Source of the DNA: an uncultured Methanosarcinales archaeon
GTDB lineage: Archaea > Nanobdellota > Nanobdellia > Woesearchaeales > GW2011-AR4
Length of the DNA stretch: 32,000 bases
NCBI GenBank assembly: GCA_964466175.1
Contig: CAYXMT010000004.1
Coordinates: forward strand, 1 to 32,000
Direction of reading: 5' to 3'
In this document: positions 1 to 32,000 of the stretch, piece by piece
Layout: every line of letters starts with the position of its first letter
Position numbering within the stretch: position 1 is the stretch's first letter
Program-made: the position numbers and the translations under genes
The notes under the pieces: generated by a model
Database searches by the model: none
Told to the model about the DNA's origin: nothing
What the model saw: the letters and a program-made list of their open reading frames with translations, nothing else

Positions 1-916
1 CTTTTAGCTTATTTTTTATTTTTTCGACAAAAATCTTTTTTTGTTTCTGATTTATGTCATGTGTTGCTTTCAATAATTTGAAATCATAGCCATACTGTTC
101 AGATATTTTTATGAATGCCTGCACGTCTTTTGGAAAGCAAAAGCCTCCATAGCCGATGCCTGCGTTTAGAAAAGACTTTACTATTCTTTTATCATAGCCC
201 ATGCCTTCTGCTACCTTCTCGACATCAGCTCCTGAAAGTTCGCATATGTTTGCTATCGCATTGATAAAAGATATTTTTGTAGCCAAAAAAGCATTAGAAG
301 CGTGTTTTATCATTTCTGCGCTCCTTATATCAGTCACAAGCATAGTCCCTTTTATAGTCGCATATAATCTCCTCATTATGTCTTCTGCTTTTTTGCTGTC
401 TGTTCCAATAACAATCCGGTCAGGCTCCATTGTATCTTCTATTGCAGTCCCTTCCCTTAAGAATTCCGGATTGCTAACAACATCAAAATCGACATTGGTT
501 TTTACATTCTCTTCTATTATTTTTTTTACCTTTTCACCAGTCTCAACAGGAACAGTGCTCTTATGTACAATGACTTTGTATGAGCTTATATTTTCTGCAA
601 TATCTTTAGCTACTGCTTCAACATATTTAAGTTCTGTTTCGCCGGTAACTTTTGGAGGAGTTCCAACGCAGATAAAAATAATTTCCCCATGGTCTATAAC
701 TTCCTTATTGTCATGCGTAAATCTTAATCTTTTCTCCTTAACATTCCTAACTACTAATTCTTTCAGGCCAGGCTCGAAAATAGGCATTACTCCTTTGTTT
801 AAGCCGTCTATCTTTTCTTTGTCAATATCTGCAGCTAAGACATCATTTCCCAGTTCTGCAAATACTGTTGCTGTAGACAATCCTACATAACCTGTACCAA
901 TTACTGATATTTTCAT
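1..916 (-). CDS. ugd: UDP-glucose/GDP-mannose 6-dehydrogenase family protein, partial (C-terminus runs off the window start)
   Basis: Own minus-strand translation from the ATG at 916-914: MKISVIGTGYVGLSTATVFAELGNDV (Rossmann GxGxxG), ICVGTPP, SNPEFLREG, GIGYGGFCFPKDV (catalytic Cys motif). Open to position 1. Absent from the ORF track because no stop lies in the window. The listed 201..890 + ORF is its antisense shadow. Confidence 0.88.
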   Translation of the reverse strand, partial: MKISVIGTGYVGLSTATVFAELGNDVLAADIDKEKIDGLNKGVMPIFEPGLKELVVRNVKEKRLRFTHDNKEVIDHGEIIFICVGTPPKVTGETELKYVEAVAKDIAENISSYKVIVHKSTVPVETGEKVKKIIEENVKTNVDFDVVSNPEFLREGTAIEDTMEPDRIVIGTDSKKAEDIMRRLYATIKGTMLVTDIRSAEMIKHASNAFLATKISFINAIANICELSGADVEKVAEGMGYDKRIVKSFLNAGIGYGGFCFPKDVQAFIKISEQYGYDFKLLKATHDINQKQKKIFVEKIKNKLK

Positions 917-977
917 ATTAGCTTTGGAATAGAAATCCATTTAAAAAGCTTACCCTAATTAAAAATCAAATTTAGAT

Positions 978-983
978 AAAAAA
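978..983 (-). terminator. Oligo-T tract directly after the 5S rRNA 3' end
   Basis: A6 on the + strand (T6 on the - strand) directly abuts the end of the 5S helix I. Archaeal RNA polymerase terminates at T-runs. Confidence 0.5.
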
Positions 984-1099
984 GGTGGACAGCTTTTCTG
1001 ATTTCCCGTGCGAAAGCACAGTACAGTCAGAAACGGAGGCTTTCTTAACTTCGGAGTTCGGAATGGGATCCGGTGAACCAAGCCCCTATGGCCGTCCAG
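984..1099 (-). rRNA. rrf: 5S ribosomal RNA, stand-alone
   Basis: The reverse complement reads GGACGGCCATAGGGGCTTGGTTCACCGGATCCCATTCCGAACTCCGAAGTTAAGAAAGCC...GTACTGTGC...GGGAAATCAGAAAAGCTGTCC. It contains the conserved CCCATxCCGAAC / GAAGTTAAG core. The terminal helix GGACGGC/GCTGTCC pairs, with one G-U. Confidence 0.92.
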
Positions 1100-1117
1100 T
1101 AAGAAGTGATATATGTC

Positions 1118-1130
1118 AATTTAAAAAGGT
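1118..1130 (-). promoter_or_regulatory. Putative TATA box for the 5S rRNA
   Basis: Minus strand reads CCTTTTTAAATT. It lies about 22-30 nt upstream of the 5S 5' end, the usual archaeal TATA spacing. Confidence 0.5.
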
Positions 1131-1138
1131 TACTGATT

Positions 1139-2254
1139 TTAATCAATCTGAATAGTTATTCTCTTCTCCTTAACATCAACATCTTTAACAACCTTATGAC
1201 CTTTTAATTTGTCTTTAATCTCTTTCCATGAATACTTTTCACTGGCCTTATTCATCTCATCAAGAATCCCTTTAATCATTTGGTAATTATTGTAGATTAA
1301 CTCTGCTTTTTCTCTGTTTTCTATTTCCCCTTTTTCCATGCCCTTCATAGTTTCTTTTTGCTCTTCTATAATCCTTTTAATCTCGTCAATTTTCTTTGTA
1401 TTGGCAGAATCGTCTTTCTTCGCTATTTTCAGTTCTTTTGTGAAATATTCATCCAAAGCCTCGCTAAAACCAGAGAATTTCTTCTTTTCATAATCTTTGT
1501 AAAGTTCCAAAGCAACAGGAACAATGCCCTTCACATCTTTATCCTTATAAATTATTTGAGCATTTTTTTTACTTTTAATTATTTTTTTTATTGAGTTTAA
1601 TATTTTTGTAGATTCATTGATTTTTTTTGGTATTGTATTTTTATCGACATCGCTCAACAAACAAACTTCTTCAGAATAAACGCCTCCTAGCCCAAGCTCA
1701 ACTGCCAGGGCAGTTACAACTTTATCTTTCTCTGATTTTTTCAATAAATCAGCAATATCCTTTTTATCCAGCTTAAAAACATTATATTCCATATTAGGAT
1801 ATTTGTATTTTTCTTTTGGAACTATTGCTCTGTCTCTGAATTTGTGCTTAATCGCACAATTAATTATAACATCATCATTATTGCATAAAATAACGTTTCC
1901 TTTGCCGAAAAATTCAAGATAGAGATATTTTACCTCATCTTTTGACTTAAAGACTAATTTTAAAATACGTTCAGGTTCAAGCTGAACAATTGAATCAAGA
2001 AATTTCCCCTCAAGATGCTTCCTAAGAAAAGTGCAAAACCCAGAAGGTGTTTCGTCAATGTTTTTTGCCTTAGCAAGAAAAATAGATTTGCCAACAATAA
2101 TTCTTAATATCTTCTTTCCAACATTGCTCTTATAAAATTGGACATAAATTTCTTCTTTGCCTTTATTGTAGACTTTATCTACTTTAGATTTCTCTAATTC
2201 CTTTAGTTCTTTGAGTAAAAAGTGCAGGTCCAAAGACGATAGTTGCATTGCCAT
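1139..2254 (-). CDS. NFACT-N domain protein (Rqc2/NEMF/FbpA-like ribosome quality control homolog), short form
   Basis: The 371-aa ORF has an N-terminal region typical of NFACT-N (LSSLDLHFLLKELKEL...ILRIIVGKSIFLA...ETPSGFCTFLRKHLEG...FFGKGNVIL). This is followed by ALAVELGLGGVYSEEV (HhH-like) and a K/E-rich coiled coil. No NFACT-R/DUF814 part is present. Confidence 0.7.
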   Translation of the reverse strand: MAMQLSSLDLHFLLKELKELEKSKVDKVYNKGKEEIYVQFYKSNVGKKILRIIVGKSIFLAKAKNIDETPSGFCTFLRKHLEGKFLDSIVQLEPERILKLVFKSKDEVKYLYLEFFGKGNVILCNNDDVIINCAIKHKFRDRAIVPKEKYKYPNMEYNVFKLDKKDIADLLKKSEKDKVVTALAVELGLGGVYSEEVCLLSDVDKNTIPKKINESTKILNSIKKIIKSKKNAQIIYKDKDVKGIVPVALELYKDYEKKKFSGFSEALDEYFTKELKIAKKDDSANTKKIDEIKRIIEEQKETMKGMEKGEIENREKAELIYNNYQMIKGILDEMNKASEKYSWKEIKDKLKGHKVVKDVDVKEKRITIQID

Positions 2255-2317
2255 ATATTAAAAAAAGGAATAAGAATATATAAAGTTATAGCAAACAAAC
2301 GATTGCATTTAAAAGAA

Positions 2318-3793
2318 TTATCCTAAAAATCCCCTGATAAACCCAGCTCGGGTAATATTTTCTGTAAGGAGCTTATAATCTCTGGATTTGAAATTTTCAA
2401 GTATTATAGAAGTGACCTTCTTGTGATTTTCATCAACATCATAGTTTATTATTTTAGCTATATCTTCAATCTTGCTGGAAATCTCATGAGGAAATACACT
2501 AAGGTTATCCTTATTAAAAAACCTTAAGGAATCCCTAAGGTCCTCATCAAAACTAGGGTATATACTCCGGACATAATCTATATCGCTTTCGTCCAAAGCA
2601 TTCAAGCCTAAAATCTCCGGTGGAAGTCCGTAAGAATAAAGGGATGCGCAAAAGGTAATGGCCCTAGGCAATTTTAATCCGGAAACCTCTCTGGAATATC
2701 CAAACAGTCCAATATGAAGTTTTCTTTTCCTCCTTGACGGAATATATGGAGACATGTCATTAATCAGTTTGCCAAGCAGATTAATTTGTTTTTGGTATTC
2801 ATTAGTTAGTTTTTCAATAATTAAAATGCATTTTTCTTCATCTACGATTGTAGGGTTTCCCGGCTTTGAATCATTCAAAAAGTTTACAGCCTTTGTAACA
2901 TCCTTAATATCATAATCGTATTTAAATGCCGACTGCAGGGTAAAAGTATGGACACTTGGAAATCCCCCCACACAATTATTAACGTTTGTGGGTTTAAAAT
3001 TTCCCCTAAAAGGTGCAGAACCGCAGCCAAGTATTGGCAATATATCAACAGACGATTTTTCCTGCAGTTTCCTTAATCTTTGTAGTGAAACCTTAAGTAA
3101 AAGTACTGTTGCTAAGCTTCCATAATTCAATGCAGGGTCAGATCTTGCAAGCCACACTCTTTGGTAATCCTCGACCTTTTCCTGCTGCAAAAATTCTCCG
3201 GTTATTTTATCTGCATCCAGTATAGAATCCCTATCTTCAAGTAATGGGATGACTCTTACTGTCTTTGGATGGAATTCACCAATCCAGTCTGCAATTGTAG
3301 TGCTATTATCTAAATTCTGGTGCTGTTTGCCAATAACATGTTTTTTGTAATATTCCGCTATTTGTATTATCTCCTTGCTGTTTGTAGTCATCGGCAAGGC
3401 GACTTCAAAAATAGGGGATATATCCTCACCATAAAACAGCTTTGCAGTATCAAAATTCCGAGGTATGCTCTCCAGAGCCTCTAGTAATATCTTAGCCTCG
3501 CTTTTTTCAACAGAGGGGTTAGGCACTCTTAAGGTAAGAAAAATATCCTTGCCCAACTTATTCTTGTTAAAATAAGGTCCGTATTTGCTTAATAGCTTCT
3601 TAACAACATAGGCATCTACCTCCTTCCCTTCACAATCCCACAATTGTTCAAGGCAGTTCATATGAGAATAAGCATAGAATGCCTCTTTGATTTCATCATC
3701 TCCCCCAAGTTCAGTATTATCCGAGAAAAAAGGCACATGCACATTATCAGGATGCTGTGTAGACATAGTCCTAGAGACATTATGTTGGGTCAT
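2318..3793 (-). CDS. ppcA: Archaeal-type phosphoenolpyruvate carboxylase
   Basis: N-terminus MSTQHPDNVHVPFF...ELGGDDEIKEAFYAYSH...WDCEGKEVD matches the hallmark N-terminus of the roughly 500-aa archaeal PEPC family. The true start may be the second Met (MSTQHPDN, 3766). Confidence 0.85.
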   Translation of the reverse strand: MTQHNVSRTMSTQHPDNVHVPFFSDNTELGGDDEIKEAFYAYSHMNCLEQLWDCEGKEVDAYVVKKLLSKYGPYFNKNKLGKDIFLTLRVPNPSVEKSEAKILLEALESIPRNFDTAKLFYGEDISPIFEVALPMTTNSKEIIQIAEYYKKHVIGKQHQNLDNSTTIADWIGEFHPKTVRVIPLLEDRDSILDADKITGEFLQQEKVEDYQRVWLARSDPALNYGSLATVLLLKVSLQRLRKLQEKSSVDILPILGCGSAPFRGNFKPTNVNNCVGGFPSVHTFTLQSAFKYDYDIKDVTKAVNFLNDSKPGNPTIVDEEKCILIIEKLTNEYQKQINLLGKLINDMSPYIPSRRKRKLHIGLFGYSREVSGLKLPRAITFCASLYSYGLPPEILGLNALDESDIDYVRSIYPSFDEDLRDSLRFFNKDNLSVFPHEISSKIEDIAKIINYDVDENHKKVTSIILENFKSRDYKLLTENITRAGFIRGFLG

Positions 3794-3978
3794 AAAACCA
3801 GAAGCGAGCTCAAATTTAAATATATTATGGTAAATATGGCTGTGTCCAAATCAGGGGAAGTGGGTGGGAAGAATAATGTTAAATCTACAATCAAAATGGT
3901 GCGTGTTGTTAACCAAATGATTTGATAAAATGATATCTCGGTAGCCAATTTTGACTTAAGTCTGCTCTGGCACAGCCG

Positions 3979-5196
3979 TTAAATAGATAACAATTTAGTT
4001 GTCCATTTCTCAATCCTGTCCAGACCTTTTTCAATTTCATCCATTGATGCTGCATAGCTAAGCCTTACATGATCATCAGAGCCGAATGCGCTTCCAGGAA
4101 CAACAGCAACTAAAGCCTCATCAAGCAATTTAGAAGCAAAGTCCATTGAATTCGATCCTATCTTGCTGATATCCGGAAAAGCATAAAAAGCACCCTCGGG
4201 CTCTATACAGCTTATTCCAGAAATTTCATTCAATCTTTTATGCATAAATTTCCTTCTTTCATCAAAAGCTTTTACCATCTTCTTTACACTATCTTGTGAA
4301 CCATTTAAAGCTTCTAAAGCAGCCATCTGGGCAATATTTGATACGTTTCCTGTAGAATGGCTTTGTAGGTTTGACATCACATCTATCACTTCCTTATTTC
4401 CACCGCAATATCCCACTCTCCATCCAGTCATCGCATATGTCTTTGAGACAGAATTTACAGTTATAGTTAAATTCTTTATCTCCTCATTCAAAGATGCAAT
4501 ACTTACATATTTTTTATTTCCATAGGTAAAAAACTCATAAACCTCATCAGACAGGACATAGAAATTATTCTCAACTGCAAGCTTCGCTATCTTCTTGATT
4601 TCCTCCAAATCCACAACAGCCCCGCTGGGATTGTTTGGGCTGTTTAAAATAAGCAGTTTTGTCTTATCGCTTATATTCTTCTCAACATCTTTAGCAGTTA
4701 ACTTAAATCTGCCATTAGTTTTGCAAAAAACAGATCGTGCATCTGCTAATTTGATCATTTCTTCATAGCTTACCCAATAAGGGACTGGCAATATGCATTC
4801 GTCTCCCTTATCTAAAATTGAAAGTGCTGCATTATACAGGGCCTGTTTTCCGCCGCAGCTTATCATAACCTCAGAAGCATCATAATTAATTTTATTGTCA
4901 TTCTTAAACTTGTTAATTACCGCTTCCTTAAGTTCTTTAATGCCTCCAACCGGAGTATATCTCGTAATATTATCATCTATTGCCTTTCTCGCAGCTTCTT
5001 TAATATTTTCCGGAGTATTAAAGTCCGGCTCTCCGGCTCCAAATATTAGAATATCTTTTCCTTCTTTTTTTAGTTGTTTTGCCTTTGCATCAACTGCAAG
5101 AGTTGCACTTGGAGCAATATTTTTTACCTTACCTGATATCAACTGTACCACCAATTTTCCTGGAAATATAATTAGTACTAAAATCTTTTGTTGCAT
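3979..5196 (-). CDS. Class I pyridoxal-phosphate-dependent aminotransferase (aspartate aminotransferase-like)
   Basis: Motifs IAPSATLAVDAKA, FGAGEPDFNTP, LNSPNNPSG, SVSKTYAMTGWRVGY (PLP lysine) and RLSYA. The ATG at 5196 overlaps the upstream kinase gene by 68 nt. TTG/GTG starts at 5154/5151/5142 (..LISGKVKNIAPS) are plausible alternatives. Confidence 0.85.
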   Translation of the reverse strand: MQQKILVLIIFPGKLVVQLISGKVKNIAPSATLAVDAKAKQLKKEGKDILIFGAGEPDFNTPENIKEAARKAIDDNITRYTPVGGIKELKEAVINKFKNDNKINYDASEVMISCGGKQALYNAALSILDKGDECILPVPYWVSYEEMIKLADARSVFCKTNGRFKLTAKDVEKNISDKTKLLILNSPNNPSGAVVDLEEIKKIAKLAVENNFYVLSDEVYEFFTYGNKKYVSIASLNEEIKNLTITVNSVSKTYAMTGWRVGYCGGNKEVIDVMSNLQSHSTGNVSNIAQMAALEALNGSQDSVKKMVKAFDERRKFMHKRLNEISGISCIEPEGAFYAFPDISKIGSNSMDFASKLLDEALVAVVPGSAFGSDDHVRLSYAASMDEIEKGLDRIEKWTTKLLSI

Positions 5197-5689
5197 CTAT
5201 AACAATTATCTTATGCTTATTTTCCTTGGCTTCATTCAGGCACACATCAAATATCTCGACATCTAAATTCTCCCTGACTTTGCTTTTTGAATATTTTTTC
5301 TTCTTTAATCTTTTTTCCAGTTCTTTTAGATCACATTTAACAACTATGCACATATCAACATATTTCTTTGGAAGATGATGAGATAAGTGAGAATCAATAA
5401 TTATTCCATTCTTTATTTTCTTGTTTTTATTTTTAATTAATTTAGTTTTATTGGAACTAATCATTGAATTTTTCCCATTGCAAGTTTTTATTTCTTTGAT
5501 TAGAGCTTTATTCAATTTCTTGACATCAATAATCTTCGTCTTCCTTTTTTTATCATAACCTTCAGAAATATCATATTGCTTTACAATTTCATTTACATCA
5601 ATATAATTGAAATTTAGTTTTTTAGCTAACTTCTTTGATAGTGTTGTTTTCCCTGTTCCGGGTGTTCCAGTTACAATGATTACTTTCAT
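5129..5689 (-). CDS. Putative adenylate kinase / nucleoside-triphosphatase, AK6/Fap7-like
   Basis: MKVIIVTGTPGTGKTT (P-loop) followed by IIDSHLSHHL. Size and layout fit archaeal Fap7-type kinases. A lysine/asparagine-rich insert is present. Confidence 0.7.
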   Translation of the reverse strand: MKVIIVTGTPGTGKTTLSKKLAKKLNFNYIDVNEIVKQYDISEGYDKKRKTKIIDVKKLNKALIKEIKTCNGKNSMISSNKTKLIKNKNKKIKNGIIIDSHLSHHLPKKYVDMCIVVKCDLKELEKRLKKKKYSKSKVRENLDVEIFDVCLNEAKENKHKIIVIDATKDFSTNYISRKIGGTVDIR

Positions 5690-5782
5690 CAGGTATTGGC
5701 AAAATCTTTATTTATTAAATATTATCTATTATTGCAATAAAAACAAAAAATATTTTAAATCCGATATTCTTAATACTAATTA

Positions 5783-6187
5783 ATGCAGGAAATAATTACT
5801 ATTTCAACAGCAAAAAAGCAGGAATTAATAGATATACATAATGAAGTTGCTTCTATAGTTAAGAAATCAGAAGTAAAAGAAGGTTTGTGTAGTGTTTTTG
5901 CAATGCACGCAACCGCAGCAATAATAATAAATGAGAATGCTGACCCTAATATTTGCCTTGATTTATTGGATGCCTTAGATAAGTTAGTTGAAGAAGGTGC
6001 TTGGCGCCATGATAATATAGATGGAAATGCAGCTTCCCATATAAAAGCTACAATTTTAGGGCCTTCTGAAACAATACCTGTTAAAGACAGTAAATTGCAG
6101 CTGGGTACATGGCAAAGTCCAATGTTTGTAGAGTTAGACGGACCAAGAAGTAGCAGGGAAATTATTGTACAAGTTATAGGTGATTAA
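5783..6187 (+). CDS. yjbQ: YjbQ/UPF0047 family protein (secondary thiamine-phosphate synthase family)
   Basis: 134 aa with HATAAIIINENADPN, GNAASHIKATILGPS and LGTWQ, all characteristic UPF0047 motifs. Confidence 0.8.
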   Translation: MQEIITISTAKKQELIDIHNEVASIVKKSEVKEGLCSVFAMHATAAIIINENADPNICLDLLDALDKLVEEGAWRHDNIDGNAASHIKATILGPSETIPVKDSKLQLGTWQSPMFVELDGPRSSREIIVQVIGD

Positions 6188-6640
6188 ATGATATGTGATA
6201 TGTGTGGCTCTGAAGGGAAATTATTCAAAGCAGTAATAGAAGATGCGCAGTTGAATGTATGCCAGATATGCACCAAATTTGGAAAAGTGATTAGTGTTGT
6301 ACAGCAAGACAGGAAAATTGCTCCAAAAACTCTCAATGTAGAGGTGCAACCAGAAGTAAAAGACGTATTGGTTGAGGGCTATGCAGAAAAAATAAGAGAA
6401 AAAAGAGAAGCATTGGGATTAAAACAAAGGGATTTTGCAAAAAAAATAAATGAAAAGGAATCTCTAATGCAGAAAATAGAATCCGGTAATTTTGAGCCTT
6501 CTATAGAGTTTGCAGAACGGATTGGGAAATTCCTCAATATAAGTCTCATAGAAGAATATAAAGAAGAACATGAGCAACAGCCAAAATCAAAGACTAATTC
6601 TTTCACCATAGGTGATTTTATTAAGGTAAAGCAGAAATAA
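6188..6640 (+). CDS. mbf1: Archaeal multiprotein bridging factor 1 (zinc ribbon + HTH_3/XRE domain)
   Basis: N-terminal CDMCGS...CQIC zinc ribbon. A C-terminal cro/C1-type HTH follows (REALGLKQRDFAKKINEKESLMQKIESG). The ATG abuts the yjbQ stop with a 0-nt gap. Confidence 0.8.
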   Translation: MICDMCGSEGKLFKAVIEDAQLNVCQICTKFGKVISVVQQDRKIAPKTLNVEVQPEVKDVLVEGYAEKIREKREALGLKQRDFAKKINEKESLMQKIESGNFEPSIEFAERIGKFLNISLIEEYKEEHEQQPKSKTNSFTIGDFIKVKQK

Positions 6641-8035
6641 TTACTTTCTTACAAGAATATACTGCTCGCAATTCTTATCTTTATTGTAATATTTTGTTTC
6701 AAAGTTATTTTTTACTCTAGTCATAAAATCCTCTTTATAGGTGGAACATTCATTGCTATTAGGATCACACCAGATATTACATGTATCTAGGAGTACAACT
6801 CCTTTATTTGACAATAGACTGGCCATTTTCTCATTATCAAACGTAGGATAGTAGATAATTTCTACTTTTTTGTCAAAATAAACTGTGTATAAAGGACTTG
6901 ATGTCCATACCTTTCCAAGGTTATTAATGGCTATATAGTTTTGAAACACAAAAAAGTTATTTTCCTTTCGGATCTCTATACTTTCGTTAACAGAGATTAT
7001 GGAAAATGCATTGAAAATAAATAGCCCTGAGAAAACAGCAAATAGAGTTATCTTTAAATCCCTACTTTTAATAAGCCCGAAAAACTTTATTATTCCGTAC
7101 GCAGCAATAATATACAAAAACGGGAGGAACATAATTAAAAATCTCATTTCTTTATGTTTGATAGAGATAAAAAACATGAAGGGTATTAAAGATAAGTAAA
7201 GCAAAAGGCTTTTTTCCATGCTTAATTTTTTCTTGAATAAATAATATGCACCAGGAATAAAAAACAGATAAAGGAAATTATTTATAAAAAGCCTTAAAGG
7301 ATAAAACAATAATGACTGGTAATTAGACAATCCAGTAGTTTTTGTAAGAAATACTTGCAATAAGAAAGGATAAAAAATATTTTGGTACAATAAAAAATTT
7401 AATAGCAGATAGGGAAAGATTGGAATGATAAATCCTAAGCCAATTTTGACAAGATTTTTGGCAAGAGTTTTATTTTTTTTAGAATATAAAAACAATATAA
7501 CAATTATCACTAAAAATGGGATGAGATGTAAGAATCTAGTCATAAATCCAATTCCAAAGAATATCCCGAATAAAAAATATCTCTTTTTGATGAAAAAATA
7601 AATTGCAACCAAGATAAAAAATGTAGAGACAATTCCAGAAAGCATCAGCTTACTGAAGAAAAAGAAAGTTGAAGTAAAAGCTAGTAATAATGTTGATAAT
7701 AAGGCTATTTTTTTATCAAATATTACTTTAGCAATCAAGTATGTCATCAATAAAACTCCAACGGAAAAGATTAAAGAGATAATTTTTCCGAATAAAATAA
7801 CATCAAGATTGAGTTTCCAGAAAAACCCCAGAATTAATGGCCAGATTATGGGCCTGGATGCTTCCCACAATCCCGCATTTCCTAAAGAGAAGATATATTT
7901 CCCCATCCCCACATAAACAGCAGCATCCCACCATACATTTTTCTGAAAAAAGATAATGATAAGATTGGAAATAAAAAATAGCGCAATAATAATTAACAAT
8001 GAATATTCCGTATAATGAGATTTGTATTTGCCCAT
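6641..8035 (-). CDS. Polytopic GT-C fold glycosyltransferase (ArnT/PMT, GT39/83-like)
   Basis: 464 aa with about 10 or more hydrophobic segments. It has an early loop WWDAAVYVGMGKY (acidic first-loop motif of GT-C enzymes) and a soluble C-terminal domain with 4 Cys. The family assignment is by architecture only. Confidence 0.6.
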   Translation of the reverse strand: MGKYKSHYTEYSLLIIIALFFISNLIIIFFQKNVWWDAAVYVGMGKYIFSLGNAGLWEASRPIIWPLILGFFWKLNLDVILFGKIISLIFSVGVLLMTYLIAKVIFDKKIALLSTLLLAFTSTFFFFSKLMLSGIVSTFFILVAIYFFIKKRYFLFGIFFGIGFMTRFLHLIPFLVIIVILFLYSKKNKTLAKNLVKIGLGFIIPIFPYLLLNFLLYQNIFYPFLLQVFLTKTTGLSNYQSLLFYPLRLFINNFLYLFFIPGAYYLFKKKLSMEKSLLLYLSLIPFMFFISIKHKEMRFLIMFLPFLYIIAAYGIIKFFGLIKSRDLKITLFAVFSGLFIFNAFSIISVNESIEIRKENNFFVFQNYIAINNLGKVWTSSPLYTVYFDKKVEIIYYPTFDNEKMASLLSNKGVVLLDTCNIWCDPNSNECSTYKEDFMTRVKNNFETKYYNKDKNCEQYILVRK

Positions 8036-8036
8036 A

Positions 8037-8738
8037 TTATTTAAGATCTACACATTCATCTATTTTAGTTAAATAATGTGGGCATATAATTTTCAGAATA
8101 TCCTCTTTTTTTGTAAGGCCTTCATATTTCTCACTCTCTATGACTATAGATGGATAGTTGGATATATCATATGTGCTTTGGAGAGTGCTTATCATTGGTT
8201 CCTCATTAAGTTTAGAGTCAAATGAAAATATCAGCAATTTCTCTTTGAATCTTTTCTTAAGGTATGTAAGCACAAAAGCCTGGTTGTTGCAGTCAGGACA
8301 TTCTTTATCATCAGAGAAGAAATAAAGTATAGTGACTATATCCTCATGACATAACTCCTTTGTTTTTTTTGCTAAAAGCCAGTACTTTATTTGTGCTAAA
8401 ACATACTCTCTTTTCAGCATATCAAACTCTCCTTTGTTTATCTTAGCATCCTCATCAAAAGTTTCCAGTCTTTCTCTTGTGTTTTCCAGGCTTTCTATGT
8501 TTTTTTCAAAAGTTTTTGAGACAGCATCACAATTGTTTTCCTGGCTTAGCTGGTCTATAAATGCGTACTGCAGCTGCAGGCTACTGAAATCGAGGTTTTG
8601 TCCTTTGCTTATCTCACCTACATAGCTTAATCTCTTCCCCTCTATTACCAGGCCGAATAACACTCCCAGAAGGAATATGCCTCCGGTTATAATTGCTACA
8701 ATTATGTATTTTTCCTTGCTGATATGCCTTGTCACCAT
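8037..8738 (-). CDS. Membrane-anchored thioredoxin-fold protein with a CPDC motif
   Basis: There is an N-terminal TM segment (IIVAIITGGIFLLGVLFGLVI) and a helical middle. The C-terminal part has FFSDDKECPDCNNQ (CxxC) and YPSIVI (cis-Pro-like loop). Seven Cys in total. Confidence 0.55.
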   Translation of the reverse strand: MVTRHISKEKYIIVAIITGGIFLLGVLFGLVIEGKRLSYVGEISKGQNLDFSSLQLQYAFIDQLSQENNCDAVSKTFEKNIESLENTRERLETFDEDAKINKGEFDMLKREYVLAQIKYWLLAKKTKELCHEDIVTILYFFSDDKECPDCNNQAFVLTYLKKRFKEKLLIFSFDSKLNEEPMISTLQSTYDISNYPSIVIESEKYEGLTKKEDILKIICPHYLTKIDECVDLK

Positions 8739-9985
8739 CTTTGTTTTTTTCCTCTCAGTAGGTCAAATGCTACCCTTATCCATATTAAGCCAAGAACGAA
8801 AAAATAGAGTATCAGGTAGCTTAAGAATGAGAAAACACCGTATTTAGTGGCTTTCTTTTCATTTGTCCTTATCATTGATTTTCTTATTATAGTCAGGGCT
8901 ATTCCTACCATTATAAGCATCAGCAACAGGGTCATGTAATTTAGGTCCAGATAATGGAAATTTAATGAAAAAGTCCTTATCAATGTCATTATATCAAATT
9001 CTATCATGCTCAGGTTGTACACATACTGGATATACGGTTTGAATATATAATATGCTGTGGCTGAGATGATTATTATTGCCACTAATCCATATATTATAAT
9101 TGTAGGCATCTGTATCAGCCCAAAATCCCCGTAATCCTTATTGAACATCATTTTCCTGTATTTGAATGCGTTTATCAGAGAACCTTTATACCACCTGTTT
9201 CTCTGCTTGGAAAGCTCCTTAAAAGATGATGGGGCAATTGTATATACATCTGCGTTGAGCAATTGTATTATCCTGTAATTGTGCTGCTGCAGCCTTAAGG
9301 ATATTTCCAGGTCTTCTGTAAGATTATTCTCATCAAATCCTCCTACTTCTTCCAGGATGGATTTCCTATAGATGCTGAACGGCCCTGGAGCAACATGAAT
9401 GCAGTCCAGTTTGCCCATAAGCTCCTTATAGAATATATTTACAAGGTATTCCAGCCATTGCATCTTCTGCAGAACGTTCTTTGGTTTCCTTACTTTCAGC
9501 AATGGAAGTACTGAAGCCACATTCTCATCAGCAAATTCCGGCAGAAGTTTGTGCAAAGCATCTTTTGTGACATAAGAATCAGCATCCAAGCAGACAAAAA
9601 ACTCTCCTTTGCTTTGCCTTAATGCATTGTTCAATGCAGCTCCTTTTCCCTTGTTTTTTTGCTCGATTAATCTTATATTAAAGCCTTTATTGTTGTTTAT
9701 TATTTCTTTTGTTACTTTGGATGTGTTGTCTGTGCTCCCATCATTGATTATTAAAAGTTCATATTTATTTTTTGGATAGTTTAGCTTCAGCACTGACCCT
9801 ATTGTCGGCCTTATTCTTTTCCCTTCATTAAATGCTGGTATTATGATGCTTACAAAAGGCAGTTTCTTTAGCTCTCTTGCTCTTTTTTTGGGTTTGTCTT
9901 CCAGCAGCACCATAAACCAGAAAATTGCAAAGTACAAAGATACAAAATAAGCAATCCAGAGTATTATTTTTATCAGTTCTGCCAT
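8732..9985 (-). CDS. Processive family-2 glycosyltransferase (PgaC/NodC/cellulose-synthase-like)
   Basis: Motifs VSIIIPAFNE, INDGSTDNT, CLDADS (DxD), TEDLE and QRNRWYKG (QxxRW motif of processive GT2 synthases). One N-terminal and several C-terminal TM segments. Confidence 0.8.
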   Translation of the reverse strand: MAELIKIILWIAYFVSLYFAIFWFMVLLEDKPKKRARELKKLPFVSIIIPAFNEGKRIRPTIGSVLKLNYPKNKYELLIINDGSTDNTSKVTKEIINNNKGFNIRLIEQKNKGKGAALNNALRQSKGEFFVCLDADSYVTKDALHKLLPEFADENVASVLPLLKVRKPKNVLQKMQWLEYLVNIFYKELMGKLDCIHVAPGPFSIYRKSILEEVGGFDENNLTEDLEISLRLQQHNYRIIQLLNADVYTIAPSSFKELSKQRNRWYKGSLINAFKYRKMMFNKDYGDFGLIQMPTIIIYGLVAIIIISATAYYIFKPYIQYVYNLSMIEFDIMTLIRTFSLNFHYLDLNYMTLLLMLIMVGIALTIIRKSMIRTNEKKATKYGVFSFLSYLILYFFVLGLIWIRVAFDLLRGKKQRW

Positions 9986-10065
9986 GTAGAAATAATTATC
10001 TTGTTATTATATAAATATTACGTATTGAGAAAAGCTTAAGAACTGATTTCCATTACCCTTCTTGT

Positions 10066-10779
10066 ATGGACAAATTAACTACTGGCAGCAAGATTTTAGA
10101 TAAGATGCTTGATGGAGGCTATGAAAAGGATATTATAACAACCATGTATGGTCCTGCTGGTTCTGGAAAGACTGGTTTGTGCATTCTTTGCGCAATAAAT
10201 ACAGCACGTGAAAGAAAAAAAGTAATTTACATTGATACTGAGAATAATTTTTCTGTGGAAAGGTTTAAGCAAATTTGTTCTTCTATAAATCAAAATTATG
10301 CTAAACTGCTTAATTGCATTGTTTTTTTGCGTCCATCAACCTTTGAAGAGCAAAAAAATACTTTTGAAAAGCTTAAGGAAGTTATTACTGATAAAGTTGG
10401 CCTTGTAATATTTGATTCAGTTGCAATGCTTTATCGTTTAGAACTGGGAAAAACAGATGATGTCTATGATGTAAACAAGAATTTAGGAATGCAATTAGCT
10501 TACCTTAAGCAAATTGCTTCTAAAAAACGCATTCCTGTTTTAATAACCAACCAAGTTTATTCTGATTTTGAAGAAAAAGATAAAGTTAATTTAGTTGGCG
10601 GTGATTTATTAAAGTACGGAAGCAAGTGCTTAATTGAGCTGCAAATAACACCTTCCAACAACCGACTCGCAATAGTCAAAAAACACAGATCAATACCATC
10701 AGAACGCAACATCACATTCAAAATAGTCGAAGGCGGCATCATCGGAACAAAAGAGAATAAGGGTTTTAGGTTATTTTAG
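10066..10779 (+). CDS. radB: DNA repair and recombination protein RadB
   Basis: 237 aa, a RecA-core-only protein. It has LDKMLDGGYEKDIITTMYGPAGSGKT (Walker A) and LVIFDS (Walker B). There is no N-terminal HhH domain, as in archaeal RadB. Confidence 0.85.
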   Translation: MDKLTTGSKILDKMLDGGYEKDIITTMYGPAGSGKTGLCILCAINTARERKKVIYIDTENNFSVERFKQICSSINQNYAKLLNCIVFLRPSTFEEQKNTFEKLKEVITDKVGLVIFDSVAMLYRLELGKTDDVYDVNKNLGMQLAYLKQIASKKRIPVLITNQVYSDFEEKDKVNLVGGDLLKYGSKCLIELQITPSNNRLAIVKKHRSIPSERNITFKIVEGGIIGTKENKGFRLF

Positions 10780-10790
10780 GAAAGGTTGTG

Positions 10791-10815
10791 TAACAGCTGT
10801 TAGATGCACTTTTTC
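10791..10815 (+). terminator. Palindrome plus T-run downstream of radB
   Basis: Perfect 12-nt palindrome TAACAGCTGTTA (10791-10802) is followed by T5 (10810-14). A second hairpin ATTCTCT-TGCG-AGAGAAT lies at 10831-10848. Confidence 0.35.
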
Positions 10816-10937
10816 TGTGCCTTGTATATTATTCTCTTGCGAGAGAATTAGACTTAACGGATAATGAGGTTAGATTGCCCTACTTAGCCATCTTGGAATG
10901 CTAGACCTCTTTTCTTTTAACATGTATTTAATAAATT

Positions 10938-11474
10938 TTAATTCTCGTTGAGAATAATTAAGTTTAATTTTAATTTTTTGGTACTTTTTGATGCAACTGA
11001 AAAAAGTATGTCTAAGTCCTCAATTGATTTTAACATTTTCGAATGATTAATTAAGAATATAAACATTTCTTCTGAAACTTTTTGCAAAAAATTTCGGTCT
11101 TCTATATGAAACTCGGAAATATTTTTATGTGCATAGAGATTCCGTTTATCGCGAAGAATCTCCATTTTAAGAATCCAATTTGGGGAAGGAGTTCTTAAAA
11201 TAGAGTTAACCCTTTCAGGTACATGATCTTTTTTATTAATCTTAGTAACACCTTCCAGTGAATTCCAAAATTTCAAGCATCCCTCTGCTACTTCTATCGA
11301 AGTGATTCCTTCATTGTACAATCTTAAATTTTCGAATATTAGCAAATTAAGTTCATTTTTTTTAGGCAATTCATTTAAAAATTCAGCATAATCTAAAAAA
11401 AATAACGGTTTTGCTAAAGTCTCGGCGCGAAAAACTGCCCTTCTGTTCATCCAAACACACCATTTCCACAACAT
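10938..11474 (-). CDS. Hypothetical protein with a HEPN-like Rx4H motif
   Basis: All-helical-looking 170-178 aa protein with LRDKRNLYAHKN (R-N-x-x-A-H, the HEPN ribonuclease signature). The start is probably the internal MNRRAVF (11450), about 25 nt downstream of a TATA-like element. Confidence 0.45.
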   Translation of the reverse strand: MLWKWCVWMNRRAVFRAETLAKPLFFLDYAEFLNELPKKNELNLLIFENLRLYNEGITSIEVAEGCLKFWNSLEGVTKINKKDHVPERVNSILRTPSPNWILKMEILRDKRNLYAHKNISEFHIEDRNFLQKVSEEMFIFLINHSKMLKSIEDLDILFSVASKSTKKLKLNLIILNEN

Positions 11475-11482
11475 TTTTAAAG
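11474..11482. promoter_or_regulatory. Shared TATA-like element between divergent genes
   Basis: TTTTTAAAG / CTTTAAAAA lies in a 56-80 nt divergent spacer. It is about 25 nt before ATG 11450 (minus, implying a leaderless transcript) and about 50 nt before ATG 11531 (plus, preceded by GAGGT). Confidence 0.35.
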
Positions 11483-11530
11483 CGATATAGCTAACTTATT
11501 AGTCGTTAAGGGTGGTATTGAGGTATTTGG

Positions 11531-11977
11531 ATGGACTACTTTAGAATATATGAAACATCGCATCATATTGACAGAGTATTAGATGAAGTAGTAGATCCAG
11601 CACTTACAAATTTAATGAGAGACCATTGCGATGAAGCAATAGCTATTTATCGTCGTGGATTCGTAAACGATAGAAGTGTCCAAATGACGGAATTCGCTGG
11701 AATTGACATTGCCAGGCTTGATCCAACAACATCTGCTAAGTTAGATAAAGCAGTTCAAGGCATATTCTATTTAGGTAATGAAGCTGCCGGAAATATAATA
11801 GAAGGAATGAACAATGGAGACTTGTCAGATGAAGCAGAGCGGGTTACAAAAAACATACTAGGCTATATTAAGGATCATTTGAGTATTGGAGCAGAATATC
11901 AGGGTACTGGGCCAGATATGATTGAACGAATTAAGCGTATGCCAGTTGTTTGGAGAAGTCCTAAGAGTGTACTATAA
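11531..11977 (+). CDS. Hypothetical acidic protein, translationally coupled to the carboxyltransferase
   Basis: 148-aa ORF with GAGGT 7 nt upstream of the ATG. Its stop at 11975-77 lies one nt before the ATG at 11979. I recognise no family motif. Confidence 0.55.
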   Translation: MDYFRIYETSHHIDRVLDEVVDPALTNLMRDHCDEAIAIYRRGFVNDRSVQMTEFAGIDIARLDPTTSAKLDKAVQGIFYLGNEAAGNIIEGMNNGDLSDEAERVTKNILGYIKDHLSIGAEYQGTGPDMIERIKRMPVVWRSPKSVL

Positions 11978-11978
11978 A

Positions 11979-13451
11979 ATGAACAAAGAAGCAATTAAAA
12001 AACAACATCAAAAAGGAAAATTAACAGCAAGAGAAAGAATAGACGCTTTATTAGACAAAGATTCTTTTACAGAACTAAACAAATTAGTAGAACTAACAAG
12101 CCATAACTATAATTTACAAGAAAAGAAGCAAGAAGGTGACGGGGTAATAACAGGTTATGGTAAAATAAACGGAAAACCAGTAGCAATTTTCGCGCAGGAT
12201 TTTACCTTTATGGGAGGTTCAATGGGAGAAGCCCATAATAAAAAAATAACCCTAATACAAGAGCACGCTTTGCAAACAGGAATACCTATCATTGGTCTTT
12301 TCGACAGTGGAGGAGCAAGAATCCAGGAAGGAATTAATTCTTTAGACATTGGAGGTAAAATATTCAAAAACAACACTTTAGCTTCCGGTGTAATACCACA
12401 AATCTCAGTAATTTTAGGGCCATGCGCAGGAATTGCAGCCTACTCACCAGCCTTAACTGACTTTGTATTGATGACCAAAAAAATAAGCAGCATGTTCATA
12501 ACAGGTCCAGAAGTAATCAAAACAATAACCGGAGAGAACATTGACACCAACAGCTTAGGAGGCTCTTTAGCGCATAATGAAAAATCAGGTGTAGCTCATT
12601 TCATATCAGAAAATGAAAAAGAATGTTTTGAAACAATTAAACTGTTACTAAGTTACCTCCCTCAAAACAACATGGAAAATCCTCAAACAATAAGCACAAA
12701 TGATGATCCAAAAAGGGCAAACACAAAACTAACTAACATCATCCCAAAAGACACAAAAAAGGCATATGACGTAAAGAGTGTAATTGAAGATATTGTAGAC
12801 AAAAACACTTTCTTAGAAGTACAGCCATTATACGCTCAAAATGCAATCACCGGCTTAGCAAGATTAAACAATAGCTCAATAGGAATAGTAGCAAACCAGC
12901 CGAAAATATTAGCAGGATGCTTAGACATAAATTCCTCAGATAAAATAGCAAGATTCGTAAGGTTTTGCGACGCTTTCAACATACCGATAATAAACCTTGT
13001 AGACGTTACAGGATATCTTCCTGGAATCAACCAGGAGCATGGTGGGATAATAAGGCATGGAGCAAAAATACTCTACGCTTATTCTGAAGCAACCGTCCCA
13101 AAAATAAGCCTGGTAATGAGAAAAGCCTATGGAGGGGCATATATAGCCCTTGTAAGCAAAGATATGGGCTTTGACAAGGTAATTGCCTGGCCTGATGCAG
13201 AAATAGCAGTCATGGGCGCAGAACAGGCTGTAAACATAATCCACAGAAAAGATAAAGATAATATAAAAAAACAGAGGGTAAAAGAATACAAGGAGAAATT
13301 CCTTAACCCTTACGAAGCAGCAAAGCATGGAAAAGTAGACATAATAACAGAGAAAAAGAACACAAGAAAGACATTAATCAGCTGCCTGGAAATGCTTATG
13401 ACAAAGAGAGAAAGAAGGCCTGCAAAAAAGCACGGAAACATGCCTGTATAA
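11979..13451 (+). CDS. pccB: Acyl-CoA carboxylase carboxyltransferase subunit (propionyl-CoA carboxylase beta / methylmalonyl-CoA decarboxylase alpha family)
   Basis: MNKEAIKKQHQKGKLTARERIDALLD is the family-typical N-terminus. Other motifs: FAQDFTFMGGSMGE, FDSGGARIQEG, GPCAGIAAYSP, RKAYGGAYIA. The track's 11922 start adds 19 aa that overlap the upstream gene, so I prefer 11979. Confidence 0.9.
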   Translation: MNKEAIKKQHQKGKLTARERIDALLDKDSFTELNKLVELTSHNYNLQEKKQEGDGVITGYGKINGKPVAIFAQDFTFMGGSMGEAHNKKITLIQEHALQTGIPIIGLFDSGGARIQEGINSLDIGGKIFKNNTLASGVIPQISVILGPCAGIAAYSPALTDFVLMTKKISSMFITGPEVIKTITGENIDTNSLGGSLAHNEKSGVAHFISENEKECFETIKLLLSYLPQNNMENPQTISTNDDPKRANTKLTNIIPKDTKKAYDVKSVIEDIVDKNTFLEVQPLYAQNAITGLARLNNSSIGIVANQPKILAGCLDINSSDKIARFVRFCDAFNIPIINLVDVTGYLPGINQEHGGIIRHGAKILYAYSEATVPKISLVMRKAYGGAYIALVSKDMGFDKVIAWPDAEIAVMGAEQAVNIIHRKDKDNIKKQRVKEYKEKFLNPYEAAKHGKVDIITEKKNTRKTLISCLEMLMTKRERRPAKKHGNMPV

Positions 13452-13452
13452 A

Positions 13453-13842
13453 ATGGAAGAGATAACCATAAAGGTTAATGGCAAAGATTATGATGTCCGG
13501 GTTGAAGAAACCGATGATGGAAAAATATTAGTCCATTGCAATGGAGATGTTTATGAAGTAGAGCCTGGCCAGGACAAAAGAGCAGCTATTTTCAACAGAG
13601 TTAAAAAACAAAAAATTGAGGAAACAGGTCACATAGTTGTTATATCGCCATTGCCGGGAAGAATTTACGAAATAAATGTAAAAAAAGGCGACAAGGTCAA
13701 AACCGGGCAATCATTAATTAAGCTCATAGCAATGAAGATGGAAAATGACATAACTGCTCCAAGATCAGGAACAGTAAAAGAAGTAAAAGTTAAAAAGGAT
13801 GAGAGTGTTAGTAAAGATGATATTCTGGTTATTATTGATTAA
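13453..13842 (+). CDS. accB: Biotin carboxyl carrier protein (biotinyl domain)
   Basis: C-terminal biotinyl domain with SPLPGRIYEINVKKGDKVKTGQSLIKLIAMKMENDITAP (AMKM biotinylation motif). The ATG lies 1 nt after the pccB stop. Confidence 0.9.
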   Translation: MEEITIKVNGKDYDVRVEETDDGKILVHCNGDVYEVEPGQDKRAAIFNRVKKQKIEETGHIVVISPLPGRIYEINVKKGDKVKTGQSLIKLIAMKMENDITAPRSGTVKEVKVKKDESVSKDDILVIID

Positions 13843-14426
13843 CCCTTTATTTTTTCTGCGCCTTTCCATAAGTAAGGGAATAAAGCAACTGCTCCTAATG
13901 CTTTAATAGTATCTCCAATAATAAATGGAATAAGTCCTGCTTTTAAAACACCAAAAAATGTAAGGCTTGGCAAAGCAGCTGCGAGCCATGGCAATCCAAA
14001 AGCATAGATTATTACTTCTCCAGCCAAGATAACCAATAAAACTGATTTCCATGTCCTTCCATAGCCTTTCTCTATCAGATAACCAACTGCAAAAGCAGCA
14101 AAAATAAAGCCAACAATATAGCCTCCACTAGGGCCGAGAAATACCGGCAAGCCTGCATTATAGCCTGCAAAAACAGCTAAACCAAGTAATCCTGCCAAAG
14201 CATAGGCTAACAGCGATACAGCTCCTCTAAATGAGCCAAAGAAAAAAGCTATTGTGAAAACACCAAAAGTCTGCATGGTTATAGGAACCGGCCATAAAGG
14301 AATCCTGATTTTAGCTATTAAAGCCAAAAAAACCACGCTTAAAGCAATCATAGCTATATCCAAAAAAACATTTCTTTGCCTGAAAATTGCTTCATACAGT
14401 GTTTTATATTTTAATTCATGTATCAT
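13839..14426 (-). CDS. bioY: Biotin transporter BioY (ECF S component)
   Basis: 195 aa, about 6 TM segments. Motifs IPLWPVPITMQTFGV and GPSGGYIVGF are characteristic of BioY. Its stop overlaps the accB stop (shared TTAA). Confidence 0.85.
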   Translation of the reverse strand: MIHELKYKTLYEAIFRQRNVFLDIAMIALSVVFLALIAKIRIPLWPVPITMQTFGVFTIAFFFGSFRGAVSLLAYALAGLLGLAVFAGYNAGLPVFLGPSGGYIVGFIFAAFAVGYLIEKGYGRTWKSVLLVILAGEVIIYAFGLPWLAAALPSLTFFGVLKAGLIPFIIGDTIKALGAVALFPYLWKGAEKIKG

Positions 14427-14455
14427 GATACCACTTTAGTTTTTATTGTTTATAT

Positions 14456-14683
14456 TTACTGCCTAGCAGTCTTCTGACCAAACAATATTCCAGCTAAAAC
14501 ATTCAAAGCCCATGCCTGCAAAACCCCAATAGAATAAACACTGCCAAAAACAAAGTTCCACAGCAGCATCACCGGAAAAGCCAAAACTAAACCCACTATT
14601 CCGCTGATCAGTACAACCAGGGCTATAGTATAAGCCATTTCCAGCATTCTTTTCAAAAACGGTGTTTGATCTAATAGTGCCAT
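14456..14683 (-). CDS. Small two-TM membrane protein, unknown function
   Basis: 75 aa with two clear hydrophobic helices. GAGGAG lies 5 nt upstream of the ATG. It sits 29 nt upstream of bioY on the same strand. Confidence 0.45.
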   Translation of the reverse strand: MALLDQTPFLKRMLEMAYTIALVVLISGIVGLVLAFPVMLLWNFVFGSVYSIGVLQAWALNVLAGILFGQKTARQ

Positions 14684-14848
14684 TTATATCTCCTCAAAGT
14701 AATGTTACTCCCTTTTTAAACATTTTGATAAAGAGGTCATAGCCTAAACAATTCCCGATATGTTTAAAGATAGTTAAGTATTCCGTACTTCTAAAAGAGG
14801 AGATAATAGCTCCAAGTTATTTCTTGGATTATTAGGAGATAAATAATT

Positions 14849-15331
14849 ATGAATGAACCTATAAACCCCGGACAAGTGCCTATAAATCCCGATCTGGTAA
14901 TTGAAGCGTTTGGTCACTTAGATGAACTAGCAATGGAGAGATGGGAATGGTTGCATCATTAATATTGGGAAATAAGAACAGATTTTCCCTATCTAGGTTC
15001 TAGCGATGCGCAACATATGTTTTTTGGAAGATTGCCGGAAGAAGATAATGTTGTAGGAGCATGTTCTCTAGAAAAAAGAAGTGAAAGTGGTCTGTATGCC
15101 ATAACATACCTGACTCACCCAGACTTTGAAGGAAGAAGAGTAGCAACAACACTAGCTGCTCATGCTGTAAATTTTGCTAAGAAAAAACCAAATATTACGA
15201 CACTTAATGCAGCAGTTAAAGAAGGATCTGTTGATGAAAGGGTTGTTCAAAGGCTGGGTTTTTTGTATGATTGGGATGTTGTTGATGGTGGAAGAAGGAC
15301 AAATATGTACCAATTAGATACAAGTAAGTAA
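14849..15331 (+). pseudogene. GNAT-family N-acetyltransferase interrupted by one in-frame TAA
   Basis: ATG 14849 (preceded by TAGGAGAT) opens a frame that hits TAA at 14960-62 and continues in the same frame to 15331. The joined product is 160 aa, a normal GNAT size. It contains YAITYLTHPDFEGRRVATTLAAHAVNFAKK (motif-A-like) and QRLGF. The track lists only the distal 15017..15331 piece. Confidence 0.5.
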
Positions 15332-15383
15332 AAACCAAAATAAACAAAAAGATAATAAATACAAACTTCTATCTTAACATATT

Positions 15384-15785
15384 ATGAAAACCAATAAGAC
15401 AGAACTAAGAGTTTACTATGCAGACACAGATCATGGCCAAGTCGTTTATTATTCAAACTATCTGAAATGGTTTGAAATTGGAAGAACAGAGATTCTAAGG
15501 CAATCCGGATTCAATTATGCAAAGTTTGCAAAACAAGGCCTTATAGCCCCAGTAGTTGAGGTAAAATGCAATTACAAGGAATCTGCAAAATATGACGATA
15601 TCATAATAATTAAAACAGCCATAGAGAACATAGGCAACAGCAGTATCAAATTTAATTATAAAATCTCAAGAAAAAGCGACAAAAAATTATTGGCTGAAGG
15701 TTATACAGTAAATGTTTTTGTCGACCAAAAAACAAAGAAATCAACTAAAATACCTGAAAATCTAAGAAAAGCATTGAAAAGCTAA
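15384..15785 (+). CDS. Acyl-CoA thioesterase, YbgC/4HBT hotdog family
   Basis: 133 aa. LRVYYADTDHGQVVYYSNYLKWFEIGRTE is the YbgC-type catalytic-Asp N-terminal motif. Confidence 0.8.
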   Translation: MKTNKTELRVYYADTDHGQVVYYSNYLKWFEIGRTEILRQSGFNYAKFAKQGLIAPVVEVKCNYKESAKYDDIIIIKTAIENIGNSSIKFNYKISRKSDKKLLAEGYTVNVFVDQKTKKSTKIPENLRKALKS

Positions 15786-16540
15786 ACAGTAAAAATATCT
15801 CCTTCTATTATTTTCTTACGTTTCCCATTCTTCAACTTCAAAACCAAATTACAATCTTCATCAACACCAACAGCTTTGCCAACATACACTCCAGATAGTG
15901 TCTCAGCCCTTATTTTCTTTCCTAAAGTGCAAGAATATTTTTTCCAGATTTTAATTATCTCATTATATTTTTTATTATTATAATATTTATACAATGAATT
16001 GAATTCTTTTACTATTTCATTGATTATTTTTTTAATATCATATTCTTTATTGGTTTCAAGTGTTAATGAAGTTGCTTTATCAGAAATATCTTTACTAAAT
16101 TTTTTCTGATTTACATTGACACCAATCCCAATCAACGCATAATTATCTTTGGTGGGATTGTGGGGAGGTGGGAGGGAAAAATGCCTTCGGTCAGAGACCG
16201 AATGTTGTTTGTAAACAGTTTCAGTCAAAATGCCGCATATCTTCTTTCCAGAAATCAAAACATCATTAGGCCATTTTACTTTAGAATTTAATTTTATTGT
16301 TTTAGCAACGGCAATAGAAGCAATAAAAGTAAGGTATTTTACCCTCGACAAATCTTTTTCTTTAAGCAATATGGTCATGTACAAGCCGCCTAAAGAAGAA
16401 ACCCATTTTCGTTTAAACCGCCCTTTACCAGAAGTTTGTTTATCTGCAATAACAATTACTTTATCAAAACCTTTCTTAGCTAAGCTTTTGGCTTTAGAGT
16501 TAGTAGAAGAAAGAGTCTTAAAATAAAAAACCTTATTCAT
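15782..16540 (-). CDS. birA: Biotin--[acetyl-CoA-carboxylase] ligase, group I (no HTH)
   Basis: Motifs QTSGKGRFKRKWVSSLGGLYMTI (GRGRxGRxW-type biotin-binding loop), KWPNDVLISGKKICGILTE and IGIGVNVN. The start overlaps the accC stop (ATGAATAA). Confidence 0.88.
   Translation of the reverse strand: MNKVFYFKTLSSTNSKAKSLAKKGFDKVIVIADKQTSGKGRFKRKWVSSLGGLYMTILLKEKDLSRVKYLTFIASIAVAKTIKLNSKVKWPNDVLISGKKICGILTETVYKQHSVSDRRHFSLPPPHNPTKDNYALIGIGVNVNQKKFSKDISDKATSLTLETNKEYDIKKIINEIVKEFNSLYKYYNNKKYNEIIKIWKKYSCTLGKKIRAETLSGVYVGKAVGVDEDCNLVLKLKNGKRKKIIEGDIFTV
16152..16205 (+). other. GC-rich 54-nt in-frame segment inside birA, carrying a G-quadruplex-type motif and a hairpin
   Basis: GGG-N5-GGGG-N4-GGG-N1-GGG at 16155-16177 on the + strand. 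A perfect inverted repeat TTCGGTC-AGA-GACCGAA lies at 16187-16203. Hand count gives 31/54 G+C against AT-rich flanks. On the minus strand it encodes HSVSDRRHFSLPPPHNPT. Confidence 0.6.
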
Positions 16541-18440
16541 TTTGCATTAATTCTTGTCTACCTGACATGACCCACGCATTTGGTTTGTTATTAAGATTAT
16601 TCTTCTTATCCATATACTTGGATACTGCAGTAGTGACCACAATCATTTTCTGGCCGTTGGTTAATTCTTTGCGTTTTTGACCGATGTATTTCTTTACAGA
16701 TTTAAGAATGTCATTTTTCTCTATAAACGCTGTTGTAAATTTCCCCTTGACAAAATTTTTGTTGTGCAAAACAGCCAGATGGAAAGGTATTGTTGTCTTT
16801 ACACCTTCTATAAAATATTCTTTTAGTGCCCTGTTCATCCTGGTTATTGCCTCATGTCTGTCATTTCCATGGCATATTAACAAGGATAATAATGAATCAT
16901 AATCAGGCAGCACTTTATAGCCCTGGTGGCATATGCTGTTAACCCTTATTCCCGGACCTCCAGGAGGAAGATAATTAGTTATTAATCCGATTGAAGGCCT
17001 GAAATCTTCCAAAGGATCTTCTGCATTGACCCTACACTCTATTGCCCATCCATCAAGCTTGATATGGTCCTGGTTAAATGCAAGTTTTGCTCCTGCCGCA
17101 AGCTTAATCTGTTCCTTGACAAGGTCCACTCCAGTGACCATTTCAGTAACTCCGTGTTCAACTTGTATTCTTGTATTCATTTCTATAAAATAGAAATTCT
17201 TGCTCTTGTCCAGCAAAAACTCTACGGTTCCGGCTCCTTCGTACCTTGCAGCTGACACAGCTCGTACAGCAGCGTCTCCCATTTTTTCCCTTAACTCTGC
17301 AGTTATAGCTGGACTAGGGCTTTCCTCAACAAGTTTCTGGTGTTTTCTTTGGATACTGCAATCTCTTTCACCTAAATGAACAACATTGCCATAACGGTCC
17401 GCTAATATCTGGAATTCTATATGCCTGGGCTCTTCAATATATTTCTCCATATACAAAGTTTTGTCTCCAAAAGACAGGAAAGCCTCTGCTCCGGCACTCA
17501 CATAGGCTTTTTCCATCTCTTCTTCCTCCGTAACAATCCTCATCCCTTTTCCGCCTCCGCCGGCTGCAGCCTTGATTATAACAGGAAATCCTAATTTCTT
17601 GGCTATCTTAAACGCATGTTTCCAGTTTTTCAATGCTATTGTAGTTCCTTCTATTACCTGTACCTTAGCCTTAGTCACTGTCCTCTTTGCCATGACCTTG
17701 TCTCCCAAAAGCATGATTGTCTTTGACAAAGGCCCTATAAACTTGATTTGGTTTTTCTCGCATAATTTTGCAAACTTTGCATTCTCTGCCAGAAATCCGT
17801 ATCCAGGATGTATTGCATCAGATTCTGTCTTTTTGGCAATGCTGATTATTTTATTAATATCCAGATAACTTACTCCCGAACCCATGCAGCATGCCTTGTC
17901 TGCAAACTTTACTGACAAGCTGTCTTTATCGTTGCTAGAATAAACCAAAACAGTTTCTATTCCTAGCTCGCGACAAGCCCTAATAACTCTTAGAGCTATT
18001 TCTCCCCTATTGGCTATCAAAACTCTCTTGAATTCCTTCTCCTTAGACAGAATAGTATACTCTTTTTCACTAAAGCTAGAAACGCTTAATCCCTTAGCAA
18101 CCATGTCAATAAATGTCTGGGAAGATTTGCTGCCCACTATTTTCTTCAGCTCTCTTGCATCCAGGCTGGGAATTTTTTTGATTAAGCTTGATGTTATTGT
18201 ATCCCCGAGTTCGGCCAGATTAGCTTTTTTAAACACCTTTTTTCTTTTATCAATTGGAACAATATTGCTCTTAATCAAAGTTTCAACCTCTTCATAAACT
18301 AATGGGGCTGTTTTTTTTATTTTACGAAAGACTTTTTTAAAGGCCTCATAAGAGTGTTCCGCAGGAGTTAGACTCCTATTTAGAGCTGAGACAAATTTCT
18401 CCTTCATTCTGAATGAAATATTATTTTTTTTCTTACCCAT
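16533..18440 (-). CDS. accC: Biotin carboxylase (ATP-grasp) with an N-terminal extension of about 136 aa and a C-terminal tail
   Basis: Core motifs FKRVLIANRGEIALRVIRACRELGIE, KAAAGGGGKGMRIV and EMNTRIQVEHGVTE. The track start 18467 is a TTG. The ATG at 18440 is preceded by AGGAG with a 5-nt spacer, so I prefer it. Confidence 0.9.
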   Translation of the reverse strand: MGKKKNNISFRMKEKFVSALNRSLTPAEHSYEAFKKVFRKIKKTAPLVYEEVETLIKSNIVPIDKRKKVFKKANLAELGDTITSSLIKKIPSLDARELKKIVGSKSSQTFIDMVAKGLSVSSFSEKEYTILSKEKEFKRVLIANRGEIALRVIRACRELGIETVLVYSSNDKDSLSVKFADKACCMGSGVSYLDINKIISIAKKTESDAIHPGYGFLAENAKFAKLCEKNQIKFIGPLSKTIMLLGDKVMAKRTVTKAKVQVIEGTTIALKNWKHAFKIAKKLGFPVIIKAAAGGGGKGMRIVTEEEEMEKAYVSAGAEAFLSFGDKTLYMEKYIEEPRHIEFQILADRYGNVVHLGERDCSIQRKHQKLVEESPSPAITAELREKMGDAAVRAVSAARYEGAGTVEFLLDKSKNFYFIEMNTRIQVEHGVTEMVTGVDLVKEQIKLAAGAKLAFNQDHIKLDGWAIECRVNAEDPLEDFRPSIGLITNYLPPGGPGIRVNSICHQGYKVLPDYDSLLSLLICHGNDRHEAITRMNRALKEYFIEGVKTTIPFHLAVLHNKNFVKGKFTTAFIEKNDILKSVKKYIGQKRKELTNGQKMIVVTTAVSKYMDKKNNLNNKPNAWVMSGRQELMQNE

Positions 18441-18510
18441 TATTACTCCTAATGTATAGGTTTTCAATTTATAAATATTTGCATATATAGAAGGTAGATA
18501 TTACGGATTA

Positions 18511-21225
18511 TTATCTTTCAAGAGAACCAAGAGTTTCCCCTAATTTGTCAAAATTCTCTCCAAACACAATCCAGTCGCCTTTATCCATTGCATCAAGAAT
18601 TGAATCGTAATAAGCACCTGCTTCCTTAATCAGATCTTCTTGGAATCTGTCTTCCACAATAGTTTCAGTAGTCCTTACAGCCCTGGATTTACCAAATAGT
18701 TTCTCTAAAGCAGTTGCAAGGTCTATTTCCATAACAACTCTTTCTCCATCAGAAACTAAAACTCTTTTCAGCTCCGGCAGCTGTCCTTTTTCAGCTTGAA
18801 TATACAAAGGTTCTATGTACAATAAACTATTCTCAATAGGTATAACAAGAAGATTGCCGCGAGTAACTCTAGAGCCTTGCTGGCCCCAAAGAGTCAACTG
18901 TTGGGAAATTTCAGAATCTTGATCAATCCTTGCCTCTATCTGCAATGGTCCGTAAATCAGCTTATCTTTTGGGAATTTGTAAAGCAGCAGTTTACCATAA
19001 TTCTCTTTATCAGACCTTGCAGCAAGCCATGCAATCATATTGTCCTTCTTTATTGGCGTAAAAGTGGTCATCAGCACAAATTCTTCTTTCTTCTCATCAG
19101 GAAGTTTCATGATTATATAGTAAGGCTCTACTTCTGTTTGCTGACCTGTGCCGTAAATCTCATAAGGTATTTGCCATGCATCCTCTTTATTGTAGAATAC
19201 AGTCGGATCGTTCATATGGTATGTACTGTAAATTGTGCTTTGAACTTTAAAAAGGTCCTCTGGATACCTAAGATGGTCTTTAAGGCCTTCAGGAAAATCA
19301 TCAAAGTTCCTGAATTGTCCTGGGAATATATTGGAATAAACTTTCATCAGTGGATCATTCTTATCAACCACATAATAAGTAACATCTCCATCATAAGCGC
19401 CAACAACAACTTTTACTGAATTCCTCATATAATTTATTCTACCAAATTTCTGCGAGTAAGGGAAATTCCCTGTAACAGTATATGCATCCTGAATCCAATA
19501 CAACTTTCCATCATCTATTACAAGGTAAGGGTCATTGTCCAGCATAAGGAACGGTGTTACCTTTGAAATACGATGCTGGATGTTCCGCAAAAACATTATT
19601 TTACTCTCTTTTGTGACATCTGAGGACAGAAGAATCTTGATATCTGCAAAACGCAGGGCCATCAGAAATTTTTTAATAAAAGAATCAAGATTTACTCCGC
19701 CCTTTCCATCATAGCTAATATACTCATTTACGTTTCCTTTGGGAAAATCAAACTCTTTTGTTTTTGTATTTACCAGGACAAAATTATTGTCTTTCTCACC
19801 ATAATATATTCTTGGCTGCTCAACTTTAATATCGCCTTCCTTGACAGTATATGACGGAGGAATATCCTTAACAAGATAATTAGGCAATCCTTGTTTAGTA
19901 ACCTCGTTTACAGGACTCATCACAACTCCAAAACCATGGCTGTAAACCATATGCAGGTTCACCCAAGTCTGGGCATTTTCCGTGATTTGGTTTTGGTCAA
20001 GTTCTCTAGGGGCCAGCATAACCTGAGTATATTCCCCATCAATAGTATATCTGTCAATATCAATTCCTGATAAATCATAATAAAGCCTAATCTCTTGGGT
20101 CTGCTTGTAGGTTGTTGTTAATGGCCGGTAATCAAGGATCCTTACATTACTTATGGTTTCTTTTTCTTTCTCCAAAACAGCTGCATTCAGGTTCTGCTCA
20201 ACATCAAAATCTTTTTCCTCCACTTCATCTAGCCCATAAGCTATTTTTGTAAATTTGATATTGTTCTCAATATACGGCTTCTCAAGGTTGATCTCATTTG
20301 GACTTACTTTTAAGGATTGTACAATTCCGGGAATAATAGTCTCTCCTACTGCAGCAAATCCAAGATAGATAATCAAAACAAAAAGAAGTATATGCCTCTT
20401 ACCCAGTTTTTGGGATTTTGAAAAGAAAATTATCCATACATAAAACAATGCAGCAATGATTACTGCAAATATCATCAGGAATTTTACAATTGGCAGAAAA
20501 ACAACAACATCAGTGTATCCTGCCCCTACAACAATGCCGTTTTCAGAATACATGACAGAAAATCTGTCAAAATAATGCTTTGCTCCTAGCAGGAAAAATA
20601 TAAATGATGCTAATATAAACGTATGCACCATAGCCCCTCTTTTTATCTTTGAAACTTCCTTCCAGAAATCAAATGATTTGTAGATTGTGTTTGTATTTGG
20701 GTCAACTTGAGGAGTAAGAACAGAGGTTATGAACTGCTGCAAATAATATAAAACAACTATTGCTCCTGTTACCATAACAGTAACAAACAAAAACTTCCAC
20801 AAAAACAGGAAAAATGGCAGTGAAAAGACATAGAAAGCAACGTCTTTCCCAAGAATAGGATCCTGGAGATTAAAAGAAACTCGGTTTATGTATTGAAGAA
20901 ACAGCAGCCATGCATTCGAAGCAGACAAGCCCTGAAAAACCGACAGCAATACAATGATTAATACGCTTATCTTGAATGGAAGTTTTGAGCTTTGAATCCT
21001 TGATGCTATTTTCAAATTTATCGCTGCAAACAGGAAGAAAAACAAAGCCGCGACAAAAAACAGGATAAGTTTTGATGTTAAGCTTACTGTAAATATCTTT
21101 GAGAATCCCAAAGCAGAAAACCAAAGATAATCTGTATAAAGAGCCACAATCTTGGATATTGAAAGGATAAATGCCATTATTAACAATATCAGAAATGATT
21201 GCATGAATTTTCTAAGATTAGGCAT
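18511..21225 (-). CDS. UPF0182 family large membrane protein
   Basis: 904 aa with about 7 N-terminal TM segments, including VALYTDYLWFSALGF, and a large soluble C-terminal portion. Architecture and motif recall UPF0182/COG1615. Assignment is from memory of the family. Confidence 0.65.
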   Translation of the reverse strand: MPNLRKFMQSFLILLIMAFILSISKIVALYTDYLWFSALGFSKIFTVSLTSKLILFFVAALFFFLFAAINLKIASRIQSSKLPFKISVLIIVLLSVFQGLSASNAWLLFLQYINRVSFNLQDPILGKDVAFYVFSLPFFLFLWKFLFVTVMVTGAIVVLYYLQQFITSVLTPQVDPNTNTIYKSFDFWKEVSKIKRGAMVHTFILASFIFFLLGAKHYFDRFSVMYSENGIVVGAGYTDVVVFLPIVKFLMIFAVIIAALFYVWIIFFSKSQKLGKRHILLFVLIIYLGFAAVGETIIPGIVQSLKVSPNEINLEKPYIENNIKFTKIAYGLDEVEEKDFDVEQNLNAAVLEKEKETISNVRILDYRPLTTTYKQTQEIRLYYDLSGIDIDRYTIDGEYTQVMLAPRELDQNQITENAQTWVNLHMVYSHGFGVVMSPVNEVTKQGLPNYLVKDIPPSYTVKEGDIKVEQPRIYYGEKDNNFVLVNTKTKEFDFPKGNVNEYISYDGKGGVNLDSFIKKFLMALRFADIKILLSSDVTKESKIMFLRNIQHRISKVTPFLMLDNDPYLVIDDGKLYWIQDAYTVTGNFPYSQKFGRINYMRNSVKVVVGAYDGDVTYYVVDKNDPLMKVYSNIFPGQFRNFDDFPEGLKDHLRYPEDLFKVQSTIYSTYHMNDPTVFYNKEDAWQIPYEIYGTGQQTEVEPYYIIMKLPDEKKEEFVLMTTFTPIKKDNMIAWLAARSDKENYGKLLLYKFPKDKLIYGPLQIEARIDQDSEISQQLTLWGQQGSRVTRGNLLVIPIENSLLYIEPLYIQAEKGQLPELKRVLVSDGERVVMEIDLATALEKLFGKSRAVRTTETIVEDRFQEDLIKEAGAYYDSILDAMDKGDWIVFGENFDKLGETLGSLER

Positions 21226-21298
21226 ATAATTTATGTAACGAACGTTTGTTTTTAAAGGTTATGAAATTGATGCAGCGTATATCAGCTCCAACGAAAGC

Positions 21299-21306
21299 TT
21301 TTTAAA
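21299..21306 (+). promoter_or_regulatory. Putative TATA box of the fabZ-thiolase operon
   Basis: TTTTTAAA is centred about 26 nt upstream of ATG 21328, which implies a leaderless transcript. Confidence 0.45.
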
Positions 21307-21327
21307 CGCCCCAGGGTTAGACAGCCC

Positions 21328-21825
21328 ATGAAATCCATAGATAGTTTTAAGGATAAAAAAGGGCAGATAGGCACAAAGAACATCAAGAAGATTATACCTT
21401 ATGAAAAACCTTTTTTATTCATTGACAAAGTTTTAAGGCTTGACAAAAGGGAAATAGTGGCGATAAAAAACATAAGAAGTGATGAAGATTACTTTAAGGG
21501 CCATTTTAAAGGATTTCCCATTATGCCTGGAGCATTGATTGTAGAAGGTCTTGGACAAGCTGCAACTTTGCTAGTAAGATACAACATAAAGAATCAGGAA
21601 CAAAAAGATGTTTTGGCTTACAAGATCAGGTCTGCCAAATTTTACAGGCCCACTTTTCCAGGCCATACATTAAGGTTTGAAGCTAAGTTGATTTTCATGT
21701 TCAAAAAAATAGCTTTTGTAAACGGCAAGGTTTTCAGAAAAGATAAGATGGTTTCAAAAGTAAAGATGGTGATGGCAATAGTAAATAAGAAAAGCTTTAG
21801 AGGAAGATACAGCGGGAAAAAATAA
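21328..21825 (+). CDS. fabZ: FabZ/FabA-type 3-hydroxyacyl thioester dehydratase (hotdog fold)
   Basis: PFLFIDKVLRLD...DEDYFKGHFKGFPIMPGALIVEGLGQAA carries the FabZ catalytic His (GHF) and Glu (VEGLGQ) motifs. Confidence 0.85.
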   Translation: MKSIDSFKDKKGQIGTKNIKKIIPYEKPFLFIDKVLRLDKREIVAIKNIRSDEDYFKGHFKGFPIMPGALIVEGLGQAATLLVRYNIKNQEQKDVLAYKIRSAKFYRPTFPGHTLRFEAKLIFMFKKIAFVNGKVFRKDKMVSKVKMVMAIVNKKSFRGRYSGKK

Positions 21826-21853
21826 AAACAGATATATTCTATTTAAACTTAAA

Positions 21854-22984
21854 ATGTATTACGTAAAAGGCGTAGGAATGACGAAATTTGGTGTTCATAG
21901 TAAAACCAGTCAGGAGTTGTGTTATGAAGCGGTAATGGAAGCATTGGAAGATGCTAATATGCAATTATCAGATATAGATCAGATAATAATCTCCAAAGGA
22001 GATTCATTGCATGATGGGGAAAGGCAAAGATTATTCCAGGGAGTATTGAGCAACATATTAGGATGTGAGGACATACCTATTTTCAGAGTTACAGCAGCAT
22101 GTAGTGGCGGAGGTTCCGCTTTCTGGGATGCTGTGCACTCAGGCAAAAAAAATGTGCTCGTGCTTGGAGTAGAAAAGTTAAGCCCATGCCTTACCAAATA
22201 TTTGACTGATGAGTTTATGATGGCTGCTGAAAGGATTTATGAACAAACTGAAGGTCTTAATTTTCCCGCACAAAATGCCCTTGTTGCGCAGCAGTATATG
22301 ATAAAGTACGGTGCAACATCAGATGACCTGGCATTGATTGCATTAAAAAATCACGAGAATGCGTTCGACAATCCAAAAGCAAAATTTTACAAAAAGAAAG
22401 TTACATTAGACATGATAAAAAAATCTCCAGTAGTTGCCAGTCCGCTGAGATTGTTTGACTGCAGTATATCAGTAGACGGTGCTGCAGCTGCAATAATCAG
22501 TAAGGACAAAACAGACATTAAGATAGCTGGCTCTTCATTATATGCTGGCAGATTATCTACTTTTGAAAGTCCGGACATGTCCACATGGGAAGCTACAGTG
22601 CTCGCTGCAAAAGATGCTTATAATGAAGCAGGTGTGACTCATGAAGATATTGACTTTGTTGAAGTGCATGACGCATTCACTCCTGTAGAGCTCCTGTCTT
22701 ATGAAGACCTGGGATTTGCAAAAAAAGGCCAGGGGCCAAAATTGATAAGAGACGGGACAACAAAAATTAATGGTAGTCTTCCTGTCAACACCTCTGGTGG
22801 ATTAAAAGCCAAGGGTCATCCTGTAAGTGCAACAGGTGTTTCTCAAATTTATGAGATTGTCAGACAGATGAGAGGCCGATGTGATAAGAGGCAGCTGGAC
22901 AGAACAAGGACTGGTCTCGCCCATAATGTAGGGGGAGCAGGCAGCACTGTAACAGTCCATATACTAAAGAATTTAGGTGGTTGA
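21854..22984 (+). CDS. Thiolase-superfamily protein, SCP-x/archaeal DUF35-associated type (paralog 1)
   Basis: Motifs VKGVGMTKFG, VTAACSGGGSAF (nucleophile Cys), VHDAFT, NTSGGLKAKGHPVSATG and NVGGAGST. Confidence 0.85.
   Translation: MYYVKGVGMTKFGVHSKTSQELCYEAVMEALEDANMQLSDIDQIIISKGDSLHDGERQRLFQGVLSNILGCEDIPIFRVTAACSGGGSAFWDAVHSGKKNVLVLGVEKLSPCLTKYLTDEFMMAAERIYEQTEGLNFPAQNALVAQQYMIKYGATSDDLALIALKNHENAFDNPKAKFYKKKVTLDMIKKSPVVASPLRLFDCSISVDGAAAAIISKDKTDIKIAGSSLYAGRLSTFESPDMSTWEATVLAAKDAYNEAGVTHEDIDFVEVHDAFTPVELLSYEDLGFAKKGQGPKLIRDGTTKINGSLPVNTSGGLKAKGHPVSATGVSQIYEIVRQMRGRCDKRQLDRTRTGLAHNVGGAGSTVTVHILKNLGG
22229..22507 (+). repeat. Near-identical block shared by the two thiolase paralogs (copy A; copy B at 24856-25134)
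   Basis: About nine in ten nucleotides are identical by eye over 279 nt, including long perfect runs such as TTAAAAAATCACGAGAATGCGTTCGACAATCCAAAAGCAA. The 5' parts of the two genes are strongly diverged. Confidence 0.9.
22745..22806 (+). repeat. Perfect 62-nt repeat between the thiolase paralogs (second copy at 25372-25433)
   Basis: ATAAGAGACGGGACAACAAAAATTAATGGTAGTCTTCCTGTCAACACCTCTGGTGGATTAAA occurs identically in both genes. Confidence 0.95.
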
Positions 22985-22986
22985 AA

Positions 22987-24453
22987 ATGATTGTAAGATG
23001 GGTTTGTGAAAAAGACAACAGGAAATGGATATATCCTATTAAGAAGTGTTTATACTGCGGGGAGCCTGTAAAAAAACAGGTGGGAAGAAAAACAAAAGTC
23101 ATAGGACTGACAAAAGTAAACATTCCTTCACCTTTGCATCCAATAACACCCTATAATATTATCCTTCTTGAGGATGAGTTTGGCAATCGTATGCCAAAGA
23201 AAACAATGAAGGACTACAAAATTGGAGATGTTTATTCAATTGAAAAGGCAAAAACAGATTCTGCAGTTATAATAACAAAAATAAAATATGATTTAGGAGA
23301 ATCGCTAAAGGAATCCCTTAACCTGTTAAATTCATTTGATATTGAAAAACAGGACAAAGTTCTGATAAAGCCCTGCATCATAGAACCTGCATACCCGTAT
23401 CAAACATCGAATACTTCTCCTAAGCTTTTGGATGAAATTATAAAGATGCTGAAAGACATGGGAGTTTCTGATATAATTGTAGGAGACCAGGCCATGCCTG
23501 GCAATGACACAACAGCTTCTGCAAAAAAATCCGGTATTCTTGATGTGTGCAAAAAAAATGATATTCCGTTAGTGGACCTTCGAAAATCGCAATACATTGA
23601 AAAAACTGAGGATGGAATGAAGTTTAGCATCGCAAAAGAAATTATGGAGCGCAAAGTCATCAATGTGCCTGTAATGAAAACGAATTCTCAATTAGGAGTT
23701 TCCGGAGCAATGGAAAATATGCTGAGAGTTGTTGACGAAAATACTCAAATGGAGATGTTTGCAGTAGATATTGAAAAAACCCTGCCAAAGCTGATAAAAG
23801 CACTCCCGAAGTTTGTGACAATAGGTGATGCTACTATAGGTATGCATGCTCAGGGCCCTACCTTACTGGGAGAGCCTGCTTTCATGAACATGCTGTTCAT
23901 AAGCAAAGATCCTGTTGCTTTGGACAGTGCATTTTCCGAAGTAGGTATGCTTCCAACTCCAGAGTACATAAAAGAAGCAACTGGAATCAATGAATATGAT
24001 GCTTATGTAAAGAAATTAGAAATAGTTGGTGATGAATTGGAAGCCGCTAGATATCACCTTAAAGTTCCGGATAAAACAGCAAGTGCGCACCCCAGAATAA
24101 AGCTCATTGATGCTAAATCAAACCCATTAGTATTTTACACAGCATTAAAAGCAAGTTCAAAACTGGTTGGGTTGCCAGGTCATGAGATAAATATAGCAAT
24201 GGGAAAATTTTTAACAGAAGAAATGGTAAATGGAAAGAAAAGAATAATAGCATATGGAACAGACGCCATAAATAAGCTAAAAGAACTGAATATAACCCCC
24301 ATAGCAGAGGTTCCGGAAGATATGGGAGACATAGAAAAATTAACACTACTAAAAAGCATCCTTGAAAACCCGGACAAAAAAAGCGTAAGTGTAAAGGACA
24401 AAATGAAATCAAAACTTGCAGGGCTTGGAGCTAAGATTAAAGGTGCATTCTGA
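22987..24453 (+). CDS. DUF35 (zinc-ribbon + OB fold) fused to a DUF362-like domain and an unassigned C-terminal region
   Basis: The N-terminus has VCEKD...CLYCGEP followed by the OB-like GRKTKVIGLTKVNIPSPLHPITPYNIILLEDEFGN...IGDVY. The middle has DKVLIKPC, IIVGDQA, VINVPVMKTNSQLGVSGAMEN and IGDATIGMHAQGPTLLGEP...ISKDPVALDS (DUF362 pattern). The track start 22981 is a TTG. The ATG at 22987 lies 2 nt after the thiolase-1 stop. Confidence 0.7.
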   Translation: MIVRWVCEKDNRKWIYPIKKCLYCGEPVKKQVGRKTKVIGLTKVNIPSPLHPITPYNIILLEDEFGNRMPKKTMKDYKIGDVYSIEKAKTDSAVIITKIKYDLGESLKESLNLLNSFDIEKQDKVLIKPCIIEPAYPYQTSNTSPKLLDEIIKMLKDMGVSDIIVGDQAMPGNDTTASAKKSGILDVCKKNDIPLVDLRKSQYIEKTEDGMKFSIAKEIMERKVINVPVMKTNSQLGVSGAMENMLRVVDENTQMEMFAVDIEKTLPKLIKALPKFVTIGDATIGMHAQGPTLLGEPAFMNMLFISKDPVALDSAFSEVGMLPTPEYIKEATGINEYDAYVKKLEIVGDELEAARYHLKVPDKTASAHPRIKLIDAKSNPLVFYTALKASSKLVGLPGHEINIAMGKFLTEEMVNGKKRIIAYGTDAINKLKELNITPIAEVPEDMGDIEKLTLLKSILENPDKKSVSVKDKMKSKLAGLGAKIKGAF

Positions 24454-24459
24454 TTTAAG

Positions 24460-25608
24460 ATGGTTTCTATGAAAGTTTACATCAAAGGCGTAGGTATGAC
24501 AAAGTTTGGTGTAGATAGAAAAAGCTCTCATGAGAGGATATGTGAAGTCATTGGTGAATGCCTTAAATCAACAGATATGAATTTTGACGACATAGATGTC
24601 ATATTTGCATCGAATTCTGAATCAGAAAGGAACGAGGAAAGGCAGAAACACCAGGGTCCTATGCTAAGTACACTCTTCCAGAGGGAAATGCCTATACTTA
24701 ATGTGCCTGCAGGATGTGCTGGCGGAGGTGTTGCTTTGTGGAATTCCATCAACTATCTCAGATCTTCAGATTGCAAAAACATAATGGTCATTGGATATGA
24801 TAACATAGTATCATTAACCTCAGAGATTATTACAGACGAAATACTTATGGGCAGTGAGCGTATATGTGAACAGACTGAAGGGCTTAATTTCCCTGCACAA
24901 AATGCCCTTGTTGCGCAGCAGTATATGATGAAGTACGGTGCAACATCAGATGACCTTGCATTAATTGCTTTAAAAAATCACGAGAATGCGTTCGACAATC
25001 CAAAAGCAATGTTCTACAAAAAGAAAGTTACATTAGATATGATAAAAAAATCTCCTGTGGTTGCCAGTCCGCTAAGATTGTTTGACTGCAGTATATCTGT
25101 AAATGGTGCTGCAGCTGCAATAATCAGTAAAGATCCGGGAAATATTGAGATTATTGGCTCAGGAATGTGCACAACCAGTCTGTCTCCAATTGAGAGGAAA
25201 GATATGACTTCAATGAGTTCTACAATAAAGGCTGCAAAGACTGCTTATGAGCAGGCAGGAATAAAACCTGAAGACTTGGATATAGCAGAACTGCATGACG
25301 CATTCACTCCATTAGAGCTATTATCTTATGAAGACCTTGGATTTGCAAAGAAAGGTCATGGAGCAGAGTTAATAAGAGACGGGACAACAAAAATTAATGG
25401 TAGTCTTCCTGTCAACACCTCTGGTGGATTAAAGGCCAAGGGCCATCCTATCAGCCCTACCGGGCTAGCCCAGATTTATGAGATTTCAAAACAAATGAAA
25501 AATGAATGTGGTAAAAGGCAGATAAATAAGCCGAAATATGGTCTTGCGCAGAATGTTGGTGGTGTAGGCACAATGGCTGCTGTGCATATCCTAAAGAATC
25601 TTAATTGA
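24460..25608 (+). CDS. Thiolase-superfamily protein, SCP-x/archaeal DUF35-associated type (paralog 2)
   Basis: Motifs IKGVGMTKFG, VPAGCAGGGVAL (nucleophile Cys), LHDAFT, NTSGGLKAKGHPISPTG and NVGGVGTM. Confidence 0.85.
   Translation: MVSMKVYIKGVGMTKFGVDRKSSHERICEVIGECLKSTDMNFDDIDVIFASNSESERNEERQKHQGPMLSTLFQREMPILNVPAGCAGGGVALWNSINYLRSSDCKNIMVIGYDNIVSLTSEIITDEILMGSERICEQTEGLNFPAQNALVAQQYMMKYGATSDDLALIALKNHENAFDNPKAMFYKKKVTLDMIKKSPVVASPLRLFDCSISVNGAAAAIISKDPGNIEIIGSGMCTTSLSPIERKDMTSMSSTIKAAKTAYEQAGIKPEDLDIAELHDAFTPLELLSYEDLGFAKKGHGAELIRDGTTKINGSLPVNTSGGLKAKGHPISPTGLAQIYEISKQMKNECGKRQINKPKYGLAQNVGGVGTMAAVHILKNLN
24856..25134 (+). repeat. Copy B of the near-identical thiolase block
   Basis: See copy A at 22229-22507. 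Confidence 0.9.
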
Positions 25609-26362
25609 TTTTTTTATCCTTTAGAAATTTCTTTAATATCTCTTTGTTCTCTTTGGTTCTTGAACATTTAACATAAGACTGAACTTCAAAATCATCCTGC
25701 AGATCTTTAAGATAATCTTTATTCACTGATTTTTTTGTAAGCTCCAGCGCTTTTGCCGGCTTTTTTGCTATCCCGGATGTTAAGTCATTCAAAAAAGAAT
25801 CAATCTTGTTCTCAGAAACTAAAAAATCTACAAGCCCCCATTCTAAAGCAGTTTTACTGTCTATTGTAGCTCCTGTAAACAGCATATATTTAGCCTTCCC
25901 AAAACCTATCAGTCTTGGCAATCTTTTTGTGCCTCCTAAAGGGGCTACTGTGCCAAGCGAAGTTTCCGGATGTATAAATTTTGCATTAGGCAGCGCTATT
26001 CTCATATCACAGGCCATTGCCAGTTCATTTCCACCGCCCACAGCAATTCCGTTTATAACGGCTATAAAAATCTGGGGCATTGTTTCAATCTTGGAAAAAA
26101 TGTTTTGCACAGATTTTAATTGTTTTTTAGCTTCATTGATATCCATATCCCCTACTTCCTGTTCCCATGAGATATTTCCTCCTGAGCAGAATGCTTTTCC
26201 TTTGCCTTTTATCACAACTACATTCAAATTACTGGACTTTATTCTCTCCAAAATTCTATCCAGCTCTTTTATCATCTCAAAATCAAAAGAGTTCAGCTTT
26301 TCAGGATTATTCAAAAATATTGTTCCTGTCTTGCCATTGGCATTAAAGGTTATTTTATTCAT
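25601..26362 (-). CDS. Enoyl-CoA hydratase/isomerase (crotonase) family protein
   Basis: Motifs VVVIKGKGKAFCSGGNI, AVINGIAVGGGNELAMACDMRIA and FIHPETSLGTVAPLGGTKRLPRLIG, giving the oxyanion hole and both catalytic Glu positions. Confidence 0.85.
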   Translation of the reverse strand: MNKITFNANGKTGTIFLNNPEKLNSFDFEMIKELDRILERIKSSNLNVVVIKGKGKAFCSGGNISWEQEVGDMDINEAKKQLKSVQNIFSKIETMPQIFIAVINGIAVGGGNELAMACDMRIALPNAKFIHPETSLGTVAPLGGTKRLPRLIGFGKAKYMLFTGATIDSKTALEWGLVDFLVSENKIDSFLNDLTSGIAKKPAKALELTKKSVNKDYLKDLQDDFEVQSYVKCSRTKENKEILKKFLKDKKIN

Positions 26363-26382
26363 TTTTTAAGTCTCAAAATATT

Positions 26383-27801
26383 TTATAGTTTTGAATTTAA
26401 TATATGGATAGCCTTGCCCATGGCTGCTTCTGCTGCTTCCATTAAGCTCTCGCTTAAAGTAGGATGAGGATGTATTGTCAAAGCTAAATCCTCTACAGAA
26501 GCATTCATCCTTATTGCCAAAGCAGCCTCGCTTATAAGGTCTGATACATCATGCCCCACAATCTGCACCCCAACTATCTTTTTATCATTTTCATTAGAAA
26601 TTATTTTCACAAATCCTTGTGTACTGCCTCTTGTCATGGCTCTGCTTGATGCGCTAAATGGAAATTTTCCTGCCTTTATATTCATTCCCTTGGCCTTTGC
26701 TTCTTCTTCGCTTAAGCCAACAGCAGCAATTTCCGGATCAGTAAAAATAACCGCAGGTACGACATCGCCCTCATAACTGCCTTTATCGCCAGCAATTGAT
26801 TCTGCAGCAAACCTGCCTTGTGATGAAGCTTTATGAGCCAGCATGGGCCCTATAGAAACATCTCCTATCGCATATATATTTTTATCATTAGTCTTCAGAT
26901 ATTTATCCACTTTAATAAATCCATCACTATCCAATTCTACTTTAGTGTTTTCAATACCTAAATTTTTTGTATTGGGCTTTCTGCCTACGGCAACCAGAAT
27001 CTTATCTGCATCTAAGGATATTCTGCCTTTTTCTTTTGAATTTACAATTATTTTCTTACCTTCAATTTTATCTGCCTTTGTATCAAGATGCACTTCAACA
27101 TTGATATTTTCTAGGTTCCTCTGCAGCACATCAACAACGCTTTTGTCAAATCCGGGTAAAATCTGCTCCTGCATCTCAACAACACAAACCTTGCTTCCGA
27201 GTTTTGCATAAACTGTTCCTAACTCTAATCCTATATAGCCTGCGCCTACAACAACCAGGTTCTTTGGGATTTTATCCAAATACAAAGCTTCTCTTGAACT
27301 AATAATTTTCTTACCGTCAAATTTAAAGTTTGGCAATTCAATTGGTTCTGAGCCTGATGAAATTATCGCCTTTTCAAAATCGACATAAGAAACACTTTTT
27401 CCATTGCTTATTTTTAACCTGTTGGAATTTTCAAAAACCACGCTTCCCTTAACAACATCAACATTATTTTTCTTGCAAAGAAATTCAATCCCAGTTATTA
27501 GCTTCGAAACTACCTTGTCCTTCCATTCCTGCATCTTCTTAAAATCCATCGTAACTTTATCTACCTTAATCCCCATATCAGAAGATTTCTTGATTTTATC
27601 CAGAAATTCAGATGCATAAATCATTGCTTTTGATGGGATGCAGCCGTAATTAAGGCATATTCCGCCAAGTTTATCTTCATCAATCAAAACAACCTTTTTG
27701 TTCAGCTGACCAAGCCTTATAGCAGCCACATATCCTCCTGGACCTGCACCTATTACAACAACTTCCGCTTTCGTGGTATTACTTGAATTCATCTCATACA
27801 T
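26383..27801 (-). CDS. lpdA: Dihydrolipoyl dehydrogenase (E3, class I pyridine nucleotide-disulfide oxidoreductase)
   Basis: Motifs VVVIGAGPGGYVAA, GGICLNYGCIPSK (redox disulfide), VVVGAGYIGLE and the C-terminal HPHPTLSE His-Glu dyad. Confidence 0.88.
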   Translation of the reverse strand: MYEMNSSNTTKAEVVVIGAGPGGYVAAIRLGQLNKKVVLIDEDKLGGICLNYGCIPSKAMIYASEFLDKIKKSSDMGIKVDKVTMDFKKMQEWKDKVVSKLITGIEFLCKKNNVDVVKGSVVFENSNRLKISNGKSVSYVDFEKAIISSGSEPIELPNFKFDGKKIISSREALYLDKIPKNLVVVGAGYIGLELGTVYAKLGSKVCVVEMQEQILPGFDKSVVDVLQRNLENINVEVHLDTKADKIEGKKIIVNSKEKGRISLDADKILVAVGRKPNTKNLGIENTKVELDSDGFIKVDKYLKTNDKNIYAIGDVSIGPMLAHKASSQGRFAAESIAGDKGSYEGDVVPAVIFTDPEIAAVGLSEEEAKAKGMNIKAGKFPFSASSRAMTRGSTQGFVKIISNENDKKIVGVQIVGHDVSDLISEAALAIRMNASVEDLALTIHPHPTLSESLMEAAEAAMGKAIHILNSKL

Positions 27802-27891
27802 ACGGTTCTATTTACCATTAATAAATCTAACGCTTTATTGCCAGGAAAAAGAGAAAATTTAAAAAGCTGCCATTTTTACTGTTTTAACTAA

Positions 27892-28875
27892 ATGGTCATG
27901 AGTATAACTACACAGCAGCCTAAATCTTGGAAGCCTGACAGGCCTGCTTCAAAAGGTGCAACAACATTTCATAATGCAGTTATTGATGCTTCATGGAATA
28001 ATGAATGTCTAGACCAGCTTATTTCTATTGCTAAGCCTAATATCCATGAAAATAGTGTTGTGGTAGACTTTGGAGCTGGTACAGGGACATCATCCGTTAG
28101 AATCCTGGAAAAGCTAAAAATTAAGATAAATCTATGGCTGGTTGACAACTCGCCGGCATGGCTGGGAAAAGCATATGAATTTTTAGGTTCTCGCCCTAAT
28201 GTTAATTTTTTTATTCTGGAGAAAAAAGACAATAGATATACTACTTTATCTGAGACAGTAGGAAAAGGGACTGTAGATAATGTAATGTGTGCAAACACTG
28301 TTCACCTGATACCTAACCTAAAAGAAGCATTTAAGGGTATTGCTGAAGCATTGAAGTCAAAAGGTACTTTTGTTTTTAATACAGGGAATATCCTTAGGGA
28401 TGGAAGGAAAAAAGGGGTTTTGATGCTTGATTCCACAGTATACCGGGTCCATGATATAGCCATAGATATAATTCGTAAAAATTCTAAATTTAAGAAGTAT
28501 AGGAAAAACCTTGATGAAAATATTAAAGCTTATACTCCTTTAAGGAATTTTATTTTTCCTAATCCCAGACCACTTCAGGAATACCTAACTGCCTTAAAAG
28601 ATGCAGGATTCAAGTATATGGAACCTTATTACAAATGCATCCGGTTAAAGTATAGTGATTGGATTAACTTTCTAAGAATTAAGCGGCTGCAGGCAGGAAT
28701 TCTGCCTGAAATCGGAGGTAAAAATCCTAATCCGGATCAGGAAAACGATAGAGATGCCTTGATTATCATGGCTGCACAAAAATTGTTCAAAGAATTAGAA
28801 AAGCTTAATCCATTTGCAGATGATAAAAGTTATCTTGGGGAATGGGTCTACATATCTGCAACAAAATCTAATTGA
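27892..28875 (+). CDS. Class I SAM-dependent methyltransferase with a long C-terminal extension
   Basis: VVDFGAGTGTSSVRILE (motif I), a WLVDNS acidic loop, and a VMCANTVHLIP / KGTFVF post-motif pattern. 327 aa. The target is unknown. Confidence 0.7.
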   Translation: MVMSITTQQPKSWKPDRPASKGATTFHNAVIDASWNNECLDQLISIAKPNIHENSVVVDFGAGTGTSSVRILEKLKIKINLWLVDNSPAWLGKAYEFLGSRPNVNFFILEKKDNRYTTLSETVGKGTVDNVMCANTVHLIPNLKEAFKGIAEALKSKGTFVFNTGNILRDGRKKGVLMLDSTVYRVHDIAIDIIRKNSKFKKYRKNLDENIKAYTPLRNFIFPNPRPLQEYLTALKDAGFKYMEPYYKCIRLKYSDWINFLRIKRLQAGILPEIGGKNPNPDQENDRDALIIMAAQKLFKELEKLNPFADDKSYLGEWVYISATKSN

Positions 28876-28883
28876 TTATAAAA

Positions 28884-29618
28884 ATGTTAAAAGGAAAAAC
28901 AGCATTAGTCACTGGAGGTTCGACAGGCATTGGAAGGTCTACTGCATTTGAACTTGCAAAAAATGGGGCAAATATTATCATTAACTATCTTGCCAATGAT
29001 AAAGAAGCTAATGATGTTGCTGAACAAATCAAGAAATTAGGAGTGGAATGTATAGCGGTTAAAGCTAATGTTACAAATTTTGATGAAGTTAAGAAAATGG
29101 CTGAAACTGCACAAAAACAATTCAAAAATGTTGATATTCTTATCAACAATGCAGGTATTGTTAAGGATAGAACATTAAAAAACATGACTAAAGATGAATG
29201 GGATGCTGTCATAAACACTAATCTCAACAGCGTTTTCTATGTAACCAAGGCCATTTTGCCCCTAATGGGAGAAGGAGGAAGAATCATAAGCGTATCTTCC
29301 ATTATAGGCCAGTATGGGAACTTTGGCCAGTCTAATTATGCAGCTTCTAAAGCAGGCATCATAGGTTTCACAAAGTCTCTGGCAAAAGAGCTTGGCAAAA
29401 AAAAGATAACAGTAAATGCTGTTGCTCCTGGTTTTGTGAAAACCACAATAACAAAAGATATACCTTTTATAAGAAAAAAGATGATAAGTTATATGACTCC
29501 ATTGAAAGATGAAGCCGAACCAGAAGATATTGCCAATGTTATTGCTTTCCTGGCATCAGATAAAGCCAGATACATTACAGGAACCGTAATAAATGTTGAC
29601 GGCGGCCTAGCTTTCTGA
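28884..29618 (+). CDS. fabG: 3-oxoacyl thioester reductase, FabG-type classical SDR
   Basis: Motifs LKGKTALVTGGSTGIGRS, NNAGI, SSIIGQYGNFGQSNYAASKAG (Ser-Tyr-Lys triad) and VNAVAPGF. The track start 28872 is a TTG, so I prefer the ATG at 28884. Confidence 0.88.
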   Translation: MLKGKTALVTGGSTGIGRSTAFELAKNGANIIINYLANDKEANDVAEQIKKLGVECIAVKANVTNFDEVKKMAETAQKQFKNVDILINNAGIVKDRTLKNMTKDEWDAVINTNLNSVFYVTKAILPLMGEGGRIISVSSIIGQYGNFGQSNYAASKAGIIGFTKSLAKELGKKKITVNAVAPGFVKTTITKDIPFIRKKMISYMTPLKDEAEPEDIANVIAFLASDKARYITGTVINVDGGLAF

Positions 29619-29735
29619 ACATAACTGCCTTAGTATAAAAACCAATATATTTATATATAACTCCGGCATTCTAAGGGTTGAGTTTTCCTTAGGAATTTCT
29701 CAAAAGAATTAGAAAATATGAGGTAAAAACTGAAT

Positions 29736-30077
29736 ATGTACGACCAAGATAGAAACTTTAGTCAAGGAGATGCTCCAGTTAATGTTGGAGATGAAATAGA
29801 TGTAAAGATAGAAGCTGTAGGAGAAAAAGGGGACGGCATTGCAAAGAAAGAAGGTTTTGTTTTGTTTGTTCCTAACACAAAAGAAGGACAGGAAGTAAAG
29901 ATAAAAATTACGAAAGTTCTACGTAAAGTAGGATTTGCTGAAGTTGTTGGTGAAGCAGCTCCTAAACAAGAAGGAACAGCAGAAAGTGCACCGGCAGAAC
30001 AAAATGCTGCAGCTGAAGAACCTGAGCAAAAAGTAGAAGATACAGAAGATTTCGGAGAAGAAGAAAAGAAAGAATAA
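29736..30077 (+). CDS. TRAM domain RNA-binding protein with an acidic C-terminal tail
   Basis: VGDEIDVKIEAVGEKGDGIAKKEGFVLFVPNTKEGQEVKIKITKVLRKVGFAE is a typical archaeal TRAM barrel. It is followed by an Ala/Glu/Pro-rich tail of about 45 aa. GAGGT precedes the ATG. Confidence 0.8.
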   Translation: MYDQDRNFSQGDAPVNVGDEIDVKIEAVGEKGDGIAKKEGFVLFVPNTKEGQEVKIKITKVLRKVGFAEVVGEAAPKQEGTAESAPAEQNAAAEEPEQKVEDTEDFGEEEKKE

Positions 30078-30140
30078 GGTTATTTCTTTTTTGTTTTATT
30101 TTTGACTAGTTTTAAATAGTTCCATGTCTAAACTTTATTC

Positions 30141-30674
30141 ATGAGACTCTTCATAGCAATCAAAATTCCTGAGGATATAAAAGAATATATTTCCGAACTA
30201 CAGAAACAAATAGACACTGCAAACAACAAAATAAGTTTAGTAAACAAAGATAATATTCATCTGACATTGAAATTCCTTGGAGAAGTCCAGCCAAACGATA
30301 TAGAAACAATAAAAGAAAGTCTAAATAATGTTAAATTTAAATCTTTCTCAGTTCATTTAAATGATGTTGATGTTTTTCCAAATGAAAATTATATTAGGGT
30401 AATCTGGATTGGATTAGAACCAGAAGAAAATATATTAGAACTGCAAAAAAATATTGATGAAAGCCTAAAAAGCTTATTCAGGAAAGAAAAAGATTTCAAA
30501 CCGCACTTGACATTAGCAAGAGTAAAATACATAGAAGACAAAAACAATTTTATTAATAAATTAAAGAATATAAAAATCGAGAACAAAAAAATTGACATAA
30601 GTAATTTCAGATTAGTAAAAAGCACTTTAACTCCGGAAGGTCCTGTTTATGAGGATTTAGAAGTTTTTAAGTAA
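30141..30674 (+). CDS. thpR: RNA 2',3'-cyclic phosphodiesterase / 2'-5' RNA ligase (2H phosphoesterase)
   Basis: MRLFIAI start plus two HxT motifs: NIHLTLKFLGEV and KPHLTLARV. Confidence 0.85.
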   Translation: MRLFIAIKIPEDIKEYISELQKQIDTANNKISLVNKDNIHLTLKFLGEVQPNDIETIKESLNNVKFKSFSVHLNDVDVFPNENYIRVIWIGLEPEENILELQKNIDESLKSLFRKEKDFKPHLTLARVKYIEDKNNFINKLKNIKIENKKIDISNFRLVKSTLTPEGPVYEDLEVFK

Positions 30675-30780
30675 AGAAAGGTTTTTAAATGGAGCTTTCT
30701 TCCCTCCCAATATTACCAACTCACTGCATGAGGTAATAAAAATTGCAGTTCAATTTCTGAACTAGCATTAAAGAAAGAAA

Positions 30781-31380
30781 ATGGTTGAAGAAAAATTTTT
30801 AGTAGCTACAGACGAATATCTGAAATCTGGCATACATATAGGTACAAAGTTCAAGACCAAATACATGGAGAAATTCATCTACAAAACAAGGCCTGATGGC
30901 CTGTCTGTTTTAAACCTCCAGAAGATAGATGAAAGGCTGAATATAGCAGCTAAATTTCTGGCACAATACGACCCAGAAGATATTTTGATTGTAGGGAGAA
31001 GGGAAAGTGCATGGAAGCCAATAAATATGTTTGGCAAGATTACCGGAGCAAAGGTTTTTGCCGGGCGTTATCCGCCGGGAATCCTAACAAACCCTAACCT
31101 GGATAATTACATTGAAGTAAAGGTCCTGTTGGTTGTTGATTCAGGACCGGATAGAAATGCAGTTATAGATGCAATAAAGATGGGTATCCCTGTTATTGCA
31201 ATATGCGATACCAATAACCAATCAAACAATATAGACCTTGTTGTACCAAGCAATAACAAGGGTAAGAAAAGTTTAGGCTTGTTTTTCTGGATACTCACAA
31301 GGGAATATTTAAGGAACAAAGGCATCTTAAAAAAGAGTGAGGAACTTAAGGAAAAAATAGAGGATTTTACAGAAGAATAG
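30781..31380 (+). CDS. rps2: 30S ribosomal protein uS2 (archaeal/eukaryal SA type)
   Basis: Motifs YLKSGIHIGTKFKTKYMEKFIY..RPDGLSVLNLQKIDERL, VVDSGPDRNAVIDA and IPVIAICDTNN. Confidence 0.92.
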   Translation: MVEEKFLVATDEYLKSGIHIGTKFKTKYMEKFIYKTRPDGLSVLNLQKIDERLNIAAKFLAQYDPEDILIVGRRESAWKPINMFGKITGAKVFAGRYPPGILTNPNLDNYIEVKVLLVVDSGPDRNAVIDAIKMGIPVIAICDTNNQSNNIDLVVPSNNKGKKSLGLFFWILTREYLRNKGILKKSEELKEKIEDFTEE

Positions 31381-31400
31381 ACATTAATGATTTCTGGTTT

Positions 31401-32000
31401 TTATTCTATCTTCAGCAAATCAGATATAGCTTCCTTTAAATCTTTGTTCTTATAAAGCACTTCATAAGCCTGTTCTGTCAGAGGCATGTAAAGTTTGTTT
31501 TTTTTGCTGAATTCATAAACAGCCTTTGTTGTCTGTATGCCTTCTGCTACCCTGCCTTTCATTTCTTTTTTGATATTATCAAGTGTTTTCCCTTTTGCAA
31601 TTCTCTCGCCAGCTAACCTATTTCTGCTGTGCTTGCTTGTGCATGTTGCCACTAAGTCGCCTATTCCTGCAAGACCATAAAAGGTTGATCTTTTGGCACC
31701 TAGAAATTTGCCATAAGTGGACATTTCCATCAACCCTATTGTTATAATGCTGGCTTTTGCATTATCCCCATATCCTAAACCGTCGCATACACCAGTTGCT
31801 ATTGCTGCTATATTCTTCAGAGCCCCGCAAACTTCAACGCCAATTATATCATTATGCGTAAAAACCCTAAAATAGCTTGTATGGAATATTTTCTTGATTT
31901 CATTAAGGCAATCAGTATTCTCAGATGCTATAACTGTTGCCGTCGGCATCTTTCTGCTGACTTCTTCAGCATGATTTGGGCCAGACAACGACACTATTGA
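31401..32000 (-). CDS. gpsA: NAD(P)H-dependent sn-glycerol-3-phosphate dehydrogenase, partial (N-terminus beyond the window end)
   Basis: Motifs SGPNHAEEV, VEVCGALKNIAAIATGVCDGLGYGDNAKASIITIGLMEM, GDLVATCTS..SRN and AEGIQT match GpsA. The frame stays open upstream to position 32000. The track's M at 31994 is a GTG inside the ORF. Confidence 0.85.
   Translation of the reverse strand, partial: SIVSLSGPNHAEEVSRKMPTATVIASENTDCLNEIKKIFHTSYFRVFTHNDIIGVEVCGALKNIAAIATGVCDGLGYGDNAKASIITIGLMEMSTYGKFLGAKRSTFYGLAGIGDLVATCTSKHSRNRLAGERIAKGKTLDNIKKEMKGRVAEGIQTTKAVYEFSKKNKLYMPLTEQAYEVLYKNKDLKEAISDLLKIE

What the first reader, a model, noticed from the sequence alone, without database searches (positions are those of the whole stretch)
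21299..29618. ACP-less, KAS-less fatty-acid-type cluster in an archaeal genome
The cluster spans 8.3 kb. The first operon is fabZ, thiolase-1, a DUF35/DUF362 fusion and thiolase-2, with spacers of 28, 2 and 6 nt and a putative leaderless promoter. A convergent lpd-crotonase operon follows, then a methyltransferase-fabG operon. An acyl-CoA carboxylase, BirA, BioY and a YbgC thioesterase lie 3-10 kb upstream, and a bacterial-type gpsA lies 2 kb downstream. Condensation, ketoreduction and dehydration or hydration steps are all represented, plus malonyl-CoA supply and chain release. No ACP, phosphopantetheinyl transferase, FabH/B/F or enoyl reductase is visible. Comparative genomics has proposed that archaea build fatty acids on CoA using thiolase/DUF35 pairs together with bacterial-type SDR and dehydratase enzymes. 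A thiolase/HMG-CoA-synthase/DUF35 complex is known from the methanogen mevalonate pathway. This locus differs from both: it has two thiolase paralogs and no HMGCS, a FabZ rather than a MaoC dehydratase, and DUF35 fused to DUF362. In a presumed lipid-scavenging small-genome archaeon it is a candidate novel acyl-chain synthesis or remodelling system, or a reverse beta-oxidation system.
Basis: partly seen in the sequence, partly recalled or inferred. Interest (0 to 1): 0.8.

Follow-up and report, generated by a model that had tools for sequence, protein, structure and literature searches.

The report
ACP-free fatty-acid synthase cluster, Woesearchaeota
A tiny marine DPANN archaeon carries a conserved gene cluster that looks able to build fatty acids on coenzyme A, using thiolases instead of the usual carrier protein and condensing enzyme, and to attach them to glycerol-3-phosphate, which challenges the view that these organisms can only scavenge lipids.

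Summary
Acyl-CoA carboxylase, BirA, BioY and a YbgC thioesterase lie upstream; gpsA lies downstream. No ACP, KAS, PPTase or enoyl reductase is in the window.

The DUF35 part is seen only at fold level. The context is archaeal and relatives are named Woesearchaeota.

New here:
- The cluster is syntenic in about 55 Woesearchaeota/Nanoarchaeia species.
- gpsA is followed by two PlsC-type acyltransferases just past the window end.
- Sister lineages place an acyl-CoA dehydrogenase with EtfAB between the SDR and PlsC.
- Bacteria of the Candidate Phyla Radiation (CPR) carry a homologous cluster with FabK.
- Lpd and crotonase are clade-specific accessories.
- Every thiolase beside the fusion has lost the HDCF catalytic cysteine (HDAF).

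Best reading: a CoA-based, thiolase/DUF35-scaffolded fatty-acid synthase feeding G3P acylation. This is a new variant of the Sulfolobus archaeal FAS. The enoyl reductase of this genome type, the extender unit and the roles of DUF362 and the methyltransferase remain open.

The parts
11922..13451 (+). Acyl-CoA carboxylase carboxyltransferase subunit (PccB/MmdA type)
   Evidence: Pfam Carboxyl_trans 609 bits. NCBIfam mmdA subfamily 745 bits, below its cutoff. Syntenic with the cluster in most loci.
13453..13842 (+). Biotin carboxyl carrier protein
   Evidence: Pfam Biotin_lipoyl; NCBIfam BCCP-type hits.
13839..14426 (-). BioY biotin transporter
   Evidence: Pfam BioY 127 bits.
15384..15785 (+). 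YbgC/FadM-type acyl-CoA thioesterase; candidate for chain release
   Evidence: TIGR00051 113 bits, above its cutoff of 68.7; Pfam 4HBT_2.
15782..16540 (-). BirA biotin-protein ligase
   Evidence: Pfam BPL_LplA_LipB and BPL_C.
16533..18467 (-). Biotin carboxylase (AccC) with a Lys-rich N-terminal extension of about 145 aa
   Evidence: TIGR00514 660 bits, above its cutoff of 626.5, over aa 146-587. Extension sequence.
21299..21306 (+). TATA-like box TTTTTAAA about 26 bp upstream of the FabZ ATG; putative leaderless promoter
   Evidence: Read directly from the sequence. Spacing inferred from general knowledge of archaeal promoters.
21328..21825 (+). FabZ-type (R)-3-hydroxyacyl-thioester dehydratase
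   Evidence: Pfam FabA 73 bits. NCBIfam FabZ 109.9 bits against a cutoff of 113. GHF...E catalytic motif present.
21854..22984 (+). Ketothiolase 1 (SCP-x/archaeal type)
   Evidence: Pfam Thiolase_N and Thiolase_C_1. Best PDB matches 7yvy and 6esq_A. Cys nucleophile (AACSGGG) and GHP present; HDAF in place of HDCF.
22987..24453 (+). DUF35 (aa 1 to about 100) / DUF362 (about 125-340) / C-terminal alpha-beta domain (about 345-488) fusion; presumed scaffold of the thiolase complex
   Evidence: Pfam DUF362 115 bits. AF2 pLDDT 85. Foldseek: N-terminus matches DUF35 folds, the rest matches a LarA-like enzyme, 9q3j. 225 homologues, all about 488 aa.
24460..25608 (+). Ketothiolase 2, paralogue of KT1 (63% identity; 96% over aa 126-215)
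25601..26362 (-). Crotonase-family enoyl-CoA hydratase/isomerase; accessory, found only in the window's clade
   Evidence: Pfam ECH_1 169 bits. Present only in L010, L012 and L015 among 63 loci.
26383..27801 (-). Dihydrolipoyl dehydrogenase; accessory, found only in the window's clade
   Evidence: TIGR01350 565 bits, above its cutoff of 408.8. Present in L010-L019 only.
27892..28875 (+). Class I SAM-dependent methyltransferase with cap domain; substrate unknown; fused to the SDR in other lineages
   Evidence: Pfam methyltransferase families. DFGAGTG motif. AF2 pLDDT 94; Foldseek gives generic small-molecule methyltransferases. MT-SDR fusions of 567-573 aa.
28884..29618 (+). FabG-type NADPH 3-ketoacyl-thioester reductase (SDR)
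   Evidence: TIGR01830 293 bits against a cutoff of 297.75. TGxxxGIG, NNAG and S...YxxxK motifs.
31401..32000 (-). gpsA, NAD(P)H glycerol-3-phosphate dehydrogenase, cut by the window end. On the parent contig it is followed by two PlsC-type acyltransferases and RadA.
   Evidence: Pfam. Full gene and the two PF01553 genes on L005-L007. NCBIfam GpsA 404 bits, above its cutoff of 257. HX4D and EGTR motifs in both PlsC proteins.

Best explanation
The locus is the core of an ACP-independent, CoA-based fatty-acid synthesis pathway of a marine Woesearchaeota (DPANN) archaeon. It is wired directly to bacterial-type glycerolipid assembly.

**Proposed flow**
1. The biotin-dependent acyl-CoA carboxylase (BC, BCCP, CT), served by BirA and BioY, supplies a carboxylated extender. 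This step is inferred.
2. Two paralogous SCP-x-type ketothiolases condense it, or acetyl-CoA, with the growing acyl-CoA. They are held by the DUF35 Zn-ribbon/OB domain of the 488-aa fusion protein. Fold, adjacency and catalytic Cys/His are shown; complex formation and the extender unit are inferred.
3. The FabG-type SDR reduces 3-ketoacyl-CoA to (R)-3-hydroxyacyl-CoA with NADPH.
4. FabZ dehydrates it.
5. An enoyl-CoA reductase completes the cycle. In this genome type it is not identified within 10 kb. Sister lineages encode Acd/EtfAB in the same slot and CPR bacteria encode FabK.
6. Acyl-CoA is transferred by two PlsC-family acyltransferases onto glycerol-3-phosphate made by GpsA, giving phosphatidic acid. 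The YbgC thioesterase can release free acid.

The DUF362 (LarA-clan) module and the methyltransferase are conserved parts whose chemistry is unknown. Lpd and crotonase are clade-specific add-ons.
For: **Gene identities and motifs.**

**DUF35 fold of the fusion N-terminus.** All close structural matches are thiolase-partner DUF35 proteins.

**Synteny.** Across 63 GTDB loci and 9 further contigs the order is RadB-CT-BCCP-BioY-[TE]-BirA-BC-FabZ-KT1-fusion-[SDR]-KT2-[CoAT]-MT-SDR...GpsA-PlsC-PlsC.

**Explicit enoyl reductases in relatives.**
- L055, L062 and L052 carry a contiguous same-strand run, FabZ-KT-fusion-KT-SDR-Acd-EtfB-EtfA-PlsC-PlsC (followed by GpsA in L055 and L062; L052 ends at PlsC).
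- The Acd is closest to clostridial acryloyl-CoA reductase AcrC, at 538 bits. This is a CoA-level enoyl reductase.
- CPR loci L065, L073 and L074 have KT, fusion, SDR and FabZ(-FabK) with PlsC and BC/BCCP; BirA and CT are also seen in L065 and L073.

**Membrane-lipid modifiers in some clusters.** A fatty-acid desaturase sits in the cluster in L008/L021. A cyclopropane-fatty-acid synthase family (CMAS) gene sits in the cluster in L065.

**No ACP.** No ACP-like ORF was found in about 1.07 Mb of these loci.

**Precedent.** A KT/DUF35 + FabG-SDR + dehydratase + ECR pathway makes fatty acids on CoA in S. acidocaldarius (10.1101/2024.07.05.601840).
Against: - No enoyl reductase is present in the window or within 10 kb in any long-fusion locus.
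- FabZ and FabG score almost at the thresholds of the ACP-dependent bacterial equivalogs. An ACP and AcpS elsewhere in the genome cannot be excluded, because whole genomes were not searchable.
- Nothing here shows direction, chain length, or de novo synthesis as opposed to elongation of scavenged acids.
- The thiolases lack the canonical acid/base Cys, so ordinary thiolase chemistry is not guaranteed.
- CPR relatives also carry FakA/DegV and PlsY for uptake of exogenous fatty acids.
- The field's current view is that these archaea cannot make lipid building blocks (PMC11868695).
Confidence: 0.62

Rival explanations
1. The same enzymes are used only to elongate or remodel fatty acids scavenged from a host or the environment. 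They lengthen, unsaturate or methylate the acids before re-esterification to G3P. There is no de novo synthesis.
For: - DPANN and CPR organisms are generally regarded as lipid scavengers (PMC11868695, PMC10936187).
- The CPR cluster L073 sits beside FakA/DegV and PlsY, which take up exogenous fatty acids.
- CoA-transferase genes occur in many clusters.
- The window type has no enoyl reductase in the cluster.
Against: - Tight, conserved linkage to an ATP-dependent acyl-CoA carboxylase with its own BirA and BioY is the hallmark of extender supply for sustained synthesis.
- No acyl-CoA synthetase is conserved in the cluster.
- PFOR is inserted in L052, which points to acetyl-CoA supply.
- Elongation and de novo synthesis use the same cycle, so this differs in degree only.
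Confidence: 0.18
2. An ordinary split bacterial-type FAS II. ACP, AcpS, FabD, a KAS and FabI are encoded elsewhere. The thiolases and the fusion serve another purpose, such as acetoacetyl-CoA formation.
For: - FabZ (109.9 against a cutoff of 113 bits) and FabG (293 against 297.75 bits) are nearly equivalog-grade bacterial enzymes.
- FabK, an enoyl-ACP reductase family, is used in the CPR version.
- Zhang et al. report FabI in some DPANN metagenome-assembled genomes (PMC10936187).
Against: - Across about 60 loci the only condensing enzymes in the operon are thiolases, placed between FabZ and FabG.
- No ACP is found in 1.07 Mb of flanks.
- The enoyl reductase in sister lineages is an acyl-CoA dehydrogenase with ETF, which acts on CoA esters.
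- The Sulfolobus FabG homologue works on CoA esters.
Confidence: 0.08
3. A catabolic or fermentative pathway. Either beta-oxidation of host acyl-CoAs, or reverse beta-oxidation to butyrate or caproate for redox balance and energy, using thiolase, hydratase, and Acd/Etf in relatives.
For: - Thiolases and a crotonase are present.
- Acd/EtfAB in sister clusters resembles clostridial acryloyl/butyryl-CoA reductases.
- Thioesterase and CoA-transferases could release acids.
- Woesearchaeota are predicted fermenters (PMC10936187).
Against: - The conserved core has no NAD-dependent (S)-3-hydroxyacyl-CoA dehydrogenase (3HCDH family) and no acyl-CoA synthetase.
- Crotonase is confined to one clade.
- FabG and FabZ are the (R)-specific, NADPH-type anabolic pair.
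- An ATP-consuming carboxylase, gpsA, two PlsC genes, a desaturase and a CMAS gene in the same clusters make no sense for fermentation.
Confidence: 0.05
4. A dedicated pathway for a specialised product rather than bulk membrane acyl chains. Candidates are pimeloyl-thioester for biotin via a BioC-like methyltransferase, a polyene or pigment (no enoyl reductase), or methyl-branched or dicarboxylic chains.
For: - The methyltransferase has a weak BioC hit of 31.8 bits, and BioC and JHAMT are among its structural neighbours.
- Its best PDB sequence hits are PKS C-methyltransferase domains, though weak.
- The methyltransferase is fused to the ketoreductase in several lineages.
- Biotin genes are adjacent: BirA and BioY here, BioB/F/D in L009.
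- Precomputed Pfam hits list ApeI/ApeP-like families for the FabZ.
Against: - The BirA and BioY linkage is explained by the biotin-dependent carboxylase.
- The window genome imports biotin yet keeps the cluster.
- L009's biotin cluster has its own methyltransferase and hydrolase.
- The methyltransferase is absent from short-fusion and CPR clusters, which keep everything else.
- The gpsA and PlsC linkage and near-universal conservation next to housekeeping genes argue for a core membrane function.
Confidence: 0.07

Closest known systems
Archaeal fatty acid synthase complex of Sulfolobus acidocaldarius: KT Saci_1121 / DUF35 Saci_1120 + FabG-type ACR + MaoC dehydratase + MDR enoyl-CoA reductase (Schmerling et al. 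2024, bioRxiv 10.1101/2024.07.05.601840). Predicted earlier by comparative genomics (Dibrova et al. 2014, cited from memory).
   Same: - ACP-independent and CoA-bound.
- An SCP-x-type ketothiolase encoded next to a DUF35 module.
- A FabG-family NADPH ketoreductase.
- An (R)-specific hot-dog dehydratase step.
- DUF35 expected to scaffold the complex.
   Different: - Two thiolase paralogues flank the DUF35 gene.
- DUF35 is fused to a DUF362/LarA-clan two-domain module.
- The dehydratase is FabZ. That paper says FabZ/FabA-type dehydratases are absent from archaeal genomes.
- There is no MDR enoyl reductase. The slot holds Acd/EtfAB or FabK in relatives and nothing in the window type.
- Acyl-CoA carboxylase, BirA and BioY, and GpsA plus two PlsC genes, are part of the same conserved locus.
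- The thiolases have HDAF instead of HDCF.
- In Sulfolobus a malonyl-CoA-dependent reaction was judged unlikely; it was tested and disproved only for the beta-oxidation thiolase Saci_1114.
[quoted passage not shown]
   Same: - The thiolase is of the same family: 190 and 178 bits to 6esq_A.
- The DUF35 fold of the fusion matches 6esq chains E-G.
- The three genes form one operon.
   Different: - The second thiolase-superfamily partner is another thiolase, not HMGCS.
- DUF35 carries about 390 extra residues.
- The 6esq thiolase has HDCF.
- The context is fatty-acid and glycerolipid genes, not mevalonate. Woesearchaeota are reported to use the MEP pathway (PMC8204110).
DUF35 fused to the enzyme of the neighbouring step: ChsH2(MaoC hydratase)-DUF35/Ltp2 and Shy(DUF35-hydratase)/Sal steroid side-chain aldolase complexes (PDB 6ok1, 9myr; PMC12329534)
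   Same: - A DUF35 domain is covalently attached to another module and docks it onto a thiolase-fold partner.
- Foldseek matches both.
   Different: - The partner there is a catalytically repurposed aldolase that lacks the Cys nucleophile. Here the Cys nucleophile is retained.
- The fused module there is a hydratase. Here it is DUF362, of unknown chemistry.
Bacterial type II fatty acid synthase plus the GpsA/PlsC phosphatidic acid pathway
   Same: - FabZ and FabG are near equivalog grade.
- A biotin carboxylase-type ACC is present.
- GpsA is present.
- PlsC-family acyltransferases carry HX4D and EGTR motifs.
- FabK is used in the CPR version.
   Different: - No ACP, AcpS, FabD or FabH/F/B in the window or in any related locus.
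- Condensation is by thiolases.
- The carboxyltransferase is the single-chain PccB/MmdA type, not AccA/AccD.
LarA (lactate racemase) superfamily / DUF362 (Pfam clan CL0471; PMC11770544)
   Same: - The central and C-terminal parts of the fusion hit Pfam DUF362 at 115 bits.
- They best match a LarA-like nickel-pincer enzyme by fold: 9q3j, E 3e-5 over 318 columns.
   Different: - TM-score is only 0.29.
- No evidence for nickel-pincer cofactor binding residues or for the LarB/C/E cofactor-synthesis genes.
- No DUF362 protein has a known function.

Membership tests
Archaeal KT/DUF35 CoA-dependent fatty acid synthase (Sulfolobus type) | SCP-x/archaeal-type ketothiolase with catalytic Cys and His, encoded next to a DUF35 protein | tested here: met
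   KT1 and KT2 flank the fusion gene. Cys nucleophile and GHP His are conserved in about 80 orthologues. DUF35 fold shown.
Archaeal KT/DUF35 CoA-dependent fatty acid synthase (Sulfolobus type) | FabG-family NADPH (R)-specific ketoacyl-CoA reductase | tested here: inconclusive
   SDR with the FabG motifs, 293 bits to TIGR01830. Cofactor, stereochemistry and CoA versus ACP preference are not testable here.
Archaeal KT/DUF35 CoA-dependent fatty acid synthase (Sulfolobus type) | [quoted passage not shown] | tested here: not met
   The dehydratase is FabZ/FabA-family. No MaoC gene in the window.
Archaeal KT/DUF35 CoA-dependent fatty acid synthase (Sulfolobus type) | MDR-superfamily NADPH enoyl-CoA reductase | tested here: not met
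   No MDR/ADH_zinc gene in the window. Relatives use Acd/EtfAB or FabK.
Archaeal KT/DUF35 CoA-dependent fatty acid synthase (Sulfolobus type) | Stable complex of KT, DUF35, reductase and dehydratase | not testable with these tools
   Needs co-purification or multimer modelling.
Bacterial type II FAS | Acyl carrier protein and phosphopantetheinyl transferase | tested here: not met
   No Pfam PP-binding or ACPS hit in window ORFs. tblastn with E. coli and B. subtilis ACP finds nothing at E<=0.1 in the window plus 72 loci. The rest of the genome was not searchable.
Bacterial type II FAS | KAS condensing enzymes (FabH/FabB/FabF) and FabD | tested here: not met
   The only thiolase-superfamily genes are SCP-x-type thiolases. 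FabH models score 24-45 bits against cutoffs of 249-292.
Bacterial type II FAS | FabZ and FabG equivalog scores | tested here: inconclusive
   FabZ 109.9 bits against a cutoff of 113. FabG 293.1 against 297.75. Both fall just below.
Thiolase/HMGCS/DUF35 mevalonate-entry complex | HMG-CoA synthase subunit | tested here: not met
   Both partners are thiolases (63% identical). An HMGCS-like gene occurs only as a separate extra module in some relatives such as L036.
DUF35 (Pfam PF12172 zf-ChsH2 + PF01796 OB_ChsH2_C) | Match to the Pfam models | tested here: not met
   No hit for aa 1-114 even at E<=10. hhalign against a canonical DUF35 gives probability 1%.
DUF35 (Pfam PF12172 zf-ChsH2 + PF01796 OB_ChsH2_C) | Zn-ribbon plus OB fold that pairs with a thiolase-fold protein | tested here: met
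   Foldseek probability 1.0 to BbsA, PhlB, ChsH2-DUF35, 6esq DUF35 and MucB. The Cys-x2-[Cys/Asp]...Cys-x2-Cys motif is C7/D10/C21/C24 in the window, four Cys in many homologues, and lost in one clade. The gene lies between two thiolase genes.
DUF362 / LarA clan | Pfam DUF362 above gathering score | tested here: met
   115.4 bits against a cutoff of 24. Generic DUF362 proteins match profile positions of about 90-430.
DUF362 / LarA clan | Nickel-pincer nucleotide cofactor site (LarA Lys/His ligands) and LarB/C/E genes | not tested
   No residue-level structural alignment was available. Whole genomes could not be searched.
Beta-oxidation cluster | Acyl-CoA dehydrogenase, NAD-dependent 3-hydroxyacyl-CoA dehydrogenase (3HCDH) and acyl-CoA synthetase | tested here: not met
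   None in the window. The crotonase is confined to the window's clade.

The most novel reading that the evidence does not exclude
The thiolase(HDAF)/DUF35-DUF362 assembly is a new kind of condensing machine. It uses malonyl-CoA decarboxylatively, with the DUF362 module contributing to extender handling or carbanion generation. It thereby replaces KAS and ACP in ultra-small cells of both domains (DPANN Woesearchaeota and CPR Parcubacteria/Paceibacteria). This would let organisms thought to be obligate lipid scavengers make ester-linked G3P phospholipids de novo.

Supporting correlations:
- Every thiolase next to a DUF35-DUF362 fusion has lost the HDCF acid/base cysteine.
- Thiolases next to a plain DUF35 keep it.
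- The fusion-type clusters are the ones linked to an acyl-CoA carboxylase.
Probability: 0.25. Interest if true: 0.9.

Novelty: new variant of a known kind. Interest (0 to 1): 0.72.

Why it matters
**The lipid divide.** Archaea make isoprenoid ethers on G1P and bacteria make acyl esters on G3P. DPANN and CPR organisms are textbook examples of cells assumed to steal their lipids. A conserved locus that joins extender supply, a full CoA-based elongation cycle and G3P acylation would mean many Woesearchaeota can make bacterial-type phospholipids themselves.

**Wider consequences if the cluster functions as read here.**
- The experimentally shown archaeal FAS would extend from Sulfolobus to a very different lineage with different parts.
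- An archaeal-style (thiolase/DUF35) and bacterial-style (FabZ/FabG/FabK, GpsA/PlsC) hybrid pathway has apparently been exchanged between DPANN and CPR.
- The DUF362 family, which has thousands of members, would get a first concrete functional context.
- A precise biochemical question follows: can a thiolase without its acid/base cysteine condense malonyl-CoA?

Tried and rejected
**DUF35 by sequence: all negative.**
- Pfam on aa 1-114 and on the C-terminal 153 aa at E<=10 gave no hits.
- A profile of 29 homologues against PDB sequences gave no hits.
- hhalign against a canonical DUF35 from L036 gave probability 1%.
- Only the fold comparison worked.

**ACP candidates.**
- The conserved 75-aa ORF at 14456-14683 (-) was considered as an ACP. 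It is a two-helix membrane protein.
- ACP tblastn was negative everywhere.

**Idea that the fusion's C-terminal domain plus the methyltransferase replace the enoyl reductase.**
- For: long fusion co-occurs with the methyltransferase, short fusion with Acd/Etf or FabK.
- Against: several long-fusion loci (L036, L049, L059, L060, L043) lack the methyltransferase.
- Against: L058 has a short fusion without Acd/Etf.
- Against: the C-terminal domain is simply part of ordinary full-length DUF362 proteins.
- No stand-alone copy of that domain exists in short-form loci.

**Methyltransferase function.** Neither sequence nor fold discriminates between PKS C-methyltransferase, BioC, JHAMT and phosphoethanolamine N-methyltransferases; all are about 15% identical.

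**Split thiolase-1 ORFs in L001 and L003.**
- They were considered as pseudogenes or recoding.
- The frameshifts sit at the borders of the near-identical KT1/KT2 segments, so assembly chimeras are likely.
- This is not resolved.

**Literature and naming.**
- The supplement of PMC8204110 has no mention of ACP, thiolase or DUF362.
- No paper was found for PDB 7yvy.

Full report
**1. The observation**

- 21328-21825: FabZ-type dehydratase. Its FabZ equivalog score is 109.9 bits against a cutoff of 113, and it has the GHF...E catalytic motif.
- 21854-22984 and 24460-25608: two SCP-x/archaeal-type thiolases.
- 22987-24453: a 488-aa protein between them with DUF362 at aa 127-318.
- 25601-26362 and 26383-27801, convergent: crotonase and a bona fide dihydrolipoyl dehydrogenase.
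- 27892-28875: class I methyltransferase.
- 28884-29618: FabG-type SDR. It scores 293 bits against a cutoff of 297.75 and has the TGxxxGIG, NNAG and S...YxxxK motifs.

The 28, 2 and 6 nt spacers are correct. TTTTTAAA at 21299-21306 lies about 26 bp before the FabZ ATG.

Upstream are a PccB/MmdA-type carboxyltransferase, BCCP, BioY, a YbgC/FadM thioesterase, BirA and an AccC biotin carboxylase. Downstream is gpsA, cut by the window end.

RadB, archaeal-type PEP carboxylase, NFACT and an archaeal S2 give an archaeal context. Homologues at 60-75% identity are labelled Woesearchaeota or Nanoarchaeota. The exact protein occurs on Tara Oceans and ENA marine contigs of up to 37 kb.

All window ORFs of 80 aa or more that were scanned lack ACP, PPTase, KAS and enoyl-reductase families. 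Only ORFs nested inside or overlapping the annotated genes were left out. ACP tblastn is negative.

**2. The fusion protein**

The 'DUF35' half is not detectable by sequence.
- Pfam at E<=10 gives nothing.
- A 29-sequence profile against PDB gives nothing.
- hhalign against a canonical DUF35 gives nothing.

It is detectable by fold. An AlphaFold2 model (pLDDT 85, pTM 0.85) gives Foldseek matches at probability 1.0 for its first 100 or so residues. The matches are exactly the DUF35 proteins that partner thiolase-fold enzymes: BbsA, PhlB, ChsH2-DUF35, the 6esq DUF35, Shy-DUF35 and MucB.

The Zn ribbon is C7/D10/C21/C24 in the window. Many homologues have four Cys, and one clade has lost the motif.

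The rest of the protein best matches a LarA-like nickel-pincer enzyme (9q3j, E 3e-5, 318 columns, TM 0.29). This fits DUF362 and LarA_N sharing Pfam clan CL0471 (PMC11770544).

A profile search of 1.84 billion representatives finds 4,604 DUF362 relatives. Only the top 45 or so carry the N-terminal DUF35. Ordinary DUF362 proteins cover profile positions of about 90-430, so the C-terminal domain is part of the standard two-domain DUF362 body.

Across archaeal long forms, archaeal short forms and forms from bacteria of the Candidate Phyla Radiation (CPR), at 28-34% identity, the DUF35 part is the best conserved. The DUF362 part keeps Y138, Q168, K181, K231, N244 and D313. That pattern looks like a ligand or catalytic pocket rather than a mere spacer. 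This last point is an inference.

**3. Conservation and context**

The contig continues past the window with the rest of gpsA, two PF01553 (PlsC-family) acyltransferases and RadA. Both acyltransferases have HX4D and EGTR motifs.

A scan of one genome per GTDB species returned 63 loci. About 55 are Woesearchaeota or Nanoarchaeia, though some are auto-labelled 'Methanosarcinales'. Mapping 24 reference proteins onto them gives a canonical order:

RadB, CT, BCCP, BioY, [TE], BirA, BC, FabZ, KT1, fusion, [SDR], KT2, [CoA-transferase], MT, SDR, TRAM, LigT, S2, GpsA, PlsC, PlsC, RadA.

Variations on this order:
- Crotonase is found only in L010, L012 and L015, and Lpd only in L010-L019. These are accessories of the window's clade.
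- The methyltransferase is fused to the SDR in several lineages.
- A fatty-acid desaturase sits in the cluster in L008/L021.
- PFOR sits in the cluster in L052.
- Biotin synthesis genes lie beside it in L009.
- Some genomes add a separate HMGCS-like/thiolase/canonical-DUF35/CoA-transferase module.

**4. The missing enoyl reductase and the CoA question**

Four Woesearchaeota lineages have a short fusion of 343-379 aa with no C-terminal domain.
- In L055, L062 and L052 the cluster is a contiguous same-strand run: FabZ, KT, fusion, KT, SDR, acyl-CoA dehydrogenase, EtfB, EtfA, PlsC, PlsC, followed by GpsA in L055 and L062 (L052 ends at PlsC).
- That dehydrogenase is closest to clostridial acryloyl-CoA reductase AcrC, at 538 bits. 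AcrC is an enoyl-CoA reductase that works with ETF.

A short-form family of 180 clusters belongs to CPR bacteria: Paceibacterota, Minisyncoccales, Nealsonbacteria and Parcubacteria DG_74_2.
- On long CPR contigs with bacterial neighbours (NusA, PlsY, FakA/DegV), the cluster is KT, fusion, [BioY], SDR, FabZ (often fused to FabK), FabK, PlsC(x2), BC and BCCP; BirA and CT are also present in L065 and L073.
- L065 also carries a cyclopropane-fatty-acid synthase family (CMAS) gene in the cluster.

All four elongation activities are therefore explicit in relatives. The reductase is interchangeable, and in the archaeal short form it is a CoA-ester enzyme.

In the window's long-form type, no Acd, Etf, FabK or MDR reductase lies within 10 kb in any locus. 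This gap is real and unexplained.

**5. The thiolases**

KT1 and KT2 are 63% identical overall. They are 39% identical over aa 1-125 and 96% over aa 126-215, and 88% identical at the DNA level between 22205-22504 and 24832-25131.

Across 33 genomes:
- The N-terminal third shows orthology. KT1 to KT1 between genomes is 0.57, against 0.48 within a genome.
- The centre is more alike within genomes (0.83) than between orthologues (0.76).
- This means an old duplication with ongoing gene conversion.

Both keep the Cys nucleophile and the GHP His in every orthologue. The SCP2-thiolase HDCF motif, however, is HDAF in essentially all of them, and the C-terminal motif is N[IV]GG with no CxG Cys.

Thiolases next to a plain DUF35 in L069, L071 and L072, and the 6esq thiolase, have HDCF. 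PDB holds a trypanosomatid SCP2-thiolase as HDCF (4bi9) and as an HDAF variant (4bia). From memory, that work (Harijan et al. 2013) showed the HDCF Cys to be important for catalysis.

So loss of the usual acid/base Cys co-varies with the DUF362 fusion and with ACC linkage. A decarboxylative condensation with malonyl-CoA would not need that base. This is an inference, not a result. One natural HDAF thiolase (7yvy) is deposited as an acetyl-CoA acetyltransferase.

**6. Interpretation**

The best-supported reading is a CoA-based fatty-acid synthase of the thiolase/DUF35 kind. It is fed by an acyl-CoA carboxylase and drains into GpsA/PlsC phosphatidic-acid synthesis. Confidence is about 0.6.

Rivals:
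- Elongation or remodelling of scavenged acids. This uses the same cycle and cannot be separated here.
- A split ACP-dependent FAS II. This is disfavoured by thiolases being the only in-operon condensing enzymes and by Acd/Etf.
- Catabolism or fermentation. This is disfavoured by ACC, gpsA, PlsC, the desaturase and CMAS, and by the absence of 3HCDH.
- A specialised product involving the methyltransferase. The methyltransferase is dispensable in short-form and CPR clusters.

**7. Comparison with what is known**

The closest system is the S. acidocaldarius archaeal FAS. The present locus fails two of its defining parts, the MaoC dehydratase and the MDR reductase, and adds several others. It works like that system but is not the same assembly.

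Earlier work noted 'bacterial fatty acid synthesis genes' and gpsA in Woesearchaeota (PMC8204110). It also noted FabG/FabI/FabZ in marine DPANN metagenome-assembled genomes (PMC10936187) and GpsA/PlsC in DPANN (PMC6431249).

I found no description of the following in the searchable library:
- the thiolase/DUF35-DUF362 core;
- the HDAF feature;
- the Acd/Etf and FabK variants;
- the CPR counterpart.

Recent work still states that DPANN cannot make lipid building blocks (PMC11868695).

**8. Verdict**

This is a new variant of a known kind. Interest is 0.72.

Noticed in passing
window 22205-22504 vs 24832-25131 (also 22549-22848 vs 25176-25475): The two thiolase paralogues are mosaic: 39% amino-acid identity over residues 1-125, but 96% over residues 126-215 (88% at DNA level). 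Across 33 genomes the central part is more alike within a genome than between orthologues. This indicates recurrent gene conversion.
   Followed up: yes
L001:9050-9920 and 11470-12530; L003:8929-10004: Thiolase-1 (and the end of thiolase-2 in L001) is broken into two or three frames in two groundwater Woesearchaeota assemblies. The breaks lie at the borders of the near-identical KT1/KT2 segments, so assembly chimeras are suspected. Pseudogenes or recoding are not excluded.
   Followed up: partly
L065:8092-21029; L073:5668-19118; L074:7930-17999: CPR bacteria (Parcubacteria/Paceibacterota) carry a homologous ACP-less cluster on one strand: thiolase, short DUF35-DUF362, SDR, FabZ (often fused to FabK), FabK, PlsC and BC/BCCP, with BirA and CT also seen in L065 and L073. 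L065 also has a cyclopropane-fatty-acid synthase family gene. L073 is flanked by FakA/DegV and PlsY.
   Followed up: partly
L055:13053-16180; L062:13542-16905; L052:16712-19844: Woesearchaeota with a short fusion protein place an AcrC-like acyl-CoA dehydrogenase plus EtfB/EtfA between the SDR and the two PlsC genes. This is a candidate ETF-dependent enoyl-CoA reductase.
   Followed up: yes
L003:14422-16143; L008:14438-16141; P0174, P0179, P0222, P0234: The methyltransferase and the FabG-type SDR are fused into one protein of 567-573 aa in several lineages. Those lineages also carry a second stand-alone SDR between the fusion protein and thiolase-2, and a family III CoA-transferase.
   Followed up: partly
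window 16533-18467 (-), N-terminal about 145 codons (18033-18467): The biotin carboxylase has a Lys-rich N-terminal extension of about 145 aa with no family match. It is conserved in Woesearchaeota orthologues (622-644 aa) and absent from the CPR ones (482-516 aa).
   Followed up: partly
window 14456-14683 (-): A 75-aa ORF predicted to be a small two-helix membrane protein is conserved at the same position, beside BioY/BirA, in distant relatives (L003:5306-5533, L009:4858-5085). It is not an ACP; function unknown.
   Followed up: partly
window 18511-21225 (-): A 904-aa UPF0182 membrane protein (936 bits) is inserted between the biotin carboxylase and FabZ. This occurs only in the window's closest relatives (L005-L007, L010); elsewhere BC and FabZ are adjacent.
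   Followed up: no
window 984-1099 (-): A stand-alone 5S rRNA gene (Rfam 69.5 bits) with no 16S or 23S nearby. No tRNA genes occur in the 32 kb.
   Followed up: no
L036:13406-19201 (similar in L059, L049, L060, L034): Some Woesearchaeota add a second, classical module next to the cluster: an HMGCS/KAS-III-like protein (346 aa), a thiolase-fold protein whose nucleophile Cys is replaced by Asp (seen in L059 and L060), a canonical 131-aa DUF35 that does hit Pfam, and three CoA-transferase genes.
   Followed up: partly
L008:17718-18893; L009:1-4851: A membrane fatty-acid desaturase gene lies between S2 and gpsA in one lineage. In another, a biotin synthesis set (BioB, an LCM-like methyltransferase, an MBL hydrolase, BioF, an ELFV-like protein and BioD) lies just upstream of the carboxylase genes.
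   Followed up: no
P0048, P0055, P0063, P0068, P0073 (alignment A1 columns 21-50): One clade of full-length fusion proteins has replaced all Zn-ribbon cysteines (CEKC...CxxC becomes SEDG...DxxS/T) while keeping the rest of the DUF35 part. The window protein itself has Asp at the second ligand position.
   Followed up: partly

What the first reader, a model, noticed from the sequence alone, without database searches (positions are those of the whole stretch)
22987..24453. DUF35 scaffold fused to a DUF362-like domain, nested between two thiolases
DUF35 (zinc ribbon plus OB fold) proteins are known partners of SCP-x-type thiolases. Examples are the archaeal thiolase/HMGCS complex, BbsA/BbsB in benzylsuccinate beta-oxidation, and the Ltp2-ChsH2 DUF35 aldolase in cholesterol side-chain cleavage. 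Here the DUF35 module (about 22993-23292) has only three Cys in its ribbon. It is fused to a domain of about 200 aa with the DUF362 pattern (23350-23946) and a further 168-aa region with no assignment (23947-24450). DUF362 has no established function. In this copy the positions I recall as a conserved His and Lys-Asn read KTNSQ...MEN, so it may be divergent. Fusion and tight coupling to two condensing-enzyme paralogs give a rare functional context for DUF362. It may be the missing activity of the cluster or an extended scaffold that holds a hetero-thiolase assembly.
Basis: partly seen in the sequence, partly recalled or inferred. Interest (0 to 1): 0.7.

Follow-up and report, generated by a model that had tools for sequence, protein, structure and literature searches.

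The report
Thiolase-docking adaptor fused to relic enzyme
This archaeal gene joins a small module that docks onto thiolases to a lactate-racemase-like domain that has lost its usual active-site residues. It sits in a conserved operon that builds acyl chains on CoA, so it most likely holds a thiolase-based fatty-acid-type assembly together and is not the operon's missing enzyme.

Summary
The ORF is real (22987-24453, 488 aa) and lies 2 and 6 nt from two thiolase genes. Pfam confirms DUF362 (E 5e-33). Pfam does not detect DUF35. Even so, AlphaFold models of the N-terminal 100 aa match only solved DUF35 proteins (BbsA, PhlB, ChsH2-DUF35, 6ESQ).

The "unassigned" C-terminus is the normal C-terminal domain of DUF362 proteins, and the whole body resembles LarA. 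Ordinary DUF362 proteins keep a His-Lys-His set spaced as in LarA's cofactor site, plus four Cys. This family reads Asn-Glu-Phe there, and the window copy has none of the four Cys.

About 60 Woesearchaeota/Nanoarchaeia species genomes carry the operon FabZ-like, thiolase, fusion, (SDR), thiolase, next to acyl-CoA carboxylase and GpsA. Related fusions occur in Patescibacteria (CPR). The same adaptor is fused to 3-hydroxyacyl-CoA dehydrogenase elsewhere. Enoyl reduction is encoded separately in sister lineages (Bcd/Etf or FabK-like).

Best reading: a thiolase-complex scaffold carrying a relic enzyme. A remodelled active enzyme is not excluded. It is a new variant of a known kind, of moderate interest.

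The parts
21328..21825 (+). FabZ/FabA-like (R)-3-hydroxyacyl dehydratase, first gene of the operon
   Evidence: Pfam FabA E 2e-20. NCBIfam FabZ 110 bits, just under the cut-off of 113. It lies upstream of thiolase A in nearly all related loci.
21854..22984 (+). Thiolase A (archaeal/SCP-x type, 376 aa)
   Evidence: Pfam Thiolase_C_1 E 3e-48. PDB 7YVY E 6e-74 and 6ESQ_A E 5e-55. The motifs AACSGG, FDCS, HDAF and GHP are kept in 42 orthologues.
22987..24453 (+). The fusion protein (488 aa plus stop): DUF35-type adaptor joined to a degenerate LarA-like DUF362 body
   Evidence: More than 120 full-length homologues at 49-100% identity.
22987..23061 (+). Zinc-ribbon part of the adaptor (aa 1-25). Ligand positions are C7, D10, C21 and C24
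   Evidence: The pattern is CDCC in this subclade, CCCC in deeper members and absent in a few. Weak zf-ChsH2 (PF12172) hits occur in relatives P0136 and P0145, E about 0.015.
23062..23286 (+). OB-fold part of the adaptor (aa 26-100). This is the most conserved part of the protein
   Evidence: Five strands in the AF2 models. The top 18 Foldseek hits of the N-terminal model are all DUF35-family chains. Mean pairwise identity is 0.70, against 0.59 for DUF362 and 0.48 for the C-terminal region.
23359..23934 (+). DUF362 domain (aa 125-316), in the same Pfam clan as the LarA N-terminal domain. N233, E243 and F258 stand where canonical DUF362 has His, Lys and His
   Evidence: Pfam E 4.7e-33. Foldseek hits to LarA-like 9Q3J, 9Q3K and 7S91, E 9e-6 to 1e-4. 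Clan CL0471 is stated in PMC11770544. Motif comparison.
23935..24450 (+). C-terminal alpha/beta domain plus a helical tail (aa 317-488). It is alignable with the C-terminal domain of ordinary DUF362 proteins, but here it lacks their four conserved Cys (CxxC...GxCA...GCPP)
   Evidence: The family profile matches stand-alone DUF362 proteins out to positions 430-457. Alignment A2. Three of the four Cys survive in the deeper subclade and none in the window copy.
24460..25608 (+). Thiolase B (382 aa), a paralogue of thiolase A
   Evidence: 63% aa identity to thiolase A. Catalytic motifs are kept in 41 orthologues. A 300-nt stretch is 88% identical to thiolase A at the DNA level.
25601..26362 (-). 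Crotonase-type enoyl-CoA hydratase
   Evidence: Pfam ECH_1 E 2e-49. Found only in some window-type loci.
26383..27801 (-). Dihydrolipoyl dehydrogenase-type flavoprotein
   Evidence: TIGR01350 565 bits, above the cut-off of 409. Present in the window-type loci.
27892..28875 (+). SAM-dependent methyltransferase. In other lineages it is fused to the following SDR
   Evidence: Pfam Methyltransf_31/12/25. The fused MT-SDR form is seen in L001 and L003.
28872..29618 (+). FabG-like 3-oxoacyl reductase (SDR)
   Evidence: TIGR01830 293 bits against a cut-off of 297.75. Acetoacetyl-CoA reductase model 248 bits.
11922..13842 (+). Acyl-CoA carboxylase carboxyltransferase (11922-13451) and biotin carrier protein (13453-13842)
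   Evidence: Pfam Carboxyl_trans E 7e-183 and Biotin_lipoyl. Syntenic in many related loci.
13839..18467 (-). BioY (13839-14426), biotin ligase BirA (15782-16540) and biotin carboxylase (16533-18467)
   Evidence: BirA and the biotin carboxylase lie next to the FabZ-like gene in most related loci.
31401..31994 (-). Bacterial-type NAD-dependent glycerol-3-phosphate dehydrogenase (GpsA). The gene probably runs past the window end
   Evidence: Pfam NAD_Gly3P_dh_C E 2e-58. Syntenic in related loci.

Best explanation
The protein is the adaptor subunit of a thiolase-based, CoA-dependent acyl-chain-building complex of Woesearchaeota (DPANN archaea).

Shown:
- It has a zinc-ribbon plus OB module of the DUF35 fold.
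- This module is joined to a two-domain body of the DUF362/LarA superfamily.
- The gene is translationally coupled to two thiolase paralogues that both look catalytically intact.
- The operon also holds a FabZ-like dehydratase and a FabG-like reductase. It sits next to acyl-CoA carboxylase, biotin uptake and ligation genes, and GpsA.

Inferred:
- The DUF35 module docks onto thiolase dimers. Solved DUF35 proteins do this in the archaeal thiolase/HMG-CoA synthase complex, BbsAB, PhlABC/MucABC, Ltp2-ChsH2 and the Sulfolobus fatty-acid synthase complex.
- The adaptor originally carried a working DUF362 enzyme. 'Intact' fusions behind thiolases still exist.
- In the Woesearchaeal and Patescibacteria operon lineages, the residues aligned with LarA's cofactor-tethering Lys, catalytic His and Ni-ligand His were replaced (fully so in the window's family). 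So were the four Cys of the C-terminal domain.
- The body is therefore now most likely a non-catalytic platform, possibly still binding a ligand. It would enlarge the scaffold and help hold thiolase A, thiolase B and probably the dehydratase and reductase together for channelling.
- The pathway most likely runs acetyl-CoA (perhaps also malonyl-CoA) to 3-oxoacyl-CoA, then 3-hydroxyacyl-CoA, then enoyl-CoA. Enoyl reduction would come from an enzyme encoded elsewhere in this lineage.
For: Architecture:
- Pfam DUF362 and a confident AF2 model, pLDDT 85.8.
- Foldseek gives DUF35 chains for the N-terminus and LarA-like enzymes for the rest.
- The C-terminal region is homologous to that of ordinary DUF362 proteins.

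Docking role:
- The adaptor is the most conserved part of the protein.
- In every lineage examined where upstream sequence is available, the fusion follows a thiolase of the same subfamily.
- The same adaptor, at 29-43% identity, is fused to 3-hydroxyacyl-CoA dehydrogenase directly behind a thiolase in Nitrospirota, Cloacimonadota and an archaeon.
- DUF35 mediates a thiolase/reductase/dehydratase complex in Sulfolobus (bioRxiv 10.1101/2024.07.05.601840).

Relic body:
- Canonical invariants are KPN, KTH, KN, a later His and 4 Cys.
- The window family reads KPC/S, KTN, EN and F/Y, with 0-3 Cys.
- The spacing His-10-Lys-15-His matches LarA1 H174-10-K184-16-H200.
- Weak Pfam Lar_N hits align to exactly this stretch.
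- Woesearchaeal and Patescibacteria short forms lack the C-terminal domain altogether.

Enoyl reductase elsewhere:
- ACAD+EtfAB sit in six Woesearchaeal short-form clusters.
- A FabZ-NMO fusion sits in the Patescibacteria clusters.

Operon conservation: about 60 species genomes.
Against: - No binding or activity data exist. Docking is inferred from fold and gene order.
- DUF35 is not detected by Pfam, and the sequence-profile link is borderline at E 0.04.
- The remodelled site is itself strongly conserved. K231, Q235, E243, N244, D281, G290-P291 and G295-x-P297-A298-F299 are invariant in 36 sequences down to 49% identity. That fits a retained ligand-binding or catalytic role as well as a structural one.
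- No enoyl reductase is encoded in this window or within 8 kb in the long-form loci. A missing step therefore does exist here.
- The mapping onto LarA residues rests on spacing, clan membership and weak HMM hits, not on a residue-level structural superposition.
Confidence: 0.55

Rival explanations
1. The DUF362 body is still an enzyme, but with changed chemistry. It would supply a step of the pathway that is not otherwise encoded in this lineage's operon. Candidates are enoyl-CoA reduction or a 3-hydroxyacyl-CoA epimerase/isomerase step linking the R-specific FabZ-like dehydratase and the S-specific crotonase. The DUF35 module would tether it to the thiolases for channelling.
For: - The adaptor is elsewhere fused to a bona fide enzyme, 3-hydroxyacyl-CoA dehydrogenase, and to motif-intact DUF362.
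- The substituted positions are themselves invariant, along with the surrounding loops: E243, N244, K231, Q235, D281 and GQGP...GEPAF.
- No enoyl reductase lies in the window or in the flanks of long-form loci.
- LarA-family chemistry is hydride transfer (PMC11770544).
Against: - All three residues aligned with LarA's His/Lys/His set are replaced, and all four Cys are gone in the window copy.
- The C-terminal domain is dispensable in Woesearchaeal and Patescibacteria short forms.
- Lineages with the same Lys-to-Glu change encode separate enoyl reductases in the operon.
- Conservation falls from the adaptor to the body to the C-terminal region, 0.70 > 0.59 > 0.48.
Confidence: 0.25
2. The relic pocket is a sensor. 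It would bind an acyl-CoA, CoA or nucleotide and regulate the attached thiolases, giving allosteric control of entry into acyl-chain synthesis, with no catalytic or purely structural role.
For: Pocket-lining loops are conserved while catalytic-type residues are lost. This pattern is common in pseudoenzymes that keep ligand binding (general knowledge).
Against: There is no direct evidence, and sequence alone cannot separate this from the scaffold reading. The short forms lack half of the body.
Confidence: 0.12
3. The N-terminal module is not a thiolase partner. It would be a generic zinc-ribbon/OB nucleic-acid-binding domain, like the DUF35-fold translation recovery factor Trf, and the gene order would be incidental.
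For: Trf (6HTJ) is among the best fold and sequence matches. Pfam does not call DUF35.
Against: Adjacency to a thiolase holds across archaea, Patescibacteria, Nitrospirota and Cloacimonadota, and across three different fusion partners. Coupling is tight at 2-6 nt. Most fold matches are thiolase-bound DUF35 subunits.
Confidence: 0.05

Closest known systems
DUF35 scaffold subunits of thiolase complexes: archaeal acetoacetyl-CoA thiolase/HMG-CoA synthase/DUF35 (PDB 6ESQ/6ET9), BbsA-BbsB (7PXP), PhlABC (5M3K) and MucABC (9VBT)
   Same: The same zinc-ribbon plus OB fold. The gene is encoded next to, and here between, thiolase-superfamily genes. The partner thiolases are close relatives of 6ESQ_A and 7PXP_C.
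   Different: Those DUF35 proteins are free-standing proteins of about 130 aa that Pfam recognises. Here the module is about 100 aa, escapes Pfam, has a CDCC ribbon, and carries a 390-aa LarA-superfamily body. Both partners are SCP-x-type thiolases, not a thiolase plus HMGCS or a KAS III-like protein.
Sulfolobus acidocaldarius archaeal fatty-acid synthase complex (Saci_1121 thiolase / Saci_1120 DUF35 + SDR reductase + MaoC dehydratase, with a separate MDR enoyl-CoA reductase); bioRxiv 10.1101/2024.07.05.601840
   Same: ACP-independent logic. A thiolase/DUF35 core recruits the reductase and the dehydratase, and the enoyl reductase is not part of the core. The window operon has a thiolase, a DUF35-type adaptor, a FabG-like SDR and a dehydratase.
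   Different: The dehydratase is FabZ-like, not MaoC. There are two thiolase paralogues. The adaptor is fused to a DUF362 body. Acyl-CoA carboxylase and GpsA are neighbours. No MDR reductase was found. The paper's text contains no mention of DPANN or Woesearchaeota.
ChsH2(DUF35)-Ltp2 and Shy(DUF35)-Sal steroid side-chain aldolases (PDB 6OK1, 9MYR)
   Same: A precedent for a DUF35 domain fused to a pathway enzyme (a MaoC-type hydratase), so that the enzyme is tethered to a thiolase-fold protein. These are fold matches to the window module.
   Different: In ChsH2 the DUF35 domain is C-terminal and the partner is an aldolase that has lost thiolase chemistry. Here the module is N-terminal, the partners look like active thiolases, and it is the fused body that looks degenerate.
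LarA superfamily of nickel-pincer-nucleotide 2-hydroxyacid racemases/epimerases (PDB 5HUQ, 7S91, 9Q3J), and its sister family DUF362 (PF04015, clan CL0471)
   Same: Best fold matches for aa ~120-488. DUF362 membership by HMM. Canonical DUF362 keeps His-Lys-His at LarA-like spacing.
   Different: The window family has Asn, Glu and Phe at those three positions and lacks the 4-Cys motif of canonical DUF362. No function is established for any DUF362 protein. No known LarA homologue is fused to DUF35.

Membership tests
DUF35 (Pfam PF12172 zf-ChsH2/DUF35_N + PF01796 OB domain) | Match to the family HMMs above the gathering score | tested here: not met
   There is no Pfam hit for aa 1-125 even at E<=10. 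Relatives P0136 and P0145 hit zf-ChsH2 only at E about 0.015, 15 bits against a cut-off of 23. The module profile hits PDB 6ESQ_E 'Pfam DUF35' at E 0.039, which is borderline.
DUF35 (Pfam PF12172 zf-ChsH2/DUF35_N + PF01796 OB domain) | Four-Cys rubredoxin-like zinc ribbon at the N-terminus | tested here: inconclusive
   The family pattern is CxxC...CxxC (CCCC) in deeper members. The window copy has C7, D10, C21, C24, and a few members have no Cys. Asp could still ligate zinc. Metal content is untested.
DUF35 (Pfam PF12172 zf-ChsH2/DUF35_N + PF01796 OB domain) | Ribbon followed by an OB fold that superposes on solved DUF35 proteins | tested here: met
   The top 18 Foldseek PDB hits of the N-terminal model are all DUF35-family chains, TMq 0.48-0.57, probability 1.0. 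The full model matches the same set.
DUF35 (Pfam PF12172 zf-ChsH2/DUF35_N + PF01796 OB domain) | Encoded next to an SCP-x/archaeal-type thiolase-fold gene | tested here: met
   The gaps are 2 nt and 6 nt. Of the loci held, 45 have an intact thiolase ORF immediately upstream and 45 have one downstream.
DUF35 (Pfam PF12172 zf-ChsH2/DUF35_N + PF01796 OB domain) | Physical complex with the thiolase | not testable with these tools
   This needs co-purification or a co-structure. Only single-chain structure prediction was available here.
DUF362 (PF04015) | Match to the family HMM above the gathering score | tested here: met
   E 4.7e-33, 115.4 bits against a cut-off of 24, aa 125-316 covering model positions 1-198 of 200.
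DUF362 (PF04015) | Invariant residues of ordinary members: KPN, KTH, KN, a later His, DG, and CxxC...C...CPP in the C-terminal domain | tested here: not met
   The invariants come from 15 stand-alone members. The window has KPC, KTN, EN and MF, keeps D281, and has none of the four Cys.
LarA superfamily (nickel-pincer-nucleotide racemases/epimerases) | LarA-like fold / same clan | tested here: met
   Foldseek hits 9Q3J, 9Q3K and 7S91 at E 9e-6 to 1e-4, with alignments of up to 471 columns but high rmsd. DUF362 and DUF2088 share clan CL0471 (PMC11770544).
LarA superfamily (nickel-pincer-nucleotide racemases/epimerases) | Catalytic His (H174), cofactor-tethering Lys (K184) and Ni-ligand His (H200), LarA1 numbering | tested here: not met
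   The residue roles come from PMC11770544. By spacing and by weak Lar_N alignments, the equivalents are N233, E243 and F258. The mapping is inferred, not taken from a superposition.
LarA superfamily (nickel-pincer-nucleotide racemases/epimerases) | larB/larC/larE cofactor-synthesis genes in the genome | not tested
   Only 32 kb of this genome and +/-8 kb flanks of relatives were available. No such genes were seen there.
Archaeal ACP-independent fatty-acid synthase (Sulfolobus type) | Thiolase/DUF35 pair plus 3-oxoacyl-CoA reductase and 3-hydroxyacyl-CoA dehydratase | tested here: met
   A thiolase (two copies), a DUF35-fold adaptor, a FabG-like SDR and a FabZ-like dehydratase share one conserved neighbourhood. 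The dehydratase belongs to a different family from the Sulfolobus MaoC enzyme.
Archaeal ACP-independent fatty-acid synthase (Sulfolobus type) | Dedicated enoyl-CoA reductase | tested here: not met
   No MDR, FabI/K/L/V or acyl-CoA dehydrogenase family domain (Pfam) lies in the 32-kb window. tblastn with FabZ-NMO, NMO, ACAD and Etf queries finds none in the flanks of long-form loci. Sister lineages do have ACAD/EtfAB or FabZ-NMO in the cluster.

The most novel reading that the evidence does not exclude
The DUF362 body is not a relic. It would be a previously unrecognised kind of acyl-CoA oxidoreductase or isomerase tethered to thiolases. 'Intact' adaptor-DUF362 fusions and the parallel adaptor-3-hydroxyacyl-CoA-dehydrogenase fusions would then point to canonical DUF362 as a LarA-like, possibly nickel-pincer- and [4Fe-4S]-dependent, 3-oxoacyl/3-hydroxyacyl-CoA enzyme. 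The Woesearchaeal version would be a re-tooled descendant that supplies the step missing from this lineage's ACP-independent fatty-acid operon, for example enoyl-CoA reduction. That would give DUF362 its first function and define a new archaeal fatty-acid synthase component.
Probability: 0.15. Interest if true: 0.8.

Novelty: new variant of a known kind. Interest (0 to 1): 0.55.

Why it matters
DUF35 adaptors are emerging as the organisers of thiolase-based complexes in archaeal isoprenoid and fatty-acid synthesis. This family shows the adaptor being used as a portable docking module, fused to DUF362 or to 3-hydroxyacyl-CoA dehydrogenase.

It places a large, conserved variant of the adaptor in an operon that probably lets DPANN archaea build acyl chains. 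That operon lies next to bacterial-type glycerol-3-phosphate dehydrogenase, which bears on the archaeal/bacterial 'lipid divide'.

It also gives DUF362, a large family with no known function and about 4,900 clusters at 50% identity, its first consistent functional neighbourhood. In addition it provides a natural series from intact to degenerate forms that can guide experiments.

The practical value is a defined set of three or four proteins to co-express and test.

Tried and rejected
- A Pfam scan of the isolated N- and C-terminal pieces gave nothing useful.
- A sequence-profile search of the full family against PDB gave no hit at E<=10.
- A canonical DUF362 profile against PDB gave only non-significant NuoB/PSST hits on the GxCA...GCPP motif, E about 1.5-2.6, and no LarA hit. 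A residue-level alignment to LarA could therefore not be obtained.
The scan was rerun with A1.
- A word-indexed homologue search with the adaptor profile returned only 24 fragments without Pfam labels. It did not bridge to annotated DUF35 proteins.
- The idea that one thiolase paralogue is a catalytically dead partner, like a chain-length factor, was rejected. Both keep the Cys/Cys/His/His motifs in 41-42 orthologues.
- The idea that the DUF362 body is the enoyl reductase was downgraded, because sister lineages encode ACAD/EtfAB or FabZ-NMO beside similarly altered fusions.
- A butyrate-fermentation reading of the operon was considered. It is not excluded for the POR/Bcd/Etf-containing short-form clusters. 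For the window lineage, the conserved acyl-CoA carboxylase, biotin genes and GpsA nearby favour synthesis.
Full report
**1. What is in the sequence**

The finding covers a single ORF on the + strand, 22981/22987-24453. More than 120 full-length homologues begin MI(I/V)RW, so ATG 22987 is the start and the product has 488 aa. The upstream gene (21854-22984) ends in TGA two bases before this ATG, and AGGTGG lies 7-12 nt upstream. The downstream gene starts at 24460, six bases after the stop.

Both neighbours are archaeal/SCP-x-type thiolases. They hit Pfam Thiolase_C_1 at E 3e-48 and 2e-45, and ThlA hits PDB 7YVY at 6e-74, 6ESQ_A at 5e-55 and 7PXP_C (BbsB) at 3e-50. They are 63% identical to each other. 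Both keep the nucleophile Cys, the FDCS Cys and the HDAF and GHP His motifs in 42 and 41 orthologues. Neither looks like a dead partner.

**2. Domain check**

Pfam confirms DUF362 for aa 125-316 (E 4.7e-33, 115 bits against a cut-off of 24). No model matches aa 1-125 or 317-488, even at E<=10. A family profile finds nothing in PDB by sequence.

An AlphaFold2 model built on 36 homologues is confident (pLDDT 85.8, pTM 0.86). Foldseek against PDB splits it into two parts:
- The N-terminal ~100 aa match DUF35 proteins: BbsA 7PXP, PhlB 5M3K, ChsH2-DUF35 6OK1, the DUF35 subunit of 6ESQ, MucB 9VBT, Shy-DUF35 9MYR, 3IRB and Trf 6HTJ. E runs from 6e-4 to 1.5e-2, all at probability 1.0.
- The remainder matches LarA-like nickel-pincer enzymes (9Q3J, 9Q3K, malate racemase 7S91; E 9e-6 to 1e-4). 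Some alignments span 355-471 columns, that is, both the DUF362 domain and the C-terminal region.

A separate model of aa 1-104 (pLDDT 75) gives DUF35-family chains as its 18 best hits, TMq 0.48-0.57. Only after these come ribosomal zinc-ribbon proteins. At sequence level, a profile of the module reaches 6ESQ_E ('Pfam DUF35') only at E 0.039. Two relatives touch zf-ChsH2 at E about 0.015. DUF35 is therefore supported by fold and context, not by HMM.

DUF362 and the LarA N-terminal domain (DUF2088) belong to one Pfam clan, CL0471 (PMC11770544).

**3. The 'unassigned' C-terminus and the divergent motifs**

A profile search of 1.84 billion cluster representatives found 4,917 relatives. Stand-alone DUF362 proteins of about 380-420 aa match the profile from about position 90 out to 430-457. 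The last third of the window protein is therefore the ordinary C-terminal domain of DUF362 proteins, which the Pfam model simply does not cover.

Fifteen such proteins share these invariant features: K-P-N, K-T-H, K-N ten residues after that His, a further His fifteen residues later, D-G, and four Cys (CxxC ... GxCA ... GCPP).

In LarA1 the catalytic His174, the cofactor-tethering Lys184 and the Ni-ligand His200 are spaced 10 and 16 residues apart (PMC11770544). Weak Pfam Lar_N hits on three relatives align to exactly the KTH...KN stretch. I therefore infer that canonical DUF362 keeps a LarA-like His/Lys/His site. This rests on spacing and weak alignments, not on a superposition.

| Feature | Canonical DUF362 | Window family |
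|---|---|---|
| First motif | K-P-N | KP(C/S) |
| His of K-T-H | His | Asn (KTN) |
| Lys of K-N | Lys | Glu (EN) |
| Later His | His | Phe or Tyr |
| GCPP motif | present | absent |
| Four Cys | present | none in the window subclade; three in a deeper subclade |

The zinc ribbon is CDCC here, CCCC in deeper members, and absent in a few. Conservation falls along the protein. Mean pairwise identity is 0.70 for the adaptor, 0.59 for DUF362 and 0.48 for the C-terminal region.

**4. Distribution and neighbours**

The exact protein and its close relatives come from Woesearchaeota/Nanoarchaeota metagenome-assembled genomes. A scan of one genome per GTDB species returned 70 loci, about 60 of them from Woesearchaeota/Nanoarchaeia. 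Several of these carry a 'Methanosarcinales' record title that is probably a deposit default.

A tblastn map of all loci shows a conserved operon: FabZ-like, thiolase, fusion, (SDR), thiolase. It is usually followed by a family-III CoA-transferase and/or a methyltransferase-SDR pair or fusion, then TRAM, LigT, rpS2 and GpsA. It is usually preceded by biotin carboxylase, BirA, BioY, carboxyltransferase and BCCP.

The window has this layout, plus a crotonase and a dihydrolipoyl-dehydrogenase-type flavoprotein on the opposite strand. Its SDR scores 293 bits on the FabG model, just under the cut-off of 297.75. Castelle et al. noted that some Woesearchaeota carry bacterial fatty-acid-synthesis genes, including the G3P dehydrogenase, but did not describe this protein (PMC8204110). 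A full-text search for DUF362 found no functional study.

**5. Other forms of the fusion**

(a) 'Intact' fusions of 464-489 aa (P0128, P0132, P0134-P0136) keep every canonical DUF362 motif and the four Cys. Wherever the upstream sequence is present, a thiolase precedes them directly. Their neighbours include GNAT acetyltransferases, NeuB, a radical-SAM enzyme and glycosyltransferases.

(b) Woesearchaeal short forms of about 360-380 aa lack the C-terminal domain and keep KPN and KTH but have EN. Six of their clusters carry an acyl-CoA dehydrogenase with EtfB/EtfA. Four of those six also carry a 2-oxoacid:ferredoxin oxidoreductase.

(c) Patescibacteria forms of about 340 aa are the most degenerate. 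Their cluster reads thiolase, fusion, SDR, FabZ-NMO fusion, NMO, biotin carboxylase.

(d) The same adaptor, at 29-43% identity over about 80 aa, is fused to 3-hydroxyacyl-CoA dehydrogenase directly after a thiolase. This occurs in Nitrospirota, Cloacimonadota and an unclassified archaeon.

**6. Interpretation**

The adaptor behaves as a portable thiolase-docking module that carries different passengers. This matches what solved DUF35 proteins do. It also matches the Sulfolobus result that a thiolase/DUF35 core recruits the reductase and dehydratase of an ACP-independent fatty-acid synthase (bioRxiv 10.1101/2024.07.05.601840).

In the Woesearchaeal and Patescibacteria operons the passenger has lost the residues that define its relatives' active site. 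In some lineages it has lost half of its body. Enoyl reduction is supplied by unrelated enzymes in sister lineages.

The most economical reading is a scaffold carrying a relic enzyme, confidence about 0.55. It would hold two active thiolases, and probably the dehydratase and reductase, together.

The main rival, at about 0.25, is a re-tooled enzyme. Several points support it:
- The remodelled site and its loops are strictly conserved.
- No enoyl reductase was found in the window or in the flanks of the long-form loci.
- This adaptor otherwise carries working enzymes.

Neither binding nor activity can be tested with the tools used here.

**7. Novelty**

The parts are known kinds: the DUF35 scaffold, the DUF362/LarA superfamily and archaeal-type thiolases. 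The combination, its degenerate state and its conserved place in a DPANN acyl-chain operon are, as far as the searched literature shows, undescribed.

I rate it a new variant of a known kind, interest 0.55.

Noticed in passing
L076:6654-7772, L077:950-2050, L078:7995-9089, L079:7992-9089: The same zinc-ribbon/OB adaptor (29-43% identical to window aa 1-90) is fused to a complete 3-hydroxyacyl-CoA dehydrogenase (3HCDH_N + 3HCDH) directly after a thiolase gene. This occurs in an unclassified archaeon, a Cloacimonadota MAG and two Nitrospirota MAGs. Pfam does not recognise the adaptor in these proteins either.
   Followed up: partly
Proteins P0143, P0146, P0174, P0188, P0203, P0265 (alignment A3); no window coordinates: Ordinary DUF362 proteins keep His, Lys and His at LarA-like spacing (10 and 15 residues, against 10 and 16 in LarA1). 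They also keep an invariant C-terminal CxxC...GxCA...GCPP motif that weakly resembles the [4Fe-4S]-binding motif of NuoB/PSST (E about 1.5-2.6, not significant). This hints that DUF362 enzymes combine a LarA-like site with an Fe-S cluster.
   Followed up: partly
L007, L081, L082/L083 (genes around P0128, P0136, P0132): Motif-intact adaptor-DUF362 fusions sit behind a thiolase in clusters with GNAT acetyltransferases, NeuB, a radical-SAM enzyme or a FAD-oxidase/CCG pair. L080 (P0135) starts at the fusion gene, so its upstream gene is unseen; a hexapeptide transferase and a glycosyltransferase follow it. These look like sugar- or surface-modification clusters, not fatty-acid operons.
   Followed up: no
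L053, L055, L058, L060, L061, L069: Woesearchaeal clusters with the short fusion carry an acyl-CoA dehydrogenase plus EtfB/EtfA. Four of them also carry the three subunits of a 2-oxoacid:ferredoxin oxidoreductase. That is a full reverse-beta-oxidation or butyrate-type gene set around the thiolase-adaptor pair.
   Followed up: partly
L008:2423-3892 and L072 (Saccharibacteria MAG): Patescibacteria (CPR) clusters encode a FabZ-like dehydratase fused to an NMO/FabK-like enoyl reductase. It sits beside a thiolase, the short degenerate fusion, an SDR and a biotin carboxylase. This suggests a thiolase-based acyl-chain pathway shared between CPR bacteria and DPANN archaea.
   Followed up: partly
window 22205-22504 vs 24832-25131: The two thiolase paralogues share a 300-nt stretch at 88% DNA identity, against 75% in the next 300 nt. 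The encoded segments (about aa 119-215 of thiolase A) are almost identical. This suggests gene conversion between the paralogues.
   Followed up: partly
L001, L005, L011, L032, L033, L034, L038, L050 (thiolase A, about 6900-8000 in each locus): In eight groundwater MAG loci, thiolase A is broken by frame changes and is missing 15-40 aa. In most of them a break falls within the region where the two paralogues are most alike at the DNA level. This could be assembly collapse between paralogues or real decay. It was not resolved.
   Followed up: partly
window 16533-18467 (-): The biotin carboxylase has an N-terminal extension of about 145 aa before the Biotin_carb_N domain, and the extension has no Pfam match. 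tblastn shows the extension is shared by the orthologues in related loci.
   Followed up: no
window 27892-29618; L001:12422-14143; L003:12438-14141: The methyltransferase and the FabG-like SDR are separate, overlapping genes in the window. They form one fused 567-573-aa protein in other Woesearchaeal lineages. The role of a methyltransferase in this operon is unexplained.
   Followed up: no
L010, L016, L020, L021 and many others (record titles): Many of the related genomes are deposited as 'uncultured Methanosarcinales archaeon' (binchicken co-assemblies). Their loci are syntenic with, and up to 75% identical to, Woesearchaeota loci. One partial locus is labelled Nitrospinota (L070). These labels probably reflect deposit defaults or mis-binning.
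   Followed up: no
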